A DNA stretch of 64,000 bases, from contig QIKV01000061.1 in assembly GCA_003233115.1 (NCBI GenBank), positions 889 to 64,888 on the forward strand, written 5' to 3'. The notes under the pieces are model-generated. The model had not been told where the DNA came from, did not search any database, and saw only the letters and a list, made by a program, of their open reading frames with translations. Numbering within the stretch: position 1 is the stretch's first letter; every line of letters starts with the position of its first letter. Origin of the DNA: Oceanospirillales bacterium (GTDB taxonomy: Bacteria; Pseudomonadota; Gammaproteobacteria; Xanthomonadales; SZUA-36). The position numbers and the translations under genes were made by a program. Of this stretch, positions 1 to 64,000 are shown piece after piece.

Positions 1-90
1 AGCGTGGTTTATTGCAAGGTTATTCAAAAACCGTAAGCGGCTTGAAGGAGGCGGGAACTGAGTCGCCGTTTAACAGTTCTTATACATTAG

Positions 91-127
91 AAACAGGCCC
101 TGAAGATGTCAGGGCCTGTTTATTTTT
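91..127 (+). terminator. Rho-independent terminator-like hairpin
   Basis: aaacaggccctga-agat-gtcagggcctgttt forms a perfect GC-rich stem, followed by tattttt. It lies between an upstream plus-strand gene end and the 3' end of the minus-strand gene at 198. Confidence 0.7.
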
Positions 128-197
128 AGCGGTAGTAGTTACATGATTTTCGCCGCAATTTGTCACCAAACAGCGGCAAACCGCTACCTTTTCTGAC

Positions 198-935
198 TTA
201 ACCCAACTCGTGTTTAACGGCGTCCAGCCAGTGTTTCTGGCTTTTGCGGAAATGGGGGGGTGCCAGTTTCGCGTCGTTGAGGATGGATTCCAATTCATCA
301 TTTGCTGCCCGCTCTTTGCCGCCAGCCTTTAGACACATGGCCAGGCGGTAACGGGCTTCCACACCAGGAAAATAACCGGAGACGGCCGAATATTCGCGCA
401 CTGCCTTGTCTGTTTGCCCATCGGTTTCCAGGCACCGTGCATAAAGCAAGTGGCCTTCGGCGTTGCGGAAATCAGGGTTGTTTTCCCGCAGGGTCTCCAG
501 GGACTTGATGGCTTCAGCCGGGTTATCCTGTTCAAACTGGATACGGGCTTTGGTCAGCAGCAGTGTGGGTTCTGTCGCAAACAGTCCTTTGAGGGCCCCG
601 TTGACTATCTCTTTGGCCTCAACAGTTTTACCGGCATCCAGCAGGGCCTCGGCGTAACGGCGGCCATTGTCGACGTTGGGGGATTGCTCCCAGGCTGCCT
701 CGTGGTGTCTTAAATCAGCGCCTGGATTGAGTGTCTTTTTAACATTCCTGACTGCGCGCTGGCCGGTGATGCTGCTGGAAAACTCCGGCAGCACCTCAAT
801 CACCAGGTAAGCAAGGCCGCCGATCATTGGCAAAAACAATAGCAATAAAATCCAGTAACGGCTGCGGTCGGTTTTGAGCACGTGAATGATAAGGGCCAGT
901 TGAACCAGCCAGATAAGAATAGAGTATTTGGACAC
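198..935 (-). CDS. Membrane protein with a PLD-nuclease N-terminal-like (PLDc_N) double-TM region and TPR-like repeats
   Basis: N-terminus is SILIWLVQLALIIHVLKTDRSRYWILLLLFLPMIGGLAYLVIEVLPEF, typical of the cardiolipin-synthase-N-like small TM domain. The remainder is helical and TPR-like. Confidence 0.6.
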   Translation of the reverse strand: MSKYSILIWLVQLALIIHVLKTDRSRYWILLLLFLPMIGGLAYLVIEVLPEFSSSITGQRAVRNVKKTLNPGADLRHHEAAWEQSPNVDNGRRYAEALLDAGKTVEAKEIVNGALKGLFATEPTLLLTKARIQFEQDNPAEAIKSLETLRENNPDFRNAEGHLLYARCLETDGQTDKAVREYSAVSGYFPGVEARYRLAMCLKAGGKERAANDELESILNDAKLAPPHFRKSQKHWLDAVKHELG

Positions 936-943
936 GTCCCTGG

Positions 944-2233
944 TTATTCCGGCAATCCCAGGTCGTCAATCATTGCTCTCAGGAAGCGTGCTGCTTCGCC
1001 GCCGGTACAGGCACGGTGATCGAAGGTCAGTGAAAGCGGGATGATGCGATGGACTTCGAAGCCACCCAGTACCGGTACGACTTCATTGCGGGCTTTGCCG
1101 GCGGCGATAATTGACACACACGGGGGTGTGATCACCGGGGTGGCATAGCGGCCAGCGAACATGCCAAAATTTGACAGCATGATGGTGTAGTTTTTCAGGT
1201 CAGCCGGGGGAATGGAGCGGTTTTCAACGTTGTGCTTCAAGCGCGTCAGGGCAGTGCGGATATCTGCGGCAGAACCTGCGTGAATGTTGCGTAGTGCCGC
1301 AGCGAACAGGCCGTCAGGTGTATCTACAGCCATGCCCACATCCATACCTTTGTGAATCATGCGCATGTTTTGTGCTGCATCGTACCAGGCGTTCAAGCCG
1401 GGTTCAGCCAGGGCACCGGCCCAGATGGAACGCAGCAGGCGCACGGTCATATCCTGGCCGAAGGACCAAAGGTGTATATCGGCGTCGTCCATCAGGGACG
1501 TCGGCACAACCTGGGCATGTGATTCCGCCATCACCCTGGCCATGGTGCGGCGTGTGCCGCGGATGGGTTCCCACGCGCCGCTGGGTGGCTTTGCCCGTAC
1601 CGGTACAGGTGCAGCACCAGCACCAGCACCAGGAACTGTGGCCGGGGGTTTGCGGGCAGATGGCGTAAGCTGCGCCGGAGGATGACTGGCCGCATTTTCA
1701 ACATCGGCCCGGGTGACGACATTGCCCGTGCCTGAAGGAGCGACAGTGGCGAGGTCCACCCTGAGCTTGCGTGCCAGGGCGCGCACGGCCGGTGTGACCT
1801 TTACACCACCCACGCTCGCCAGGGCATCACTGACAAGCGTGTCAGATGCCTCCATCTTGCCAACCACGGTACCCGCATCCGCAGTCGTTGGGGTGTGTTT
1901 GGTCGCACCTTCCCTGTCGGCCTCAGCCGTTGCCGCACTGGTATCTTCGGGTGTCGCTGGTTCGTCGCCGGTGCCGTCTTCAACGTTACCGGCCCCGCCT
2001 TTAACTTCAAAACCCGCCAGCGGTTTGCCGGTTTCTATGATATCTCCAGCCTGTCCATAGAGCTTGCCTACTGTGCCAGTATAAGGGCTGGGCACCTCCA
2101 CCACGGCCTTGGCTGTTTCCATCGAAACCAGTGCATCGTCGAGTTGTATATCATCACCTTCGGCCACGTGCCATTCAATGATCTCCGCGTCGGGGAGGCC
2201 TTCGCCGAGATCGGGCAGGTTGAATATTTTCAT
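944..2233 (-). CDS. 2-oxoacid dehydrogenase E2 (dihydrolipoamide acyltransferase), BCKDH/acetoin-type
   Basis: N-terminal lipoyl domain (LPDLGEGLPDAEIIEWHV...METAKA), Ala/Pro-rich linkers, E3-binding motif (TPAVRALARKL) and C-terminal catalytic DHRACTGGEAARFL. Confidence 0.9.
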   Translation of the reverse strand: MKIFNLPDLGEGLPDAEIIEWHVAEGDDIQLDDALVSMETAKAVVEVPSPYTGTVGKLYGQAGDIIETGKPLAGFEVKGGAGNVEDGTGDEPATPEDTSAATAEADREGATKHTPTTADAGTVVGKMEASDTLVSDALASVGGVKVTPAVRALARKLRVDLATVAPSGTGNVVTRADVENAASHPPAQLTPSARKPPATVPGAGAGAAPVPVRAKPPSGAWEPIRGTRRTMARVMAESHAQVVPTSLMDDADIHLWSFGQDMTVRLLRSIWAGALAEPGLNAWYDAAQNMRMIHKGMDVGMAVDTPDGLFAAALRNIHAGSAADIRTALTRLKHNVENRSIPPADLKNYTIMLSNFGMFAGRYATPVITPPCVSIIAAGKARNEVVPVLGGFEVHRIIPLSLTFDHRACTGGEAARFLRAMIDDLGLPE

Positions 2234-3213
2234 GAGACCTCCATGACCTCAGCAACAGCGTTCAAAATACGTTCGACACCGGGCATATACTTCATTTCCA
2301 TTTTATACAGGGGCATGATGGAGTCATAGCCGGTAACCCGCTTGACGGGTGCGTGCAAGGCATAAATGGCTGTATCCGCAAGCCCTGCGGCGATCTCGGC
2401 ACCTACGCCGCACATGCGTGCAGCCTCGTGGATGATGACGCAGCGGCCGGTTTTTTCCACCGATTCAACAATGGTCTCCATATCCAGTGGGCTGACGGTT
2501 GCCACATCGATCACTTCGGCACTGATACCCTGTGCAGCCAGCTTGTCAGCAGCCTCCAGAGTTTCCTTGACCATTGAGCCCCAGGTTACCAGCGTAATGT
2601 CAGTACCGTCGCGCAGTACATAACAGACATCCAGCGGTAAATCCTCACCGTTGTCCTCTACTTCTTCTTTGTTGAGTCGATATATCCGTTTTGGTTCCAG
2701 AAATATAACCGGGTCCGGGTCACGAATGGCAGCCAGCAACAGGCCGTAGGCCCGCGCCGGTGAAGACGGAATAACCACCCTGACGCCTGGTATATGCGCA
2801 AATATTGCCTCGGTGCTTTCAGAGTGCAGTTCAGGGGCGTGGATACCGCCGCCAAAAGGTGCCCGTAAAACCAAAGGACATGAAAGCCTGCCCCGCGTAC
2901 GGTGCCGCATCCTGGAGGCGTGGCAGATGATCTGTTCCACCATGGGGTAAATGAACCCCATGAACTGTGCTTCGATAACCGGTCTCATGCCTTGTGCCGA
3001 CATACCTACTGCCAGCCCGGCGATCATACCCTCGGCCAGGGGTGTGTCGATGACGCGCTGGTCACCAAATCTCTCTTCGAGGCCGCTGGTGGCTCTGAAC
3101 ACGCCGCCGTTGATGCCGACGTCCTCGCCCATGACGACCACCGAATTATCGTTTGCCATTTCCCACGACAGTGCCAGGGATATGGCTTCCACCATCGCAA
3201 CACCGGTCATCAA
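2230..3213 (-). CDS. 2-oxoacid dehydrogenase E1 component, beta subunit
   Basis: Transketolase-like pyrimidine-binding and C-terminal domains (VIDTPLAEGMIAGLAVGMS..., FLEPKRIY). 4-nt overlaps with E1 alpha and E2. Confidence 0.9.
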   Translation of the reverse strand: MMTGVAMVEAISLALSWEMANDNSVVVMGEDVGINGGVFRATSGLEERFGDQRVIDTPLAEGMIAGLAVGMSAQGMRPVIEAQFMGFIYPMVEQIICHASRMRHRTRGRLSCPLVLRAPFGGGIHAPELHSESTEAIFAHIPGVRVVIPSSPARAYGLLLAAIRDPDPVIFLEPKRIYRLNKEEVEDNGEDLPLDVCYVLRDGTDITLVTWGSMVKETLEAADKLAAQGISAEVIDVATVSPLDMETIVESVEKTGRCVIIHEAARMCGVGAEIAAGLADTAIYALHAPVKRVTGYDSIMPLYKMEMKYMPGVERILNAVAEVMEVS

Positions 3214-4283
3214 CTCAACTCCTGCAGTGCCCGGGCACGCTGCGCTGCAAGCTCTGCCGGCATGTTTTCGAACAGGTAGTCAAACATGCTCGCAATACCG
3301 GGGTCATCCGTAGCAAGATATTCTTTAACTGCTGCTGCCACTTCGTTGCCGGCTTGCTGCAGCAGTTCCTGTTCTTTCTTATCGTTCCATACACCCTGAT
3401 CTTTAAGGTACCTGCGCAGACGCTTGATGGGTTCCATTTGCCAGGCATGCTCCACTTCCTCTTCGCTCCGATAGCGGCGGGCATCGTCTGCTGTCGTATG
3501 GTCGGTCAGCCGGTAAGTGATCATTTCAATGACCGTTGGCCCACCCCCTTCGCGTGCCTGTTCGATGGCCTTTTCCATTGCCCAGCGGCAGGCAATGATG
3601 TCATTACCGTCGACCTGTATGGACACCAAGCCACCGGCGATACCTTTTTGTGCCAGTGTCTTGGCTGAATTCTGCTTGCTGCGCGGCACGGAAATCGCCC
3701 ACTGGTTGTTGATGATGGCCAGCACCAGTGGTAATTGAAAAGCACTGGCCGCGTTGATGGCCTCGAGAAAGTCCCCCTTGGAACTGCCGCCATCGCCAAC
3801 CTGCGAAACAGCGACACGTTTTTCACCCCGAAGCTTGAATGCCAGTGCCGCGCCTGCTGCGTGCATACATTGCGTGGCAATCGGTACGCACCAGGCGAAG
3901 TCATGTCTGGGGCCGGAAAAATCACTGCCGCGTTCATCCCCACCCCAGTATTTAAGCACCTCTGCCATTTTGACGCCCCGGCAAAATTGCGCACCGTACT
4001 CCCGGTATGAAGGCGCATAACAATCTTCCGGGCGCATCGCACTCCCCATGGAAATGTGGGCTGCTTCATGGCCGAGGCAGGAGGCATAGGTCCCCATTTT
4101 TCCGGTACGCTGCAGGGCCACCGCTTTTTTGTCAAAAATTCGTGTAGTAACCATCAATCGGTATAAAGACTGAAGCTCATCCCAATCAGTAGCCAAGGGC
4201 GGTGCGTCTTCAGATACCAGCCGGCCATCCGGTGACAGGAACTGATAAAAATCAATTTTGAATGAGGCAATGGTTGCCGGCAT
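3210..4283 (-). CDS. 2-oxoacid dehydrogenase E1 component, alpha subunit (TPP-dependent)
   Basis: TPP-binding GDGGSSKGDF...NNQWAIS motif. I chose the internal ATG at 4283 (MPATIASF...) because GAGGA lies 7 nt upstream. The track ORF extends to 4373. Confidence 0.85.
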   Translation of the reverse strand: MPATIASFKIDFYQFLSPDGRLVSEDAPPLATDWDELQSLYRLMVTTRIFDKKAVALQRTGKMGTYASCLGHEAAHISMGSAMRPEDCYAPSYREYGAQFCRGVKMAEVLKYWGGDERGSDFSGPRHDFAWCVPIATQCMHAAGAALAFKLRGEKRVAVSQVGDGGSSKGDFLEAINAASAFQLPLVLAIINNQWAISVPRSKQNSAKTLAQKGIAGGLVSIQVDGNDIIACRWAMEKAIEQAREGGGPTVIEMITYRLTDHTTADDARRYRSEEEVEHAWQMEPIKRLRRYLKDQGVWNDKKEQELLQQAGNEVAAAVKEYLATDDPGIASMFDYLFENMPAELAAQRARALQELS

Positions 4284-4609
4284 GGAAAAATCCTCAACGG
4301 AAAACTGTCTGGAAAAGCCCCTTATTATACTTCGATACGGGCTTTTGAAGAACCCACTCACTCCGGCAGGCAAAAACCCAGCCGGAGTACCAGTTTTCGC
4401 GGTACCACCCGGCGCTTGAAATACACGGCAACGGCCTGCATAAAAACCTTTACAATTAGCCCGAACGTTTCACCTAAGACGGAACACAACATGAAATATC
4501 TACCGTTCAATCAAAAAATCAAGTGAGTGCTGGCTTGTTTGTGTCGATTACAGTTAGGTCCTATCCGGTGAAAAGTTCGGGTTAGAATTCCTATGGAGTA
4601 TTCCAAGTC

Positions 4610-5596
4610 ATGAAACTCGCATCTCTGAAAACTGGCGGCCGCGATGGCAGCCTGATCGTTGTCAGTCGTGATCTTGCGCGCTACGTGTCAGCGGCTGATA
4701 TTGCACCCACTTTACAATTTTCACTGGATAATTGGCAGCAAACGGCGCCCAGGCTGAATGCCCTTTATGCCGAACTGAACCAGGGTCTGTGCGGCGATAT
4801 TCGGGCGCTTGAAGTTACAGCGCTGGCCGCTCCGTTGCCGAGGGCCTATGAGTTTCTTGACGGCAGTGCGTATCTGCCGCATGTAGAACGGGTTCGCCGC
4901 GCTCGCGGTGCCGAGGTACCGGAGTCTTTTTACGTCGACCCCCTGATGTACCAGGCCACCTCAGCCGGTTTCCTGGGTCCGCGTGATGCGGTGCCTGTGA
5001 CCAGCGAAGAATATGGGATCGATTTTGAATCCGAGATAATTGTTATTACCGATGACGTACCGATGGCGGTTACGCCGGAACAGGCAGAACGACATATCCA
5101 GTTGATCGGCCTGATCAATGATGTGAGCTTGCGCAACCTGATTCCCGGTGAACTGGCCAAGGGTTTTGGTTTCCTGCAATCCAAACCCCGTTCAGCACTT
5201 TCACCGGTGCTGGTCAGCCCGGATGAGCTTGGTGGAGCCTGGCGGGACAACAAGTTGTCACTGCCGTTGCACAGCACGCTTAATGGTGCATTCTTCGGCA
5301 GACCGGAAGCGGGTGTGGACATGCAGTTCAATTTTGCCCAATTGGTGGCGCATGCAGCTTATACCCGGCCACTGACTGCCGGCACCATTATGGGTTCAGG
5401 GACGATCGCCAATGAAGATACCAGCCTCGGTGCATCCTGCCTGGCTGAAATCCGCATGTTAGAAATTATTGCAGACGGCAAACCCTCCACACCGTTCATG
5501 AAGTTTGGTGACACAATTCGCGTCGAGATGTTTGACCAGCAGGGGGATTCAATTTTCGGTGCGATTGAGCAGACAATCGTGCGCTATGCCAGTTAG
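4610..5596 (+). CDS. Fumarylacetoacetate hydrolase (FAH) family protein
   Basis: 328 aa with the bacterial FAH-family layout (…FLDGSAYLPHVE…, C-terminal beta-roll region). Overlaps the following maleylacetoacetate isomerase gene. Confidence 0.8.
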   Translation: MKLASLKTGGRDGSLIVVSRDLARYVSAADIAPTLQFSLDNWQQTAPRLNALYAELNQGLCGDIRALEVTALAAPLPRAYEFLDGSAYLPHVERVRRARGAEVPESFYVDPLMYQATSAGFLGPRDAVPVTSEEYGIDFESEIIVITDDVPMAVTPEQAERHIQLIGLINDVSLRNLIPGELAKGFGFLQSKPRSALSPVLVSPDELGGAWRDNKLSLPLHSTLNGAFFGRPEAGVDMQFNFAQLVAHAAYTRPLTAGTIMGSGTIANEDTSLGASCLAEIRMLEIIADGKPSTPFMKFGDTIRVEMFDQQGDSIFGAIEQTIVRYAS

Positions 5597-6281
5597 TGAG
5601 AATACCGGGAGGCAGGCTGAGTTGGGAAACCAACTGACACTCTACAGCTATTGGCGCAGTTCGGCTGCCTACCGGGTGCGTATTGCTTTAAACCTGAAAG
5701 GTTTGTCCTGCCACATGAAACCGGTACACCTGGTCAGGCTGGGTGGTGAACAGCACAGCGAGGCATTCCGGGCCATCAACCCGCAAGGCCTGGTGCCGGT
5801 ACTGGAGCATAAGGGCCATGTGGTAACCCAGTCGCTGGCTATTTGCGAATACCTGGACGAGTGTTTTGAGCACTACCCGCTCCTGCCTCCAGCGTCGCTC
5901 AAGCGTGCCCGCATCCGGTCCATGGCTTTGCAGGTTGCCTGTGATATCCATCCGTTGAATAACCTCAGGGTAACGCAGTATTTGCAGGATAAGTTTGGTG
6001 CCGGCATGAATATTCCTGAGTGGATGTCGCACTGGATAGTGGAAGGATTCAATGCAATTGAACGGCAGCTCAATGGTCATGGCGACCGTGCCCGGGTTTA
6101 CCCGGCTGGTAAGGCGGGTCTGTTCGAATGTTTTTTAGTGCCACAGGTGTACAATGCGGAACGCTTTGGCACAGACTTATCGGCTTTCCCGGGGATTCGG
6201 CATTTAACTGCGGAGTGTAGAAAGTTGCCGGCTTTTATCGATGCTGCTCCAGAGAGGCAGGCGGATGCGGAGGAGGCTTGA
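5586..6281 (+). CDS. maiA: Maleylacetoacetate isomerase (GST zeta class)
   Basis: LTLYSYWRSSAAYRVRIALNLKGL...INPQGLVPVL is the zeta-GST signature (SSxxxRVRIAL). I chose the start at ATG 5586, which overlaps the FAH stop. The track ORF starts at 5505. Confidence 0.85.
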   Translation: MPVSENTGRQAELGNQLTLYSYWRSSAAYRVRIALNLKGLSCHMKPVHLVRLGGEQHSEAFRAINPQGLVPVLEHKGHVVTQSLAICEYLDECFEHYPLLPPASLKRARIRSMALQVACDIHPLNNLRVTQYLQDKFGAGMNIPEWMSHWIVEGFNAIERQLNGHGDRARVYPAGKAGLFECFLVPQVYNAERFGTDLSAFPGIRHLTAECRKLPAFIDAAPERQADAEEA

Positions 6282-6353
6282 CTCAAACAATGGTTCAACC
6301 TTGGCCACTGTTCAGTCATAATCACCCAGCTTAAGAATCCAGGTAATCGTTTC

Positions 6354-6719
6354 ATGAAACTCATTTTAGCAACAGTAATTTTATTGGCGTTAGTTGCATG
6401 CACGTCGGTTCGCCCTGGTCCGGACGCATTCGCGTCGGCTGAAACATCCATAGCGGCAGCGGTGAAGGCGGGCGGCGATGAATTCGCCCCGGTTGAAATG
6501 CGCTTTGCCCGTGAGAAGCTTGAAAGTGCGCAGGAAGGCATGGATAAGCAGCAATATGAAGTCGCCCTGTACCTGGTGGAACAATCAGAAATTAATTCAG
6601 AACTGGCTATCGAGAAAACCCGCGCAGCCAAGTCGCGCAGGCGTGTAAATGAACTGCGCAAAAGTAATGAAGAGCTTGAAAATAAATTACGCGAAACATT
6701 TGGAGGTGAATTCAAATGA
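6354..6719 (+). CDS. DUF4398-type lipoprotein
   Basis: Signal peptide with lipobox LLALVAC, followed by a helical region of the kind found upstream of OmpA-like partners. Confidence 0.65.
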   Translation: MKLILATVILLALVACTSVRPGPDAFASAETSIAAAVKAGGDEFAPVEMRFAREKLESAQEGMDKQQYEVALYLVEQSEINSELAIEKTRAAKSRRRVNELRKSNEELENKLRETFGGEFK

Positions 6720-7714
6720 ACCTGTCGCTGAAACAGTCGCTGAAACAATTTTCACTGGTAATTTTGCTGGCCATTCTTGGTGCCTGTGCAGCCACGCCTA
6801 AAAAGGATCTGGCGCTGGAACGTGTGCGCGACGACCTGAACAAGCTGAAGTCCAACCCTGAACTGGCCGGTTATGCCCCACTGGCGCTCGGGGAGGCAGA
6901 ACGCGCGTTGCGGATTGCTGAACAGGCTGCTGGCAATGAGACCTATCGATTTCACCTGGTTTACATGGCTGATCGGCGCATCCAGATTGCCAGGGCGATG
7001 GCGGAGCGGGCACAAAATGAAAAAATCCGCAATAAACTGGAAGACCAGCGCAGTGCTATGTTAATCAAGGCCAGCCAACTGGAAGCAGCCCGCGCCCGGG
7101 AGGAAGCGGAGCGCGCCCGGTTGCTGGTGGCCACAACGGCTGAAGAGATGCAACGCGCACGCGCGGAAAAAGAGAGCGCCCTGGCGAAAGAAGCTAAATC
7201 AGCCCGTGCTGCCAAGCTGGCAACAGAAGAAGCTCAGCAGGCGCGGCGGTTGGCCGAGTCCCGTGCTTCAGAAGCAGATTTTGCACGCCGGGAAGCAGAC
7301 CTCGCCGGCGAGCAGATCACCTCACTGACACGCCAACTTGAGAACCTGCAATTGAGGAAAACCGAAAGTGGGGTGGTGGTGACGCTGGGCGATGTACTGT
7401 TTGCTTCCGGCCAGACCTCATTGGTCGAAGGTGCACGCTCCAGCCTGGAGGAGGTTGTTGACCTGTTGCAGACCGAACCCGAAAAGAAGATAAGGGTTGA
7501 GGGCCATACCGATTCGAGCGGTGATGCTGAAACCAATAAAGAGCTGTCACAGAAGCGTGCTGATGCCGTTCGTCATGCCTTGATTGACCTGGGTGTTGCA
7601 GCGGATCGTATTACGGCAATCGGGATGGGTGAAGACTTTCCCATTGCCAGCAATGAGGACGAAACGGGGCGGGCACGCAATCGCCGGGTGGATGTTGTCT
7701 TGCTGGATAATTAG
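6716..7714 (+). CDS. OmpA-family peptidoglycan-binding lipoprotein with a long coiled-coil
   Basis: Lipobox LAILGAC, an Ala/Arg/Glu-rich coiled-coil, and a C-terminal OmpA_C domain (GHTDSSGDAETNKELSQKRADAV...NRRVDVVLL). 4-nt overlap with the upstream gene. Confidence 0.85.
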   Translation: MNLSLKQSLKQFSLVILLAILGACAATPKKDLALERVRDDLNKLKSNPELAGYAPLALGEAERALRIAEQAAGNETYRFHLVYMADRRIQIARAMAERAQNEKIRNKLEDQRSAMLIKASQLEAARAREEAERARLLVATTAEEMQRARAEKESALAKEAKSARAAKLATEEAQQARRLAESRASEADFARREADLAGEQITSLTRQLENLQLRKTESGVVVTLGDVLFASGQTSLVEGARSSLEEVVDLLQTEPEKKIRVEGHTDSSGDAETNKELSQKRADAVRHALIDLGVAADRITAIGMGEDFPIASNEDETGRARNRRVDVVLLDN

Positions 7715-8029
7715 AATAAATATACACGAAATAATATTCATGTATATATGTTCTAACAAAACTAACTGTGACTTGCCAGCGCACATACTTTGCGCTAATG
7801 TAAGCTTATCGCTATGGCTATATTCAGATTTTCAATAGGAATTTGCGACTAGTGGCAGTGAGGGCCTCATGCCTGTCGCTGTACATTTCTGATATTTGTT
7901 GTTACCTATCCCTTGTTTCTCAAACCCGTTATTCCGCATTGATTAAGTCTTCAACAGTGCCTCGCGCGCAGGCTGAATTTTTGATTGTCCCCGTTTTGCG
8001 TGAGACCCAACCCGTACAGGAGTAAAGTT

Positions 8030-8245
8030 ATGTTCGAACACCGTCAGGATAAAATGGATTCTATGATGAAAGAAAGCGAAGATTTTCGCCGGATTTACAA
8101 TCGCCACCAGGAGTTGGATAAGCGTGTCACCGCAGCTGAGCTTGGCACCGCTCCAATGGACGATCTTGCATTGAATCAGCTAAAAAAAGAAAAGCTGTGG
8201 GCAAAAGACAGACTGGCCAACCTGATGGACGCCACTCCAGCCTGA
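8030..8245 (+). CDS. DUF465/YdcH-family small protein
   Basis: FRRIYNRHQELDKRV...LKKEKLWAKDRL pattern. AGGAG lies 8 nt upstream of ATG 8030. Confidence 0.7.
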   Translation: MFEHRQDKMDSMMKESEDFRRIYNRHQELDKRVTAAELGTAPMDDLALNQLKKEKLWAKDRLANLMDATPA

Positions 8246-8282
8246 GAACCAACCTGAAATATTTGGCAAAATGAAATAAAGT

Positions 8283-8313
8283 ACGGCCGGGAACCCACCC
8301 GGCCGTTTTTTTT
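8283..8313 (+). terminator. Rho-independent terminator
   Basis: acggccggg-aaccca-cccggccgt is a 9-bp stem followed by a T8 run. It ends 18 nt before the CBS start codon. Confidence 0.8.
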
Positions 8314-8330
8314 ACCTGGAGTTTTTCTTC

Positions 8331-9704
8331 ATGCAAGTTTATGACTCAGTTCTCGACCTGATCGGGAATACACCCATCATACGTATCAACCACCTTGACG
8401 TAGGCCTCTGTACGCTTTACATCAAACTGGAAAGCCAGAATCCAGGCGGCTCTGTCAAGGACAGGATTGGTTTGAAAATGATAGACGATGCTGAGAAGGC
8501 CGGCTTGATCAGCCCGGGGACGACACTGGTCGAAGGCACTGCGGGTAATACCGGCCTTGGGCTGGCCCTGGTCGCGGCACAAAAAGGTTATCACCTTGTG
8601 CTGGTTATTCCGGATAAAATGAGCAGGGAAAAAATCTCCAACCTGAAAGCCATGGGGGCTGAGGTTGTTCTGACACGCTCCGATGTAGCCAAGGGGCATC
8701 CCGAGTACTACCAGGACCTGGCACAGTCCATGGCCAATGAGATTGAGGGTGCATTCTTCATTAATCAGTTTGGCAACCCCTCAAACCCCCAGGCACATGA
8801 AGAAATTACCGGCCCGGAAATCTGGGAGCAGATGGAACATGACCTGGATGCTATCGTACTGGGTGTAGGTTCCAGCGGTACCGTCACCGGTTTATCACAT
8901 TATTTCGAACAGGCTGCACCCGAACTGGAGCTGATTCTGGCCGACCCGGTGGGATCAATACTGGCCGAATATATCAACGATGGCGTGTTATCCGACAAGA
9001 GCTCAAGCTGGCTGGTTGAGGGCATCGGTGAAGATTTTCTGCCCACCATCAGTGATTTCACGCGCATTACAAAGGCCTATGCCATCAGCGATAAAGAAAG
9101 CATGCTGGTGGGCAGGGAATTGCTGAAAAAAGAGGGCATACTGGCCGGCTCATCCAGCGGAACTTTGCTCGCTGCAGCACTAAAATATTGTCGCCAGCAG
9201 ACGCAGCCGAAAAAGGTGCTCACCCTGGCTGCTGACACGGGAAATCGTTACCTTTCCAAGATGTACAACGATTTCTGGATGCGTGATCAGGGCTTTATCG
9301 AAACCGAGCAACATGGCGACCTGCGCGATCTGATCGCGCGGCCATTTGAATCCAACGACACCATTACGGTCGGTCCGGATGAACCGTTGGCCAACGCGTA
9401 CAGCCGCATGAAACTATACGATGTTTCGCAGCTACCGGTCATTCAGGAACGAAAAATCGTCGGGTTTGTAGACGAATCAGATTTGTTGCTGGCCGTTGCC
9501 CATTCAAATGATGCCTTTAACCAGCCGGTCAGCACGGCCATGGTGACCGAGCTTGCCTCGGTGGATGTGAATGACTCCGTGACGGAACTGATGCCTATTT
9601 TTCACAAAGACTATATTGCCATAGTGAAAGACGGCGAACAGTTTCTGGGTCTGATTACGCGGGTGGATTTACTCAATTATCTGCGCCGTAAAGCGGATTG
9701 CTAA
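8331..9704 (+). CDS. Cystathionine beta-synthase (PLP domain plus tandem CBS domains)
   Basis: CysK/CBS fold (SVKDRIGLKMI, GTAGNTGLGLA, GSSGT) plus a C-terminal pair of CBS domains. 457 aa. Confidence 0.85.
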   Translation: MQVYDSVLDLIGNTPIIRINHLDVGLCTLYIKLESQNPGGSVKDRIGLKMIDDAEKAGLISPGTTLVEGTAGNTGLGLALVAAQKGYHLVLVIPDKMSREKISNLKAMGAEVVLTRSDVAKGHPEYYQDLAQSMANEIEGAFFINQFGNPSNPQAHEEITGPEIWEQMEHDLDAIVLGVGSSGTVTGLSHYFEQAAPELELILADPVGSILAEYINDGVLSDKSSSWLVEGIGEDFLPTISDFTRITKAYAISDKESMLVGRELLKKEGILAGSSSGTLLAAALKYCRQQTQPKKVLTLAADTGNRYLSKMYNDFWMRDQGFIETEQHGDLRDLIARPFESNDTITVGPDEPLANAYSRMKLYDVSQLPVIQERKIVGFVDESDLLLAVAHSNDAFNQPVSTAMVTELASVDVNDSVTELMPIFHKDYIAIVKDGEQFLGLITRVDLLNYLRRKADC

Positions 9705-9720
9705 GCAGGGAAATGTTGCT

Positions 9721-10881
9721 ATGAAAGACCAATCAAAACTTCAGTTAGCGACCCGCGCTATCCACGCCGGCCAGCGGCCGGATCCTGTCACCGGTGCCAT
9801 CATGACACCGATTTATGCGACCTCGACCTACGTACAGAGCAGCCCGGGTGTCCACCTGGGATGGGAGTACTCACGCAGCCACAACCCGACCCGTGATGCT
9901 TATGAACAGTGTATTGCAGACCTTGAAGGGGGCAGCCGGGGTTTTGCATTTGCATCCGGAATGGCGGCGACTGCGACGGTTCTGGAGTTACTCAATTCGG
10001 GTGACCATGTGGTCGCCATGGATGACCTGTACGGTGGCAGTTTCAGGCTCTTTCACAGTGTGCGTCAGCGCTCCGCAGGCCTGGATTTCAGCTTTGCTGC
10101 CATTGAAGACCCGCAGGTACTGAAGGCGGCCATCCGTGCTGAAACACGCATGATATGGGTGGAGACCCCGACCAACCCGATGCTCAGGATTGTGGATATT
10201 GCGGCGGTGGCCGAGGTTGCCCGTCAACAGGGTGCATTGCTGGTGGTCGACAATACCTTTGCTTCACCCATGCTGCAACGTCCACTTGAATTGGGGGCCG
10301 ATATCGTTGTGCATTCAGCAACCAAATTCCTCAATGGCCATTCCGATATGGTCGGTGGTGTGGCCGTGGTCGGCGATGATGTTGAGCTGGCAGAAAGGCT
10401 TTGGTACCTGCTTAACTCCATCGGCGGTATCCAGGGTCCGTTTGACAGCTTCCTGGCCATGCGCGGATTGAAGACACTGGCATTGCGCATGCAGGCGCAT
10501 TGTGAGAATGCGTTGCAAATTGCCCAATGGCTGGAACAACATCCGGCAGTTTCAACAACGCTGTACCCGGGGCTGGCATCACACCCGCAGCACGAACTTG
10601 CCATGCGCCAGATGGGCGGGCAGGGCGGTGGCATTATCAGTATCGACCTTAAAGGCGGCCTTGATGCTGCCAGGCGAATGCTGGAAGGCTGCCAGTTATT
10701 TGCACTGGCTGAGAGTCTCGGCGGCGTGGAAAGCCTGATCAATCACCCTGCCATCATGACCCATGCATCCATGCCGATAGAAAAACGGGCGGCTCTTGGC
10801 ATCAGTGATTCACTGGTACGTCTGTCGGTCGGTGTTGAAGACGTTGGTGACCTGATCGCCGAACTGGACTCAGTTTTGTAG
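9721..10881 (+). CDS. Cystathionine gamma-lyase / trans-sulfuration PLP enzyme
   Basis: Cys/Met-metabolism PLP family (…YSRSHNPTR…, HSATKFLNGHSD with the PLP lysine). Immediately downstream of CBS. Confidence 0.85.
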   Translation: MKDQSKLQLATRAIHAGQRPDPVTGAIMTPIYATSTYVQSSPGVHLGWEYSRSHNPTRDAYEQCIADLEGGSRGFAFASGMAATATVLELLNSGDHVVAMDDLYGGSFRLFHSVRQRSAGLDFSFAAIEDPQVLKAAIRAETRMIWVETPTNPMLRIVDIAAVAEVARQQGALLVVDNTFASPMLQRPLELGADIVVHSATKFLNGHSDMVGGVAVVGDDVELAERLWYLLNSIGGIQGPFDSFLAMRGLKTLALRMQAHCENALQIAQWLEQHPAVSTTLYPGLASHPQHELAMRQMGGQGGGIISIDLKGGLDAARRMLEGCQLFALAESLGGVESLINHPAIMTHASMPIEKRAALGISDSLVRLSVGVEDVGDLIAELDSVL

Positions 10882-10928
10882 CAACATTGTGCTGCTGGCA
10901 AGACCGAAACCATTTGATCGAATCACAA

Positions 10929-11534
10929 CTACATCCCCGTCAAAATCTTCCAGCGATTCACGATGACACAGAACAATTCAGCAGTTTTGACCGTATCGTA
11001 TGCTGCCGAGTGCGCCGCCGACTCATCCCAGTCAATGGCTGCTGCCTGTACCGCACGCGCCAGTACGGTCTGGCCGAAAGCCAGCCCGCCCAGGGTTGCC
11101 GTATCAAATGAACTGAAGGGATGGAACGGATTGCGTTTGTAGTCAATGCGTTCAATGGCTGCGTTCAAAAAGGACAGGTCGAATGACGCATTGTGGCCTA
11201 CCAGTATGGCGCGCTGGCAGTCGGTGGCGCGCAATTCCTTCCGGACCGGCAGGAAAATGTTGCTCAGGGCCTCCTTCTCGCTGATGGGATTGCGCTGCGG
11301 ATCATCAAGGTCTATACCAGTGAACTCCAGCGAGCGCGCTTCGATACGGGCACCCTGGAAAGGCTCAATATTCGCTGCGATGGTTTCGGCGATCTTGAGG
11401 CGGCCGAAATCATCCATGCATAATATGCATGCTGCAATTTCCAGCATCGCATCGGTTTTAGGATTGAATCCACCGGTTTCGACGTCGATAACCACCGGCA
11501 AGAAACCCCTGAAACGGTCAGAAATACGTGGCAT
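10929..11534 (-). CDS. rnt: Ribonuclease T
   Basis: DEDDh exonuclease motifs (PVVIDVETGGFN, GHNASFDLSF, HSAAYDTVKTAELF). I chose the start MPRISDRFRGF at 11534. The track ORF extends to 11594. Confidence 0.9.
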   Translation of the reverse strand: MPRISDRFRGFLPVVIDVETGGFNPKTDAMLEIAACILCMDDFGRLKIAETIAANIEPFQGARIEARSLEFTGIDLDDPQRNPISEKEALSNIFLPVRKELRATDCQRAILVGHNASFDLSFLNAAIERIDYKRNPFHPFSSFDTATLGGLAFGQTVLARAVQAAAIDWDESAAHSAAYDTVKTAELFCVIVNRWKILTGM

Positions 11535-11571
11535 ATTGGATTCCGGCAACAAAGGCAGCGAGAATAAGGGA

Positions 11572-12501
11572 ATGCGTATCAAATTACCATGCAAAAAATA
11601 CTACTTAGTCAGGATTTCTTACTCGGCCTGCATGCTGACCCTGGCTTTGTTGTTAACTGCATTTGCTCCACTTGCCCTGGCCGATGCCGACCGGGCGGTG
11701 TTCTGGGCCATCGAGAAGGATAGCCAACCCGCTGGCTATTTGCTCGGCACCATTCACAGCGAAGATCCGCGGGTGCTGGAATTCTCAGAAGATTTTCTGC
11801 GCAAACTAAGAAGCAACAAAGTGTTTGCCATGGAAATGGTGCCTGATCTGCCGACGCTGGCGCGCCTGACCGACTATATGCACTACCCGCCGGGCAAAAC
11901 GCTCGAGTCGGTGATCGGGCCTGAACGGTTTGGGGCGCTGGTAACGGCACTGTCTGTCTACAAGGTGCCGACAGAGTTCATCGAAAAAATGAAGCCCTGG
12001 GCAGCCATGATGACGTTGAGTACGCCACCACCGGAAACCGGTTTTTTCATGGATCTGTCCCTGTCCCTGCGGGCCACCGGGAATGGACTCAGGGTAGTCG
12101 GTCTGGAAACGCTCGAGCAGCAACTATCGTTTCTGGAAAACATGCCCCTGCCGATGCAGTTGCGTCTGCTGGATCAGGCTATTGCAGAATCCGGACGGGC
12201 CACCGAAGTACAAGACCGGATGGTCGATGCCTACCTTAAAAATGACCTGGTATTACTACAGACGCTGTCTGATGCTGAATTGATGGCGGTGGGAATTGAT
12301 GAACGTAATTACTTTTTAGAGTCAGGTATCATCGCCCGCAACCACCGTATGTTGGAATCATTGCTGCCCCTGCTTGAAAACAACAGCGTATTTGTCGCCG
12401 TGGGCGCGCTACACCTGCCGGGTGACGAAGGCCTGCTTGGTCTGCTACGCCACAACGGCTATGAATTGAAACCCCTGGAAATGCCGTTTATTGGCGAATA
12501 G
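11572..12501 (+). CDS. TraB/GumN family protein (exported)
   Basis: Signal peptide followed by VFWAIEKDSQPAGYLLGTIH...VAVGALHLPGDEGL, the TraB/GumN hallmarks. The start is ambiguous (ATG 11572 or 11632). The track ORF's N-terminal 140 aa is antisense to rnt and was discarded. Confidence 0.75.
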   Translation: MRIKLPCKKYYLVRISYSACMLTLALLLTAFAPLALADADRAVFWAIEKDSQPAGYLLGTIHSEDPRVLEFSEDFLRKLRSNKVFAMEMVPDLPTLARLTDYMHYPPGKTLESVIGPERFGALVTALSVYKVPTEFIEKMKPWAAMMTLSTPPPETGFFMDLSLSLRATGNGLRVVGLETLEQQLSFLENMPLPMQLRLLDQAIAESGRATEVQDRMVDAYLKNDLVLLQTLSDAELMAVGIDERNYFLESGIIARNHRMLESLLPLLENNSVFVAVGALHLPGDEGLLGLLRHNGYELKPLEMPFIGE

Positions 12502-12525
12502 ATCAGAGGTTCCCCTAGGGAAGGC

Positions 12526-13221
12526 TCAACCTCTGCCAGTAAATTCCGGCACCACCAGCGCCACAGCACCGGCACCGAGCAGGCTTAAGCCCCACAAAGG
12601 TTCAACCCAGACCGTTGCCAGGCTCAGGACTATCAAAGCCAGTCCTGCGGACTGCAGCCCTCCTGTGCGGTCATTCTCCAGGTGGCCGCGACCGGTCATG
12701 CTGACCAGCAAATGATCCAGTGAGAACTTGCCTCCGCCAGCAAACACCAACGGCAACAGCATCACTACGAACAGCAAAGGCAGCTTAAAGTTGCCGTAGC
12801 CTTTGGGGGTGATGACATAGCCATTCCAAAGCTCTGCCAGGCTGCTCCATTCTGCAGGCCAGTGCACGGCGGCTGTTGCCACTACTGTAATAACGATGAG
12901 TGAAATTGCGGCGAAGCGCGTAAACAGCCCCAGTAATAGCATCACGGCAAATACCAACTCACCCCAGGTGGCCATAAACCAGTTCAGGTTGACGGGAATC
13001 TGGTCGAATGGAAATGGGAAGCCTTTTTGCCAGTCTGCCCAGGGAATATCAGCGAACCAGTTTTCCCCGTGCAGTTTTGTGACGCCGGAATCCCAGAACT
13101 CCCATGCCATGATCAGCCTGAGCACAAGTGGCCAGACGTAGTCGCCAGAGGCACGCAAGCGGGAGGTAATATTATCGTAGAAATTACTCATTTTGGTGTC
13201 CGCTTCGGTTAAATATTCCAC
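12526..13221 (-). CDS. DoxX-family membrane protein, Hvf/Buf cluster-associated (HvfX-like)
   Basis: Multi-TM DoxX pattern ([21 protein letters not shown]...). GTG start with AGAGGA upstream. Last gene of the DUF692/DUF2063 operon. Confidence 0.75.
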
Positions 13222-13255
13222 TTGAATGCATCCTCTGGATGCGGTGTTTTGCTTA

Positions 13256-14050
13256 TCAGGGCCTGGTTCCCAGTACGATCTCTTTATGCCTCAGGTTTTG
13301 TAGCAGGTCAGCGCCACCTTCAACGACGACTTCCGGGTTGGGATGATGGATTTCCTCAGCCACTGCGTGCAGCAACTCCAGACCTGTAGACTGCGGTTCT
13401 GCATTCATTTTTTGGAGTAAGAGCCGCGCAATATTATTTATTTGCATGAATTTCACAACGAAGTCGCGCTGCCGCCAGACCAGCAGATGGGTTGGCTTTT
13501 CCGGTGCTTCCCTGGGTTGGAACCCGGTGCAGATGCGGTGGACCGGGTAGGTGTAGCTCAGCGGCCAGGCAAGGGGCGACAATAGCGGGATACCGTTTAG
13601 CAGATCGCCGTGTTTGTCTGCTGCAATATCATCATGATCTGCTTCATCGAGCGACAAGGCCAGCTCCACCCATTCGTAATGGGCCAACTCCAGCATAAAC
13701 GGCGGGTCACCCTCACGGTTCTGGCGCTGATCCTGCAGGTATTTCATAAACTCGCGTGGTATTTCCGGGAATAACGGCGTGTGGCAGCGGTATTCCTTGT
13801 AAAAATCACGGCACAGACTGGTCCAGTCATCGTCACTGAACAAGGTTTTAAGTACGGGGAAATTACCCGACATAAAGCTCTTGATGTTATTGAAAAACAG
13901 GTCCCGGTAGATTCCCATGCGACGGTCTTCAATACCGGCGGGTGCAGCCGCAGATTGTGGATCCCGGATATGGGCAGTAAAACTGGCCTGTAACCTGGCG
14001 AGGGCTTCAGGCGCGGCGTCGCTTTTCATCTGTAGGCTCTTCTGCTGCAT
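13256..14050 (-). CDS. DUF2063 protein, HvfC/BufC-like partner of the MNIO enzyme
   Basis: F..HIRDP......[19 protein letters not shown]-terminal DUF2063 signature. Overlaps the 3' end of the DUF692 gene. Alternative start at 14029. Confidence 0.8.
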
Positions 14051-14924
14051 GTTCTGTAGTTTTGGGTTCTGTTAACGTGGATCCATCCCGGCTCCATTTG
14101 TCCTGGATGTCTCTGATTTTCTGTACTTCGGCCAACAACTCAATGATCGGGGGAATATTGAAATCCCGCTCCAGCAGCGTGGGAAACACGCCAAAGAATT
14201 CGTAGGCCTTGTCCAGCAGATCCCACACATTACCAATAACATCGGCACCATGTGTATCCACTATCAGGTCTTCAGCTACGTTGTAGTGGCCGGCAATATG
14301 GCCGTAGGCGATCCGTTCAGCAGGCAAGGCCGCTAAAAACTCAACCGGATCATAGCTGTGGTTCACGCTGTTAACGTAAATGTTGTTTATATCCAGCAGC
14401 AGATCGCAGTCAGCTTCATCAATGATCGAAGTAATAAAATCTATTTCACTTAGTTCAGCACCGGGTGCTGCGTAATAAGATGCGTTTTCAATGGCCATGC
14501 GCTGGCCGAGCATATCCTGAACCTGGCGGATACGCCCCGCAACGTATTTAACGGCTTCTTCGGTAAACGGAATAGGCATCAGGTTGTAAAGGTGACCATC
14601 GTCCGTGCAGTAACTCAGATGTTCACTGTATGCACGGATCTGGTACTGATCCATAAATTTCCGCAGCTTGTGGATAAAGGTCTGATCCAGTGGGGATGGT
14701 CCGCCGATCGACAGCGACAGGCCATGGCAGATAAATGGCAGGCGCTGTGTCAGCGTGCGGAAAGATTGCCTTCTCTGGCCGCCAACGTTGATCCAGTTTT
14801 CAGGCGAAATCTCCATGAAATCAACAATTCCATCAGTGATTTCAGGGGAGGCCTGAAGCGGGCCCAAATGAACCCGCCGCAAACCAAGTCCTGCACCCGT
14901 TACCGGGTGTTGAGGGTGACTCAT
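14007..14924 (-). CDS. DUF692 multinuclear non-heme iron oxidase (MNIO), HvfB/BufB/MbnB-like
   Basis: GAGLGLRR.H......DFMEISPENW...HGLSLSIGG...YSEHLS... is the DUF692 TIM-barrel signature. Starts 11 nt after the precursor stop. Confidence 0.85.
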   Translation of the reverse strand: MSHPQHPVTGAGLGLRRVHLGPLQASPEITDGIVDFMEISPENWINVGGQRRQSFRTLTQRLPFICHGLSLSIGGPSPLDQTFIHKLRKFMDQYQIRAYSEHLSYCTDDGHLYNLMPIPFTEEAVKYVAGRIRQVQDMLGQRMAIENASYYAAPGAELSEIDFITSIIDEADCDLLLDINNIYVNSVNHSYDPVEFLAALPAERIAYGHIAGHYNVAEDLIVDTHGADVIGNVWDLLDKAYEFFGVFPTLLERDFNIPPIIELLAEVQKIRDIQDKWSRDGSTLTEPKTTEHAAEEPTDEKRRRA

Positions 14925-14935
14925 TGCATCAAGTC

Positions 14936-15526
14936 TCAGACGTTACCGCCACACGAGCCGTCCTGGGCCTTCATATGCTTTTCACCGCAAGAGCCTTCTT
15001 TGCCTTTCTCGCCCATTTCTTTCATCTTGCTCATGTCGCCTTTCTCGCCACAGGAACCTTCTGTACCCTTCTCACCCATGGTGCTTTTCTCGCCACAGGA
15101 ACCTTCTTTACCCTTGCCCATGTTGCCATTCATGCTGCAAGAACCTTCACCGCCCTTGCCCATCTTGTCCATCTTGCCTTTCTCGCCACAGGAGCCTTCT
15201 TTACCCTTGCCCATCTTGTCCATCTTGTCCATCTTGCCTTTCTCGCCACAGGAGCCTTCTTTGCCCTTGCCCATTTTGCCGTCCATGCTGCAAGAGCCTT
15301 CCCCGCCTTTGCCCATCTTGCCCATCTTGCCCTTGTCACCACCACATTTGCCTTCCCCGCATTTGCCTTCCTGACCCTTGTCGCCTGCCAGTTGGTAGCC
15401 GGCATCCAGGTCAGAAGTCACAAAAGGATTGCCACCGGCCAAAGCCGTTGAAGAGACCGCAAGGGATGAAACAAATGCGACGCCGACAGCGGCTGCAACA
15501 GGGTTTAACTTTAATTTACTAGCCAT
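14936..15526 (-). CDS. Secreted repeat-rich Cys/Met-rich RiPP precursor, HvfA / EGKCG-bufferin-like
   Basis: Sec signal peptide (...SSTALA), NPF...GY segment, then EGKCGEGKCG followed by eight more [E/D]GSC[G/S] motifs. That gives 10 Cys, all within the motif, separated by K/M/G-rich spacers. GGAGG RBS. First gene of the operon. Confidence 0.8.
   Translation of the reverse strand: MASKLKLNPVAAAVGVAFVSSLAVSSTALAGGNPFVTSDLDAGYQLAGDKGQEGKCGEGKCGGDKGKMGKMGKGGEGSCSMDGKMGKGKEGSCGEKGKMDKMDKMGKGKEGSCGEKGKMDKMGKGGEGSCSMNGNMGKGKEGSCGEKSTMGEKGTEGSCGEKGDMSKMKEMGEKGKEGSCGEKHMKAQDGSCGGNV
14985..15375. repeat. Imperfect tandem DNA repeats inside the precursor gene
   Basis: A near-identical unit, catcttgcctttctcgccacaggagccttcttt(a/g)cccttgcccat, occurs at 15171 and 15231 (60-nt period). 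Related ctcgccacaggaaccttct units occur at about 15043 and 15078. Confidence 0.8.
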
Positions 15527-15549
15527 TTGGTAGAACCTCCACAGTTTAA

Positions 15550-15577
15550 AAAAAACCCGCTAACATTCAGTGCGGGA
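15550..15577 (-). terminator. Candidate intrinsic terminator/attenuator (weak stem, strong U-tract)
   Basis: Minus strand reads CCCGC-ACTGAATGTTA-GCGGG followed by T8. It lies about 260 nt downstream of the nth stop and about 25 nt upstream of the precursor start codon. Confidence 0.4.
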
Positions 15578-15836
15578 ATATTATTTCGGCGCCAATGCAC
15601 CTCTATTTACAACCCGTCAAGAGTCAATAAAGACCTCTTTCAGTAAGCCAAAAGAAGCAATCTATGCCCGGATTGATTCCGGAGACTAGCAATTCTTCAG
15701 ACGTTTTCCAAGGAATAATCCGTATTCGATGCTATAGACCGGCGCTCGGAGAGGATTATTACAAATGATTTCCGGAGTGCCCCCTTTTGCAGCTTTAGCG
15801 CCTGCTTGGAGTGCTGGAATGGCCGCAGCAGACCAT

Positions 15837-16475
15837 TCATCCATAGCCTTTTTGTTTTCCGGTTCTGCACAAGTCGCGGACGATGCATTCCGGGCAATTT
15901 GGTTTGCGTGCCTTGCACACATAACGCCCGTGCAGGATTAACCAATGGTGGGCATTGAGCAGGTATTGCGAAGGCACACTTTTCAGAAGTTTACGCTCAA
16001 TGATCAGGGGGGTTTTGCCAACTGCCAGGCCGGTGCGATTGGCCAGTCGGAATATATGCGTGTCTACTGCAATTGCAGGTTCGCCAAATGCGGTATTCAA
16101 TACAACATTGGCTGTTTTGCGACCTACACCGGGCAGGGCTTCCAGGGCTTCACGGCTTGAAGGTACTTCGCTGGCATGACTGGCAAGCAGAATCCTGCAG
16201 GTGGCGATGATATTTTTTGCCTTGGCGTTAAACAAACCGATGTGCTTGATATAGGCTTTCAAGCCTGCTTCGCCCACAGCAACCATGGCGGTTGGCGTAT
16301 TGGCGACTTTATACAGCCTGCGGGTGGCAAGATTGACGCTGACGTCCGTGGCCTGAGCTGAGAGTATGACTGAAATCAGCAATTCAAAATTGGATTGGTA
16401 TTCGAGTTCGGTGGTCGGTTGCGGATCGATGGCCTGCAAACGCCGGAAAAACTCAGCTCGGTCGTCAGGCTTCAT
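15837..16475 (-). CDS. nth: Endonuclease III
   Basis: HhH-GPD motif (LPGVGRKTANVVL) and a C-terminal 4Fe-4S cluster loop (C..RKPNCPEC...C). I chose the start MKPDDRAEFF at 16475, which overlaps the rnfE stop. Confidence 0.9.
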   Translation of the reverse strand: MKPDDRAEFFRRLQAIDPQPTTELEYQSNFELLISVILSAQATDVSVNLATRRLYKVANTPTAMVAVGEAGLKAYIKHIGLFNAKAKNIIATCRILLASHASEVPSSREALEALPGVGRKTANVVLNTAFGEPAIAVDTHIFRLANRTGLAVGKTPLIIERKLLKSVPSQYLLNAHHWLILHGRYVCKARKPNCPECIVRDLCRTGKQKGYG

Positions 16476-17145
16476 GCGCACTCTGAACCTGCTCTGCGGG
16501 CCAGCGGCCAGCCCTTGCTTCCCACGCATTGCGGGCTGCAATCAGCAATGCCAGGCCGATAAAAGCACCCGGGGGCAACATGGCCAGCAGAAAGCCGGGG
16601 TGTTCCGGGAAAATAGTCAGTGTGAGGCTTTTGGCCCAATCCCCCAGCAGCATGTCCGACCTGAAGAATAAGGTGCCGCGCCCCGTCAACTCTCTTAGTG
16701 CCCCAAGTAGAACCAGTGTAATGCTAAACCCGAGACCGGTGGCAAAACCGTCCAGTACTGATGGCAGCAGCTTGTTTTTTGAGGCAAATGTCTCGGCTCG
16801 CCCGATGATGACGCAATTGGTCACAATCAACGGCACATAGATGCCCAGCACCACGTAAAGATCATAGAAAAAGGCATGCATCAGTAACTCAATCATTGAC
16901 ACTACCGAGGCGATGATCAATACGAATGCAAGGATACGTATTTCGGGCCTTAACAGCCCGCGCAGCAGCGACACGGTAAGACTGGACAGTATCAGGGTCA
17001 GTAGGGTTGCCAGTCCCAGTGCCAGGCCGTTGACCACGGTGTTGGTGACCGCTAACAGCGGACACAGGCCGAGTAAAACAGCCAGTCCGGTGTTCCGCCG
17101 CCAGGCGCCGTCTGTGAGTATCTTCTTTAAGCTGGTGTCGGTCAT
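16465..17145 (-). CDS. rnfE: Rnf electron transport complex subunit E
   Basis: Polytopic RnfE/NqrD-like sequence (LLGLCPLLAVT...). Position in the rnfABCDGE order. Confidence 0.9.
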   Translation of the reverse strand: MTDTSLKKILTDGAWRRNTGLAVLLGLCPLLAVTNTVVNGLALGLATLLTLILSSLTVSLLRGLLRPEIRILAFVLIIASVVSMIELLMHAFFYDLYVVLGIYVPLIVTNCVIIGRAETFASKNKLLPSVLDGFATGLGFSITLVLLGALRELTGRGTLFFRSDMLLGDWAKSLTLTIFPEHPGFLLAMLPPGAFIGLALLIAARNAWEARAGRWPAEQVQSAHEA

Positions 17146-17166
17146 TGTGGGCCAGTTGATTTAGGG

Positions 17167-17814
17167 TCACTCATTGCGAATCACCGCCTGTGAGGGTGTA
17201 TCAAACAGTTCCTGCTGATGTGCCTGAAAGTACAATAACGCAGTGTGTACCGCCCTGACCACAGCCCGCGGCGAAATCGTGGCGCCGGTAAATTGATCAA
17301 ACTCGCCACCATCCCTTTTTACTGCCCAGCCACTTCCATCCGGATTGTGTAAAGACCTTTGTGCAAATCCGAATACCCAGTCGCTCTTTTCAGCCTCAAT
17401 CGGATCGCCAAGGCCGGGGGTTTCCCGATGAGATATCACCCGCACGCCGAGTATCGTCCCGGCGGTGTTGATGGCGACCAAAAGCCGTATGTCACCATTG
17501 TAACCACCCGGCGCGGTGATGATCATCAGGACGGACACAGGCTTGCCATCCAGGCGGGCCCGATACACAGTGACCGCTGCCGGATGTCTGAAAAACTCGG
17601 GGTCGCTGATTTCGATCACGTCCTCAAACAGATCATTGTTGTAGGAGCCAACCGGAACGATTTCGTTAAGCTGCTGCAGCACACGGCGTTTTTCCTGTGC
17701 GACGATGCGGTCATGTGTCAGGTAATTCACACCTGCCAGCAAAGCTGTTCCCAGCAGGGCGATGACGCCCAGTAGCAGGCCGCCGCGTACCACCGGTTGC
17801 AAAGCTTTACTCAT
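17167..17814 (-). CDS. rnfG: Rnf electron transport complex subunit G
   Basis: N-terminal TM anchor plus an FMN-binding domain (…DQFTGATISPRAV…). Confidence 0.9.
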   Translation of the reverse strand: MSKALQPVVRGGLLLGVIALLGTALLAGVNYLTHDRIVAQEKRRVLQQLNEIVPVGSYNNDLFEDVIEISDPEFFRHPAAVTVYRARLDGKPVSVLMIITAPGGYNGDIRLLVAINTAGTILGVRVISHRETPGLGDPIEAEKSDWVFGFAQRSLHNPDGSGWAVKRDGGEFDQFTGATISPRAVVRAVHTALLYFQAHQQELFDTPSQAVIRNE

Positions 17815-18852
17815 TTATCTGGCTCTTTCACCGTATATCCTCGGACGGGTATAGCGGTCAATCAACGGTGCTGCCATGTTCATCAGCAACACCGCAAATG
17901 CAACCCCATCCGGGTAACCGCCCCAACGCCGGATTACCAGTGTAATGATACCGACTCCGGCGCCAAAAATAAGCTGGCCCTTTTTGCTGACACAACCGCT
18001 GACCGGGTCGGTGGCGATGAAAAAGGCTGCCAGTATCAATGCGCCGGAAAAAACGTGTTGGATCGGGGACGGACTGCTATCCGGGTCGGCCAGCCAGAAA
18101 GGCAGGCTGAGCAGGATTACGCTGCCGATCACTGCGACCGGCACCTGCCAGCTAATAACACGTTTATACAACAGGAAGAAACCGCCCAATACAAACCAGT
18201 TCGCAACCCATTCCCAACCCACTCCGCCGAAGTCGCCAAATAAGGTGGACTGACGGATTTCAGAGACCATACGGCCTGAATCTATACCGGTTTTTAAGGT
18301 ATCCAGCGGGGTTGCCTGGGTGATGGCATCCCAACCGCCGGTCAGCGGAACGTGGCCTGTGAAAATAATCAGCAGACTGTCGAACAGTCCCGGACTCTGG
18401 TCAGCGAGAGCCAGTGGGGGCAACCAGGCAGTCATGGCTTGCGGGAAGCTGATCAGAACCACTGCGTAACCCACCATGGCCGGGTTGAATACATTCCTTC
18501 CCAGGCCGCCGTACAGGTGCTTGGCAAAACTGATGGCGAATAACATGGCGATCAAGCTAATCCACCATGGCGCGAGCGGTGGTATGCTCAGTGCAAAAAG
18601 GACTGCCGTTACCACTGCGCTGTAGTCGTTGATGAACGGCTGAAGTGGCTGCCTCCGCATGCGTAACATCAGAAATTCGAAGAGAAGTGCAAATCCTGTT
18701 GCCAGCAGAATTTGTATCAGGATGCCGGGGCCGAAAAACCACGTGTAAGCCAGTACACCGGGTAGCAGGGCAAAGAGCACCAGTAGCATCACTTTGGCCA
18801 CAGTTGTTCGCGGTGGCACATGCGGTGCGTCGCTGGTTGGGAAGCTACGCAT
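17815..18852 (-). CDS. rnfD: Rnf electron transport complex subunit D
   Basis: RnfD/NqrB-like polytopic protein (…FNPAMVGYAVVLISFP…, …FFIATDPVS…). Confidence 0.9.
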   Translation of the reverse strand: MRSFPTSDAPHVPPRTTVAKVMLLVLFALLPGVLAYTWFFGPGILIQILLATGFALLFEFLMLRMRRQPLQPFINDYSAVVTAVLFALSIPPLAPWWISLIAMLFAISFAKHLYGGLGRNVFNPAMVGYAVVLISFPQAMTAWLPPLALADQSPGLFDSLLIIFTGHVPLTGGWDAITQATPLDTLKTGIDSGRMVSEIRQSTLFGDFGGVGWEWVANWFVLGGFFLLYKRVISWQVPVAVIGSVILLSLPFWLADPDSSPSPIQHVFSGALILAAFFIATDPVSGCVSKKGQLIFGAGVGIITLVIRRWGGYPDGVAFAVLLMNMAAPLIDRYTRPRIYGERAR

Positions 18853-20380
18853 CAGCAGAATTCCCGTTGGCTCGATTCACACGGTCTTTTGATTTGGCTT
18901 TGTCTTTGAGCATTTGTTTGCGCCGGGCCATTTTTTCGGCACGCTCGTGCTCTTTCTGCAGCAGGCGGCCTTCGCGGGCTTCAAATCGCTTGCGGGCCAG
19001 GTCCGCTGCCTGTTTTGCAATCGCCCGCTGCCGAAGTTCGTCTTTACCATAGCGGAACCAACTCACCAGCGGGATGTGGCTGGGGCAGACAAAATCGCAA
19101 CAGCCACATTCAATGCAGGCCGCAAGTCCGTATTCCTCAACTGTGTCCCACCAGCCGTTTTTAATTTGTTTGTACAATTGTTGTGGCAGCAAGATCGCCG
19201 GGCAGGTGCGCGAACACTCACCACAGCGGATGCAGGGCATCTCCGCCTGTGGCGTGGTGATATCACGTTGCGTCAGTGCGAGAATGCAATTGACAGCTTT
19301 AACGACCGGTGTGGCATCAGTAGAGACGGCATACCCCATCATGGGCCCGCCGACAACCAGGCGGGCAACGTTGTCGCTATACCCACCACAAACTTTGACC
19401 AGATGAGAAAAGGGCGTGCCAATCAGGGCCAGCAGGTTGCGGGGTTGTGCGATGCCGTTGCCGGTGACCGTGACATAGCGTTCAATCAATGGTTTGCCAG
19501 CGGTGACGGCTTCAGCGACAGCGGCGGCCGTTGCGACATTCTGGCACAGCAGGCCGAGGTCGGAAGGCCGGCCACCGTAAGGCACTTCCAACCCGGTCAA
19601 CACCTGGACCAGTTGCCGTTCACCACCTTCAGGATAGATCTTGGTGATTTTAACGACTGTGATACGCTTGCATTCAGCACATTCTGCGGCGTAGGTGAGT
19701 GCTTCCTGAACCGCACCCATCCGATCTTCGATGGCGATAATCACCCGTTCGGCGCCGAGTGCATGTCTCAAAATGCGCGCACCGAGGATAATTTTATCCG
19801 GCTGTTCGCGCATCAGCATTTCATCACAACTAATATAGGGCTCACATTCTGCGCCGTTCAGGATCAAGGTGTGGATTTGCCTTTCACGTCCGTCCCGGGC
19901 CTTGATATGGGTGGGAAACACCGCGCCGCCGAGGCCGACGAGGCCGCTTTCCTGCAGCTTCTTGATCAGTACATCGGGATGTGTATTTTGTACATCGTTG
20001 ATGGGCTCAAGCTCCACCCACTGTTCTTTTCCATCGGGCCGGATGACCACACACGGACCGGTCATGCCCGAAGCGTGTGTCATCAACCTGTCTTCCACCG
20101 TCTCAACAGTTCCTGAGGTCGGGGCGTGCACCGCCACGCCTGCTTTACACCGGCCAATTTGCTGGCCTTTGCGCACCCGGTCACCGGTTTCTACCAGCGG
20201 CCTGGCAGCCTCACCGGCGTGCTGGAGCAGTGGTACTACCAGGATATCCGGCAACGGTGGTCGCTCTACCGGTACCCTGCAGGAGATACGCTTGTTATGC
20301 CTGAGCCGCAGGCCGCCATGAAAATGGTGCGTGTGTTTGCCAGCATCGCGCGCGATTTCTACCGGGTCAGCATACGTCAT
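18845..20380 (-). CDS. rnfC: Rnf electron transport complex subunit C
   Basis: FHGGL N-terminus, a NuoF-like NADH/FMN region, and two CxxCxxCxxxCP ferredoxin motifs ([24 protein letters not shown]). I chose the start at 20380, an ATGA overlap with the rnfB stop. Confidence 0.9.
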
Positions 20381-20934
20381 TGGGTAACCGCCAGGTATGG
20401 TGGTACCAATGGCCGCGGGCTGTGCCACTGTCGGATGCCCGCTGCGAGTTCAACCACGTCAATGCAATCCACCGGGCAGGGTGGCAGGCACAGGTTGCAA
20501 CCGGTACATTCAGACGCGATGACGGTGTGCATTAGTTTTTTTGCGCCGACAATGGCATCGACCGGGCAAGCTTGCATGCATAGGGTGCAACCGATACAGT
20601 AATGTTCATCAATTACCACCACGGTTTTTGGCTTTTCCTCGCCATTTTCCGGGTTCAGGGGCTTGATTTCGCGACCCAGCAAGGCAGCCAGCGCGCGTAT
20701 ACCTGCCGCACCGCCGGGCGGACACTGGTTGATATCAGCCTCGCCGTTGGCCATCGCCCTTGCGTAGGGCCGGCAACCGGAGTAGCCACACTGTCCACAC
20801 TGGGTTTGTGGCAGCAGGGCGTCGATCTGGCCGACCACGGAATCCGACCTGCCCCGCAGGCGCATACCCATCCAGCCAAGTCCCAGCCCGAATACCAGTC
20901 CCATGATGGTAATTGTCGTGATAGCGGTCAACAT
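20377..20934 (-). CDS. rnfB: Rnf electron transport complex subunit B
   Basis: N-terminal TM region, a CGQCGYSGC cluster, and two 4Fe-4S ferredoxin motifs ([24 protein letters not shown]). Confidence 0.9.
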
Positions 20935-20935
20935 G

Positions 20936-21517
20936 TCACAGGTTCGCCAGGCCGCTGAATCCCATAAACGCCAGTGCCATTAAACCGGCGGTGATCAGGC
21001 TGATCGGCGCGCCTTTGAACGGCAGTGGAATAGCGGCGGTCACAATGCGCTCGCGCATGGCAGTAAACATGACCAGTACCACGCCGAAGCCGGTGGCTGC
21101 CCCGAAACCATACAAGGCGGACTGCAACAGGTTGTGTTGTTGCTGGACATTCAGCAATGCCACACCCAGTATGATGCAGTTACTGGTAATGAGCGGCAGG
21201 AAAACCCCAAGCAGGCGATAAAGGATCGGGTTACTTCTGCGTACGACCATCTCGGTCAGTTGTACACTGACCGCGATGATCAGGATAAAACCCAGGGTTG
21301 AAAGGTATTCCAAAGACAGCGGCTTGAGCAAATACTGGAATAGCAGGTAGCTGGCGGTTGATGACAGGGTCAGTACGAAAGTAGTTGCTATCGCCATGCC
21401 CATTGCGCCTTCCAGCTTGTTCGACACGCCCATCAGCGGGCACACGCCCAGCAAGCGCACCAGCACAAAGTTGTTTACCAGCACAGTGCTGACAAGTATC
21501 AGTAGATATTCAGTCAT
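20936..21517 (-). CDS. rnfA: Rnf electron transport complex subunit A
   Basis: RnfA/NqrE-like 193-aa polytopic protein ([19 protein letters not shown]...). Confidence 0.9.
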
Positions 21518-21544
21518 GGCTGGCGGGGGTTTCGCATCCGGTGG

Positions 21545-23563
21545 TCAGGTAACCCTCGTGCCTGCTGTGGCGCCTGCGTCCGGGCTGAGCAGGAACAGGC
21601 CGCCTGCGCCTGAACCGGCCGCAAGAACCATTCCTTCTGACAGGCCGAACCGCATCTTACGGGGTTTAAGATTTGCCACCATGACAATATGGCGGCCGAC
21701 CAGGTCTGCCGGGTCATAGGCTGATTTGATTCCAGCAAACACGTTGCGGATTTCGCCACCGATGTCCAGTGTCAACTGGAGTAACTTATCTGCTTCGGGT
21801 ACTGTTTCAGCATTGATGATTTTTGCAACCCGCAAATCGACCTTCAGGAACTCATCGATGGTAATTTCATCCGCCAGGTCGAGCACCGGGGTGGCGGGTA
21901 CGTTGGAAATTTCCAGGTCTTGCTTTGACGCCTCAACCATGGCCCTGATTTTTACCGGGTCTACACGTGTCATCAGCGGTTTGAAGGTATTGATACAAAC
22001 ACCCAGCACGGGTTGGTCGAGATCGGACCATTGGTCCACCGCCACGCCGAGGAATTCCGCGGCTTTAACGGCCGTGAATGGAACCACCGGTGCCAGGTAT
22101 GTGATCAAGACACGGAACAGGTTGATGCCCTGGGAGCAGATGGCCTGCACCTTGGCCTGTTGGTCGTCCTGTTTGTTCAGTTGCCAGGGCTTGTGGTGGT
22201 CAATATAGCGGTTACCCTCGTCAGCCAGTCCCATGATGCGACGGATAGCCGCTTGGTAATTACGCTGTTCAAAATCGTTTGCGATGGCCTCGCCCTGATC
22301 GATGAATCGCTGATAGAGTTCCGGCTCGGGTAGTTCGGCGGCCAGGCGGCCATTCGAACCACGCTGGATGAAACCGGCACAACGGCTGGCGATATTGATG
22401 ACTTTTCCGACCATGTCTGAATTCACACGTGCGACAAAATCATCCAGGCTCAGGTCAATATCTGCCAGTCCGGGACCCAGCCTGGCACAATAATAATAGC
22501 GCAGGTAATCCGGATTCAGGTGGTCAAGATAGGTCCGTGCCATGATAAACGTACCACGTGATTTCGACATTTTTGCGCCATCAACCGTCAGAAACCCGTG
22601 TGCGTACACTGCCGTGGGTGTGCGATAGCCCGCCCCCATCAGCATTGCCGGCCAGAACAGGGTATGGAAATACACGATATCCTTACCGATGAAATTGTAC
22701 ATTTCAGTATCAGTATCCGGTTTCCACCAGGCATCAAAATCGAGGTTATTCCGTTCGCACAGTTCCTTGAAAGAAGACATATAGCCGATAGGTGCGTCCA
22801 CCCATACGTAAAAAAACTTGTCGTCGGTACCCGGTATTTTGAAGCCAAAATATGGCTCGTCGCGGGAAATATCCCAATCCCGCAGACCATCTTCGAACCA
22901 TTCCTGCATCTTGTTCACTACACCTGGTTGCTGTTTGCCGGAGGACATCCAGTTTTGCAAACGCGCTTCGAACCCGGCCAAACGAACAAAAAAGTGCTCA
23001 GAATCCCGCATCACAGGTGCTGTGCCGCTAACTGCTGAACGCGGGTCAATCAGATCGGTCGGGCTGTAAGTACCCCCACAAGCCTCACAGCTATCGCCAT
23101 ACTGGTCCTCGGTTTTGCATCTGGGGCAGGTCCCTCTGATAAAGCGGTCGGGTAGAAACATGCCCTTTTCTTCATCATAGAATTGCGAAATCGTGCGTCG
23201 GTCAATGTAGCCACCCTCGTTGAGGCGCTGGTATATGGTTTCCACACACTCGCGGTTGGTTTCGTCATGGGTGTTGGAGTAGTTGTCGTAACTGAGCCCA
23301 AAATCGATAAAGTCCTGCTGGTGTTCCGCATTCATTCGGGCTATCAGCGTTTCTGGCGTTACGCCTTCAGCCTCGGCGCGCAGCATGATGGGGGTGCCGT
23401 GTGCGTCGTCTGCCCAGGCGAAATAGCACTCGTGCCCCTGTGAGCGCTGAAACCGTGCCCAGATGTCAGTCTGGATGTACTCCAGCATGTGCCCCAGGTG
23501 GATCGCTCCGTTGGCGTAGGGCAGTCCGCTGGTCACCAGGATTTTTCTTTTCTGTTTGCTCAT
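21545..23563 (-). CDS. metG: Methionine--tRNA ligase
   Basis: HIGH-type motif ([11 protein letters not shown]), KMSKS, a Zn knuckle (CPRC...CEAC) and a C-terminal tRNA-binding (EMAP-like) domain. I chose the start [11 protein letters not shown] at 23563. Confidence 0.95.
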
Positions 23564-23694
23564 GGTCGCTTTTTTTCGCTCGCCGTCAGGGCAGTCTGAT
23601 GAATGCGCAATTATGCCACGGCGGTCAGCCAAGCTGTAGCGCCGGACGTGCAAATCAGTTTCCTTTAGGCTAAGAGGGGCCTAACCCGGACATT

Positions 23695-24777
23695 TCAGCA
23701 GGCAGGTGTGTGAGCTTGAATGAACCTGCCGATCTCCGTCCAGGCTTCAGTCGCTTGCGGCAGTTCCGGTTCGAAAATTTGCCAAATGTGCACCATATCA
23801 GTCCAGGTCTGCAATTTAACCGGCGATCCCGAGGCACTGGCCTTGTAGGCATAGCGACGGGCATCATCCAGCAGCATTTCGGCCTCAGAGGCCTGCACCA
23901 GTATTGGAGGCAGGCCTGAAAGATCCCCGAACAGTGGTGACAGGATGGGGTTGGCGGGTCGTACCCGGTAGGTCCAGAGGACCGACCAACTCTTGGCGAA
24001 TTGTGGGAGCCTGTTGAGCACCCGCATCAAAGGCGCCAGCATGAAGTCGGTGGCTTCGTTGTTGCGGATACTGTTACCGGAGAAAGTGCTGTCGGTCAAA
24101 GGTGACAGTGCCACCACCGCGTCGGGGGCACGCAAGCCTTTATCCCGCACCCAGGCGACCAGCGACAGGGCGAGGTTGCCACCGGCAGAATCACCTGCGA
24201 AGAACAGTTGCCGGGGTGCTCCAGGCCCGTCTGGCCCATTTTCGAGCAACCACTGATAGCTGATCCTGCAATCCGCAACACAATCCATAAGCTTGTGTTC
24301 CGGCAACAGCCGGTAGTCGATTGCCAACACAGCACAGCCTGAGATTTCGGAGAATTTGCTGGTCATGGTGCGGTGGCTTTTCGGGCTGCCCATGATGAAT
24401 CCACCGCCGTGGATATACAGTACCCGCCTTGAATTGTCGGCCCCCGGGGCGATGACCCACTCGGCAGGTACACCACCGGCATCAACCGGCAGGAACTGAC
24501 TCACATAATCACGACCAGCGCTCATACTGTCCATGGTCGCGCGCGCTGCCTGCATGTGATGCCTGGCCACCGCATGCGAGACTTGCCCGGCGATATCTTT
24601 AACCATCTCAACCACCGCCGCATGCTCCGGACCCGGGCCTTTAGGATTGGTAAACTGGCTTACCACGTCCGCGGCACGGGGGGCAGGGTATTCACCGGGG
24701 AGTTTGCCGCGCAGGTAAAATCTCTCAAAGGCCCAGAATATCAATAAGATAACTACAAGGTAGGTTAGCAAGGTCAT
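23695..24777 (-). CDS. Alpha/beta hydrolase, hormone-sensitive-lipase (family IV) type esterase/lipase, membrane-anchored
   Basis: HGGG oxyanion motif (YIHGGGF), a GDSAGG nucleophile elbow and an N-terminal TM helix. Confidence 0.8.
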   Translation of the reverse strand: MTLLTYLVVILLIFWAFERFYLRGKLPGEYPAPRAADVVSQFTNPKGPGPEHAAVVEMVKDIAGQVSHAVARHHMQAARATMDSMSAGRDYVSQFLPVDAGGVPAEWVIAPGADNSRRVLYIHGGGFIMGSPKSHRTMTSKFSEISGCAVLAIDYRLLPEHKLMDCVADCRISYQWLLENGPDGPGAPRQLFFAGDSAGGNLALSLVAWVRDKGLRAPDAVVALSPLTDSTFSGNSIRNNEATDFMLAPLMRVLNRLPQFAKSWSVLWTYRVRPANPILSPLFGDLSGLPPILVQASEAEMLLDDARRYAYKASASGSPVKLQTWTDMVHIWQIFEPELPQATEAWTEIGRFIQAHTPAC

Positions 24778-24872
24778 CTCTTATTTCCCCACGTTAGCTC
24801 TGTTTGGTCGCTCAGCCACAGCCGGGAATCCAATAGGCTAATCGCGATGATCAGTAGTGAATTAAGTTACAA

Positions 24873-26378
24873 TTGCAATTATACAGCGTCGACTTAACGG
24901 GTGCTCAGAAATTGACCGTAAAACCCATCAAAGAACCGATCTCCAAGGTTGATACCGCCTGGCTGCGCATGGAGCAGCCGACCAACTTGATGATGATCAA
25001 CGGGGTACTGATCCTGGACGAGAAGCTGGACCATGCGAAGCTGCTTGAGACCATTGAACAGCGCTTTCTGGCGTTCAGACGTTTCCGCCAAAAAGCCGTG
25101 GATAGCCCCGGTGGTGCCCACTGGGTGCTGGATGACGATTTCAATATAAATGACCATGTTCTGCGTACTGCCCTGCCGGGTGCTGCAGACCAGGCGGAGC
25201 TTGAGCTGCTGGTATCTCATCTGGCCAGCACCCCGCTGGACCCATCGCGGCCCCTGTGGCAGTTTCATGTGGTCGAAAACTACGTGGAAGGGCCGGCGTT
25301 AATTATTCGGATCCACCACTGTATTGCCGATGGTATAGCATTGGTACAGGTATTCCTTTCTCTTACCGACCCTACACGGGGCGGGCGGTCTTCTGCGCGC
25401 AAGCCGGAAACATGGAAAGAGCGACGGGCCAATGAGTCGATGGTATTCAGGCGCTTACTGGATCCAGCCCGTGAGGGACTGGATTTCGCCATGCACGTGG
25501 GCAGGCGGCTGCTCCAGGAGGGAATGAAAGTGTTGCAAAATCCGGCTGTTGCAGGCGACTATGCCACGGAAGCAAGTGCAATTGTTCGCGAGTTGGCCAA
25601 TTCGTTAACCCTCAGAGACGACCCCCTGACCCGCTTCAAAGGTCGCCTTGGCGTGCGCAAACAGGTGGCCTGGGCCGAACCATTGTCGCTTGCTGAAGTG
25701 AAAGGTGTGAGTAAAGCATTTGGCTGCACAGTCAATGACGTGCTTATCGCAGCGGTAACAGGTGCATTGAGGCAGTTCATGATAGCAGAGGGTGACAGTT
25801 CCGGCTCCCTGCAGGACATCCGCGTCACCGTGCCGGTCAATCTGCGCCCGCTTGAGCACGCGCAGGAGCTCGGTAACCACTTCGGACTGGTGTTTCTGTC
25901 CTTGCCGCTGAGCATCGACAACCCACTGGAGCGGTTGTACACCGTTAATGCCCGCATGAATGAATTGAAGTCCTCGAAACAGGCTACTGTTACGCTGGGA
26001 TTCCTCGCCGCGCTCGGCATGGGGCCTGCTGCGTTACAGAAGCCGGTTCTGGACATACTCAGCAAAAAGGCTACGGCCGTGCTGACCAATGTTCCAGGCC
26101 CGCAGCAACCGGTTTACCTGGCCGGGTCAAAAATGAAAGAAATGATGTTTTGGGTGCCGCAGAACGGCGGCGTCGGGCTGGGGATCAGCATACTCAGTTA
26201 TAACGCCAGGGTATATTTTGGATTAATCGCTGACCGTCGCCTGGTAGCAAAGCCAGCTGCAATTATTTCCCGCTTCAACAGGGAGTTTGAAAAACTCCTG
26301 TACATGGGCCTGATGTTGCCGCTGGATGGCCGGCCCACCCCGCAAAGTGCTGAGGATTTGGTGCGAATAACTGAATAG
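24873..26378 (+). CDS. Wax ester synthase/diacylglycerol acyltransferase (WS/DGAT)
   Basis: Catalytic HHCIADG motif, N-terminal PISKVD..WL..E pattern and a C-terminal NVPGP motif. The start is uncertain (TTG 24873 or another nearby non-ATG codon). Confidence 0.85.
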   Translation: MQLYSVDLTGAQKLTVKPIKEPISKVDTAWLRMEQPTNLMMINGVLILDEKLDHAKLLETIEQRFLAFRRFRQKAVDSPGGAHWVLDDDFNINDHVLRTALPGAADQAELELLVSHLASTPLDPSRPLWQFHVVENYVEGPALIIRIHHCIADGIALVQVFLSLTDPTRGGRSSARKPETWKERRANESMVFRRLLDPAREGLDFAMHVGRRLLQEGMKVLQNPAVAGDYATEASAIVRELANSLTLRDDPLTRFKGRLGVRKQVAWAEPLSLAEVKGVSKAFGCTVNDVLIAAVTGALRQFMIAEGDSSGSLQDIRVTVPVNLRPLEHAQELGNHFGLVFLSLPLSIDNPLERLYTVNARMNELKSSKQATVTLGFLAALGMGPAALQKPVLDILSKKATAVLTNVPGPQQPVYLAGSKMKEMMFWVPQNGGVGLGISILSYNARVYFGLIADRRLVAKPAAIISRFNREFEKLLYMGLMLPLDGRPTPQSAEDLVRITE

Positions 26379-26395
26379 CAGCGCGGCGGCGCGCC

Positions 26396-27247
26396 TCACT
26401 CCAGTTCAGCCAGCGCCGCTTCAATGTCCAGCTTTTCCATGGCATCTGTTGCTTGCAGCTCAGATGCCTCAACGTACAGATCAGTTACCTTGTCAAGTCT
26501 GTCATCCCCAAATAGCAGGTAAAGCCCGTTGCCGTATTCAATGTGTGCAATGGGCGAATTTGGGGTTAGTTCCAGCGCCTTTCGGAAGTGCATCAACGCT
26601 GTGTCTGTGCTTGCGCCATAAGTCAGTTTCCCCAGCATTTTGCCGACTTTACCAATGACTTCAGCATGGTACATGCCTAGCGCGATATGTGCGTCTGCAT
26701 GATCGGGCTCCAGTTTCAGGGCGTGCTCAAGGCTGGACTGGATTTTGCCCCCCAGTCCCTGGCGCAAGGCCTTGATGATGGAAATGCTCTGGCTGTAGCG
26801 GCCCAGGTTGAAGGCATGGAAATAATAGCTGTTCGGATCATCCGGCAAGGTCTGGATAGCGGCTTCGGCACGTTTTACCGCGGCCAGGAAGCAGGTTCGC
26901 GCTGTGCTCTCATCAGGTTCCAGATAGGTTGCATATATTGCTGCTGCCTTGTTGGCCGGGGCGTGTGCCAATTGACCACATTGCCCTGACAAGCTGGTTG
27001 CCTGCTGGAAGTCACCCGCGTGAAAACAACGCCACGCGGCTTGCATGATGTCCGCCAATGCTGACGCGTCACCAGCGTATGACGGCGGTGCTGCAGCCGG
27101 TGCCTGTTCGAGCGCTCGCTGAACCCACCCGGCATCCGGGAATTCCACACGATCACCGCCGTGCAACTCAGGCCACGACTCAAGCAGTTTACTGCCTTCG
27201 TATATGAAGGCTGCGTTGTTATGTGGAAAACTTTTCCATTTCGACAT
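26396..27247 (-). CDS. Hypothetical helical (TPR-like) protein
   Basis: 283-aa ORF with clean coding appearance and a helical-repeat character (…HADAHIALGMYHAEV…ALELTPNSPIAHIEYG…). No family recognised. Confidence 0.5.
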   Translation of the reverse strand: MSKWKSFPHNNAAFIYEGSKLLESWPELHGGDRVEFPDAGWVQRALEQAPAAAPPSYAGDASALADIMQAAWRCFHAGDFQQATSLSGQCGQLAHAPANKAAAIYATYLEPDESTARTCFLAAVKRAEAAIQTLPDDPNSYYFHAFNLGRYSQSISIIKALRQGLGGKIQSSLEHALKLEPDHADAHIALGMYHAEVIGKVGKMLGKLTYGASTDTALMHFRKALELTPNSPIAHIEYGNGLYLLFGDDRLDKVTDLYVEASELQATDAMEKLDIEAALAELE

Positions 27248-27372
27248 TCGTCTGATTTCCGTGATTCGGGTGAATTAAAAAAGAGTCCTGCTTTTAGTGT
27301 GTTTACTCTAATTCTTTTGCCTACTATGGGGCCATCAACAGTTAACCCTCACTGAAAATAAAGGAGATTGAG

Positions 27373-28125
27373 ATGACCACAAAGACATTAAAAAAGAAGG
27401 TACAGGCGAAGCCCGCAATAAGCAAGTTCACCACCCCTGTGGTTGATTCTGCACGGGACGTCTGGCGGGCCGGACTGGGTGCAGTTTCTATGGCGCAGAC
27501 TGAAAGTAGCAAGCTGATTGAACAGGGCAACCAATTGTTTGACAGGTTGGTATCTGAAGGTTCGAAGCTGGAGAAAAAAACCCGCCACGAGGCAGAAACT
27601 GCTATCGGTGATATCAGAAATGGTGTGGAATCGAAGCTTGATACCGTGCGCCAGCAGGCGACTACAAACTGGGATAGCCTTTTGGGCCTGTTCGATGAGC
27701 GTGTTTCAGATGCCCTGGACCGCTTGGGAGTTCCCACAACAAAGGACTTGAACAAGCTTTCTGGACATGTACAAAAAATGTCCCGGCAAGCTACCAGGAA
27801 CTGGAAGGAACTGGAAAATGTGTTTGATGAGCGTGTGTCGGGTATTTTGAATAGCCTGCACGTTCCCGGCGCTGAAGATCTCGACAAGTTGACTGGTAAT
27901 GTACAAAAGGTATCCAGAGAGGTAGCAGACAATCTGCAAAAGCTGGAAAGTACCCTCGAAGCACGGGTAGCGGAGATCCTGGACGGTCTCGGAATCCCGA
28001 CCACTGATGATACCGGTAAGCTGTCCGCTGAACTGGCGAAACTCTCCAGGCAGGTAGCTGCCATGGAAAAGGAGATAAAGGCGAGCACCAGGACTGCGCC
28101 GCGCAAGGCCGCGGCTACCAGTTAG
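27373..28125 (+). CDS. Phasin-family (PhaI/PhaF N-domain-like) granule-associated protein with a triplicated C-terminal module
   Basis: P.V.SARDVWRAGLGA.S.AQ.E..KL...G..LF..LV.EG.KLEKK matches the pseudomonad-type PHA granule-associated protein family. It is followed by three ~44-aa repeats (DERV....L..LGVPT..D...L...VQK.SRQ). AAGGAG RBS. Confidence 0.75.
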   Translation: MTTKTLKKKVQAKPAISKFTTPVVDSARDVWRAGLGAVSMAQTESSKLIEQGNQLFDRLVSEGSKLEKKTRHEAETAIGDIRNGVESKLDTVRQQATTNWDSLLGLFDERVSDALDRLGVPTTKDLNKLSGHVQKMSRQATRNWKELENVFDERVSGILNSLHVPGAEDLDKLTGNVQKVSREVADNLQKLESTLEARVAEILDGLGIPTTDDTGKLSAELAKLSRQVAAMEKEIKASTRTAPRKAAATS

Positions 28126-28130
28126 CGTGG

Positions 28131-28150
28131 GGTGGACATTTATGTCCACC
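28131..28150 (+). terminator. Hairpin downstream of phasin 1 (possible terminator)
   Basis: ggtggacat-tt-atgtccacc is a perfect 9-bp inverted repeat, with a T-rich tract a few nt downstream (ggtttattt). Confidence 0.45.
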
Positions 28151-28231
28151 GTACTGGTTTATTTGAATGCGACCGGGTGGGCCTGAATGTCCACCCTACT
28201 GTTGGTCAGACGTTCCCGTTTTAGGGTGTAT

Positions 28232-28248
28232 GCTCTAAATTTTAGAGC
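28232..28248. promoter_or_regulatory. Perfect 8-1-8 palindrome, candidate operator upstream of phasin 2
   Basis: gctctaaa-t-tttagagc lies 50-66 nt upstream of the phasin-2 start codon. Confidence 0.4.
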
Positions 28249-28297
28249 TAACATGCAAACAACATTCACAAATGCTCAAGTGAGCAAGGAGTTTGAA

Positions 28298-28825
28298 ATG
28301 GCTAAGAAGACATTAAAAAAGAAGGTAATGAAAAAGAAGGTTCAGGCAAAATCTTCAGCAAGTTATCTTGCCGCACCTGTGGTTGAATCTGCACGTGAAA
28401 TCTGGCTGGCGGGCCTCGGTGCATATTCTGTTGCACAGGCTGAAAGTGGCAAGCTGATCGAACAGGGTAACAAGCTGTTTGAGAAACTGGTTTCCGAGGG
28501 CAACAAGCTGGAGAAAAAGACCCGTAGTCTGGCTGAAACTGCTGTTGGCGATATCAAAGGCGGCATGGAATCGAAGGTTGAAACCGTTCGTAAGCAAGCC
28601 GTTGATAACTGGGATAAACTGGAAAATATCTTTGAAGACCGCGTTGCGCGGGTGCTGGGCCGGCTAGGTGTGCCGACGGCAGAGGATGTCAACAGGTTGT
28701 CTGAGCGGGTGCAGAAGTTGTCACGTCAGGTTACCGCGCTGTCCACGGCCAACTCCAGCAAGGCGGCAAAACCACGCAAAGCTGCGGTAAAAAAGAAGGC
28801 GGCAAAGAAGCCGGCCGCTAAATAA
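28298..28825 (+). CDS. PhaF-like phasin with a short Ala/Lys/Pro histone-H1-like tail
   Basis: The N-domain is paralogous to the 27373 gene (PVVESAREIWLAGLGAYSVAQAESGKLIEQGNKLFEKLVSEGNKLEKK). It has one copy of the 44-aa module and the tail KAAKPRKAAVKKKAAKKPAAK. AAGGAG RBS before ATG 28298. Confidence 0.75.
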   Translation: MAKKTLKKKVMKKKVQAKSSASYLAAPVVESAREIWLAGLGAYSVAQAESGKLIEQGNKLFEKLVSEGNKLEKKTRSLAETAVGDIKGGMESKVETVRKQAVDNWDKLENIFEDRVARVLGRLGVPTAEDVNRLSERVQKLSRQVTALSTANSSKAAKPRKAAVKKKAAKKPAAK

Positions 28826-28837
28826 GCAGAATATTCG

Positions 28838-28868
28838 GGGCCGGCATGATTGCCGGCCCTTTTCTTTC
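28838..28868. terminator. Bidirectional rho-independent terminator
   Basis: gggccggca-tgat-tgccggccc is a 9-bp stem followed by ttttctttc. It lies between convergent phasin 2 and tetR. Confidence 0.75.
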
Positions 28869-29505
28869 AGGCCTGACGGTAAGTTTGCGCCAGGGTTTTG
28901 AGCTGGCTTGCTTCAGGTTCACGCAGGTAAGGCAGGAGCAGGTACAGAACTCGCGCCACCGATCTGGAAAGCACTGTGCCATCTGCAAGACCGGGGTCAC
29001 CACGCACTTCGGCGTATGGAATCCAGTAAGTCATCAACAACAACGTGTTGTCGGCCAATGCCTCGCTCTCGCGTTCACAAATTTTCATAATGCCGCTATT
29101 CTGCAGGCCTGCGATCAGGCCCAGCAACGAAGTTCGCTGCCGCTCGAGCAGGCCATGAAAGGCCCGCTGGAGGTCTCTGATGCGGGTATAAAGATCATTC
29201 AGGTCACGAAAAAGGAAACGAAATCGTCCCATGGCCTCAAAAATGAGATGCAGGCGCAGCCATAAGTCCTCTATATCGGGTACAGTATTTTCCTCGATTT
29301 CCAGCAATGGCTGGATGTGCAATAAATACCGCTTAAACAGTTCCAGGGCGATATCATCCCTGCTGCGGAAATGGTAATACAGGTTGCCTGGGCTGATGTC
29401 CGCCTCGTCAGCGATATGGTTGGTGCTGACGTTGGGTTCACCAAACTCATTGAAAAGAAACAAGCTGGTCGAAAGCACAAGCTCCCTTGTATTGCGGCGT
29501 GTCAT
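28867..29505 (-). CDS. TetR/AcrR-family transcriptional regulator
   Basis: N-terminal HTH (LFNEFGEPNVSTNHIADEADISPGNLYYHF). Divergent from the fatty acyl-CoA reductase gene. Confidence 0.85.
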   Translation of the reverse strand: MTRRNTRELVLSTSLFLFNEFGEPNVSTNHIADEADISPGNLYYHFRSRDDIALELFKRYLLHIQPLLEIEENTVPDIEDLWLRLHLIFEAMGRFRFLFRDLNDLYTRIRDLQRAFHGLLERQRTSLLGLIAGLQNSGIMKICERESEALADNTLLLMTYWIPYAEVRGDPGLADGTVLSRSVARVLYLLLPYLREPEASQLKTLAQTYRQA

Positions 29506-29655
29506 ACCCCGTCAATCCGGTTTTTCATCTGATGTCTCCTTCGCCGTTCGCGCCCGGCGGCAACTGTTGATTGTAGCAGGGTGGGATATGTTTGCCGTTC
29601 TGATAAGATTGCACAGGTTACCCATACGCTTTAGGAACGGGATCGGAGGACTGAC

Positions 29656-31644
29656 ATGAATTATTTTATTACCGGCGGGACCGGCTTTATTGGACACAAC
29701 CTGATTGGTGAATTACTGAAAAAAAAGAAGAAAGCGACCATCTATGTCCTGGTTCGCAGGGAATCAAAGAAGAAATTTGAGGCACAGAAAAAAAACTGGG
29801 AAGACAATGCCAATCGCATTATTCCGGTAACCGGTGATCTGACCCGGTCCATGCTGGGTATACCCGCAAAGAAAAGACGGGAACTGGAAGGGAAGATAGA
29901 CCACGTTTTCCACCTTGGTGCCATTTATGACCTGATGGCTGATGCTGAAAGCCAGACCAAGGTGAACGTGGATGGAACACACAACGCTGTCAGGTTTGCG
30001 CAAGATATTCAAGCCAGGCGTTTTCACCACATGAGCTCAATTGCCGCCGCTGGGCTGTATCCGGGCGTCTTCCAGGAGGATATGTTCGAGGAGGCCCACG
30101 GACTGGACAATGCCTATTTCCGTACCAAGCATAATTCTGAAGGGGTGGTCCGGAACGAGTGTCAGGTACCGTGGCGCATTTACCGGCCGGGCATCGTCGT
30201 CGGACATTCGCAAACCGGGGTCATTGACAAGATTGACGGGCCTTATTATTTCTTCAAGCTGATACAGAAGATGCGCAGGATGATGCCGGCCTGGATGCCG
30301 ATGCTGGGTATCGAGGGTGGCCGGATCAACATCGTGCCAGTGGACTACGTGGTCAAAGCCACGCTGCACATTGCCCACAAACCCAAACTGGATGGCCAGT
30401 GCTTCCATCTGACCGACCCCAAGCCTAAACGTATTGGCGAAGTGCTGAACCTGTTTGCCTATGCAGCCCATGCTCCGCGAATGACCATGCGAATTGATGC
30501 CAGGCTATTCAACTATATCCCTGCAGTCGTCAAACAGGGCCTAAGGATGTTGCCACCTGTGCGGCGGATTTCAAACCAGGTCATGAAAGACCTGGGTCTG
30601 CCGCCCGATATGATGAAATTCGTGAATTATCCCACCAAATTTGACAACCATGAGGCTGAGAGGGCGCTCAAAGGCAGTGGAATCAAAGTACCCAGACTGG
30701 AAGATTACGCCTGGCGGCTGTGGGACTATTGGGAACGACACCTCGATCCGGATCTGTTCATCGATCGCAGCCTGCGCGGTCATATACGCGGTAAGGTGGT
30801 GGTTATTACCGGCGCCTCGTCAGGCATCGGGCGCGCAGCCGCGGTTATGATGGCCAAAGCCGGAGCGAAAGTCATACTGGTTGCCCGCGGTAAGAGCAGG
30901 CTGACGGACTCTCTCGATAAAATCAAGGCTGCCGGTGGAGAGGCCTGGAGTTATCCCTGCGATATTACGGATCTTGATGCCTGCGACCAGTTGGTCGACC
31001 AGATTATTGAGGACCATGGTGTGATCGACATACTGGTCAATAATGCCGGGCGTTCCATTCGTCGGTCTATATCGCTTTCATTTGACCGCTTCCATGATTA
31101 TGAGCGCACCATGCAATTGAACTATTTTGGCAGCCTGCGCCTGATCTTACGGGTGTTGCCGGGTATGTCGGCGCGCAATGAGGGTCAGGTGATCAATATA
31201 TCCTCCATTGGTGTGCTGAGTAACTCGCCACGATTTTCCGCCTATGTTGCATCCAAAGCCGCGCTGGACGCTTTTTCGCGCTGTGCTTCGGCAGAGTTTA
31301 ATGACACCGGCATCTCGTTTACGACCATCAATATGCCGCTGGTGCGCACACCCATGATCGCGCCGACAAGAATGTACGACAACGTGCCGACCATCTCACC
31401 GGAAGAGGCCGCCCAATTCATCAAGCAGGCGGTCATTTACAGGCCGCAAAGAATTGCCACCCGGCTGGGGATTTTTGCACAGATGCTACATGCAGTGGCG
31501 CCCAATATTGCGGAAATCATCATGAACAGCGCATTCCGGATGTTCCCGGATTCATCGGCGGCCAAGGGTCTTGCAGAGCACCAGAAACAGGCCTCGCAGG
31601 AACAGATTGCTTTCGCCAGTCTGATGCGCGGTATTCACTGGTAG
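29656..31644 (+). CDS. Two-domain fatty acyl-CoA/ACP reductase (alcohol-forming), Marinobacter Maqu_2507-like
   Basis: N-terminal NAD-binding male-sterility-type domain (MNYFITGGTGFIGHNL...YRPGIVVGHS...DGPYYFFK) fused to a C-terminal classical SDR (VVVITGASSGIGRAAA...YVASKAALDAF). By recollection it is nearly colinear with the 661-aa Marinobacter enzyme. Confidence 0.85.
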   Translation: MNYFITGGTGFIGHNLIGELLKKKKKATIYVLVRRESKKKFEAQKKNWEDNANRIIPVTGDLTRSMLGIPAKKRRELEGKIDHVFHLGAIYDLMADAESQTKVNVDGTHNAVRFAQDIQARRFHHMSSIAAAGLYPGVFQEDMFEEAHGLDNAYFRTKHNSEGVVRNECQVPWRIYRPGIVVGHSQTGVIDKIDGPYYFFKLIQKMRRMMPAWMPMLGIEGGRINIVPVDYVVKATLHIAHKPKLDGQCFHLTDPKPKRIGEVLNLFAYAAHAPRMTMRIDARLFNYIPAVVKQGLRMLPPVRRISNQVMKDLGLPPDMMKFVNYPTKFDNHEAERALKGSGIKVPRLEDYAWRLWDYWERHLDPDLFIDRSLRGHIRGKVVVITGASSGIGRAAAVMMAKAGAKVILVARGKSRLTDSLDKIKAAGGEAWSYPCDITDLDACDQLVDQIIEDHGVIDILVNNAGRSIRRSISLSFDRFHDYERTMQLNYFGSLRLILRVLPGMSARNEGQVINISSIGVLSNSPRFSAYVASKAALDAFSRCASAEFNDTGISFTTINMPLVRTPMIAPTRMYDNVPTISPEEAAQFIKQAVIYRPQRIATRLGIFAQMLHAVAPNIAEIIMNSAFRMFPDSSAAKGLAEHQKQASQEQIAFASLMRGIHW

Positions 31645-31680
31645 ACACTGCACCAGCGTATCCGCGCCGGCTGTCGTGTT

Positions 31681-32922
31681 TCAGCCCACCTTGCGGTCGT
31701 CCAGTGTTTCTTCCAGGTCGTCCAGTACGCCGGACAGGTCGCGTGCCAGCGGTGCATGGCTGGAACGCCCGGCATCGATACTGTCCTGGAGGCTGCGTTC
31801 ATGTTCCATCAGTAAGCTCATGTTCAGTGACATGCCAAGCTTTTCCAGGATCGGGTTGAATTCGTCATAGCGTTGCAAAAGATCCCTGCGGGTGGCCTGG
31901 TAGGCATGCTCACACAGTGCCTGACGGCTGGCATAGCTGAAAATATTGGTGAAGAAAATATCCTTGTCGCCACGGTCCGGTTCCAGCAGCACCAGATCGG
32001 CGAACGCATGGCTGTTGCGGTATTTCTTGAAGCCGACCTCCATACGTGACTGGATCATCGCCCGGAACGTCTGTGACAAGATCAACGGTAAACCGCCGCT
32101 GACCAGCTTGTGGGTTGGCGGGTCAGCATCCAGGATACTATCACCGGCATCGAACGGAACCAGGGGATTGATGCCGATCAGCATATCGATACCCTCGTTC
32201 AGTGCGGCTGACGCATGCAGTGTGCGACGCAATGCACCATCTACGTAAAAATGCCCATTAATTTCAACGGGCGGATAGAGGCCCGGCAAGGCCGCGCTGG
32301 CCTGAACAGCACGTGAAATGGAGACGTCGCGGTACGATTGATCACCAAAACGAACGGCGACGCCGCTATCCAGGTCAACGGCTACGATGTACAACTTAGC
32401 CTCGAGGTCATCGAAACTGTCGCCGTGGCCGGTGGCTGTGAATACCTGCTGCATAAAACTTTGCATGGCTTCATTGTTAAAGATACCGCTGGGTATCGCC
32501 TTGCCCAGCTCACCAATCAGTTGTGAGATGCTGAACTCGGCGGGGCTCCCGATCATGTTCAGCAGTGTGTCGGTCAAAATCGATGGTAGTAGGGCGGCAC
32601 GCTGGAAGTACTCGCGGTAAGCCGGGCGCAGGAAGCGCTCGGGTTCAAATTTCAGGCTGGCATATTCCTGACCCGTAAAAATCCTGCACAATTCTGCCGT
32701 CGTAATCCGGCTGGCGAGACCCGCAGCAATAAGGGCCCCCGCACTGATACCGACGTATACATCCAGTGTATGCAGCCTTAAGCCGTCAATGCTTTCATCC
32801 AGTGCGCGCAGAGCACCCAGTTCATAAATCGCGCCAACCGGTCCGCCGCCAGCGATAGCGAGACCGATTTTGGGCCGGGATGTTTTCTGGTTAGGAGCCA
32901 GGGCCTGGTGTATTGTAAGCAT
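31681..32922 (-). CDS. Patatin-like phospholipase/lipase
   Basis: Oxyanion GGGPVGAIYELG, a GxSxG nucleophile (GISAGA) and a later DGA(L) catalytic Asp motif (YVDGALR). Confidence 0.85.
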   Translation of the reverse strand: MLTIHQALAPNQKTSRPKIGLAIAGGGPVGAIYELGALRALDESIDGLRLHTLDVYVGISAGALIAAGLASRITTAELCRIFTGQEYASLKFEPERFLRPAYREYFQRAALLPSILTDTLLNMIGSPAEFSISQLIGELGKAIPSGIFNNEAMQSFMQQVFTATGHGDSFDDLEAKLYIVAVDLDSGVAVRFGDQSYRDVSISRAVQASAALPGLYPPVEINGHFYVDGALRRTLHASAALNEGIDMLIGINPLVPFDAGDSILDADPPTHKLVSGGLPLILSQTFRAMIQSRMEVGFKKYRNSHAFADLVLLEPDRGDKDIFFTNIFSYASRQALCEHAYQATRRDLLQRYDEFNPILEKLGMSLNMSLLMEHERSLQDSIDAGRSSHAPLARDLSGVLDDLEETLDDRKVG

Positions 32923-33028
32923 GTTTGGGGAACCCGTGTGTAAAACGGTAATTTTAACGGCTGTAGCTGCAACTGACCAGCATCTCAGGCACAGTGGATT
33001 TGCATATTCATGTCAGAGGAGGATGGTA

Positions 33029-33490
33029 ATGGTGGGAGTGAGTGACAAGGCCCCTGGCTTTTGCCTGCAAGCCGACAGCGGTGACGAATACCGTCTGTCA
33101 GACCACGCAGGCCAAAGGGTGCTGCTGGTTTTCTATCCCGGCGACAATACCCCCGTATGTACACGCCAGTTGTGCGAATACCGTGACGGTATTGAGTCGT
33201 TCGCCGGTCTGGGTGTAGCCGTGATTGGCATCAGTTCTGATGGTCTCCAATCCCACAGGGCGTTCAGAAAAAAATATGAACTGCCGTTCGTGCTGCTGTC
33301 TGACCCGGATTATAAAGTGGCGAAACTGTATGGTTGCAAAGGTGCTTTTGGGATGCGAAGGGCAGTTTTCCTGATCGATGAAAAGGGCGTAGTGCGTTAC
33401 GCGCATGTTGAGGCGCTGGCCGTATTCCGGCGCAGGGTTGACGAACTGCTTGGGGCCATCAAGGCGCTTGAAGGGGGTGGGAAAGATTGA
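33029..33490 (+). CDS. bcp: Thioredoxin-dependent thiol peroxidase (Bcp-type peroxiredoxin)
   Basis: VLLVFYPGDNTPVCTRQLCEY contains the peroxidatic Cys in a PxxxTxxC context. GAGGAGG RBS. Start is ATG 33029 or 33023. Confidence 0.85.
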   Translation: MVGVSDKAPGFCLQADSGDEYRLSDHAGQRVLLVFYPGDNTPVCTRQLCEYRDGIESFAGLGVAVIGISSDGLQSHRAFRKKYELPFVLLSDPDYKVAKLYGCKGAFGMRRAVFLIDEKGVVRYAHVEALAVFRRRVDELLGAIKALEGGGKD

Positions 33491-34185
33491 ATCGCACCGC
33501 CAGCCAGCTCAGGCAGGCATTGGTCGCAAGCCATAGCCTCGCCGCCAGCCTGGATGCTGCCGATTTCCCGCTGCCGGAATTCGAGATTGTCCAGGGCTGG
33601 CAGCGCCGGCGCCTGGCGCGCAGCTATCAGGATCTGTTCAGCCAGGAACGCTATGCCGCTGCCGGCAACTTTTTTCTGACCGAACTTTACGGCGGTCTGA
33701 ATTTCCGTGGACGCGACCAGGAAATAGAGCGTGTTTTGCCAGTGATGGTGCGGATGCTACCCGATAACACGCTGTTGACGCTGGCCGGCGCCTTCAAGCT
33801 CCAGACCCTGAGCCTGGAGCTGGATATGGATATGGCACGGGCACTGCAACGGCTCGGCTGGGGTGAATTGACCCTGGAGCGCTACGGTGTCGTTTATCGC
33901 ACTTGCGCCCGGGCATCCGACCGTAAAGAGCAGATTGAGCTCATCCACAGCCTGGGTTTGCAACTCTCCAAATTGGTTCATCGCCGGCTGGTGTTGGTGC
34001 TGATCAGGACGCTCAGGGGCCCGGCGCGCGCAGCCGGTTTCGGCTTGTTACAGTCGTTTCTGGAACAGGGCTTGTTCGCATTCCGGGCAATAGGTGATGG
34101 CACTGAATTCGTCGAGACGATCTGGCGCAGAGAAAGCAAAGCGATGCACCGGTTGCTGGCGGGCGATGAAAATCCATTTGGCTAA
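33487..34185 (+). CDS. Conserved hypothetical protein (contains an FFLTELYGG motif)
   Basis: 232-aa ORF with a TTG start overlapping the bcp stop (tTGA). No catalytic motif recognised. Confidence 0.5.
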   Translation: MNRTASQLRQALVASHSLAASLDAADFPLPEFEIVQGWQRRRLARSYQDLFSQERYAAAGNFFLTELYGGLNFRGRDQEIERVLPVMVRMLPDNTLLTLAGAFKLQTLSLELDMDMARALQRLGWGELTLERYGVVYRTCARASDRKEQIELIHSLGLQLSKLVHRRLVLVLIRTLRGPARAAGFGLLQSFLEQGLFAFRAIGDGTEFVETIWRRESKAMHRLLAGDENPFG

Positions 34186-35072
34186 AGATCTATTTGGCTA
34201 GTGTCGTTCGGCCAGGTCATGCCCCAGCATTGCGCCAGTTTGGTTCCCAGCATCAAGTCCAGATCTTCCACATCGGCGAGAAATATATCGTGCAAGGTTT
34301 GCAACCCGTCCGCGGAAATGACCTGCCGCCAATACTGGCCGGCATCATCCCGGTGCCCACCGTCTTCCCTACCGGCCAGCGATTCGTCAGCAGCGACAAA
34401 CACGCCATTTTCATTGATCAATCGTGGCGTGCCTGCAAAGACAGGCTGCTGGACAGTGTCTTCAGTAAAGTCGTGGTCTGATACACACAGGAATCGGCAC
34501 ACGCCCGCCAGCGTCTCGACCGGTCGTGCCTGTATGTCCGTTTCAAGTATCAAAACCCTGATCTGGTGACGCGGATAGTATGCAAGCCAATTGCGCAAAT
34601 GACGGGCATAAAATCCCATGTCAACCACACCACCGTAGGTCATTGCCTGTACGAAATCCGTATGCGGGGCGATTTCGCCCACGGCAAGATAATGCAGGTA
34701 TGCAGAAACGGCGCGTGTCACAGGATTGCGCAATGTCACCAACAGCTTAAGTTCTTCACCCAGGTGCCGGTATACTGTTTTCGGTATATCGGTTTGAAAG
34801 TCGTCTGGTAAGGCACTCCAGCGGGAATGGGTCCTGGTCCAGAAATAGCTCGCCGTGGCTTCTCCAACGGCTACTGTTCCACCGGCACCAGGAAAGTGTT
34901 TCAGGTATTGGCTAAAACCCGAATTATCCAGGTGACTCCGGTACGAAAAAAACTCCAGGTCTTTTTCTGCTGGCATGAAAACTTCCGGATGTTTCTGAAG
35001 GTGCTGGTGAAGCCATGAAGTACCGCATTTCTGGGCTCCTATGATCAGGAAATCAGGCTTTGCTGTGGACAT
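34182..35072 (-). CDS. PAPS-dependent sulfotransferase
   Basis: 5'-PSB loop (FLIIGAQKCGTSWL) and a 3'-PB motif (LRNPVTRAVSAY). I chose the start at 35072, 4 nt after the Wzt stop. The track ORF runs to 35165. Confidence 0.8.
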   Translation of the reverse strand: MSTAKPDFLIIGAQKCGTSWLHQHLQKHPEVFMPAEKDLEFFSYRSHLDNSGFSQYLKHFPGAGGTVAVGEATASYFWTRTHSRWSALPDDFQTDIPKTVYRHLGEELKLLVTLRNPVTRAVSAYLHYLAVGEIAPHTDFVQAMTYGGVVDMGFYARHLRNWLAYYPRHQIRVLILETDIQARPVETLAGVCRFLCVSDHDFTEDTVQQPVFAGTPRLINENGVFVAADESLAGREDGGHRDDAGQYWRQVISADGLQTLHDIFLADVEDLDLMLGTKLAQCWGMTWPNDTSQIDL

Positions 35073-35076
35073 CCTG

Positions 35077-36294
35077 CTAGTGATCGGCGGCGTCAGGTAA
35101 ATGTCCAGTGGGAGCGTCGACCCAATGGTGCGGCAAGCGGCAAAACCCAAGTTCACGGCTTTCACCTGAAACCAGGAAATCCAGGCTCAAGGTATCAAAT
35201 AAGCGCACTCCCTCCGGGTCCATCGCATGCGAACGTACCGAATAGCCGCCGGGCAGGATGGGAATGCACTCCAGCACCAGTTCGAAAGCATAATGGTGCG
35301 AATCGACCCTGCCAAGGCGTGCGCCATCGATTTCACTGCTGGTGCCGTACACCGGCGTGCCATCGGCGCGGACAACGCCGATCACCACCACCGGCGTGCG
35401 TTCATCCGGTGAATATACCACCCCTTTGATATGCAGGTCTGTGCCCATGGGGTTGCTGGATTGGGCTGTATCACTGCCGTTGATCGATAAGGAATCTATG
35501 CGGAACCGTGCGCCGTTGGCGGCGGCGCGGTCAGTGACGGTTACCGCTGCCGTCTTGCGCTCATGATAAGCCAGGTAAGCCTGCGTTACTTCAAATACAT
35601 CGCCACTTTTCTGTATTGCTCCATCCTTCAGCCAGATTGCCTGTTGGCAAAGCTTTTGTACGTGGTACATGCTGTGCGAAACGATTAACAGCGTACCGCC
35701 GTTGGTGACGAAATTTTGCAGCCACTTTACGCATTTCTTCTGAAATGACTCATCGCCTACTGCCAATACTTCATCGGTAATAAGCAGCTCCGGTGTGGTA
35801 GCCGCGATAATGGCAAACCCCAGTCTCACCACCATGCCTGAGGAATAGTGCTTGATCGGCTCATCGATGTACTCACCAATGTCAGCGAAGGCGATGATCT
35901 CCGGCGTTTTGGCCAGAATCTCCGCTTGCGTCAAACCTACCAGCGTCGCATTGAGGCTGATGTTCTCACGACCGGTATAGTCAGGGTGAAATCCGGCACC
36001 CAATTCCAGCAGCGCGCCGATGCGCCCGCGGGTGCTCACTTTTCCTCGCGAGGCTTGCAGCACGCCGGTAACCAGTTTAAGCAATGTCGATTTCCCAGCA
36101 CCGTTTTCGCCGATGATGCCCACGGAGCAACCGGGCAGCACACGCATATCAATACCCTGCAAGACCGTTCTGGTACGTCGTATCGGCCGGCCCAGCAGCA
36201 AATCCCACAGCGCAGCGAGGCGGTCTGATGAGTTGTTGGCCAACGGGTAATTCTTGCTCACACCGCTTAGCTCAATCAGTGGCTGTTGCTTCAC
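35077..36294 (-). CDS. ABC transporter ATP-binding protein, Wzt/TagH type, with a C-terminal glycan-binding-like domain
   Basis: Walker A (GENGAGKST), YSSGM signature and Walker B (LLITDEVLAVGD), plus a ~150-aa beta-rich C-terminal extension as in Wzt proteins. Confidence 0.85.
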   Translation of the reverse strand: MKQQPLIELSGVSKNYPLANNSSDRLAALWDLLLGRPIRRTRTVLQGIDMRVLPGCSVGIIGENGAGKSTLLKLVTGVLQASRGKVSTRGRIGALLELGAGFHPDYTGRENISLNATLVGLTQAEILAKTPEIIAFADIGEYIDEPIKHYSSGMVVRLGFAIIAATTPELLITDEVLAVGDESFQKKCVKWLQNFVTNGGTLLIVSHSMYHVQKLCQQAIWLKDGAIQKSGDVFEVTQAYLAYHERKTAAVTVTDRAAANGARFRIDSLSINGSDTAQSSNPMGTDLHIKGVVYSPDERTPVVVIGVVRADGTPVYGTSSEIDGARLGRVDSHHYAFELVLECIPILPGGYSVRSHAMDPEGVRLFDTLSLDFLVSGESRELGFCRLPHHWVDAPTGHLPDAADH

Positions 36295-37088
36295 AGAAAG
36301 TCCTCAAAGCGTGGGCTGCATCGATTGAAAAACCAGCGTCCGACAATCAGCACCGCTACGCTGGCAAGCAGCGCCACGGCATCGATCCAGGTGGGTGTCC
36401 ACTGCCCCTCCAGCATGGCATGGCGGATATTGATTACCACATAGGCCATCGGATTCCAATTCAGGTAAGGCACGAAGCCGGCTGGAAGTAAACTCGGGCT
36501 ATACAGAATGGGTGTCGCAAAAAACCACATCGTCAGAAACAAGGGTACGCCGTGCTCAACGTCGTTCAGAAACACATCCAGTGCCGCGACTATCATTCCC
36601 AGGCCAACTGCTAACAGCAGCACCAGCAACATGTAGTACAAGACCACCGGCAGCATGAACCAGAAAAGCGGTTTCCCCATCAATGCCAATACCAACAAGA
36701 CTGCGGCATATCCTGCCAGGTGCGTCAAAAAGGTTGCGAGTACTGTGGAATAGATATATATCTCATGCGGAAGCGCGGTTTTATTGACCAACGCCACGTT
36801 ACCCTTGACCGCCTTGATGGCACGGCTGACAGATTCTGAGAAAGCAATCCAGGGCCACATCCCCAGCGCCAGGTAGCCCAAAAAACCCACCGCGTCGGCT
36901 TCCGGAAAACGAACCTTGAAAATTTCTTCAAACACAAAGCCGTAGATCGCCAGCAATGCTAACGGTGCTATCAAAGCCCAGCCGATGCTGGTGACCGATC
37001 CCATGTACTGGCCGGTGAATTCTCGTCGTAAAAAGATGACAAACAGCGACCAGTTTTGGCGCATCGGTGCGGTTATGGCTAGATTCAC
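36291..37088 (-). CDS. ABC-2 type exporter permease (Wzm-like)
   Basis: Six predicted TM helices in the ABC-2 family layout. 4-nt overlap with the ATPase gene. Confidence 0.85.
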   Translation of the reverse strand: MNLAITAPMRQNWSLFVIFLRREFTGQYMGSVTSIGWALIAPLALLAIYGFVFEEIFKVRFPEADAVGFLGYLALGMWPWIAFSESVSRAIKAVKGNVALVNKTALPHEIYIYSTVLATFLTHLAGYAAVLLVLALMGKPLFWFMLPVVLYYMLLVLLLAVGLGMIVAALDVFLNDVEHGVPLFLTMWFFATPILYSPSLLPAGFVPYLNWNPMAYVVINIRHAMLEGQWTPTWIDAVALLASVAVLIVGRWFFNRCSPRFEDFL

Positions 37089-37217
37089 GGTTTTTTTCAG
37101 CTTAAAAGATTGGGGATTAACCTAATATTGGCGATTTGGCTGTGGAAAGGCAAGCCCTAACACCTCCATGCTATCGGACCGGGATTTTATCAACAATCAG
37201 CCGCAAGTTTTGGCACA

Positions 37218-38087
37218 ATGATCAATCCGTTTCAAGCAGGCCCTAAAGTGAAGATTCCTGTCCTTACCTATCACGCCATTAACGTGCTCCAAAATAATTA
37301 TGCGGGAAATGACCATCTGGCGCTGGCGTCCGATCTCGAAACCATCTGTGAACTGGGGCTCAGAATCATTCCGCTAAACCGGGTTGTGGATTGGCATCAG
37401 GGGTTACTGGAAGATGGGGAAGTATCCCGCTCTGTAGCCATTAGCTTTGATGATGGTTCCTGGTTTGATTTTTACGATTTGGAGCACCCCACCTGCGGTA
37501 TGCAACGCAGCATGTTCAATATCCTGAAAGACTTCAATACACGAAGCGCAACAAGCCGGCAGGCGCACGCGACCAGCTTTGTGATCAGTTCGCCACAAGC
37601 GAGGTTTTCACTGGACCAAAGTGGCTTGATCGGGAAAGACTGGTGGGGTGACCAATGGTGGCTGGAGGCAGTATCCGCCGGGCTGCTGGATGTTGAGTGC
37701 CATAGTTGGGATCATGTACATCCGGACCTGGATCACGTCGCCCAGCAGGAGCAGGTCAAAGGTGATTTCAGCCAGATTAAGAGTTTCAAGGATGCTGAGA
37801 TTCAGTTTAACCGGGCTGGAGAATATATTGGTGAAGTGCTGGCCGGCCGAAGGCCCTCACTTTTTGCCTATCCGTGGGGCTCCGCCAGCGACTACGTGGT
37901 CACTGAATACCTGCCGGAAAACCGCTCCAGGCACCAGTACAGAGCCGCCTTCACGGTTGATCCCAGGGCCGTTGCAAAAACGGACAACAGGTGGCTGTTG
38001 CCACGCTTTGTTTGCGGCAGGGACTGGATCGCTCCGCAAGGGCTGAGAAACTTGCTCAATGGCATCTGCAACGCCCGGGTTTTGTGA
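37218..38087 (+). CDS. Polysaccharide deacetylase (CE4-like) family protein
   Basis: ISFDDGSWFDF (Asp-Asp motif) and ECHSWDHVH (His motif). Divergent from wzm. Confidence 0.7.
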   Translation: MINPFQAGPKVKIPVLTYHAINVLQNNYAGNDHLALASDLETICELGLRIIPLNRVVDWHQGLLEDGEVSRSVAISFDDGSWFDFYDLEHPTCGMQRSMFNILKDFNTRSATSRQAHATSFVISSPQARFSLDQSGLIGKDWWGDQWWLEAVSAGLLDVECHSWDHVHPDLDHVAQQEQVKGDFSQIKSFKDAEIQFNRAGEYIGEVLAGRRPSLFAYPWGSASDYVVTEYLPENRSRHQYRAAFTVDPRAVAKTDNRWLLPRFVCGRDWIAPQGLRNLLNGICNARVL

Positions 38088-38100
38088 ATTGCCCTGGTTA

Positions 38101-38391
38101 TTAGCCGTTGAAGCTACAGCCGAAATGATCTTCAAGGTAGCGCATGATTTCCTGTTCGATGGGCGACTTCAGGAACATCAGCATGATGCCCAGATCAGCC
38201 TGCACCCTGAGTTCACTCTCCTGTACAAGGATTTGGCCATGCACGCCGGGGCGTTCAAAGAGGATCACCTCGTCCTCCCAACGGTAATCAATACCGAACT
38301 TTTCCGCCAGGTCGAAGGATAACTCGTCAGCGGCTGTCAGCGCTTCTTCATGGCTTAGCTGATGCAGCGCGTGAATGTCGATGGTTGACAC
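38101..38391 (-). CDS. Small polyhydroxyalkanoic-acid-system family protein
   Basis: 96 aa. The pattern MSTIDI.H......A....D.....L..KFGIDY.WE......F.R.GV.G.I matches my recollection of the PHA_gran_rgn small-protein family. Confidence 0.6.
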   Translation of the reverse strand: MSTIDIHALHQLSHEEALTAADELSFDLAEKFGIDYRWEDEVILFERPGVHGQILVQESELRVQADLGIMLMFLKSPIEQEIMRYLEDHFGCSFNG

Positions 38392-38475
38392 TTTCAGTTT
38401 CTGTCCTTTCCGGGCCTGATGCCTGTTCTGTAACCGGCCTGTTCAGGGCCAACAGGCTGTCAGGACTGGGACACC

Positions 38476-40014
38476 TTAATCCAGTGGCAATGGCTCAAGT
38501 GTCAGTGGATCCTTCAGCGGGATCTGTTGCATCTTCAAGCCGGTGACAGTTTCGATACTGCCGTGCTCACCATCACCCTTGCTGGCTTCTGCCAGCTTTC
38601 CGGTAAGCAGGATGCGAAGCTTATCAGGATGCAAGTGATCTATTGCGGCCTGCTGCACTGCGGCAATGGTAACCGCTGAAGTATTCTTCTCATAATCACT
38701 CCAGTAATCAGCCGGCGTGCCCAGCAAGTCGTCCGTTGAGAATGCAGTCGCTTTTCTTGAAGCATTGGAGTAGCGCTCATTCAGTACCGAAATAACGGCT
38801 TGCCTGGCCGTGTTCAGTTCCTGTTCGGAAACTGGCTCGGCCTGCATCCTGGCGATTTCTTCAAGCGCGATACCGCTGGCTTGTGGTACGGAGGGGTTCT
38901 TCGACTGGAAGTAAACCAGGAATACGCCCGGATAATAAATGCCCAGCGAATAGGCGCTGCCGGCGGAATAAGCCAGGCCTTCATCACTGCGGATCCGTTT
39001 GGTAATGCGGGAGGTAAAACCGCCGCCGCCAAGAATATCATTCATGACCTTGATAGCAAACTCCTGTGGATCACCGCGCCGCGGACCGGGGTGGAACATA
39101 CGCACACGGGTTTGGGTCACATCATCCTTATTGACGCCGTACAGGCCGGGCGCAACAGGGCTGGCCGTGGTTGGAATTGCCGGCAGATCCACCGCCTTCC
39201 CGAGGCGGGCAATTTCACGGTTCAGACGCGTTACAACAGCCGCCGGTTCGACATCGCCATTGACACTGATCACCAGGTTGGGAGAGGCAAACACCTTGGC
39301 GGCAAAGGCCCGCATGCGCGCGGCGTCAATCGCTCTGATCTGCGCCTCGGTTGCCTGGTAGCTGCGGTAGCTGCCAGGTCCGTAACGCATTTCCGTGTAC
39401 ACCCGCTGCTCAATCGTACGGGTGTCATCATTGCGGCGTTTCATTCCTTCAATAAACTGGTTCTTCTTGATCTCCAGACGCTGGCTGTCAAAGCGGGGTT
39501 CAGCAATGACATCAAACAGCAGGCCCAGGCTCTCATCGAGCTTACTGCTGAGCGAATCCATTCTGGCTGAGGCGGATGTATTGCCAATAGAAACATTCAC
39601 TGTGGTGGCCAGGAATTCCAGCTTTTCATCCAGGTCTTCCGGACTCAAAGTACGGGTGCCGCCATCGCGCATCATGCTGGCGGTAAGATTTGCCAGTCCG
39701 GCATCCGCAGGGTTCAGCAGATACTTGCCAGCACGGGACTGGACATTAATGACCACCAGCGGCAGTGAGTGGTCGGGGACAATGTAGGCCACGTTGCCGT
39801 TATCCAGGGTATAACGATACTTGGCAGCATCCGGAATCTCGATCTGACGGTCAGCGAACTTCAGGTCAGTCGGGAACGCGACCAGACCTTTGCGGGGCTG
39901 GTTAGCATCTGCCCGGGTTTCGGTATTTGTTGCAGTGCCGGCACACGCTGTCAGCAGGAACACAGCGAGTAAAATCGTGATGTGCTTTATCTGTTTCATT
40001 CTGTTGCTCCTCAC
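38476..40014 (-). CDS. M16-family peptidase subunit lacking the zinc motif (lipoprotein)
   Basis: Lipobox LLTAC and M16 fold-like length and architecture. No HxxEH motif at the expected position. Confidence 0.75.
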   Translation of the reverse strand: MRSNRMKQIKHITILLAVFLLTACAGTATNTETRADANQPRKGLVAFPTDLKFADRQIEIPDAAKYRYTLDNGNVAYIVPDHSLPLVVINVQSRAGKYLLNPADAGLANLTASMMRDGGTRTLSPEDLDEKLEFLATTVNVSIGNTSASARMDSLSSKLDESLGLLFDVIAEPRFDSQRLEIKKNQFIEGMKRRNDDTRTIEQRVYTEMRYGPGSYRSYQATEAQIRAIDAARMRAFAAKVFASPNLVISVNGDVEPAAVVTRLNREIARLGKAVDLPAIPTTASPVAPGLYGVNKDDVTQTRVRMFHPGPRRGDPQEFAIKVMNDILGGGGFTSRITKRIRSDEGLAYSAGSAYSLGIYYPGVFLVYFQSKNPSVPQASGIALEEIARMQAEPVSEQELNTARQAVISVLNERYSNASRKATAFSTDDLLGTPADYWSDYEKNTSAVTIAAVQQAAIDHLHPDKLRILLTGKLAEASKGDGEHGSIETVTGLKMQQIPLKDPLTLEPLPLD

Positions 40015-41723
40015 TGTCCAATCTTGCCGATGACGTAATCAATAACAGCCTGCATCTCGGCAGGTGCCTGCGAGCGCATCGATTCCAACCGGCCGAGTAT
40101 TTCTTTTTGCTTCTCTGCAGGCTGGGATTTGAGCTGGCTCAACATCTGCCTGGCCGTCTGTTTTTGCTGGTCGCTGAAATCCGCCATGGCCGGGTCTTCG
40201 GCTTCTGCGCCGGCTTTACGGGTATACAGCCTGGCCCCCATGTTATCTGTAACCAGGTATTTCTTTGCGACCCGCTGTACGTCTTCCCGGCTAACGGATT
40301 TGACCCGCTCAAACAGGGTCTGCATGCTGCTCCAGTCGCGTAATCCATCGTAATACAGCAACTGGATAGCCAGAAAGAAGTTGTCCTCCAGGCGGCGGAA
40401 GTTATCTGCGGAGAGGTTGTTGCGCACCTTTTCCAGTTCATACTCGGAGATGCCGTCATGCTGGATTTTTTCTATCTCCTCGAGCAACACTTGCTTCAGC
40501 ACCCGGGGATCTACATCGGATTTGCCGCTGGCACTCAGCTCAAAGACACCGTCATATTTCCGTGAATCTTCACTGGCCGAAGCTGAGGTCGCGATCTGGT
40601 CCTTGAGCACCAGTCGTTTGTGCAGGCGGCCAGTTTTTCCGTTGAGCGCATCGGCCAGTACCATCAGTGCCGGGTCATCCACTCCGCCAAAGGCCGTGGT
40701 ATGGAATGACAGGGTAACACTGGGTGGCGCGTCCACCTCGGCGTGGTATTCAAAGTCTCCCTTGAGCGGCATGAATAAGGTCACGACATCCGGTGGGACC
40801 TGTTTGCCGCGTGGAATTTGTCCAAAATACTGATTGGCCCACCGCAACGCCTGGTCTTCATCAAAGTCTCCGACCAGGACTGCTGTCAGGTTATTCGGTG
40901 CGTAATAAATATCAAAATAGTTTTCTGCCTGTTCACGGGTGATTGCCGACACATCGCTGGGCCAGCCGACCACCGGCCAGCCATAGGGGTGGCCGCGCCA
41001 GAACATCGAGTTGAAAACTTCATTTTGAACCCCGGTGGGGGTGGATTCCGTACGCATGCGGCGTTCTTCGTAAACCACATCACGTTCGGAGTAGAATTCA
41101 CGAAACACCGGGTCAGAAAGGCGATCGCTTTCCATCCAGAACCAGAGTTCCAGCTTGTTTTTTGGCACCCGCAGGAAATATACCGTCATGTCTTCATTGG
41201 TGAAAGCATTCATACCGGTTGAACCCTGTTCGGTATAAATCTGGTCGAACTGATCTTTGATAATGTTTGCGCGTTGCTGTTTGATGACAGTTTCAAACTG
41301 GGCGCGCAAAGCCTTCATTTCATCACTATCCAGGGAAGGGTCCGACATGGATTCTGCCTGTCCGGTACGAACCTTCAGGCGATTAATCCGCTCCAGCGCA
41401 AACATTTGCTGGCGCAAGCTATCCAATTCTGCCCTGAGCCGGTCATCCAGGGCGGCGTCTTTTACACCAATGGTATGGGTGCCCTTGAACATCATGTGCT
41501 CAAACAGATGGGATATTCCAGTGATGCCGGGACGCTCGTTGGCGGAACCTACATGGGCGACCCAGCCGGCCGAAATCATCGGTGCACCGGGTCGCTGCAC
41601 CATCAAAAACCGCATGCCGTTGTCCAGGCGGTATTCGCTGACGATGTCATTCAGGTTATTTTCCTGTGCCGCCCCGGTCAGGCTGGTGGCGAGCAGTGCG
41701 GTCAATAGCAGAAACTTTTTCAT
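40011..41723 (-). CDS. M16-family zinc metallopeptidase (exported, catalytic subunit)
   Basis: Signal peptide, inverted zincin motif HLFEHMMFKG and a downstream E (…YEERR…). 4-nt overlap with the partner gene. Confidence 0.85.
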   Translation of the reverse strand: MKKFLLLTALLATSLTGAAQENNLNDIVSEYRLDNGMRFLMVQRPGAPMISAGWVAHVGSANERPGITGISHLFEHMMFKGTHTIGVKDAALDDRLRAELDSLRQQMFALERINRLKVRTGQAESMSDPSLDSDEMKALRAQFETVIKQQRANIIKDQFDQIYTEQGSTGMNAFTNEDMTVYFLRVPKNKLELWFWMESDRLSDPVFREFYSERDVVYEERRMRTESTPTGVQNEVFNSMFWRGHPYGWPVVGWPSDVSAITREQAENYFDIYYAPNNLTAVLVGDFDEDQALRWANQYFGQIPRGKQVPPDVVTLFMPLKGDFEYHAEVDAPPSVTLSFHTTAFGGVDDPALMVLADALNGKTGRLHKRLVLKDQIATSASASEDSRKYDGVFELSASGKSDVDPRVLKQVLLEEIEKIQHDGISEYELEKVRNNLSADNFRRLEDNFFLAIQLLYYDGLRDWSSMQTLFERVKSVSREDVQRVAKKYLVTDNMGARLYTRKAGAEAEDPAMADFSDQQKQTARQMLSQLKSQPAEKQKEILGRLESMRSQAPAEMQAVIDYVIGKIGQ

Positions 41724-41838
41724 TGTTAACCTCGTCTAAAGTGAAGGTGCTTTGAAGTTAAGGAATTTTTCAGCCCGGAGACCGGGACTCAAACCAAAAT
41801 CGTATCAGAATTGCGCAGTTTACCGCACTCCGGGAGCA

Positions 41839-41885
41839 AGTGTAGTGTCAACCCTGTAACGCAGGTTCAGGGTTGACACTACACT
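41839..41885. repeat. Perfect 18-bp inverted repeat with an 11-nt spacer in a divergent intergenic region
   Basis: agtgtagtgtcaaccctg (41839-41856) and cagggttgacactacact (41868-41885) are exact reverse complements. Confidence 0.85.
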
Positions 41886-42005
41886 GGTGGCGAGCATGGC
41901 TGCTGGCGATTGACTTTGTGCCGTCATTTTTACCCATCGGGCGGGCTTAACGGGTACAATGCACGCCTTGCGCAAACACCACGGAAACATGAGTGTATTT
42001 AGACG

Positions 42006-43082
42006 ATGAATAAAGAATCTGTAATGGCCCTGTTGGGTGAAATCAATGATGAAAACACCGGTTGTGACCTGGTTACTGCAGGTGCAGTCCGCGAAGTAGG
42101 TGTCCATGAAGACCGCATTAGTGTGGACATCCGGTTAGGCTATCCGCTGGCTGACCAGGGGATGGCACTGGCCGCAGCTATCAAGGCCCGTCTCGAAAAT
42201 GATCCAGGAATCGATGCGGCGGCCGTGAATGTCAGTTACAAAATTCAGCCGCACAAAGTACAGGATGAACTCAAACCACTGGGCTCAATCGCAAATATTA
42301 TTGCTGTTGGTTCGGGCAAGGGTGGCGTGGGTAAATCAACTGCGGCCGTCAACCTGGCGATCTCCTTACAACGTGAAGGAGCCCGTGTCGGGCTGCTGGA
42401 TGCAGATATTTACGGCCCGAGTATTCCGGCCATGCTGGGTGTGAAGGGACAGCCGGCTACCGATGGGGAAAACATCATTCCTAAAGAGGCCCATGGCCTT
42501 AAAGTGATGTCGATCGGCTTCCTGGTAGAAGAAGATACTCCGATGATCTGGCGCGGCCCGATGGTCACTTCGGCCTTGCAGCAGTTATTGAATGATACGT
42601 TATGGGGTCCGTTGGACTACCTGATTATTGACCTGCCGCCGGGTACCGGTGATATCCAGTTGACCCTCGCGCAGCGGATACCCACTGCAGGTGCGGTTAT
42701 TGTAACAACGCCACAGGACATCGCTTTGCTGGATGCGCGTAAGGCCCTGCACATGTTCCGCAAAGTGGATGTGCCGGTTCTGGGTGTGGTTGAAAACATG
42801 AGTACGCATATTTGCACTTCCTGTGGTCACGAAGAAGCCATTTTCGGTAGTGGCGGCGGCGAGCAGATGGCGCAAGATTTTGAAATTCCGCTGCTGGGCC
42901 AACTGCCCCTGGCGATTGAAATCCGCGCGTCGCTGGACGAAGGCAAGCCGACGGTTGCACACAACCCTGATTCAGCAGCAGCCAGAAGCTTCCGCAGCCT
43001 GGCTCTGCGCACGGCAGGCGCATTGGCAGTTATGCCGCGCAGCATGGCGTTCAAGATGCCGGAAATCGTCATCTCCAATTAG
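42006..43082 (+). CDS. apbC: Fe-S cluster carrier ATPase ApbC/Mrp
   Basis: N-terminal DUF59-like region, deviant Walker A (GSGKGGVGKST) and a CxxC motif (HICTSCGHE). Confidence 0.9.
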   Translation: MNKESVMALLGEINDENTGCDLVTAGAVREVGVHEDRISVDIRLGYPLADQGMALAAAIKARLENDPGIDAAAVNVSYKIQPHKVQDELKPLGSIANIIAVGSGKGGVGKSTAAVNLAISLQREGARVGLLDADIYGPSIPAMLGVKGQPATDGENIIPKEAHGLKVMSIGFLVEEDTPMIWRGPMVTSALQQLLNDTLWGPLDYLIIDLPPGTGDIQLTLAQRIPTAGAVIVTTPQDIALLDARKALHMFRKVDVPVLGVVENMSTHICTSCGHEEAIFGSGGGEQMAQDFEIPLLGQLPLAIEIRASLDEGKPTVAHNPDSAAARSFRSLALRTAGALAVMPRSMAFKMPEIVISN

Positions 43083-43108
43083 TTCGATACACTAGCACTG
43101 GCAACTGA

Positions 43109-43678
43109 GTGAGCATCAAGTCAGACAAATGGATCCGCCGCATGGCGCGGGAATACGCCATGATCGAGCCGTTCGAGCCCGGTCAGGTAAGGGTCGGCGC
43201 AGGCGGTGAGCAACAAATTTCCTATGGCACTTCAAGCTATGGCTATGACGTTCGCTGTGCCAACCATTTCAAGATTTTTACCAATATCAATTCTGCCGTG
43301 GTCGACCCGAAGAATTTTGATGAAAGCAGTTTTGTAGATGTGCGCGGTGACGTCTGCATTATTCCGCCCAACTCCTTCGCATTGGCACGCACGGTGGAGT
43401 ACCTGCGCATCCCGCGCAACGTGCTGACCATCTGCCTGGGTAAATCCACGTATGCGCGCTGCGGCATCATTGTCAATGTCACGCCGCTGGAGCCCGAGTG
43501 GGAAGGGCACGTAACGCTGGAATTTTCCAACACGACACCACTGCCGGCCCGCATTTATGCCAATGAGGGGGTCGCGCAATTCCTGTTTTTTGAATCGGAT
43601 GAGGTGTGTGAAGTTTCCTACCGGGACCGCGCGGGAAAATACCAGGGGCAGCGCGGGGTCACGCTACCGAAAGCGTGA
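43109..43678 (+). CDS. dcd: dCTP deaminase
   Basis: [13 protein letters not shown]...SYGYDVR...[21 protein letters not shown] start. Confidence 0.9.
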
Positions 43679-43698
43679 GATCAGGATGTGACTGAACG

Positions 43699-44838
43699 CT
43701 AGCGCAAGGGCGGTTGCTGGATCAGGGTTGCGTAAGTTTCAAAAACGCCCGTACTACGCCGTACCTTGAGCGCCACCCGCGTACCAGGTTTGCGCTGAGC
43801 GATGGCCAGTAAAAGCGCCCTGGCATCGTCCACTTCGCCACCATCGATACTCAACAGGACGTCCCCGGCCCTGATGCCGGCGGTCCAGGCTGGGCCGCCG
43901 GAGGTGACATCGCGAACCTGGATGCCGCGGCGCATAGCGCTTCCATCTGTTTGCAATGACAGGGGCAAATCACTGAACAGTGCACCAAGCCAGCCTCTCC
44001 TGACGCTGCCATAGTCAATTATTTGCTGCATGACATCCCTGGCCATCTTAATGGGTATGGCGAAACCGATATTTTGCGCACCCTGTGCCTGGCCCAGGTT
44101 ACGCGTGTTGATACCAATGACCTCGCCGCGGTAGTTGATCAGCGCACCGCCACTGTTGCCGGCATTGATGGCTGCATCGGTCTGGATAAAGTCTTCATAA
44201 AGCACGGACCTGAGGTCATTTCGGCCGGTTGCACTGACGATGCCCATGGTGACGGTATGGCTCAGCCCAAAAGCGTTGCCGATGGCCAGTACAACGTCAC
44301 CCACGCGCACCTTGGCGTCTGTTGCCAGGGGTGCTGCAGGCAAGCCGTCCAGGTCGATCTTAAGCACTGCCAAATCTGTTTCCGGGTCACTGCCGACCAC
44401 CTGTGCCGCGGCGAAGCGCCCGTCCCACAATCCCACACTGATATTCTGTACCTGGCTGATCACGTGATTATTGGTCAATATGTAGCCATCTTCACTCACC
44501 AGCACACCCGAACCCATGTCCGCCCGGGAACGGGCAATATAGGGACTGCCAAGAATTTTTTGGAGCCGCGGGCTGACCGGTTGAAGCTCCACTGTTTTTG
44601 TATATATGCTGACCACCGAGGGGGCAGCGCGGTCAACTGCATCTGCGTATGAAACAGGTGCTGAAGGCGTAACGGCTACGGTTGATCGGTGTGTGGAAAC
44701 GCGCTCAGCGACGCTCGGCCACAGGTACAAGATGATAAATGCCAGTGCCAGGCCCGCAATCACAGAGCGCAATAGAAATCCGGTCAACGATCCTGCTGAT
44801 GTTTTTCTGCCTGAAGTTCGGGGGTCCAGTTGATTCAT
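43699..44838 (-). CDS. S1C trypsin-like serine protease with a PDZ domain (DegS/AlgW-like)
   Basis: N-terminal TM anchor, catalytic His (TNNHV), Asp (DLAVLK) and Ser (GNSGGAL), and one C-terminal PDZ domain. The start is uncertain (44838, 44871 or 44925). Confidence 0.8.
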   Translation of the reverse strand: MNQLDPRTSGRKTSAGSLTGFLLRSVIAGLALAFIILYLWPSVAERVSTHRSTVAVTPSAPVSYADAVDRAAPSVVSIYTKTVELQPVSPRLQKILGSPYIARSRADMGSGVLVSEDGYILTNNHVISQVQNISVGLWDGRFAAAQVVGSDPETDLAVLKIDLDGLPAAPLATDAKVRVGDVVLAIGNAFGLSHTVTMGIVSATGRNDLRSVLYEDFIQTDAAINAGNSGGALINYRGEVIGINTRNLGQAQGAQNIGFAIPIKMARDVMQQIIDYGSVRRGWLGALFSDLPLSLQTDGSAMRRGIQVRDVTSGGPAWTAGIRAGDVLLSIDGGEVDDARALLLAIAQRKPGTRVALKVRRSTGVFETYATLIQQPPLR

Positions 44839-45113
44839 TCCGTCAGTCTTCCGTGGTACAGGGGTTGCCATGAAAATACATGTCCGGGCCTGCTTGCCGA
44901 CCCTATCATGTAATTCTATCGGCAAATCGATTGTTTCGCATGGTGCGTTTCGGATAAACTAAGAGATTGGTACAGGTCAGGGGTGTATTGATGGGTTTGA
45001 GTATCACCATCAAGCGCTCTTTTACTCCCCAGGTCTGAGTGCAAAAATAGGAATTTCCCGAACTGGAACAGGGCACTGGTCCCTGATGGGATACTATCCT
45101 GCTGGAGAATTGA

Positions 45114-45230
45114 ATGTCATCTCATGACGCGAACCAAGGGAGGCGCCGGCCTCCCGTTGCCCCTGCTTCTTATCATTTTCTTACTAACGACACCCCGCTG
45201 GCGGGTGTTGGCCCACGAGGAGCGTTTTAA
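45114..45230 (+). pseudogene. petA: 38-codon in-frame remnant of the Rieske Fe-S subunit gene
   Basis: MSSHDANQGRRR (Tat-type Rieske N-terminus) is fused to PPVAPASYHFLTNDTPLAGVGPRGAF (Rieske C-terminal tail pattern). GGAG RBS. TAATG overlap with the petB start. No [2Fe-2S] CxH/CxxH boxes are present. Confidence 0.6.
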
Positions 45231-46474
45231 TGGCCAAATCTGCAAGTGGTCTTGCCAAACGCGCAAATAACCTGATGAATTGGCTGGATGACCGTCTACC
45301 GATAACCAGTTTCTGGAACGCGGTGATGGTCGGCTATCAGGCTCCGAAAAATTTTAATTTCTGGTATTACATGGGCTCGCTGGCTCTGTTGGTACTGGTC
45401 ATGCAAATCTTTACCGGGATTTTCCTGACCATGTTCTATAAACCTTCTGCTGCGGAAGCCTTTGCATCGGTTGAGTTCATCATGCGCGATGTGGATTGGG
45501 GTTGGTTGATTCGCTATATGCATTCGACCGGCGCTTCATTCTTCTTTATCCTGATATACCTGCATATGTTCCGCAGCCTGTTGTACGGTTCGCACCGTAA
45601 GCCGCGTGAGTTGCTGTGGGTTTTCGGCATGTTTATCTATCTGGCGCTGATGGCCGAGGCGTTTATGGGTTATGTGCTGCCATGGGGTCAGATGTCTTAC
45701 TGGGGAGCGCAGGTCATCATTAACCTGTTTGGTGCGATCCCCAAGATTGGCGAACCGCTGACACAATGGATACGCGGTGACTACTTTCTATCTGACGCAA
45801 CGCTGAACAAGTTTTTTGCCCTGCATGTTATCGCTGTCCCACTGGCTCTACTGGGCCTGGTTTTATTGCATCTGGTGGCGCTGCGTGAGAATGGTTCCAA
45901 CAACCCCGATGGGATAGAAATCAAGGCCAACAAAGGTCCTGATGGCACACCCATTGATGGCATTCCGTTCCATCCCTACTACACAGTCAAAGATATCTTC
46001 GGCGTGGGCATGTTTCTGATATTATTCTCATTTATCCTGTTCATGTGGCCGCAGGTTGGCGGCATGTTCCTCGAGGCCGACAACTTTGTACCGGCCAACC
46101 CGTTGGTGACGCCTGAACATATCAAGCCGGTTTGGTACTTCACCCCGTACTACGCAATCCTGAAGGCAGTCCCGGACAAACTGATGGGTGTGATCATGAT
46201 GGGTGCATCGGTAACCATCCTTTTCTTTCTGCCCTGGCTGGACCGCTCACCGGTTAAGTCCATTCGCTATAAAGGCATGTGGTACAAGGTCTTACTGGGT
46301 GTGTTTACGATAGCTTTTCTCCGTCTTGGCATGCTCGGCATGGCTGAAGGAACACCAGCGCAGACCTGGGAAATGCGTATCTGGACGCTGGTTTACTTCA
46401 TGTTCTTCGTGCTGCTTTATTTTATGAGTCCGGGCGGCAAAACCAAACCGGTACCCGATCGGGTGACGCACTGA
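45230..46474 (+). CDS. petB: Cytochrome b (bc1 complex)
   Basis: Eight-TM cytochrome b with paired His ligands (…RYMHSTGASFFF…, …FALHV…LHLVALRENGSNNP…) and PEWYF-like KPVWYFTPYY. Confidence 0.95.
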   Translation: MAKSASGLAKRANNLMNWLDDRLPITSFWNAVMVGYQAPKNFNFWYYMGSLALLVLVMQIFTGIFLTMFYKPSAAEAFASVEFIMRDVDWGWLIRYMHSTGASFFFILIYLHMFRSLLYGSHRKPRELLWVFGMFIYLALMAEAFMGYVLPWGQMSYWGAQVIINLFGAIPKIGEPLTQWIRGDYFLSDATLNKFFALHVIAVPLALLGLVLLHLVALRENGSNNPDGIEIKANKGPDGTPIDGIPFHPYYTVKDIFGVGMFLILFSFILFMWPQVGGMFLEADNFVPANPLVTPEHIKPVWYFTPYYAILKAVPDKLMGVIMMGASVTILFFLPWLDRSPVKSIRYKGMWYKVLLGVFTIAFLRLGMLGMAEGTPAQTWEMRIWTLVYFMFFVLLYFMSPGGKTKPVPDRVTH

Positions 46475-47235
46475 TGAAAACCTTACAAATTAAAGCCAGG
46501 GCCACCTGTCTGTTTACTGCGGCCGTGCTGTTGCTGGCCGCCAGTTTTTCAGTTGCACTGGCCGGTGAGGCTGGTTTTGAACGATCTGGAGCCAACATTG
46601 AGGACACAGCTTCATTGCAGCGTGGTGCCAAGTGGTACGTTAACTACTGTCTTGGTTGCCACAGCCTGAACTATATGCGCTATAACCGCCTCGCTACAGA
46701 CCTGCAGCTTAGTGATGATGAGGTTATGCAGAATCTGGTTTTTTCCAATGCAAAAATTGGCGATACGATGACAATTGCCATGGATGAGGAGCAGGCGGAA
46801 GATTGGTTTGGCAAGGCCCCTCCTGACCTTTCGCTCATCGGGCGATCGCGGGGGGCAGACTGGCTGTATGCTTATCTGCGTGGTTTCTACAAGGATGAAG
46901 ATGGTAGCTGGAATAACTCGGCTCTGGACAATGTGGCCATGCCGAATGTTTTATGGCGATTACAGGGGATCCAGATCCCGGTGTACCGCGAGGAAACAAC
47001 AGAAGAGGGGTATACGCACGAAGTCCTTGATCACTATGAACTGACCACGCAGGGTACCCAGTCAGCACAAGAATATGAAGAAACTGCCCGCGATCTCGCC
47101 GCATTTCTTGAGTATGTTGGTGAGCCTGCCGCGCTCCAGCGCAAAAGTATTGGCGTGTGGGTGATTTTGTTCCTCGTGCTGTTTACCTTCCTTGCCTATC
47201 TGTTGAAAGTAGAGTATTGGCGAGACGTTCATTAA
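46474..47235 (+). CDS. petC: Cytochrome c1
   Basis: Signal peptide, heme-binding CLGCHS, Met ligand region (…AMPNVL…) and a C-terminal TM anchor. ATGA overlap with petB. Confidence 0.9.
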   Translation: MKTLQIKARATCLFTAAVLLLAASFSVALAGEAGFERSGANIEDTASLQRGAKWYVNYCLGCHSLNYMRYNRLATDLQLSDDEVMQNLVFSNAKIGDTMTIAMDEEQAEDWFGKAPPDLSLIGRSRGADWLYAYLRGFYKDEDGSWNNSALDNVAMPNVLWRLQGIQIPVYREETTEEGYTHEVLDHYELTTQGTQSAQEYEETARDLAAFLEYVGEPAALQRKSIGVWVILFLVLFTFLAYLLKVEYWRDVH

Positions 47236-47298
47236 TCAATAGCAGGCTGCCTTAATCAGTGGCAAAGCACGGCCCGTGAACGGGCCAACAGGAGATAA

Positions 47299-47940
47299 GT
47301 GGTGACAGCAGCAGTTAAAGGCCGTTCGACAATGGCGTTGTATTCTCATGATCGTAATATTCACTGCCATCGGGTTCGATTTGTGTTGGCAGAAAAGTGT
47401 ATTAACGTAGAAATCATTGATGTAACTAACAATGAGTCTGCCACCGCCGATCTGGCTGAATTGAATCCGTATAATGAAACACCAACACTGGTTGATCGCG
47501 ATTTGCTGTTGCATGATGCCGGCGTAATCAATGAATACCTGGATGAGCGTTACCCGCACCCCCCGTTAATGCCGGTAGATCCCGTTTCCCGGGCCCGCTT
47601 ACGACTTGTTCATCACCGGGTTTTACGCGACTGGTTCCCGCTGGCAAAGGAAATTGAGGATTCTACCGGAAGCAAAGCTGACAAGGCAAAACAGCAACTT
47701 AAGGAAAGCATTGTCGCCGCCAATGACCTGTTCAAGCAGGCTGACTACCTGATCAGCGATGAACTGAGCCTGGTCGACTGCACGCTGGGCCCCCTGTTCT
47801 GGCGGTTACCGGTCTATGGTATAGATCTTGGGAAGCCGGGCTCTTCAGTGCAGGCGTATGTGCAACGGCTGTTCTCACGCCCGTCATTCAAATCCAGCCT
47901 GACCCGTGCTGAACGTGAAATGGTGCTTGACCTGATATGA
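47299..47940 (+). CDS. sspA: Stringent starvation protein A
   Basis: By recollection it is colinear with E. coli SspA (…VRFVLAEK…PTLVDRDL.L…INEYLDERYPHPPLMPV…DELSLVDC.L.PL.WRLP…). GTG start. Confidence 0.9.
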   Translation: MVTAAVKGRSTMALYSHDRNIHCHRVRFVLAEKCINVEIIDVTNNESATADLAELNPYNETPTLVDRDLLLHDAGVINEYLDERYPHPPLMPVDPVSRARLRLVHHRVLRDWFPLAKEIEDSTGSKADKAKQQLKESIVAANDLFKQADYLISDELSLVDCTLGPLFWRLPVYGIDLGKPGSSVQAYVQRLFSRPSFKSSLTRAEREMVLDLI

Positions 47941-48335
47941 GCCCTTCGCCGGATGGTATGACTTCCAACCGGCCCTACCTGTTACGCGCGTTGTATGAGT
48001 GGATTGCCGATAACGGCCTGACGCCTCACATCCTCGTTGATGCTGAAGCCGATGGTGTGAATGTCCCGGATCATGCGATACAAAAAGGTAAGGTCGTTCT
48101 CAATATTTCCGCTGGCGCTACCGAGCAGTTGCTGCTTGATAACGAGGTCATTGATTTCAAGGCACGTTTTTCCGGCAACCCTTACCATATAGCCGTACCG
48201 ATGAGTGCCGTGATTGCCATATATGCGCGTGAAAATGGTCAGGGTATGATGTTTGCCAAAGATGATTCCGATCCCCCTCCGGTCGATGGATCAGATCAGT
48301 CTCCACCCCGAAGCCACTTGAAAGTTGTTAAATAA
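47937..48335 (+). CDS. sspB: ClpXP adaptor SspB
   Basis: RPYLLRALYEWI.DN.LTPH..V.A…V.LNIS. C-terminal …LKVVK ClpX-binding tail. Overlaps the sspA stop. Confidence 0.9.
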   Translation: MSPSPDGMTSNRPYLLRALYEWIADNGLTPHILVDAEADGVNVPDHAIQKGKVVLNISAGATEQLLLDNEVIDFKARFSGNPYHIAVPMSAVIAIYARENGQGMMFAKDDSDPPPVDGSDQSPPRSHLKVVK

Positions 48336-48365
48336 GACCTGCCGGGGGCACTCAGTTGCGCGCGT

Positions 48366-48695
48366 TCACAAATCCCCTAAGTCCTCGATCAAACGACCTT
48401 CTTCCAGGTCAAGCGTAACGGTCAGAGATGCACGAAATCCCAGCGTAACCGCTCCACGTCTGCGTACGGCACCGCTGGTGGCAAATTCAAAGCCATAGCT
48501 GATCAGGATACGTGAATCGGCAGTTTTGTGATTCCATGTAATCGAGCTTAGTGACACCGTATCATCCAGCAATTGCAAACCATGGTTATCGCACACCTTA
48601 CCCGCTGCCTTGCGGGCCTTCTGCCGGCCCTGCATCAGTTGCCACCATGCGACGATGGCGCCACTGACCAGCAGGAAAACTATCAGCCCGAACAT
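48366..48695 (-). CDS. DUF3301-family small membrane protein
   Basis: N-terminal TM helix followed by QLLDDTV…F.F pattern. 109 aa. Confidence 0.55.
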   Translation of the reverse strand: MFGLIVFLLVSGAIVAWWQLMQGRQKARKAAGKVCDNHGLQLLDDTVSLSSITWNHKTADSRILISYGFEFATSGAVRRRGAVTLGFRASLTVTLDLEEGRLIEDLGDL

Positions 48696-49249
48696 TTTTT
48701 AATCAGCCTCAGCAACACATCGGTCGCACCATCACCACCATCGGCCGGTTTGCACGCAGTGAATGCCAGCACTTGAGGATGGTCCCGCAAAAGCTGCCGG
48801 GTCATGATTTTTAACCTGGGTCCTTGCACGGAGCGCAGGCCTTTACCATGAATGACGCGTATACATTGCAACGCGCCAGCTTGTGAGTCCGCGATAAATT
48901 CCAACAGTACTGTGGTGGCTGTTGCAATGTTCATCTGGTGCAGATCCAGTTGGTCACCAATCTGAAAACGGCCTCTTCTCAGCTTCTGCATGATTCTTTT
49001 CTGTACGCCATTTTTCCGGTGTGAAGCGCCATCGCCGGCATCAATACCCGGTTGACTTCCAGTCACAAGGCTGAAAGTCCGGGCGGCAGAGGCAGGAATG
49101 GTTGCGTGGCCGCGTTTTCGACGTTCCCGGGCGGATGGTTTTGGTGGCTCCGAGTCTGTCCTGGCCCCTGACTTGAGCGGCTCTACACCAGCCATTGCCT
49201 GCCGGAACAGGTGCCCGTCCGATGCCGACCCTTTTTTCTTCTTATCCAT
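48683..49249 (-). CDS. Smr-domain protein
   Basis: C-terminal Smr domain (LDLHQM....A...L..F........C..VIHGKG). Confidence 0.75.
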   Translation of the reverse strand: MDKKKKGSASDGHLFRQAMAGVEPLKSGARTDSEPPKPSARERRKRGHATIPASAARTFSLVTGSQPGIDAGDGASHRKNGVQKRIMQKLRRGRFQIGDQLDLHQMNIATATTVLLEFIADSQAGALQCIRVIHGKGLRSVQGPRLKIMTRQLLRDHPQVLAFTACKPADGGDGATDVLLRLIKKCSG

Positions 49250-49351
49250 GAAATTACCAATTCTGCATATCGGAGACCATACTAAATACGTACAATATCA
49301 CCTCTTATTTTGGTGTGTAGGATTTTCAGCGGGGCGTGGAAGAATATCTAT

Positions 49352-50134
49352 ATGAAACTTCTGATCAGCAATGATGATGGCATTGAAGCCAAGGGCATTC
49401 GCGTGCTGGCACAGAGCATGATGGGCCTGGGTGAGGTCACCATCGTGGCTCCGGATAAAAATCGCAGCGGGGCAAGCAATTCGTTGACACTTGATGCGCC
49501 GATCCGGATCAAGGAAATAGATGACAATGTTTACCGTGTGTCAGGCACGCCAAGCGATTGCGTACATATCGCCTTGACAGGCTTACTCGAAGGCGATCCT
49601 GACATCGTTGTTTCCGGTATCAATGCCGGCGCGAACCTGGGTGACGACGTGATCTATTCCGGTACGGTTGCAGCAGCCATGGAGGGCCGGTTTCTCGGCT
49701 TTCCGGCAGTGGCACTTTCGCTGGTATTTGACGAGCACCCCAGATACTTCGAGACTGCAAGTGAGGCGGCCATACGGATTGTGAAGCAATTGCAGCGGGA
49801 TCCTTTGCCTGCAGACACCATACTTAACGTCAATGTGCCTGACTATCCCTGGTCCGAAATCCAGGGTTTTGAAGTCACCCGGCTCGGCCACCGCCACCGT
49901 GCAGAATCGGTGATCAAGACCACTGACCCGCGTGGCCGGGATATGTATTGGATCGGCCCGGCCGGCGCAGAGCAGGATGCCGGCCCGGGTACGGATTTCG
50001 ATGCTGTCAGGCGCAAATTCATCTCTATTACGCCTATCCATGTGGATCTGACCCGATACCAGGCATTGGACCAGGTGGCAGGCTGGGTGACATCAATCGG
50101 CATTGGCGCAGATGCTGAGGAGGATGCTGCATGA
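49352..50134 (+). CDS. surE: 5'/3'-nucleotidase SurE
   Basis: [16 protein letters not shown]…[25 protein letters not shown]. Confidence 0.9.
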
Positions 50135-50808
50135 TTCATAAGCGCAAGCTTGGTACTGAAAACCGCGGGATCGGTATGACATCCCAGGGTACGCGTGACC
50201 GTCTCGTGCGGCGATTACGCCAGGAGGGTATCAAAGATGAGCGGGTATTGAAGGCTATCACCCAGGTGCCCCGGCATGAATTTGTCGATGAAGCCCTGTC
50301 CAGTCGTGCCTACGAAGATACGGCATTGCCGATCGGGCAAAGCCAGACCATTTCCCAGCCATGGATCGTGGCCCGCATGACCGAAGCATTGCTGCATGGC
50401 GGTAACCCCCAAAAGGTATTGGAAGTGGGGACAGGCTCAGGCTATCAGGCGGCGATCCTTGCACACCTGGTACCCTCGGTCTTTACGGTAGAGCGTATTG
50501 ATGAACTACTCAAACTTGCACGCCGACGCTTTCATGGCATGCGTTTGAACAATATATATATGCGCTATGCAGATGGCCACCTTGGCTGGCCCAGCCAGGC
50601 ACCATTCGACGGAATTATGGTCACCGCAGCAGCACAGTCGATCCCGGAGGAACTGTTGCAACAGTTGGGCGTTGGAGGTGTGCTGGTCATTCCGATTGAG
50701 AAACATGGCTACCAGCGTCTGATGGCCGTCCGGCGTAGTGAAAACGGCTTTGAAGAGTCGGATCTGGGCGGGGTCATTTTTGTGCCAATGCTCAGCGGCC
50801 TGGCCTGA
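50131..50808 (+). CDS. pcm: Protein-L-isoaspartate O-methyltransferase
   Basis: [12 protein letters not shown]…[16 protein letters not shown]…. Confidence 0.9.
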
Positions 50809-50844
50809 AGTGGCAAGTACCAACATAAAATCAACGGAGCACTG

Positions 50845-51432
50845 ATGTTTCTTCGTTTATATGATCGCGTCATCGCTCTGGCAGCCCACCGCGGGGCACC
50901 GGCTTACCTGGCGGCTTTGAGTTTCACTGAATCCAGTTTTTTTCCCATACCACCAGATGTGATGCTGATTCCGATGTGCCTGGCCAAACCAGCCCGGGGA
51001 TGGCGCTACGCTACATTATGTACCTTGTTTTCCGTTCTTGGGGGCATGGCGGGATACCTGATCGGAAAGCTCGCTTTTGGTTGGCTGGAACCATGGTTGA
51101 TGGCGTCCAGTTACGCCGGCGCTTTTACTCATGTGGTGGCGGCGTTTGAGAAGTGGGGGTTCTGGTATATCCTGCTGGCAGGATTCACGCCCATTCCCTA
51201 TAAAGTCTTTACCATCGGTGCCGGTGTTGTCGGCATGCCTTTTTTGGCCTTTGTGGCGGGTTCAGCCGTTGGCAGGGGAGGCCGTTTTTTTCTTGTTGCC
51301 GGATTGATCCGCCTGGGTGGTGAAAACCTCGCCATGCGCATGCGCAGGTACATTGATGTAATCGGTTGGGGTACGCTTGCCGTTGGTGCGGTGCTATTTC
51401 TTGTTGTCAAGTTGAACGGTGGTTCACCATGA
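50845..51432 (+). CDS. YqaA-family (DedA-superfamily) membrane protein
   Basis: L…ESSFFPIPPDVMLIPM motif and multiple TM helices. Confidence 0.75.
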   Translation: MFLRLYDRVIALAAHRGAPAYLAALSFTESSFFPIPPDVMLIPMCLAKPARGWRYATLCTLFSVLGGMAGYLIGKLAFGWLEPWLMASSYAGAFTHVVAAFEKWGFWYILLAGFTPIPYKVFTIGAGVVGMPFLAFVAGSAVGRGGRFFLVAGLIRLGGENLAMRMRRYIDVIGWGTLAVGAVLFLVVKLNGGSP

Positions 51433-52253
51433 AGGTAATTGCGAAGGGTTTGCTGGCTGTGCCCCTGCTGATTACCCTCGTGGCTTGCGGTCATCATCGG
51501 CCAGCGCCGATAGAAGAATATTCTGCAACCCGGATGAAAAGCCCGTTAAGTGCAGATGGCACCTATCACGTCAGGCCGGGTGATACCTTGTATGCCATCG
51601 CATTCAGCTACGGCCTGGATCATCGTGAAGTCGCTGCATGGAATGGAATTCCCAGTCCTTATGTCATTTATCCCGGACAGAACATACGCCTGTCTCCGCC
51701 GGCCGGGGAGGATGCGCGCCACACGGGCAAGTCATCGGCTGTGCAGATCACAGGAATTAAGGCACCAGGTGAGGTAACCACCAGGGCGCATACAGCCAGC
51801 ACCCCGCCACCGGCAACTGCGACGAAGCCAACGGTGCAAACGTCACCTGCCAGGAAAACTTCCAACCAAAGTTCAACAGATCCTAAAAGCTGGAGGTGGC
51901 CCACAAGTGGTCGTGTGCTCCGGGGGTATGTCGCTGGCGACCCGGCAAGGAATGGCCTGGATATTGCAGGTAAGGAAGGACAGCCTGTCAAAGCATCATC
52001 TGCTGGCAAGGTCGTCTACAGCGGTAATGGACTGATCGGTTATGGTGAGCTGATTATCATCAAGCACAGTGAAAGAATGCTTAGTGCCTATGCCCACAAC
52101 AGGGTCCGGCTGGTACAGGAGGGTGAGCAGGTTTCAGCAGGCCAAAAAATCGCTGAAATGGGTAGAAATGATCAAAATGAGCAATTACTGCACTTTGAGA
52201 TCCGAATCCGTGGCAAGCCGGTAAACCCGCTCCGATACCTTCCTGCAAAGTAG
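51429..52253 (+). CDS. nlpD: LysM/M23 murein hydrolase activator lipoprotein NlpD
   Basis: Lipobox LVAC, LysM (YHVRPGDTLYAIAFSYG), a Pro/Thr-rich linker and an M23 domain. ATGA overlap with yqaA. Confidence 0.9.
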   Translation: MKVIAKGLLAVPLLITLVACGHHRPAPIEEYSATRMKSPLSADGTYHVRPGDTLYAIAFSYGLDHREVAAWNGIPSPYVIYPGQNIRLSPPAGEDARHTGKSSAVQITGIKAPGEVTTRAHTASTPPPATATKPTVQTSPARKTSNQSSTDPKSWRWPTSGRVLRGYVAGDPARNGLDIAGKEGQPVKASSAGKVVYSGNGLIGYGELIIIKHSERMLSAYAHNRVRLVQEGEQVSAGQKIAEMGRNDQNEQLLHFEIRIRGKPVNPLRYLPAK

Positions 52254-52439
52254 CCATCAACTTTTCCTGGACTGGTTTGTAGTTGATATAACAATGATCC
52301 TGGGATTGTGACAATCGCTTCGGACTGTGATAGCTTTATGAGTCCACCTGCCGGATACACAATTGTAGTTTTTCGGTCGGGGGAGTTCGCATGATGGGTC
52401 TGACCTTGTTGCGTATTGACTGACACAGGGATTGGGGGA

Positions 52440-53381
52440 ATGAAAATAGATAATGGTACAAAGCGCAAGTCTGCGTGGAATAGCAGGGCTGCAAAACCCG
52501 GCCTGAAGTTCGTTCAGGCTGAAGTTCCCAGAGAAAAATGTCAAGCGGTGCATCATGGTGATGTCACCCGCATTTATTTAAGTGAGATCGGGCGTGCTCA
52601 GCTTCTCACGGCAGACGAAGAAAAGACCCTTGCACGGGCCGCTCGAAATGGCTGCCAGGGCAGCCGTCAGCGGATGATCGAATGCAATTTGCGCCTGGTG
52701 GTCAGAATTGCCCGTGCTTATATCAATCGTGGATTGCCCCTGCTGGATTTGATCGAGGAAGGCAACCTCGGATTAATTCGGGCCGTTGAAAAATTTGACC
52801 CGGAAAGGGGTTTCCGGTTCTCAACCTATGCAACCTGGTGGATTCGGCAATCGGTAGAACGATCCATTATGAATCAATGCCGCACTGTGCGCTTACCGAT
52901 TCATGTGATACGGGAACTCACCATATATTTGCGCACCACCCGCATTATGGAGCAAGCGTATGGCCGTCGCCCGGCCGTTGAGGAAGTTGCCTGGAAGCTG
53001 GGCAAATCCAGCGAAGCAGTTCACACGTTATTCTGCCTCAACGAGCCCACAGCTTCGACAGACAGTCCAGCCAGCAACGGCAATAGAACCGTTATCGAAA
53101 CCATCGCTGACGACCAGTGCAGGGATCCGGAATTAGAATATGCAGAACAGGCAGCGGGAGAATTATTAGGCCACTGGCTTGAATTGCTCCCCCGCCAGCA
53201 GCGCATCGTGGTTGAACACCGGTTTGGACTGCATGGCAAGGGCCGCAGCACACTGGAGGAAGTGGGCCAGTTACTCGGCGTTACCAGAGAACGTGTTCGG
53301 CAGGTACAACTGGCAGCATTGACTCGGTTGCGGGAAATCTCCCGGCGGGAAGGGGTAACCGAAGCGCCGTTTATGGACTAA
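52440..53381 (+). CDS. rpoS: RNA polymerase sigma factor RpoS
   Basis: [60 protein letters not shown] is near-identical to the RpoS region 2 consensus. Downstream of nlpD. GGGGGA RBS. Confidence 0.9.
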
Positions 53382-53408
53382 GCTGTATGTTACGCTTGGG
53401 CACACTGC

Positions 53409-53479
53409 GGGGTCGGACTCAAATGCGCGGACTATGGTGTGTTTACTGATAGCTGTATGCAGCATTTGAATCCGACCCC
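53409..53479. repeat. Long imperfect inverted repeat (18-bp arms, 1 mismatch, 35-nt loop)
   Basis: ggggtcggactcaaatgc (53409-53426) pairs with gcatttgaatccgacccc (53462-53479). Lies between convergent rpoS and the Mth938-like gene. Confidence 0.7.
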
Positions 53480-53485
53480 TGTGAA

Positions 53486-53902
53486 TCACCCTGGCAATAA
53501 AGCTGCAACGACGTTCCGGCCTTCAGCCACCAGCACGTTAAACGTGCGGCAGGCAGCATCCGTAGTCATTACTTCGAAACCTATATTGCGGCGGAAGAAA
53601 AGGGCCTGAATGACGGGGGGTAAAAATGCCTGCAGCTTACCGCAACCAATCAACACAAGCTCTGGCTGCATATCAAATACGCACTGCAGCGTTTCTTCCC
53701 TGATATCACCGATCGAATGGACGCCCCATTCGGACACTATTTGCCGACCGGACAATATCAACGGGCTGGCGTAGTATTCTTCGCTGACCTGAATCCCTTT
53801 TGTACTTATTGAGCGGATGAAAAGGTAGTCCCTGGGTATTTCAAGATTGAGTTCCAATTGTTCAGCCCTGGTTTTTCCGGTAATAACAGGCAACCTGGCC
53901 AA
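53486..53902 (-). CDS. Mth938-like (DUF498) domain protein
   Basis: …LVLIGCG…P….…GIG.EVM.T.AACRT.N.L..EGR.V.A.L pattern. An alternative TTG start at 53857 would remove the 41-nt overlap with yhbY. Confidence 0.65.
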   Translation of the reverse strand: MARLPVITGKTRAEQLELNLEIPRDYLFIRSISTKGIQVSEEYYASPLILSGRQIVSEWGVHSIGDIREETLQCVFDMQPELVLIGCGKLQAFLPPVIQALFFRRNIGFEVMTTDAACRTFNVLVAEGRNVVAALLPG

Positions 53903-54125
53903 TGACCTGGATCAGTTCTGCCCCGCATTGCCGGGCGATGTCCGCCGCCCATGCCTGGCGTGCCTCACGGTCACCCCGCAGCTTGACCTTGATAAGCTCA
54001 TGGTCGTTTAGTGCGCGCTCAATTTCGGCGACAACCGATTCACTGAGACCCTTGCCGGCAACGATAACCAGTGGCTTGAGGTGATGGGCAAGGGCGCGAA
54101 GATGCTTTTTCTGTCCGCTGATCAT
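53862..54125 (-). CDS. yhbY: Ribosome assembly RNA-binding protein YhbY (CRS1/YhbY domain)
   Basis: L….KK.LR..AH.LKP.V.V.GKGLSE.V..EI..AL..HELIKVK. Divergent from rlmE, as in E. coli. Confidence 0.85.
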
Positions 54126-54229
54126 GTTTTACGAGGTTGAAGGTACACTGGCGACATCTGACAGTTCCCAATATATGGCAAACTGTTATTTTAGCATTAG
54201 GATATGGTATCAGACGGGAAAATTCACTG

Positions 54230-54862
54230 ATGGCAAAAAGTAAAAGCAGTCGACGCTGGCTGGCCGAGCATTTTGATGACCAGTACGTCAAGATGGCACA
54301 ACAGCAAGGCCTGCGTTCAAGGGCAGCCTTTAAGCTAATGGAACTGGATGACAAGTACAACTTGTTGCACAAGGGAATGCGCGTAGTTGACCTGGGATCG
54401 GCGCCCGGTAGCTGGACCCAGGTGGTGCAACGGGTTCTGGGCGGCAATGGCCTGGTAGTTGCGCTGGATATTCTGCCAATGGATCCGCTCGAGAGCATCA
54501 CGTTTATCCAGGGTGATTTCACCGAAGATGAACCGCTGGCGGCGCTTGAAACTGCCCTGGGTGGTGTACAGGTTGATCTTGTGTTGTCCGATATGGCACC
54601 CAATATGAGTGGTATGGGTGCAGTCGATCAACCGCGCATCATGTATCTTGCGGAGTTGGCGCTCGAATTCGTGCAACAGTGGTTGGCTCCGGGGGGCGAT
54701 TTTGTTGTAAAGGTCTTCCATGGGGAAGGTTTTGACAACTATGTGAAGCAAACCCGGTCTATATTTGAGAAGGTTCAGGTGCGCAAACCATCGGCTTCCC
54801 GCCCGCGTAGCCGGGAAGTTTATGTACTCGGACATCGGCGCAAGTTACAATCAGGCATGTGA
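54230..54862 (+). CDS. rlmE: 23S rRNA (uridine2552-2'-O)-methyltransferase RlmE/FtsJ
   Basis: SSRRWL.EHF.D.YV..AQ..G.RSRAA.KL.E.D.K…VVDLG.APGSW.Q…V.SDMAPN.SG. Confidence 0.9.
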
Positions 54863-54913
54863 CCCGTTGTCGGTCAGGCGTGATCACTTTAATAAGGTTG
54901 TGAGGATAATTGA

Positions 54914-56857
54914 TTGAATGATATGTTAAAAAATGTGATTACATGGGGCATCATCCTGGTGGTGTTGCTGTCTGTATTCAATCACTACGGCAGTGTTAGC
55001 AGCACGCCGAATAAGCTCGCTTATTCCGATTTCCTTGATAGCGTACGCAACGGCACGATTGCTGAAGTTACCATCAGCAGCACCCCGGAAGGCAATACGA
55101 TCAGCGGACGGGATTTAAACGGCAAGGAGTTTCGCAGCTTTGGTATGCCTGATCCCCGCCTTGTTGATGACCTGATAGAAAATAAAGTCAAGATTACTGC
55201 TGAACCGCCTGAACAGCGTTCGGTTATCCTCGACCTGATTATCAATATTATTCCCGTATTGTTGTTGGTTGGCTTGTGGGTGTATTTCATGCGTCAGATG
55301 CAAGGTGGTGGTGGTGGACGTGGTGCCATGTCATTTGGCAAGAGCAAGGCGAAATTGCAGGGCGAAGACCAGATCAAGGTGACGTTTGCCGATGTTGCAG
55401 GTATAGAAGAGGCCAAGGAGGAAGTCGGGGAATTGGTTGAATTCCTGCGTAATCCGGGCAAATTTCAGAAACTGGGTGGGCACATTCCACGCGGTGTACT
55501 GATGTTGGGCTCACCGGGTACCGGAAAAACCCTGCTGGCACGCGCCATTGCCGGCGAAGCCAAAGTGCCGTTCTTTTCAATTTCCGGCTCCGATTTTGTG
55601 GAAATGTTTGTTGGTGTGGGCGCATCCCGTGTGCGCGATATGTTCGATCAGGCCAAGAAGCACGCACCTTGCATCATCTTTATTGATGAAATTGATGCGG
55701 TAGGTCGACATCGCGGTGCCGGCCTCGGCGGCGGGCATGATGAACGTGAGCAGACTTTGAACCAGTTGCTGGTTGAAATGGACGGGTTTGAAGGTGGCGA
55801 AGGCGTTATTGTTATTGCCGCCACCAACCGTCCGGATGTACTGGACCCCGCTTTGTTGCGCCCCGGTCGTTTTGACCGGCAGGTGGTTGTGCCATTGCCG
55901 GACATACGTGGTCGCGAAGGCATCTTGAAAGTCCATATGCGCAAAGTACCGCTGGCTGATGATGTTGTTCCACGCACCATTGCACGCGGTACACCGGGGT
56001 TTTCAGGCGCAGATCTTGCGAACCTGGTGAATGAAGCCGCGCTGTTTGCTGCCAGGGAAACTGCCAAGGCAGTTTCCATGGAGCACTTTGAACGCGCCAA
56101 GGACAAGATCATGATGGGTTCGGAGCGACGCTCAATGGTCATGTCCGAGAAAGAAAAGAACCTGACCGCCTATCACGAAGCCGGCCACGCCATTGTCGGT
56201 CGCCTGGTGCCGGAGCACGACCCGGTATACAAGGTGAGCATCATTCCCCGTGGGCGGGCGCTGGGTGTAACCATGTTCCTGCCGGAGCAGGATAAATACA
56301 GCGTTTCGCGTAAGCAACTGGAAAGCCAGATGGCCAGTTTGTTTGGCGGCCGGGTAGCCGAGGAACTCATTTTTGGTATTGAAAATGTCACCACCGGTGC
56401 CTCGAACGACATTGAGCGTGCGACATCTATCGCCAGAAACATGGTAACCCGCTGGGGCTTGACCGATGCACTGGGGCCTTTGACCTATTCCGAAGATGAG
56501 GAGGAGGTTTTCCTTGGTCGCTCGGTAACCCAGCACAAGCATGTTTCCGATGAAACTGCCCGCAAGATAGACGAAGAGGTTCGCGTGATTGTGGAATCAG
56601 CACACAAGACAGCAACCGATCTGATTGCAGTTAACCGGAAAAAACTCCAAATCATGAGTGAAGCATTGATGAAATATGAAACCATTGATGCCGGCCAGAT
56701 TGACCAGATTATGGGGGGCAAAGTACCGGATCCACCCGCTGACTGGGACGATTCCAACTCTGATGGTGGCAAAAAAGCCCGTAGTGAATCCACCGACAAT
56801 GCTGCGGAGAGTTCGGGTGACAGCCCTTCTATTGGCGGACCGGCCGAGCAGCACTAA
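54914..56857 (+). CDS. ftsH: ATP-dependent zinc metalloprotease FtsH
   Basis: Two N-terminal TM helices, AAA+ Walker A (GSPGTGKT), Walker B (IIFIDEIDA), an SRH region and HEAGHA zinc motif. Start is TTG 54914 or ATG 54923. Confidence 0.95.
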
Positions 56858-56876
56858 AAATCACCTGTCCTTAACA

Positions 56877-57737
56877 ATGGATCCAGGTATTCGTGAACTT
56901 GCCTGTGCCGGACGGATTGTTAATCTGGATCGGCCGCGCATTATGGGAATTCTCAATGTGACGCCGGATTCGTTTTCTGACGGCGGGCAGTGGCTGGGCC
57001 GGGAAGAGGCGATCCGGCGCGCTCTGACAATGCAGCAAGAGGGTGCCGACATGATCGATGTCGGCGGTGAATCAACACGCCCTGGTGCGCGCTCAGTGTC
57101 CCTGCAGCAGGAGCTTGACCGGGTTATCCCCGTGATTGAGGCCATCGCACCACAACTGGCTGTGCCAGTTTCCATCGATACCAGCAAGCCTGGGGTCATG
57201 CGTGAGGCTGTGGTCGCAGGGGCGGGTATGATCAATGACGTTTTTGCATTGCGACGAGATGGTGCCGTGCAGGCTGCTGCGGATCTGGCCGTTCCAGTGT
57301 GCCTGATGCATATGCAGGGCGAACCGCGGGTGATGCAGGACGAGCCTGACTATGCGGATGTGGTGGTTGCAGTCAAGCGGTTTTTATTGAACCGGGCGAA
57401 GCAATGCGAAGAAGGCGGCGTACTGGCAAAGAATATTGTTCTCGACCCGGGTTTTGGCTTTGGCAAGACCCTGCAACACAATATCAAGTTGTTCCACGCG
57501 CTGCCGACACTGGTTGAAACAGGCTACCCAATATTGGCTGGCGTGTCCCGCAAGGCCATGATCGGGCAGTTGACGGAGCGGGATACAGCAAGCCGGATGC
57601 CGGGTTCCATCGCTGCTGCGGCGCTCGCTGTTGTACAGGGAGTGGCAATCGTTCGCACTCATGACGTGGCGGAAACCCGCGATGCTCTCAATGTTGCAAT
57701 CGCATTGCGAACTGCAGCGGGGTCCGCAGAGTTGTAA
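56877..57737 (+). CDS. folP: Dihydropteroate synthase
   Basis: [16 protein letters not shown]…[10 protein letters not shown]…DPGFGFGK. I chose the start at ATG 56877. The track ORF's upstream extension overlaps ftsH. Confidence 0.9.
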
Positions 57738-57738
57738 T

Positions 57739-59091
57739 ATGGCTCACATGAACAACAAATATTTTGGTACAGACGGAATACGTGGCCGGGTGGGTGATGC
57801 ACCCGTCACTGCAGATTTTATGCTGCGCTTGGGCTGTGCCGCCGGAAAAGTGCTGGCTTGCGGGGGTTCACGCTCGGTCGTTATCGGCAAAGACACACGC
57901 ATTTCAGGTTACATGTTCGAGTCGGCACTGGAGGCCGGCCTGGCAGCAGCAGGCGCCAATGTTGCCCTGCTCGGGCCAATGCCTACACCCGCCATAGCGT
58001 ATCTGACCAGAACGCTGAACGCCTGTGCGGGCATTGTTATCAGCGCTTCACATAATCCCTTCTACGACAATGGCATCAAGTTTTTTTCTGCTGATGGCGA
58101 AAAATTACCCGATGAAGTTGAGCATGCCATTGAAGCGGTACTCGACCGGCCGTTTTCTACTGTAGATTCTGAAAGAATGGGCAAAGCCGTTCGTGTTGAA
58201 GATGCTGCCGGTCGTTATATTGAATTTTGCAAAGGCACGATACCCTTCAGTGTCTTGTTCAGCGGCATCAAGATTGCTATCGATTGTGCCAATGGCGCAA
58301 CCTACCGTGTCGGGCCGGCCGTGCTGAAAGAACTGGGTGCAGAAGTTATTACGGTTGGTAGCAAGCCCGACGGGTTGAATATCAATAATGGTTGCGGATC
58401 AACTCATCCTGAATTTGTCAGACAGGCGGTGCTGGCGCACGGGGCCGACGTTGGTATTTCCCTGGATGGTGACGGTGACCGGGTCATTATGGTGGATGCC
58501 AATGGCGAGACCGTCAATGGTGATGAGCTGCTTTATATCATGGCGGCCGCCCGCCAAGAAAGTGGCCAGTTGCAAGGCGGTGTAGTAGGGACGGTCATGA
58601 GCAATATCGGCCTGGAACTTGCGCTCCAGAAACGTAATATCCCGTTTTTACGTACACCGGTCGGCGATCGTCACGTGCACAGGGCGCTGGTCAGCAATGG
58701 CTGGACACTGGGCGGCGAGGCCTCCGGCCACCTGTTGTGCCTGGACAGAACCAGCACGGGTGACGGTATTGTCAGCGCATTGCAGGTTCTCGAAGTCATG
58801 GTCAGCACCGGCAAGAGCCTCGCTGAACTGGCGGCGGATGTGCAAAAGTTGCCGCAGGTCATGATTAACGTGCCGGTCAATGGCCGGGTTGCTGACCTGC
58901 AGGACTCCGACACCATTAACGACGCGGTCAGATCTGTGCAGGCCCGGCTGGGTGATGCCGGCAGAGTGATATTGCGTCCATCCGGTACCGAACCATTGAT
59001 TCGCGTTACCCTGGAAGGTGCGGATGAAACCCAGGTCAATCAACTGGCCGAAGAACTGGCCAGCGTGGTGCGTACCGAGCTGGCCCTGTAG
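57739..59091 (+). CDS. glmM: Phosphoglucosamine mutase
   Basis: YFGTDGIRG…, active-site SASHNP and DGDGDR metal loop. Start is ATG 57739 or 57748. Confidence 0.95.
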
Positions 59092-59172
59092 GAGGGAGAA
59101 GGTGAGATTGGAACCAATCGAGAAACTGGCCTGGGCCAGCACCTCCGCGGGTTGCAAATAAACGGCAAGCCA

Positions 59173-59970
59173 ATGGAAGCAGTCAAAACAGCAGAAACGC
59201 TACCACAGGCCGGTCAATCCAATCTGAGCCTGCTCAGTTTTAATATTCAGACGGGTGTTGAGACGCGCGATTTTCATGAGTATGTCACCAAGAGCTGGAA
59301 GCATCTGCTGCCGCTTCGGGAACGTATCTCGAATCTGAACCACATTGCCAAGCTGATTCACTCCTATGACCTGGTCGGGTTGCAGGAAGTGGATTCCGGC
59401 AGCTTGCGCACCGGCTTTCTGGACCAGACAGAATATCTCGCCCAGCGGGCAGAATTCCCTTACTGGTACAGGCAAGTCAACCGTAGTCTGGGCAAGATCG
59501 CCCAGCACAGCAACGGCGTACTAAGCCGCATTCAACCACGTTGTGTTGATGAGCACAAATTGCCTGGATTGCGGGGGCGGGGTGCCATGTTGGTGGAATT
59601 GCAGACCAACCGGGAGCCATTGCTTGTATGTATCATGCATTTGGCGTTGGGCAAGCGTGCCCGCAGGCTCCAACTGGCTTATATCAGCGAGCTGGTTAGC
59701 GAATATTCGCAGTTGGTGGTGATGGGTGACTTCAATTGTGGAGCACAATCGAGGGAGTTGCGGGAGTTGGTGTACAGCACGCACTTGCAGCTACCCATCG
59801 AGGAAATGAATACCTTCCCCAGTTGGCGTCCGAGCCATAAATTTGACCATATCCTGATTTCCGATTCTTTACTTTTAAAGAAAACTGATGTGCTGGCACA
59901 TACCCACTCAGACCATTTGCCGATCTCAGTGGAGATCGAGCTACCGGCTGGCGTATTCCTGATAAAGTGA
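59173..59970 (+). CDS. Endonuclease/exonuclease/phosphatase (EEP) family protein
   Basis: …LLSFNIQ…GLQEVD…GDFN…SDHLPI… are the canonical EEP motifs. Confidence 0.75.
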   Translation: MEAVKTAETLPQAGQSNLSLLSFNIQTGVETRDFHEYVTKSWKHLLPLRERISNLNHIAKLIHSYDLVGLQEVDSGSLRTGFLDQTEYLAQRAEFPYWYRQVNRSLGKIAQHSNGVLSRIQPRCVDEHKLPGLRGRGAMLVELQTNREPLLVCIMHLALGKRARRLQLAYISELVSEYSQLVVMGDFNCGAQSRELRELVYSTHLQLPIEEMNTFPSWRPSHKFDHILISDSLLLKKTDVLAHTHSDHLPISVEIELPAGVFLIK

Positions 59971-59985
59971 CCGGGGTGGCCGGTT

Positions 59986-61167
59986 TTACACTACACGTAG
60001 TGCTTTGCCGACTTTAATGAAAGCCGCAACTGCACGATCCAGGTGATGTTTCTGGTGGGCGGCTGATACCTGTACGCGGATACGTGCTGCACCCCTGGGT
60101 ACCACCGGAAAGAAGAAACCAATCACATAGATTCCCTCATCCAGCAAACGGGCGGCAAATTCCTGCGCCAGCGGTGCGTCGTACAGCATTACCGGCACGA
60201 TAGGGTGTGTGCCTGCTTTAATGTCGAAACCGGCCGCGTCCATTTGTGCGCGGAAATAGCGTGTGTTGTGTTCCAGTTTGTCCCGCAACTGTGTAGAGCC
60301 GGATATCATTTCGAATACTTTGATCGATGCAGCAACCAGTGGTGGTGGCAGGGTGTTGGAAAACAGGTAGGGTCGTGATCGCTGCCGCAGCAGGTCGATG
60401 ATTTCACGGCGCCCGGTGGTAAAGCCACCGGAACCACCGCCCAGCGCCTTGCCCAGAGTAGAAGTGAAAATGTCGATCTTGTCCATTACCCCATGAAATT
60501 CGGCGGAGCCACGCCCGGTTTTACCCATGCAGCCGCTGGCATGGCTGTCATCGACCATGACCAGCGCGTCGTAACGTTCGGCAAGTGCTGTAATTTCGTC
60601 GAGCCTGGCAATACAGCCATCCATGCTGAATACGCCGTCGGTGGCGATCAGGCGGGTACGGCAGTCCCGGGTAGCTTGCAAAGCATTCTCCAGCGCAGCC
60701 ATATCGCTGTTTGGATAGCGCTGCCGTTGTGCTTTACACAAGCGAATGCCGTCGATAATAGAGGCGTGATTCAGTGCGTCCGATATGACCGCATCTTCAG
60801 GTCCAAGCAGGGTTTCAAACAAACCACCATTGGCATCAAAGCACGATGTGTACAGGATGGTGTCAGCGGTTGAGAAGAAATCTGAAATGGTTTTTTCAAG
60901 CTGCTTGTGCAGATCCTGCGTGCCACAGATAAAGCGCACCGAGGCGAGTCCAAAGCCATGCCCGTCCAGGGCCTTGTGCGCCGCGGCAATAACTTCCGGG
61001 TTGTCAGCGAGACCGAGGTAGTTGTTGGCGCAGAAATTCAATACTTCTGCGCCTTTCTGGACCTTGATTTCCACGCTTTGCGGCGTGGTAATTATGCGTT
61101 CTGTTTTATATAACCCGGCAGTCCGGATTTCATCCAGTGTTGTTTTCAAGTAATCCAATGAAACCAT
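59986..61167 (-). CDS. kbl: Glycine C-acetyltransferase (2-amino-3-ketobutyrate CoA ligase)
   Basis: Alpha-oxoamine synthase family (…NNYLGL…, DDSHA.G, …STLGKALGG with the PLP Lys). Immediately downstream of tdh. GGAAGGA RBS. Confidence 0.9.
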
Positions 61168-61183
61168 ACCAATACTTTCCTTC

Positions 61184-62227
61184 CTAAATTTTACCGGTCC
61201 AGTCACAGACCACCTTGCCGCTTTGTCCGGTACGCATTAACTGGAAGCCCGTCTGGTATTCATCAATTGGAATATGATGCGTCATGGCTTTGTGCAGCGG
61301 GAAGCCGGTCAGCACCATCTGCGTCATTTTGTACCAGGTTTCGTACATGCGACGGCCATAAATGCCGTGCAGTTCAAGGCCCTTGAAGATGATCTGGTCC
61401 CAGTCAACGCTCGTTCCGGCCGGGAGTAATCCCAGCAGCGCAACTTGCCCGCCATTGAACATATTATGCAGCAGGTCATTGAATGCAGTGGGTTGTCCGG
61501 ACATTTCCATGCCGATATCAAAGCCTTCGATATCCAGTTCTTTAACAATATCTGCGATGGATTCGCGCGCCACATTGACGGTACGTGTGGCACCCATTTC
61601 TGCCGCCAGGTGCAGGCGGTAATCATTCACATCGGTAATGACCACATGGCGCGCACCGACATGTTTGCAAATTCCAGCCGCGATGATGCCGATCGGGCCG
61701 GCACCGGTGATCAGGATGTCCTCGCCGACGAGATCAAACTGCAGTGCGCAGTGGGCGGCGTTTCCGAAAGGGTCAAAATAGGCGGCCAGTTCAGGGGCAA
61801 TTTCATCTGGAATCGGCCACAGGTTGGTGGCGGGAACAGCGATGTATTCGGCAAAAGCACCATTGCGGTCAACACCGATCCCGACCGTGTTAGGGCACAA
61901 ATGCCGTTTGCCTGCACGGCAGTTACGGCAGTAACCACAAACGATATGGCCTTCGGCGGACACGCGGTCGCCGATCCTGTAGTTGGTGACACCGAGCCCC
62001 AGTTCAACGATCCGGCCGACAAATTCATGGCCAATGACAAGACCCGGCCTGATGGTTCTCTGCGCCCATTCATCCCAGTTATAAATATGTACATCCGTAC
62101 CGCAGATAGCAGTTTTTTCTACCTTGATCAGCACTTCGTTCGTACCTGCCTCGGGGACGGCAACTTCGTCCATCCAGATACCCTGGGCTGCTTCGCGTTT
62201 AACCAGTGCCCGCATGGTCTGGGACAT
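61184..62227 (-). CDS. tdh: L-threonine 3-dehydrogenase
   Basis: By recollection it is colinear with E. coli Tdh (…EGIWM…[15 protein letters not shown]…GHE.VG…). AGGAG RBS before MSQTMRAL. Confidence 0.9.
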
Positions 62228-62439
62228 GATTGCTCCTGTAAAATTCATGGCAGGCGCTTGCCCGCGTTAACCAACAGATTATACCGGACCGTGCCCCGCT
62301 ATGCTCTTCCCAGGCCGCCGCCGCGATTGCCAGCAGGCTAAAATGTGCTGTGGGCGCCCATTTCCAGGATAGCCAAGTGCTGATGCTGAGTGTATTCTAT
62401 CGGGCTCTCTAAAAAGAGTATCAATAAAAGGTTTTTTAA

Positions 62440-63792
62440 ATGAAAGGCAAGCTTTTTATTAAGACACATGGTTGTCAAATGAACGAGTACGATTCCGACA
62501 AAATGGCAGATGTGCTGGCGGCATCGCATGGGTTGGAATTAACCGCTACCGAAGCTGAAGCGGACGTGATCCTGGTCAATACCTGTTCTATTCGCGAGAA
62601 AGCGCAGGAGAAAGTCTTTTCACAGTTGGGCCGTTGGAAAAAATTGAAGTCCGGTGGCCGTAAAGTCGTCATTGGCGTAGGCGGTTGTGTGGCCAGCCAG
62701 GAGGGTGATGCCATCATAAAACGGGCACCGTTTGTGGATCTCGTTTTTGGTCCGCAAACGCTTCACCGTCTGCCGGAAATGATCGATTATGTGCGTAGCA
62801 CCGGTAAGCCGAAGATAGATATTTCCTTTCCCGAGATTGAGAAATTTGACCGCTTGCCGGTTGCTGGTGCGAAGGGGCCAAGCGCCTTTGTCACCATTAT
62901 GGAAGGTTGCTCCAAGTATTGTACTTTCTGCGTTGTACCCTACACGCGTGGTGAAGAAGTCAGCCGTCCGCTGGAAGACGTTGTCGCAGAGTGTACCGGC
63001 CTGGCCAGTCAGGGTGTCAGGGAGATCAACCTGTTAGGGCAGAATGTCAATTCATTTGACGGTATTCTGGATGATGGCGGCAGGGCGGACCTGGCACTGC
63101 TGATCCACTATGTCGCCGCCGTTGAGGGAATTGAACGAATTCGTTTCACCACCTCGCATCCGGTAGATTTCTGCAGCAGCCTGACCGACGCATTCGGTGA
63201 GGTACCCGAACTGGCGAATTATGTCCACCTGCCGGTGCAGAGTGGTTCCGACCGCGTGCTGGCGATGATGAAACGCGGTCACACCGTACTCGAGTACAAA
63301 CAGAAGATCCGTCGATTGCGAGAACACCGACCGGATATCAGCCTATCTTCTGATTTTATTGTCGGCTTCCCGGGTGAGACCGAAAAAGATTTTGAAGACA
63401 CGCTGAAACTGATCGACGAAATGAATTTTGACCAGAGTTTCAGCTTTATCTACAGTGCCCGACCCGGCACGCCGGCGGCTTCTTTACCGGATGACACGCC
63501 GATGGAGGTTAAAAAGGATCGTCTGGCACGTTTGCAGGCATTGATCAATAAGCAGGCTGGTGAGATCAGCAGGCGCATGGTCGGCGGCCGGCAACGCATC
63601 CTGGTGGACGGGTACAGTAAGAAGGATACGCAACAACTGGCGGGCCGTACCGAGAATAATCGGGTAGTCAACTTTGACGGTAATCCGCGTTTGATAGGAC
63701 AGTTTGTCGATGTGATCATCAGTGAGGCGCTCAGTCATTCATTACGCGCCCGGGTCGCCGCGGCAGCTAAGCAAGCCGCCGCTGTTGGCTGA
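62440..63792 (+). CDS. miaB: tRNA-2-methylthio-N6-dimethylallyladenosine synthase
   Basis: [13 protein letters not shown]-terminal UPF0004 cluster, a radical-SAM [11 protein letters not shown] motif and a C-terminal TRAM domain. Confidence 0.95.
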
Positions 63793-63805
63793 GATCCTGA
63801 CTCCC

Positions 63806-64000
63806 ATGAGCCAACGCATAAATCTGGAACTGGAACCGGCAGATACCGAGCGCCTCGCCAACCTCTGCGGGCCGTTCGATCAGCACCTGAAGCAGATAGA
63901 AGGCCGCCTGCAGGTGGATATCTTTTGCCGTGGAAACCTGTTCACGGTGCAGGGCGAAGCACGCCAGGCCCGTGCCGCCAGTCGGTTGATAAAGCAGTTG
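63806..64000 (+). CDS. PhoH-like ATPase (YbeZ), 5' partial at the window edge
   Basis: Its position after miaB and the N-terminal pattern (…L.NLCG..D.HLK.IE..L.V.I..RGN.F.V.G…) are typical of PhoH/YbeZ. The Walker motifs lie beyond the window. Confidence 0.7.
   Translation, partial: MSQRINLELEPADTERLANLCGPFDQHLKQIEGRLQVDIFCRGNLFTVQGEARQARAASRLIKQL

Follow-up and report, generated by a model that had tools for sequence, protein, structure and literature searches.

Systems that turn Cys residues of an exported peptide into copper-binding thiooxazoles form a large and well-studied family. About 2,000 Buf_EGKCG precursors have been catalogued (PMC12452194), as have more than 24,000 MNIO-PME1 loci (PMC13097082). 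Three members have been characterised, fontiphorin, oxazolin, and gonophorin, and copper binding has been demonstrated for each. The modification, described earlier as oxazolone/thioamide, has been revised to 5-thiooxazole (PMC13097082; bioRxiv 10.64898/2026.07.17.739211), and its formation has been reconstituted in vitro with the FonBC system (PMC13097082). Metal specificity and physiological role are debated even for the studied members.

The operon analysed here is ordinary in kind and belongs to this family. A sequence-only reading of the window (the whole stretch of 64,000 nucleotides that was analysed) had held that only a handful of such systems had been studied and that this one was the most likely home of new chemistry. 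The first claim is contradicted by the catalogues cited above, and the second does not survive the three characterised members and the re-assigned modification: the operon adds one member to a family counted in thousands and opens no new chemistry. Its unusual features are the Met-rich spacers in the precursor and a conserved, partly structured leader.

Gene content and genomic context

Four open reading frames, all intact and all on the minus strand, were found at 14936-15526, 14007-14924, 13256-14050, and 12526-13221, encoding proteins of 196 (HvfA), 305 (HvfB), 264 (HvfC), and 231 (HvfX) amino acids. The gap between hvfA and hvfB is 11 nt, hvfB runs 44 nt into hvfC, and 34 nt separate hvfC from the DoxX gene; the tight, co-oriented packing described in the sequence-only reading was exact in its coordinates. 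Two plus-strand reading frames, 14592-15374 and 14924-15451, were rejected as antisense artefacts of the hvfA repeat. Families were called with Pfam and NCBIfam profile searches using the curated NCBIfam cut-offs, and the E-values of the matches were far beyond chance. All four proteins exceeded the curated cut-offs, and the Hvf-type assignment is therefore right. This bears out the earlier DUF692, DUF2063, DoxX, and HvfA-type assignments, and with them the recognition of an MNIO, a DUF2063 partner, a DoxX protein, and an exported precursor as an Hvf or Buf_EGKCG-type gene set. The MNIO, the PME1 partner, and the Cys-rich precursor occur together in one locus, the combination that defines a captophorin BGC (PMC13097082).

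With a probability of roughly 85%, the four genes form an hvf/fon-type captophorin (Buf_EGKCG/oxazolin) operon that works by the mechanism proposed below. The points against this reading are two EGSCS motifs, failure of the equivalog model, the lack of a 17-residue double repeat, the lack of a nearby copper gene or regulator, and the debate over metal specificity and physiological role in studied members.

As the earlier reading had noted, the operon lies beside rnf-nth; it is directly downstream, and the order rnfE-nth-leader-hvfABCX was kept in every related locus with enough flanking sequence. This fixed place 3' of rnf-nth, in at least about 60 loci of an uncultured gammaproteobacterial clade, hints at a link to redox or Fe-S stress. 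Also in agreement with that reading, neither an ECF sigma/anti-sigma pair nor a copper regulator or copper-related gene was found among the 55 window ORFs scanned, in which the sole sigma factor was RpoS-like (52416-53381). The gonophorin locus of Neisseria presumably has an ECF sigma/anti-sigma pair alongside, unlike the scanned ORFs of the window.

The enzyme, its partner, and the membrane protein

The hvfB gene (14007..14924, minus strand) encodes an MNIO (DUF692) predicted to be a 5-thiooxazole-forming peptide maturase. HvfB matched PF05114 (E = 9e-102, 340 bits), NF003818 (428.5 bits against a cut-off of 360, over positions 1-264 of 264), and PDB 3BWW (E = 2e-73), and a look-up of its sequence returned a singleton record. 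Conserved positions of 3BWW, FonB, and MbnB are matched by residues H67, H102, E146, D178, N180, H209, D223, H225, E252, and D254, which by comparison with MbnB structures are the putative iron ligands. R16-R17 (GLGLRR) and D254-F255 (LLERDF) correspond to, and are identical with, Arg15/Arg16 and Asp249/Phe250 of FonB, in which Arg15, Arg16, and Phe250 are substrate-specificity residues of the Lys-Cys group (PMC13097082).

The same operon could instead make oxazolone/thioamide pairs, as in methanobactin. H. influenzae HvfA was first described in these terms (PMC11252979), and the NCBIfam names still reflect them. We hold this to be very improbable, given that alkylation-assisted HMBC on fontiphorin, oxazolin, and gonophorin was incompatible with oxazolone/thioamide, that the original authors at present describe oxazolin as carrying six 5-thiooxazoles, and that HvfB is 62% identical to FonB whereas its match to MbnB reached only E = 6e-9. 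Of the chemistries that the sequence-only reading had offered, oxazolone/thioamide is thus superseded, and thiooxazole stands, as 5-thiooxazole, under the revised assignment.

The gene adjoining that of the MNIO, hvfC (13256..14050, minus strand), encodes a PME1 partner with a RiPP recognition element, made up of a DUF2063 N-terminal domain (PF09836) and an NGO1945-type C-terminal domain (NGO1945_C, PF22106). HvfC scored 320.8 bits against NF050145 (cut-off 142), is 49% identical to FonC, and matched PDB 3DEE (E = 6e-13). The DoxX-family membrane protein encoded by hvfX (12526..13221, minus strand; PF07681) scored 132.1 bits against NF050144 (cut-off 80), with residues 29-172 matched. A C-terminal stretch of about 60 amino acids that extends past the 165-position profile is common to relatives, which aligned over 196-231 amino acids. 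The true start of hvfX is probably the ATG at 13191 (Met11), given that alignments with relatives begin near residue 12 and the profile match begins at residue 29.

The precursor

The hvfA-like gene (14936..15526, minus strand) encodes a precursor of 196 amino acids with 1,426 homologues (best E = 1e-36); an exact look-up of its sequence matched no record. It passed the model of the HvfA-family precursor domain, NF050137 (KCGExKCG_twice), at 22.7 bits against a cut-off of 19.5, and failed the equivalog model of the H. influenzae type, NF050188, at 20.1 bits against a cut-off of 95. Judged from these profile scores, it is a member of the HvfA / Buf_EGKCG family and not an HvfA orthologue.

The precursor begins with a putative Sec signal peptide (residues 1-30; 15526-15437), recognised by eye from a basic, K-rich n-region and a hydrophobic core, with a putative cleavage site, also read by eye, at A-L-A followed by G (residues 28-31). 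Together with the NF050137 match, this upholds the signal peptide and exported Cys-repeat precursor proposed earlier. A conserved segment, NPFxxxDLDAGYQLAG, comes next, followed by a tandem EGKCGEGKCG and then eight [ED]GSC[GS] motifs with spacers rich in Met, Lys, and Gly between them; the N-terminus was kept across more than 50 relatives. There are 10 Cys and 16 Met in the core. The Cys motifs are thus two canonical EGKCG and eight [ED]GSC[GS], with EGSCG dominant and EGSCS accounting for 2 of the 10. The 17-residue repeat with two EGKCG motifs that is typical of most family members (type 1, PMC12452194) was absent from the precursor, which has one tandem pair only; motifs outside this pair are single and lie 12-21 residues apart.

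The Met residues of the spacers are arranged as MxxM arrays made of 9-bp tandem units. Tandem Repeats Finder identified nested tandem duplications at 15082..15382 (minus strand), including a 153-bp unit (2.0 copies, 80% matches) and a 60-bp unit (2.1 copies, 15155-15280, 93% matches). The 9-bp unit ATGGGCAAG, encoding Met-Gly-Lys, is found at 15155-15178 and 15309-15332, and ATGGACAAG, encoding Met-Asp-Lys, at 15206-15236; both are given for the coding strand, the program having reported their plus-strand complements. These tandem units gave hvfA its additional Cys motifs and its MxxM spacers. Unlike the window precursor, 38 of 51 relatives had a core without any Met. A query with the Met-rich core alone returned one match, which is uninformative on the frequency of Met-rich variants.

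The sequence-only reading had called the precursor divergent. This does not hold for EGSCG, which is a known motif: all 7 Cys of NgoA, the gonophorin precursor of N. gonorrhoeae, are modified, including those in its [QE]GSCG sites, according to the legend of Fig. S18 (PMC13097082). It does hold for the Met-rich spacers, which had not been stressed. Since the [QE]GSCG sites of NgoA are all modified and FonBC tolerates Ala, Arg, and Thr at motif position 3, Ser at this position is acceptable. The two EGSCS sites may stay unmodified, because only Gly or Ala was accepted by FonBC after the Cys among the variants tested.

An alternative is that only the EGKCGEGKCG pair is modified, the Met/Lys/Gly-rich remainder being either a disordered Met/thiol Cu(I) sponge or drifting, slippage-made low-complexity sequence with no selected function. 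Recent tandem duplications of 9, 60, and 153 bp are indeed the source of the extra length, the precursors of relatives range from 103 to 202 amino acids, the minimal FonA substrate required two adjacent repeats while the EGSC motifs here are isolated, and two motifs end in Ser. However, isolated EGSCG motifs are modified in NgoA, EGSCGEK is the majority repeat motif in more than 50 relatives with its Cys and Gly strictly conserved, and the hvfA reading frame is unbroken through all of the repeats. Restriction of the modification to the tandem pair therefore seems improbable. Under the preferred reading, in which the EGSC motifs are also substrates, thiooxazole sites interleaved with MxxM would be a natural test of thioether-thiooxazole cooperation in Cu(I) capture.

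The conserved leader

A conserved leader (15527..15836, minus strand), delineated by alignments A1-A3, a pattern scan, and nhmmer, separates the nth stop codon from the start codon of hvfA. About 240 nt, including two invariant blocks, are conserved in at least about 60 related loci, with one copy per locus, and nhmmer placed the window copy at 15513-15771. The metagenome pattern scan listed 63 matches, of which 7 (L019, L024, L030, L032, L052, L060, and L071) were excluded as chance matches in unrelated DNA; column statistics are for 58 aligned leaders. The leader is non-coding, because a small ORF across it (15686-15922), examined as a candidate and rejected, is interrupted by TGA in most relatives (alignment A3). 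Rfam covariance models gave no match to the leader in window positions 12000-16200 at E ≤ 1, and a sigma-70/terminator scanner run over 12200-16000 found no promoter above threshold and no more terminators than in shuffled sequences.

The block TGTAATAATC (15754..15763, minus strand) is identical at 9 of 10 positions in 58/58 leaders, and no covariation with any partner was found for it. Taken with CCGGTCT (15736-15742), it may be bound by a protein or serve as an alternative extended -10. Downstream on the minus strand is a promoter-like pair (15683..15711), TTGGAA (15711-15706) and TAGTCT (15688-15683), separated by a 17-nt spacer of fixed length and variable sequence whose last three bases are TGC (15691-15689). 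Column frequencies show the hexamer positions conserved in 51-58 of the 58 leaders; the exception is position 4 of the -10 hexamer, with T in 33 and G in 25. From this pattern we infer that the pair may be a promoter.

Pairing and covariation identified three hairpins within 15588..15657 (minus strand): H2 (about 15657-15634; 84% paired, double changes in 7/7 pairs), H3 (15628-15609; 97% paired, invariant in sequence), and H4 (15601-15588; 94.9% paired, compensatory changes in 4/5 pairs). A long 5' hairpin (A6 columns 6-18 with 29-42; 72.6% paired) is a possible alternative to H2. Pairing of AGUCUYC with GGAGRU, which would sequester the SD, was 91% paired; compensatory changes were not seen, and in 25 of the 58 leaders one position does not pair. 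Two other helices were rejected: that of AAUAAUCC with GGAUUAUU, whose pairs are broken by variation with no covariation, and one around the -35-like box (A3 columns 49-56 with 72-79), which is 59% paired and clade-specific rather than general. Last comes a terminator-like hairpin read directly from the sequence, CCCGC...GCGGG followed by U8 (15548..15576, minus strand), with a median ΔG of -8.2 kcal/mol in the 58-leader set. The U8 ends 7 nt before the SD, GGAGG (15540-15536), and a comparable U-run, with 6 or more U in 8 nt and its end 5-7 nt ahead of the SD, is present in 45 of the 58 leaders.

One explanation for these features is that the leader combines the rnf-nth terminator with an ordinary hvf promoter and transcription-factor sites, the hairpins being incidental and no riboregulator being present. 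This is a serious contender, if somewhat short of an even chance. It would account for the absence of covariation in the two most conserved blocks, the promoter-like pair with its fixed 17-nt spacer, the unremarkable folding energy of the window leader (z = -0.49), and the one-sided variation in H3 and the long-range pairing. It is harder to reconcile with the compensatory changes in H4 and H2 (94/111 is AU 25 times and GC 23 times; 97/107 is GC 36 times and AU 12 times) or with 86.7% of cells being paired overall versus 33-44% when partners were slid by 1 to 3 columns. In addition, all candidate promoters lie upstream of the hairpin and U-run, which are 5-7 nt from the SD, so no hvfA transcript can avoid them; a transcription start downstream of the U-run is impossible because there is no space for it.

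We hypothesise that the leader acts in regulation. In the most specific form of this idea, it would be an undescribed cis-regulatory RNA, either a transcription attenuator or possibly a ligand- or metal-responsive switch, controlling read-through to the copper-metallophore genes of a lineage without the usual ECF sigma control. The Met-rich precursor would then soak up Cu(I) through thioethers and thiooxazoles together, as a hybrid sponge of a so far undescribed captophorin subtype. This combined proposal is tentative and, taken as a whole, rather unlikely. The attenuator-like leader nevertheless offers a concrete, testable element for the regulation of EGKCG-type operons that have no sigma/anti-sigma pair.

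Proposed mechanism

By analogy with the characterised homologues, HvfA would be synthesised as a 196-aa precursor from transcripts that pass through the conserved leader, ending in a weak hairpin and U-run right before the ribosome-binding site. In the cytoplasm the iron enzyme HvfB, kept active by its partner HvfC, would use O2 to convert Cys in the [ED]G[KS]C[GS] motifs to 5-thiooxazole, a 4-electron oxidation with a loss of 4 Da per Cys. The Sec signal peptide would then carry modified HvfA to the periplasm, where the thiooxazoles may bind Cu(I) and buffer copper stress, probably aided by the MxxM thioether spacers; HvfX/DoxX would be an accessory membrane protein. The part assigned to the Met spacers is hypothetical, and it draws on the established role of Met-rich domains as facilitators of Cu(I) recruitment (PMC11494321).

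Comparison with characterised systems

The MxxM and MxxMxxM arrays resemble those in the Met-rich Cu(I)-recruiting domains of CueO/CopA-type proteins (PMC11494321), which also act in periplasmic copper handling. The arrays of those proteins are segments of folded multicopper oxidases, whereas those of the window precursor are interleaved with RiPP modification sites, an arrangement on which a literature search found no paper. The bufferins Buf1 (DUF2282) and Buf2 (PMC12452194) belong to the same MNIO mega-cluster and share the DUF2063 and DoxX partners, Sec export, and a role in copper stress, but their precursors are folded DUF2282 or 6/12-Cys domains, neither of which the window precursor matches.

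Gonophorin (ngo, N. gonorrhoeae; PMC13097082) likewise mixes EGSCG and EGKCG in one precursor, all of them modified, and its locus also has a DoxX gene, while its spacers are Ala/Ser/Lys-rich rather than Met-rich. The oxazolin locus hvfXABC of non-typeable Haemophilus influenzae (PMC11252979) contains the same four gene families, in the order X-A-B-C rather than A-B-C-X, and an exported EGKCG-repeat precursor whose product was shown to bind Cu(I). The window precursor differs from that of oxazolin in having no N-terminal disulfide pair and in failing the HvfA equivalog (20.1 versus 95).

The closest studied system is the fontiphorin cluster fonABC of Fontimonas thermophila (PMC13097082). Its listing (Table S4, PMC13097082) is without DoxX, unlike the window operon, and FonA, at 108 aa, carries seven Lys-Cys sites and lacks Met-rich spacers; the window precursor has 16 Met and 10 sites, of which eight are Ser-Cys. 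Like FonA, the window precursor has a signal peptide, an F-x-x-SDL-x-AGY segment, and the tandem EGKCGEGKCG. The window enzymes resemble those of Fon more than those of Hvf, with 62% identity for the MNIO and 49% for the partner, and the Arg-Arg and Asp-Phe specificity and catalytic residues of the Fon enzyme are matched in HvfB.

Operon layout and family assignment

Four intact open reading frames were found on the minus strand at exactly the coordinates proposed in the sequence-only reading: the precursor gene hvfA (14936-15526, 196 aa), the MNIO gene hvfB (14007-14924, 305 aa), the partner gene hvfC (13256-14050, 264 aa), and the DoxX gene hvfX (12526-13221, 231 aa). Their tight spacing was operon-like, with 11 nt between hvfA and hvfB, a 44-nt overlap of hvfB and hvfC, and 34 nt between hvfC and hvfX. 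A convergent TraB/GumN-family gene ended 24 nt past the hvfX stop. Two long plus-strand reading frames over hvfA were rejected as genes, being antisense readings of its repeats.

Profile searches upheld the family assignments of all four proteins, each of which passed a dedicated NCBIfam model. HvfB scored 340 bits against PF05114 (MbnB_TglH_ChrH, formerly DUF692) in Pfam and, over its full length, 428.5 bits against the HvfB-family MNIO maturase model (cut-off 360). HvfC carried PF09836 (DUF2063) and PF22106 (NGO1945_C), scored 320.8 against the HvfC model (cut-off 142), and matched the structure 3DEE, which is NGO1945. The DoxX protein matched PF07681 (DoxX) and scored 132.1 against the HvfX model (cut-off 80). 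At its C-terminus (12526-12700, minus strand), about 60 residues predicted to be hydrophobic continued beyond the 165-position HvfX profile, and this extension was common to the relatives. Alignment of HvfB gave E = 2e-73 for PDB 3BWW and E = 6e-9 for MbnB, and the conserved metal-site positions were kept (H102, E146, D178/N180, H209, D223/H225, and E252/D254).

Every related locus whose flanks were long enough showed the order rnfE-nth-leader-hvfA-hvfB-hvfC-doxX, with the convergent TraB/GumN gene coming next. The nearest genomes were from uncultured Gammaproteobacteria, with HvfB identities of 58-83%; some of these genomes carried the label Xanthomonadales or Lysobacterales. The wider arrangement, rnfABCDGE-nth-hvfABCX-(convergent TraB/GumN-family gene), at 11146-21517 in the window, was fixed clade-wide in all related loci. 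This suggests a lineage-wide link of the Rnf/endonuclease III unit with the metallophore operon.

The precursor

The hvfA product passed the HvfA-family domain model KCGExKCG_twice (22.7, cut-off 19.5) and fell short of the H. influenzae HvfA equivalog model (20.1 versus 95) in NCBIfam. A signal peptide (residues 1-30, with its site between ALA and G) was followed by the segment NPFVTSDLDAGYQLAG, then by EGKCGEGKCG and eight [ED]GSC[GS] motifs, for ten Cys in total. The Ser-for-Lys change in these motifs is not new chemistry: EGSCGEK was the majority motif among 1,426 database relatives as well as across the related loci, and the gonophorin precursor NgoA has QGSCG and EGSCG motifs and has all seven of its Cys modified. 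At the position held by Lys or Ser, the FonBC enzymes of the fontiphorin system tolerate Ala, Arg and Thr. Two motifs end in Ser in place of Gly, and their modification is uncertain because FonBC accepted only Gly or Ala at the motif end.

The unusual feature of this precursor is its Met-rich spacers. Its core contained 16 Met, arranged as runs like KMGKMGKGG, KMDKMDKMGKGK, and DMSKMKEMGEK; 119 of the best 120 of the 1,426 database relatives had 0-2 core Met, and 38 of 51 complete precursors from related loci had none. The trait was limited to a small sub-lineage, represented by the related loci L068 (10 Met), L001 and L056 (7 each), and L006 (6). The runs were built of the 9-bp tandem units ATGGGCAAG and ATGGACAAG, encoding Met-Gly-Lys and Met-Asp-Lys, which account for the spacers and are nested within 60-bp and 153-bp duplications (15082-15382, minus strand); the precursor gene grows by these duplications. 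Because the units sit in the larger duplications, the precursor was the second longest of a set ranging from 103 to 202 aa. In one metagenome-assembled locus (L008, 5530-5973), the precursor frame turned into a reading containing AKALAVKAKALAV after four GEGSCGE motifs, which has the appearance of a frameshift or a misassembly inside the repeat.

Periplasmic copper proteins are known to recruit Cu(I) through MxxM arrays (PMC11494321). No link of such arrays to bufferins or captophorins was found in the literature. The Met spacers may supply thioether ligands beside the thiooxazole sites.

The leader upstream of hvfA

The 310 nt from the nth stop to the hvfA ATG (15527-15836, minus strand) were unusually well conserved for non-coding DNA. 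A conserved leader of about 240 nt lay upstream of hvfA in about 60 related loci (L001-L009 and L014-L076, some hits being chance). Searching with a DNA pattern that combined three conserved blocks retrieved 63 metagenome stretches, of which 56 held true leaders; wherever the contig was long enough, the pattern preceded an HvfA-like start codon by 220-237 nt. Of the chance matches, four (L019, L024, L032, and L060) all fell within one conserved protein-coding gene unrelated to hvf. Profile searches found exactly one leader copy per locus, the window included, and the leader had no match in Rfam.

Two blocks, TGTAATAATC (15763-15754) and CCGGTCT (15742-15736), both on the minus strand, showed no or almost no variation across the 58 sequences. 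Downstream on the same strand, TTGGAA (15711-15706) and TAGTCT (15688-15683) were separated by a 17-nt spacer of fixed length and variable sequence ending in TGC; the pair is a candidate sigma-70 promoter of the extended -10 type. The upstream blocks showed no covariation and are more likely to be protein-binding or promoter DNA.

Downstream of TAGTCT came the hairpins H2, H3 and H4, and then a terminator-like hairpin plus U8 (15576-15548, minus strand) ending 7 nt before the GGAGG Shine-Dalgarno sequence. In the model-based alignment, which was fitted to the structure and hence favours it, the four-hairpin structure was 86.7% paired, compared with 33-44% when partners were slid by one to three columns, and none of 500 shuffles reached the observed covariation score. 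H4 was 94.9% paired, with compensatory changes in four of five pairs (one AU 25 / GC 23, another GC 36 / AU 12), and in H2 the paired share was 83-84% and 6-7 of the 7 pairs carried double changes; these counts were the same on a plain MAFFT alignment. H3, which joins AUAACUC to GGGUUGU, and a long-range pairing that joins UGACCCG to the same CGGGUU were each 97-98% paired, with variation on one side only. The two are mutually exclusive, which would suit a hypothetical switch.

In 45 of 58 leaders, a hairpin followed by a U-run (at least six U in 8 nt) stopped 5-7 nt short of the Shine-Dalgarno sequence; the median hairpin dG was -8.2 kcal/mol, and a conserved A·C mismatch weakened many of the hairpins. 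No promoter fits between the U-run and the Shine-Dalgarno sequence, and therefore every hvfA transcript must traverse both hairpin and U-run. The leader could be a previously undescribed cis-regulatory RNA that gates a copper-metallophore operon, a reading that we consider rather unlikely.

Other genes in the window

Scanning 55 window ORFs against Pfam, up to about 57.7 kb, revealed no ECF sigma factor, NrsF, MerR/CueR, or copper ATPase, so the claim that a copper regulator or ECF sigma/anti-sigma pair is absent holds over that range. The only sigma factor among these ORFs was RpoS-like rather than ECF, because regions 1.2, 2, 3 and 4 were present; it lay in a classical surE-pcm-(VTT)-nlpD-rpoS arrangement (49310-53381). 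Elsewhere, a wax-ester synthase/DGAT, a phasin, a TetR regulator, and a fatty-acyl reductase-like protein (NAD_binding_4 + SDR) were clustered at 24873-31644, suggesting that the organism has a storage metabolism based on neutral lipids or PHA.

Comparison with characterised systems

By analogy, the operon very probably (about 0.85) encodes a captophorin system working like fonABC and hvfABC. HvfB and HvfC would oxidise the motif cysteines to 5-thiooxazoles (8 or 10 sites), Sec would export the HvfA peptide, and the periplasmic product would bind Cu(I).

The family is no longer obscure, contrary to the sequence-only reading that only a handful of systems have been studied. A catalogue by Leprevost and colleagues lists about 2,000 "Buf_EGKCG/oxazolin" precursors, 31-506 residues long and mostly in RiPP-MNIO-DUF2063-DoxX clusters (PMC12452194). 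Gadgil et al., who coined the class name captophorins, counted more than 24,000 MNIO-PME1 loci, reconstituted FonBC of Fontimonas thermophila, and established by alkylation-assisted HMBC that three products, fontiphorin, oxazolin (HvfA) and gonophorin (NgoA), contain 5-thiooxazoles, not oxazolone/thioamides (PMC13097082). The operon was correctly identified and is a member of a well-described kind, and the expectation of new chemistry was not borne out. Genuine, if modest, leads come from the subtype with Met-rich spacers and from the attenuator-like leader, which is conserved.

Fontiphorin is nearer to this operon than any other characterised system, Haemophilus Hvf included, because HvfB is 62% identical to FonB, HvfC is 49% identical to FonC, and key residues are kept. 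FonB Arg15/Arg16 and Asp249/Phe250, which are tied to substrate choice and catalysis (PMC13097082), align with HvfB R16/R17 and D254/F255. The likeness extends to the precursor, whose segment after the signal peptide matches the FonA segment SVFQASDLGAGYMVAS.

Follow-up and report, generated by a model that had tools for sequence, protein, structure and literature searches.

The hvfABCX locus and its precursor gene

We analysed a window of 64,000 nucleotides (contig QIKV01000061.1 of assembly GCA_003233115.1, Oceanospirillales bacterium) in which an hvfA-like gene is the first gene of a canonical hvfA-hvfB-hvfC-hvfX operon (precursor, MNIO enzyme, partner protein, DoxX protein). The hvfA-like ORF starts with ATG and is preceded by a ribosome binding site, GGAGG, at 15536-15540, 9 nt upstream of the start codon. 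The features of the locus are as follows.

12526..13221, minus strand: hvfX, DoxX-family membrane protein (NF050144, 132.1 bits, cut-off 80; PF07681)
13256..14050, minus strand: hvfC, DUF2063/RRE partner protein, PME1 (NF050145, 320.8 bits, cut-off 142; PF09836, PF22106)
14007..14924, minus strand: hvfB, MNIO maturase, 305 aa (NF003818 HvfB family, 428.5 bits, cut-off 360; PF05114, 340 bits)
14936..15526, minus strand: hvfA-like precursor gene, 196 aa (ATG ORF, GGAGG, NF050137, homologues)
15437..15526, minus strand: predicted Sec-type signal peptide, residues 1-30, MASKLKLNPVAAAVGVAFVSSLAVSSTALA followed by GG (sequence features, AF2 helix)
15383..15430, minus strand: conserved NPFVTSDLDAGYQLAG segment, residues 33-48 (alignment)
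15341..15370, minus strand: EGKCGEGKCG double motif, residues 53-62 (sequence; region matched by NF050137)
14945..15340, minus strand: Met/Lys/Gly-rich array, residues 63-194, with eight [ED]GSC[GS] sites (sequence)
15287-15301 and 15134-15148, minus strand: EGSCS sites (sequence)
15245-15259, 15185-15199, 15092-15106, 15047-15061 and 14984-14998, minus strand: EGSCG sites (sequence)
14948-14962, minus strand: DGSCG site (sequence)
15082..15382, no strand assigned: nested DNA repeats (Tandem Repeats Finder and repeat search)
15527..15766, minus strand: conserved leader of about 240 nt between nth and hvfA (alignments of 5, 40 and 35 loci)
15755-15763, minus strand: invariant TGTAATAAT box of the leader (alignments)
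15634-15657 and 15588-15601, minus strand: hairpins of the leader (alignments)
15670-15675 with 15610-15615, minus strand: AATCC/GGGTT long-range pairing in the leader (alignments)
15556-15576, minus strand: terminator-like hairpin of the leader, with T8 at 15548-15555 (alignments)

The operon matched the Pfam families MbnB_TglH_ChrH, DUF2063 and DoxX. The closest characterised enzyme to the HvfB of the window is FonB (fontiphorin) of Fontimonas thermophila, at 63% identity. In the alignment, R16 and R17 correspond to R15/R16 of FonB and D254 and F255 to D249/F250; the Arg-Arg pair and Phe are substrate-gating residues in FonB and Asp is catalytic (PMC13097082). Both the gating and the catalytic residues are thus kept. 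The BufB model gave 258.5 bits for this enzyme (cut-off 310) and the MbnB model 50.8 bits (cut-off 325), both below threshold.

In this clade, rsx(rnf)C-D-G-E and nth always lie immediately upstream of the operon. Among the larger ORFs from the window start to about 46 kb, we found no copper-homeostasis genes besides the operon, and a sigma-70 promoter scan of 12300-16000 returned nothing.

The gene is preceded by a conserved, structured leader with no Rfam match. In the leader alignments, 84% of cells were paired, compared to 35-49% in slid controls, and 77 cells had double changes, compared to 29-44. The minimum free energy of the single sequence was unexceptional (z-score -0.49). An Rfam scan of the leader gave nothing better than E=5, and no second copy beyond chance was found within the window.

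The main features of the product that the initial annotation had listed, i.e. a 196-aa protein with a signal peptide, an NPF...GY segment and 10 Cys all located in motifs, were confirmed from the ORF, as were the Met/Lys/Gly spacers, with the quoted linker strings present. The initial annotation gave no strand for the gene, which is encoded on the minus strand. Every one of the 10 Cys is within [ED]G[KS]C[GS]: EGKCG occurs twice (residues 53-62), EGSCG five times, EGSCS twice (76-80 and 127-131) and DGSCG once (189-193). The protein has 17 Met, 33 Lys, 49 Gly and 1 His, the latter being H184 in EKHMK.

On a heuristic reading of the sequence, the predicted signal peptide has a basic n-region (K4/K6), a hydrophobic core and an A-L-A cleavage site before GG. 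The AF2 model, built from a 30-sequence alignment, places a helix at residues 9-23, matching the hydrophobic stretch. The N-terminal signal peptide is kept in all relatives compared; Sec signal peptides are a hallmark of the family (PMC12452194). Beyond the signal peptide the model (pLDDT 44) has no secondary structure and no strands. The NPFVTSDLDAGYQLAG segment has N33, P34, F35, L40, G43, Y44, A47 and G48 invariant among 30 family members, and by the leader/RRE logic of PMC13097082 it is probably the recognition region for HvfC/HvfB.

A single-sequence search detected 1426 homologues of the precursor at E<=1e-3, and a profile search detected 4973. The matches listed share one layout: a signal peptide, then NPF..GY, then EGKCGEGKCG, then an EGSCG array. 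The precursor passed the NCBIfam model NF050137 KCGExKCG_twice (22.7 bits, cut-off 19.5, residues 49-64), had no match in a Pfam search, and scored 20.1 bits with the HvfA equivalog model NF050188, below its cut-off of 95. It is therefore a family member and not an orthologue of Haemophilus influenzae HvfA. The NCBIfam and Pfam matches of the locus agree with the initial placement of the protein as an MNIO-substrate precursor of the HvfA/Buf_EGKCG family.

Cysteine sites and comparison with characterised precursors

The array had been described as unusually long, which the family does not bear out: HvfA family members range from 31 to 506 aa and have as many as 58 Cys (PMC12452194), and the close relative L005 has 16 sites in 202 aa. 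The expectation that copy number would vary was borne out among relatives: the number of Cys was 4-16 across loci with HvfB identities of 58-85%, and Microbulbifer has 5-8 sites (PMC12538549).

The Ser-variant sites, also thought noteworthy, are ordinary. At least one [ED]GSC[GS] was present in 167 of the 200 relatives, and in 163 of the 200 relatives compared EGSCG occurred about as often as EGKCG (577 and 604 occurrences, respectively). In NgoA of Neisseria gonorrhoeae (QGSCG, EGSCG x2, EGKCG x4) all 7 Cys are modified, Ser sites included (PMC13097082, Fig. S18). FonBC accepts A/R/T at motif position 3. EGSCS, on the other hand, is a rare site type. Of 1254 family sites, 99.4% have Gly directly after Cys, and among the position-5 variants tried with FonBC only Ala was accepted, Ser being outside the variants tried. 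Given this near-universal Gly and the strictness of FonBC at position 5, the two EGSCS sites may stay unmodified; whether HvfB/HvfC would process them is, in our judgement, an even call.

The precursor resembles H. influenzae HvfA, the oxazolin precursor, in its Sec signal peptide, EGKCGEGKCG and four-gene operon (HvfB, DUF2063 HvfC, DoxX HvfX). In HvfA, AEGKCGEGKCG is repeated three times (6 modified Cys), two further Cys form a disulfide and the linkers lack Met, whereas the window precursor has one EGKCGEGKCG pair, eight single sites of the Ser type and linkers rich in Met. This single-site architecture is common to most close relatives. Typical type-1 Buf_EGKCG proteins have 17-residue double-EGKCG repeats and a beta-helix model (PMC12452194); the precursor has neither. 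Like NgoA, the gonophorin precursor, it mixes EGKCG and Ser-type sites in one peptide, though the linkers between the 7 sites of NgoA are Ala/Ser/Lys/His-rich (ASKSA, KKAHKHTKASKAKAKSA) and have no Met. FonA has seven EGKCG-type sites, all of Lys type, with EKKADAKA linkers and no Met array.

Uncharacterised relatives from marine and sediment gammaproteobacteria (such as P0001, P0005, L003 and L005) share the N-terminus, NPF..GYQLAG and EGKCGEGKCGGDKG, followed by 4-14 copies of EKGx-EGSCG, and their loci have the same nth-hvfABCX synteny. P0001 has the same C-terminus, ...EKHMKDAEGSCGGNV. Their linkers, however, are 4-5 residues long and almost Met-free.

Bufferins Buf1 (DUF2282)/Buf2 and methanobactins likewise have MNIO-modified Cys and bind copper. 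Bufferins have Sec signal peptides and 5-thiooxazoles (PMC12452194); the precursor has no DUF2282/Buf2 signature. Methanobactins are secreted chalkophores with oxazolone/thioamide groups and leader peptides.

Family membership, operon, motif set, conserved enzyme residues and predicted disorder come from the present analysis, and modification, export and Cu(I) binding are carried over from the characterised homologues. On this basis, the gene likely codes for the precursor of a ribosomally made, modified periplasmic metallophore, an HvfA-type "Lys-Cys"/EGKCG captophorin/oxazolin that would be modified, exported and bind Cu(I). The precursor would be made with its Sec signal peptide. Prior to export, HvfB, a multinuclear non-haem iron oxidase, and HvfC, its RRE partner, would act on the Cys of [ED]G[KS]CG to form 5-thiooxazoles, a 4-electron oxidation with a change of -4 Da per Cys. 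The disordered Lys/Gly-rich polypeptide would then be exported, and its thiooxazole sulfurs would sequester Cu(I), buffering copper stress. In H. influenzae HvfA, the modified Cys become heterocycles that bind Cu(I), now assigned as 5-thiooxazole and not oxazolone/thioamide (PMC13097082; bioRxiv 10.64898/2026.06.05.730506). The 5-thiooxazole is established in fontiphorin, oxazolin and gonophorin; the Cu bound was up to 4 for FonA and 1-2 for gonophorin (PMC13097082). The predicted disorder after the signal peptide fits the "stochastic binder" idea of the same paper.

Methionine-rich linkers and the repeats that encode them

With length and Ser motifs ordinary for the family, what remains unusual is the Met-rich linkers. 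The eight linkers after EGKCGEGKCG, 7-16 residues long, have 2, 2, 3, 2, 2, 1, 3 and 1 Met, thus at least one each. In total, Met makes up 16 of 95 linker residues (17%), compared to 16 of 166 residues (9.6%) in the mature protein. The spacing MxxM occurs six times in the linkers (p=0.003 against linker shuffles). Among 200 relatives the median number of core Met was 0, compared to 16 in the window precursor, and 194 of them had five or fewer; the six with at least 6 core Met belong to two separate lineages. The second Met-rich lineage (P0147/L064) has linkers of a different sequence, GDKxEMKEKMMGE, and an HvfB only 68% identical.

We found no mention of Met-rich linkers in the HvfA, bufferin, captophorin and MNIO papers searched for methionine or Met-rich. 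Therefore, the view that Met-rich spacers combined with MNIO sites are undescribed stands for the literature searched. Of the two features whose prevalence and characterisation in homologues bore on the novelty first claimed, the Ser variants proved common and characterised, while the Met-rich spacers proved rare and not described in the papers searched.

The Met-rich core used alone as a query (residues 62-185) gave nothing at E<=1e-3 in a word-index search, and an exhaustive search against 1.84 billion representatives gave just 8 proteins, all collagen-like or otherwise of low complexity. The collagen-like matches (NCBIfam SclA/SclB; Pfam PF01391 tags on homologues) reflect Gly-X-Y-like composition and were rejected (26.7, cut-off 325). 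Because of this composition bias of the core, rarity was judged from full-length and profile matches and from loci found through HvfB.

The gene was expected to be built of imperfect tandem repeats, and units of 9, 60 and 153 nt were indeed found. Tandem Repeats Finder reported periods of 60 nt (15155-15280, 2.1 copies, 93% matches) and 153 nt (15082-15382, 2 copies, 80%), together with three 9-nt arrays at 15155-15178, 15206-15236 and 15309-15332. The 9-nt unit is CTTGYCCAT on the plus strand, i.e. ATG-GRC-AAG on the coding strand, encoding M-[DG]-K. A repeat search aligned 15067-15189 with 15220-15342 at 85%. The 60-nt duplication noted earlier at 15171/15231 is present, but "near-perfect" was slightly generous: 50 of 60 positions are identical in this register, with one mismatch in the 3' 44 nt. 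The MxxM spacing follows from the 9-nt tandem unit, so selection is not required to explain it.

Compared to the orthologue L016, the window precursor has two additional modules with one EGSCS each. The window precursor has a Met at every position where the core of L016 (10 Met) or of L006 (6 Met) has one. For L016 this holds against 38 synonymous and 22 non-synonymous changes in 165 codons; at 13-18% non-synonymous divergence, however, such retention is weak statistically, with chance probabilities of ~0.24 (10/10) and ~0.30 (6/6). In the Met-rich relative L001, only 4 of 8 Met, the start codon included, aligned with Met in the window precursor; the source of L001 is a MAG from a core taken in a deep-sea massive sulfide deposit (sample in PMC11427306).

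Possible roles of the linker methionines

Periplasmic Met-rich Cu(I) sites are known in CopC/PcoC (MXXMPGM), in PcoE (12% Met, a picomolar, multi-ion Cu(I) binder) and in CusF (PMC9182242). The precursor resembles PcoE/SilE, CopC/PcoC and CusF in being exported and Met-dense with MxxM-type spacing, a resemblance that is compositional only, with no Pfam or NCBIfam match to suggest homology. PcoE and SilE are disordered and contain HxxM/MxxH motifs. In the precursor, unlike in these periplasmic proteins, RiPP modification sites alternate with the Met strings and there is a single His, so the partnering of His with Met seen in CusF (Met2His) and PcoE/SilE is not found.

In this protein and its near relatives, slippage and duplication of the 9-nt ATG-GRC-AAG units and of the 60- and 153-nt blocks have expanded the linkers into Met-rich MxxM strings. 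Our preferred reading, suggested by linker composition and tentative, is that the linker thioethers may serve as extra low-affinity Cu(I)/Ag(I) ligands. They would raise capacity or pass metal to the thiooxazoles, similar to the disordered Met-rich sponge PcoE. A stronger form, which we regard as possible rather than probable, is that selection has made the Met linkers a second ligand tier. Peptides of this HvfA-family subclade would then be hybrid metallophores whose MxxM strings capture Cu(I) or Ag(I) and hand it on to the neighbouring 5-thiooxazole sulfurs or bind it jointly with them, and the trait would have arisen at least twice.

It is also possible, with a chance similar to that of the stronger form, that the Met-rich linkers are neutral low-complexity filler that only spaces the Cys sites. 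A Lys codon AAG becomes ATG by one transversion, and 9-nt slippage with larger duplications could spread the Met. The tandem make-up of the linkers fits this account, as do the predicted disorder, the free variation of linker residues in the family (A/K/E/G/H/M before EGSCG) and the Met retention that is not significant by itself. What it explains less readily is that Met is present in all eight linkers of the precursor yet scarce in nearly all relatives, that Met is kept across orthologues despite substantial synonymous divergence, and that a second lineage is high in Met with different linkers.

The Met residues could, alternatively, be sacrificial antioxidants that HOCl/ROS convert to sulfoxide, perhaps with periplasmic Msr repair, shielding the thiooxazole sulfurs instead of binding metal. 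Captophorin clusters are reportedly switched on by oxidative stress, in addition to copper and gold (PMC13097082), and in this clade the operon is downstream of redox and oxidative-damage genes, rsx(rnf)C-D-G-E and nth. We nevertheless consider this unlikely: the larger ORFs of the annotated part of the window (its start to ~46 kb) included neither msrPQ nor other genes for oxidative stress, and MxxM strings beside metal-binding sites suit Cu(I) ligation at least equally.

An assembly artefact, in which collapsed or expanded repeats produced the repeat number and the 10 sites, is very improbable: the gene is internally repetitive, the L008 assembly has a frame break inside its repeat array, and the exact precursor and HvfB are absent from the public collection and so have no independent assembly for comparison, but the frame is unbroken through 196 codons, the longest near-identical stretch (~44 nt) is below ordinary read length, the copies have diverged (80-93%) and the orthologue L016 has the same linker order minus two modules.

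The captophorins/oxazolins are a very widespread copper-stress system: roughly every second Pseudomonadota reference genome has MNIO-PME1 clusters (PMC13097082). Thiooxazole sites interleaved with Met strings offer a ready-made natural comparison set. The window precursor, L016, L001 and L006 could be compared with Met-free orthologues whose enzymes are ~80% identical, for the effect of linkers on capacity, affinity, selectivity and solubility. The precursor linkers evolve fast through repeat slippage, and annotation pipelines or RiPP miners that score EGKCG only will under-describe Ser-variant, Met-rich precursors. If the Met residues are inert, the gene is one further member of a known family. 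If the hybrid metallophore is real, it would mean greater capacity or an altered choice of metal for bacteria whose habitat is metal-sulfide minerals.

The precursor and its operon

The precursor is encoded on the minus strand, a detail absent from the initial annotation, whose description of the protein (10 Cys, all in motifs, with Met/Lys linkers) agrees with the ORF and the motif count.

14936-15526, minus strand: precursor ORF, ATG start, 196 aa, GGAGG 9 nt upstream
Residues 53-62 of the precursor: two EGKCG motifs, back to back
Remaining eight sites of the precursor: five EGSCG, two EGSCS and one DGSCG
15155-15280: repeat with a 60-nt period, 93% (Tandem Repeats Finder)
15082-15382: repeat with a 153-nt period, 80% (Tandem Repeats Finder)
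Within the precursor gene: three 9-nt arrays encoding M-[DG]-K (Tandem Repeats Finder)

All 10 Cys residues lie inside [ED]G[KS]C[GS] motifs, and the composition is extreme (Gly 49, Lys 33, Glu 17, Met 17, His 1). The N-terminus looks like a Sec-type signal peptide ending between ALA and GG, and is followed by the conserved NPFVTSDLDAGYQLAG segment. An AlphaFold2 model made from a 30-sequence alignment was disordered beyond the signal peptide (pLDDT 44). Long ORFs overlapping the gene in other frames or on the other strand, at 14592-15374 (+), 14924-15451 (+) and 15130-15405 (-), were rejected as by-products of repetitive low-complexity sequence; collagen (PF01391) and Scl-adhesin matches of HvfA-family precursors were rejected as compositional false positives.

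Three genes follow the precursor gene on the same strand, and Pfam families agree with their assignments:

hvfB, HvfB-family MNIO: NF003818, 428 bits against a cut-off of 360
hvfC, HvfC partner protein: NF050145, 321 bits against a cut-off of 142
hvfX, HvfX DoxX protein: NF050144, 132 bits against a cut-off of 80

The precursor passes the NCBIfam HvfA-family domain model NF050137 (22.7 against 19.5) and fails the equivalog model of Haemophilus influenzae HvfA (20 against a cut-off of 95). HvfB shares 63% identity with FonB, a characterised enzyme of Fontimonas thermophila, and keeps the equivalents of the catalytic Asp249, Arg15/Arg16 pair and Phe250 of that enzyme, the roles of which have been described (PMC13097082). 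We assign the cluster to the canonical hvfABCX type ("oxazolin", Buf_EGKCG or captophorin) because of the HvfB, HvfC and HvfX models, the precursor domain model and these FonB-like enzyme residues. The hvfB and hvfC ORFs as listed overlap by 44 nt (14007-14050), HvfB extends about 30 residues past its family model in an acidic/basic C-terminal tail, and HvfC matches its own model from residue 20 onward. The true hvfC start may differ from the listed one, and translation of the two genes may be coupled. A neutral-lipid storage gene group at 23695-31644 (hormone-sensitive-lipase-like esterase, wax ester synthase/DGAT, phasin, TetR regulator and a fatty acyl-CoA reductase-like two-domain protein) is unrelated to the precursor.

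Site number, EGSCS sites and methionine-rich linkers

We compared the precursor with 200 distinct relatives, comprising the best database matches (P numbers) and loci recovered through HvfB (L numbers). It had initially been described as unusually long; the published family of about 2,000 proteins ranges in size from 31 to 506 residues and its longest member has 58 Cys (PMC12452194), and the L005 protein (HvfB 79% identical) has 202 aa with 16 sites, so its length is not novel. Relatives carried 4 to 16 Cys (median 7), with at least 10 in 8 of 200, and copy-number variation (5-8 sites) had been published before for Microbulbifer (PMC12538549). The Ser variants were likewise no novelty, as 167 of 200 relatives had at least one Ser-type site. 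Motif counts among 163 relatives were 577 for EGSCG versus 604 for EGKCG, and a typical relative consists of a signal peptide, NPF..GYQLAG, EGKCGEGKCGGDKG and six EKGx-EGSCG units. In the characterised gonococcal precursor of gonophorin, NgoA, which has QGSCG and two EGSCG sites, 7 of 7 Cys are modified (PMC13097082 Fig. S18); published enzyme data show that FonBC also tolerates A, R or T at the Lys/Ser position. The modification of the HvfA family, earlier described as oxazolone/thioamide, is now assigned as 5-thiooxazole. His or Met recurs directly before EGSCG elsewhere (EKGHEGSCG, EKGMEGSCG; P0003, P0032, P0052, L002/L021), and ligand-type linker residues may not be confined to the Met-rich clade.

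The EGSCS sites are rarer. Of 1254 family sites, 1246 have Gly after the Cys; among the relatives compared EGSCS occurred in P0044 only. At this position Ala was the sole accepted replacement among the published FonBC variants, a set in which Ser was not tested, and the two EGSCS Cys may or may not be modified. Relative to the L016 orthologue, the window has two extra modules, each with one EGSCS site and each derived from the 153-nt duplication. A 123-nt block is present twice at 85% identity. The 60-nt duplication proposed initially is present with a near-perfect 44-nt core; "near-perfect" was slightly generous for the whole unit, with 50 of 60 positions identical in the original register.

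All eight linkers after the EGKCGEGKCG pair contain Met, between one and three each; their 95 residues include 16 Met, and MxxM occurs six times (p=0.003 against linker-residue shuffles). Among the 200 relatives the median for this core was 0 and the mean 0.78, and only six had at least 6 core Met: L016 (10), L001 (7), L014 (7), L006 (6), P0047 (6) and P0147 (11). The four L-numbered proteins are the closest precursor relatives, share the "NPFVT" N-terminus (HvfB 79-83% identical) and have linkers in common with the window protein (GKMDKM after the double motif, EKGDMSKMKEMGEKGK and EKHMK). L017-L019, with "NPFST", have no Met despite equally similar enzymes (HvfB 83-85%). P0147 (L064, positions 525-953 of contig VAPB010546673.1, metagenome assembly GCA_006243175.1; HvfB 68%) has three GDKxEMKEKMMGE[ED]GKCG repeats, 11 core Met and 6 Cys. 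Because P0147 and P0047 form a separate lineage with this different linker, Met enrichment has arisen at least twice. The WGS accession series VAPB, VAPC and VAPH yielded L064/P0147 and also L014 and L016.

Neutral slippage, by which Met would have spread through the linkers without selection, is a real possibility, somewhat short of an even chance: a 9-nt unit yields MxxM spacing automatically, AAG to ATG is a single change, and the linkers are otherwise without constraint. Across 165 codons aligned between the window and L016, 38 differences were synonymous and 22 were non-synonymous; the window keeps 10 of 10 core Met of L016 and 6 of 6 of L006, with chance probabilities of ~0.24 and ~0.30. 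Such retention suggests constraint without establishing it. An antioxidant role of the Met residues is improbable, though suggested by the published induction of such clusters by oxidative stress and the invariant position of the operon right after rsx/rnf-nth. It is very unlikely that the repeat number is an assembly artefact, given the divergence of the copies, an unbroken reading frame and an orthologue of the same layout, although the exact window proteins are absent from the public collection. At L008 (~2520-2960 of OY760942.1, a Xanthomonadales MAG chromosome) the precursor ORF shifts frame inside the (EGEGSCG)n array, either because the repeat was wrongly sequenced or assembled or because the gene is a pseudogene; in the former case it shows that such arrays can be mis-assembled.

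The precursor is a member of a known, now well-studied RiPP family. In the papers searched on HvfA, bufferins, captophorins and the MNIO landscape, Met-rich linkers were not mentioned, and these, with the two EGSCS sites, mark it at the sequence level as a rare, undescribed variant.

The leader between nth and hvfA

15527-15766, minus strand: non-coding leader of ~240 nt separating nth from the precursor gene
15755-15763, minus strand: TGTAATAAT box, invariant, extended -10-like
Within 15527-15766, minus strand: several hairpins
15556-15576, minus strand: terminator-like hairpin, plus a T8 stretch that stops 7 nt short of the RBS

This leader, noted also upstream of precursor genes in loci L001-L057, is strikingly conserved, with 83% mean column identity over five close loci, whereas 23% of aligned codon pairs of the window and L016 differ by synonymous changes. 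Its blocks are still recognisable in 35-40 loci, down to ~65% HvfB identity. In a four-helix model 84% of cells were paired versus 35-49% with slid partners, with 77 versus 29-44 double-change cells and a covariation score of 0.368 versus at most 0.16. For the GGCGC hairpin alone, 10-12 of 40 sequences had GC exchanged for AU, and the terminator-like hairpin varies in stem sequence among loci while its pairing is kept. The single-sequence folding energy was unremarkable (z=-0.49), and an Rfam scan matched no family (best E=5). Indels that are not multiples of three argue against a small ORF. Two readings suit the leader equally well: an attenuator or riboswitch-like element in front of the hvf operon, or a conserved terminator of nth together with a promoter region.

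Proposed copper binding and genomic setting

Precursor binding and oxidation, and export, are based on features found here or in homologues, Cu(I) sequestration on homologues, and the rest is inference. HvfC and HvfB would bind the precursor and convert each motif Cys to 5-thiooxazole; enzymes of this type use a mixed-valent di-iron cofactor (bioRxiv 10.64898/2026.07.17.739211). The modified peptide would be exported via the Sec pathway, and the disordered poly-thiooxazole chain would, as in homologues, sequester Cu(I). FonA, the Fontimonas precursor, binds up to 4 Cu and gonophorin 1-2 Cu, possibly stochastically and with aggregation. The Met strings may serve as extra soft ligands, for which the MxxM "Mets motifs" of Ctr1 type are one precedent. 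The reading also draws on periplasmic Met-rich Cu(I) sites such as those of CopC/PcoC, CusF and PcoE (12% Met, picomolar Cu(I)) (PMC9182242). The plentiful Lys may hold the metal-loaded chain in solution.

L001 is part of a MAG with the label BMS9Abin30; the BMS9A core was drilled from a deep-sea massive sulfide deposit (PMC11427306, where the bin itself is not discussed), and a link of Met-rich precursors to sulfide-deposit ecology is a lead only. The genes rsx/rnfC-D-G-E, nth and hvfA-B-C-X lie in this order on one strand at 12526-20428. The order was found in 36 of 64 loci and was kept wherever the upstream flank was available; it puts the copper-peptide operon immediately after redox and oxidative-damage genes.

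Follow-up and report, generated by a model that had tools for sequence, protein, structure and literature searches.

The locus raises two questions: what a 38-codon open reading frame represents when it stands directly in front of the cytochrome b gene of a bc1 operon, at the place where a Rieske gene (petA) would be expected, and how the cytochromes b and c1 encoded behind it could obtain a Rieske subunit. The DNA analysed (a stretch of 64,000 nt, hereafter the window) belongs to C1, a 69-kb contig of the draft genome G000, a metagenome-assembled genome of 225 contigs and 3.19 Mb (completeness 94.7%, contamination 5.9%). All sequences compared with it were metagenome assemblies. The reading favoured here, at a probability of roughly 0.6, is a joint one: the short ORF (the stub) is a remnant of petA left by an old deletion, petB and petC are functional, a Rieske protein is supplied in trans by PetA2, the product of a second bc1 operon elsewhere in the genome, and the stub persists as a translated leader.

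The stub is followed by petB (414 aa), petC (253 aa), sspA and sspB, and is preceded on the opposite strand by genes for a DegS/DegQ-type protease, dCTP deaminase and an Mrp/ApbC ATPase. Features of the locus are given below in window coordinates; L042 and L044 are contigs of a sister lineage described further on.

43699..44838, minus strand: DegS/DegQ-type serine protease gene, divergent, the upstream bound of the locus (Pfam Trypsin_2 and PDZ)
44920..44970, plus strand: upstream block of 51 nt, presumed promoter/operator of the pet operon, 100% identical between the window and L042 and L044
45079..45092, plus strand: candidate hairpin in the pet 5' leader, just 5' of the ribosome-binding site (RBS) (5-bp stem, 4-nt loop; read from alignments)
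45104..45107, plus strand: GGAG RBS of the stub ORF, 6 nt before its ATG
45114..45230, plus strand: petA remnant ORF, 38 codons plus stop (ancestral petA codons 1-19 and 180-198)
45170..45171, plus strand: deletion junction, codon 19 (TCT) joined to codon 180 (TAT), placed by DNA alignments
45219..45222, plus strand: GGAG Shine-Dalgarno of petB, in the stub 3' end, 7 nt before the petB ATG
45228..45232, plus strand: TAATG, overlap of stub stop and petB start (TAA 45228-45230, petB ATG 45230-45232)
45230..46474, plus strand: petB (cytochrome b), intact (PF00033/PF00032; 414 aa)
46474..47235, plus strand: petC (cytochrome c1), intact (PF02167; 253 aa)

The protease gene probably starts at the ATG at 44838, a start conserved in the DNA alignment, and synteny around this gene was identical in all relatives. 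The 44920..44970 block was also kept in relatives with an intact petA. A scan for sigma-70 consensus promoters and terminators returned no plus-strand promoter and no terminator, and did not call this block; an Rfam search of 44800-45300 returned no match at E <= 1. Pairing in the candidate hairpin was kept in relatives, with both sides of the stem changed (GTCCC/GGGAC, GTCCT/AGGAC). At the stub RBS, the stretch CTGCTGGAGAATTGAATG was without variation among the window, the sister lineage and G011, the closest relative that carries petA.

Homology of the stub was assessed by DNA alignment with five genus-mates and by comparison with the translations of 11 full-length petA genes from genus-mates. 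PetA of the genus-mates is 198 aa long and is encoded at exactly the position of the stub; a 198-codon petA lay directly 5' of petB at every relative locus examined, and canonical petA was present in 23 of the 24 other species genomes of the genus, the exception being a genome only 69% complete. A preliminary description of this DNA had reported the 38-codon ORF with its own GGAG ahead of petB, which is present as described, and had likened its two ends to the twin-arginine start and to the C-terminus of Rieske proteins. Both resemblances proved to be true homology, the alignment with PetA of relatives holding at both termini: both halves of the stub aligned base for base with petA of genus-mates, the first 19 codons with codons 1-19 and the last 19 with codons 180-198 of the 198-codon gene. 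The same description had put the loss at about 150 codons, covering the transmembrane anchor and the [2Fe-2S] domain with the frame kept; the alignments bear this out and set the figure at 160 codons (480 nt, codons 20-179), lost in frame, among them the codons for the membrane anchor and, with its two cluster boxes, for all of the [2Fe-2S] domain. Its reading of the stub TAA overlapping the petB ATG as the usual petA-petB coupling also stands, the same TAATG overlap occurring in other species of the genus. Retained were the presumed promoter region, RBS, ATG, 19 N-terminal and 19 C-terminal codons, petB Shine-Dalgarno and TAATG. Microhomology at the breakpoints amounted to 2 nt only (CT), a sequence that suggests no particular deletion mechanism.

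As a Rieske protein, the stub product retains signs of descent and little else. Its position is orthologous to that of petA and its sequence can be aligned with it. Of the twin-arginine motif the RR pair remains, the F-L after it having become P-P in the window; the hydrophobic segment is deleted as a whole, leaving no twin-arginine signal with a membrane anchor behind it. The peptide contains no cysteine and thus neither cluster box (C-x-H, C-x-x-H) nor the disulfide cysteines. Pfam returned no match for the 38-aa peptide, including none to PF10399 or PF00355, as expected with the anchor and the cluster domain deleted. Judged from its sequence, the stub no longer codes for a functional protein.

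The same petA-less layout was found in three independent assemblies from other samples, with a cytochrome b 94% identical to that of the window: L042 (JGI 3300005096, a 43-kb contig), L044 (GCA_006240795.1, NCBI metagenome) and L045 (Logan assembly, SRR14803396). These represent a sister stub lineage known from contigs of 13-43 kb only. By alignment, all three carried the identical junction, with codon 19 joined to codon 180; their stub is still open, at 37 codons after an extra in-frame 3-nt indel, and has the RBS, ATG and TAATG as in the window. Exact 24-mer scans for the junction in genome and metagenome contigs returned nothing, the sister junction carrying substitutions and the window's own record perhaps lying outside the set scanned. 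In a maximum-likelihood tree of petB and petC, the window grouped with L042/L044 (91% support), with G011 (intact petA, L006 = L043) just outside. Because the junction is shared and the tree groups the two lineages, the deletion is placed as a single event in the common ancestor of the window and the sister lineage, after the split from G011, and the divergence between the two lineages therefore falls wholly after it. The stub had 47-58% amino-acid identity to relatives, compared with 76-97% among relatives for the same 38 codons, and the adjacent cytochrome b was 94% identical to that of the closest relative, G011. A tblastn search with PetA of relatives found no canonical petA fragment anywhere in the assembly. 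By these comparisons 45114..45230 is confirmed as a genuine and evolutionarily old petA remnant produced by one in-frame deletion of 480 nt.

Selection was estimated for the interval since the deletion by comparing the window with the sister lineage. For the stub peptide dN/dS was 1.0-1.09, whereas the corresponding codons of intact petA gave 0.05-0.09; because the ratio is about 1.0, the amino-acid sequence of the stub is read as drifting neutrally. For petB it was 0.043-0.051 at a dS of 0.73-0.80 (~0.75), with 0.036-0.037 for pairs with intact petA, and for petC it was 0.13-0.14, with 0.07-0.09 for control pairs. By Tajima relative-rate tests against G011, neither PetB nor PetC had accelerated in the window or in the sister lineage (p = 0.13-1.0), neither lineage had stops or frameshifts in petB or petC, and the petB Qo motif PVWY was unchanged in the stub clade. 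Both the cytochrome b gene and the c1 gene of the window are thus intact and constrained by purifying selection. The best reading of these data is that cytochromes b and c1 of the native operon still work; from the purifying selection, the Qo motif and the conserved upstream block, the operon is likewise best read as still controlled, expressed and needed.

Three further observations concern these genes in the genus. PetC is 253 aa long in the stub clade and 246-248 aa in other species. The petC dN/dS is ~1.5 times that of control pairs, yet the relative-rate tests gave no acceleration. Native cytochrome b was split by stops or frameshifts in three genus-mates (G006:C15:215616-216865, G001:C2:624274-625516 and G015:C2:83218-84461), all genomes with few, long contigs; these may be true pseudogenes or a product of indel errors in long reads.

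The role of the stub was considered separately from its origin. A new small protein was ruled out by the dN/dS of about 1. In the mechanism proposed, the stub would serve as a short translated leader: its RBS, start, open frame and TAATG would carry ribosomes to the petB start, so that translation of the stub would provide translational coupling to petB and protection from polarity, the peptide itself being without a role. It is probably in this capacity only that the stub is retained. Across the two stub lineages the RBS, ATG, petB Shine-Dalgarno and TAATG were invariant and the first 36 nt of the stub were 83% identical, as against 61% in its middle; both the original deletion and the later 3-nt indel of the sister lineage were in frame.

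A competing view holds that the stub is a purely neutral relic without function, in which frame, start and overlap persist by chance or through the translation signals of petB. In about 25% of simulated trials, chance alone left both stubs with a start codon and an open frame, and retention of the ORF through substitutions alone was not statistically significant. Moreover, petB has its own good Shine-Dalgarno (the GGAG 7 nt upstream of its ATG, kept in all relatives and in both stub lineages), and coupling may be unneeded; a peptide dN/dS of about 1 is also what a relic would give. Against this, conservation of the RBS, the ATG and the first 36 nt clearly exceeds that of the stub's middle part, and two successive indels preserved the frame; the joint chance including both is roughly 0.03, on crude assumptions. 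A relic without function is accordingly held to have a substantial chance of being right, somewhat short of even. It bears on the role of the stub only and is compatible with the deletion itself as set out above.

Quinol oxidation at the Qo site of bc1 requires the Rieske cluster, and because there is no quinol oxidation without a Rieske protein, the Rieske subunit of the native b1/c1 core must come from elsewhere. A genome-wide tblastn search for PetA, a check put forward in the preliminary description, gave one match, petA2 on contig C30 (42% identity). A PF00355 search of the draft (225 contigs) returned four Rieske-domain genes, with the bc1 type on C30 only; the remaining three were a 405-aa ORF, a carboxymuconolactone-decarboxylase-like fusion and an apparent arsenite oxidase small subunit. 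PetA2 showed every property of a bc1 Rieske protein for which it was tested: both domains (PF10399 at 4e-9, PF00355 at 3e-6), a Tat motif (SKRRFL), an anchor, the cluster boxes CTHLCC and CACHGS, and a position with petB2 and petC2 directly 3'. The C30 operon was complete, with genes for a dihaem cytochrome c4, petA2, petB2 and petC2, and its petB2 product (L003) was 55% identical to the native cytochrome b, with the Qo motif PAWY.

Two side observations arose from these searches. At L004 (C103:2923-6216), a 198-aa Rieske protein with a Tat signal is encoded ahead of a large molybdopterin-type subunit, and a dihaem peroxidase-like gene lies upstream of the two; from the ORFs alone, the pair looks like arsenite oxidase aioB-aioA. 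The Qo motif was PVWY in every native cytochrome b of the genus (window ~46097-46108) and PAWY in every cassette cytochrome b, and native and cassette complexes may not share the same quinol chemistry or may run in different directions.

The second operon had no close homologue in the genus, its best match in other species being 46% identical. On C30 it is flanked by an aminotransferase gene and by a gene for a 602-aa Fe-S flavoprotein that precedes a 2-oxoacid:ferredoxin oxidoreductase. These flanking genes were adjacent to each other in relatives, at 71-85% nt identity to C30. The closest public contigs spanning the site (L054 and L056; 79-85% nt identity) had it empty (a further contig, L055, ended before the site), and comparison with these empty sites gave an insertion of 3,550 bp. 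Imperfect 43-nt direct repeats (77% identity) flank the cassette and were single-copy in the empty sites of L054 and L056.

C30:13376-13418 and C30:16926-16968 (L032:2377-2419 and L032:5927-5969): cassette direct repeats, intergenic sequence

One copy precedes the c4 gene, and the second precedes the native operon downstream of the cassette; the repeat could be a regulatory element duplicated on integration. The four-gene block was also found at 77-82% nt identity on the public contigs that carry the nearest homologues of PetA2, namely L039, L040, L046-L050, L138, L139 and L142, whose homology to G000 ended exactly at the block, with unrelated flanks. Because of the syntenic flanks, the empty sites and the occurrence of the block elsewhere among unrelated flanks, C30 is regarded as a genuine contig of the lineage and the cassette, on its sequence context, as having arrived by horizontal transfer. 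That C30 might be a mis-binned contig had been considered and was rejected, both cassette flanks being syntenic with genus-mates (71-85% nt identity) and the contig also carrying a dispersed repeat of the genus. This repeat (L032:7311-7360, C30:18310-18359) is ~50 nt long and REP-like, and occurs in dozens of copies (82-95% identity) in genus-mates.

Some cassette contigs touch on the stub lineages. The flanking gene of L046 had no close match in the genus, and L046 and the stub contig L044 came from the same metagenome. On L141, a histidine kinase gene beside the cassette (L141:13095-14477) had 79% nt identity to G000:C11:41739-43363 and no close match in the other 24 genus genomes; this flank may represent further acquired DNA that both have in common, or may point to a close relative. 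As links between the cassette and the stub-bearing sister lineage, L046 and L141 are leads only.

Given the continued constraint on petB and petC and the presence of PetA2 as the sole remaining bc1-type Rieske gene, PetA2 is probably the supplier, and by analogy with known Rieske exchange the native PetB and PetC most likely take the Rieske protein of the acquired operon. PetA2 would then serve its own b2/c1 core and also the native b1/c1 core. Against this proposal stands the low identity (42%) of PetA2 to the lost PetA1, its fit to the native core being a presumed one. A more far-reaching version, in which the acquired PetA2 is shared by the PVWY and PAWY cores, the gutted petA is selected as a leader, and the arrangement is one of stable sharing and not a stage of loss, is put forward as tentative.

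The order of events complicates this supply. To judge by the empty sites, the cassette at the C30 site may postdate the petA deletion and seems specific to G000's own branch. If the cassette did come later than the deletion, some other Rieske source must have served before it. Spare Rieske genes were present in the group, because G011 and G018 carry an orphan bc1-type paralogue (PF10399 and PF00355; G011 L021:1459-2175, minus strand, and G018:C5:287836-288402), which is 49% identical to PetA1 and adjoins a gene for an FtsX/MacB-type permease and not one for cytochrome b. An orphan of the G011 type could have bridged the interval before the cassette arrived. The same gene underlies an alternative in which the deletion is real and petB and petC are functional, with the Rieske protein coming from a gene other than petA2, for example an orphan paralogue missing from the 94.7%-complete draft. 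Its presence in the closest petA-bearing relative, unlinked to cytochrome b, and the late arrival that the empty cassette sites allow are both in keeping with such a source. However, tblastn and Pfam searches of all 225 contigs of G000 found neither the orphan gene nor its neighbours, and supply from a gene other than petA2 is considered unlikely.

An inactive native operon, with petB and petC heading for loss and the acquired cassette as its full replacement, is far less probable. The preliminary description had offered inactivity of bc1 as one outcome of a real deletion, and the existence of a complete second bc1 operon and a petC dN/dS modestly above controls (0.13-0.14 vs 0.07-0.09) could be cited in its favour. 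It is contradicted, and already largely refuted, by the selection analysis: the petB dN/dS of 0.04-0.05 was gathered over a dS of ~0.75 entirely after the deletion, strong constraint on petC persisted as well, neither lineage had stops, frameshifts or rate acceleration, and the Qo motif and the control region were conserved, the latter perfectly.

That PetB1 and PetC1 function as a novel type of cytochrome b/c1 module, with no Rieske subunit at all, is scarcely credible, and to our knowledge such a module has no precedent. The sister lineage does conserve petB and petC without a demonstrated replacement Rieske, but its contigs of 13-43 kb cannot show absence; the requirement of Qo quinol oxidation for the Rieske cluster stands against the idea, as does the conservation of the Qo motif, which is what a normal site that depends on the Rieske cluster would be expected to show.

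An assembly collapse or a minority strain variant in the metagenome, for which the 225 contigs and 5.9% contamination of the draft might speak, can be given almost no credence, since the same junction was recovered in three independent assemblies of a diverged sister lineage from other samples, the retained termini carry many substitutions that a collapse would not create, and no petA fragment lay elsewhere in the assembly. Of the three explanations originally offered for the stub, therefore, assembly collapse and population variant are effectively excluded, whereas the shared junction, the decay of the stub and the second bc1-type Rieske gene on C30 support a real in-frame deletion, with the Rieske protein encoded at another place.

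Complexes of the bc1 type are usually treated as fixed three-gene units. The lineage described here is long-lived (petB dS ~0.75), with the Rieske gene of its operon destroyed and cytochromes b and c1 fully constrained. If PetA2 does serve both cores, the lineage would provide natural evidence for interchange of Rieske subunits between diverged bc1 complexes, and would indicate that a respiratory operon gained horizontally can trigger a piecemeal, and not a wholesale, loss of the resident operon. The implied subunit sharing is testable; the functional steps beyond gene content are deduced from metagenomic sequence. The case also bears on annotation: perfect translation signals on a 38-codon ORF are compatible with a relic that probably has a part in translation only, and a metagenome-assembled genome with petB-petC and no petA need not be misassembled or respiration-deficient.

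Compared with canonical proteobacterial petABC (fbcFBC) operons, the native locus has the same gene order, petA-petB TAATG, petB-petC overlap and downstream sspA-sspB, and differs in a petA of 38 codons lacking the anchor and the cluster domain. Acidithiobacillus ferrooxidans also has two complete bc1 gene sets, the operons petI and petII (cycA-sdrA-petA-petB-petC), each with a co-transcribed dihaem cytochrome c4 gene upstream of petABC (PMC2754497). The order c4-petA-petB-petC of the C30 cassette matches these operons, the comparison being one of gene order; the cassette is without sdrA or hip, and both A. ferrooxidans operons, unlike those of G000, keep their own petA. The nearest labelled match was a mine-drainage metagenome protein (55% identity). 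Exchangeable Rieske subunits were shown experimentally in Rubrivivax gelatinosus, and Rieske redundancy is described for Rhodospirillum rubrum (Ouchane et al. 2005, Mol Microbiol 57:261, as cited in PMC6256036). As R. gelatinosus is portrayed through that citation, its genome likewise holds more than one bc1-type Rieske gene, and a Rieske protein encoded outside petABC can replace the operon-encoded one, which is proposed here by analogy. On the same account, petA of R. gelatinosus is naturally intact and was removed experimentally, whereas here the deletion is natural, fixed in a clade and has left a stub; and the candidate substitute here is no orphan gene, belonging to a second complete bc1 operon. 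The arrangement is thus a natural variant of known themes, multiple bc1 operons and exchangeable Rieske subunits, rather than a system of a new kind.
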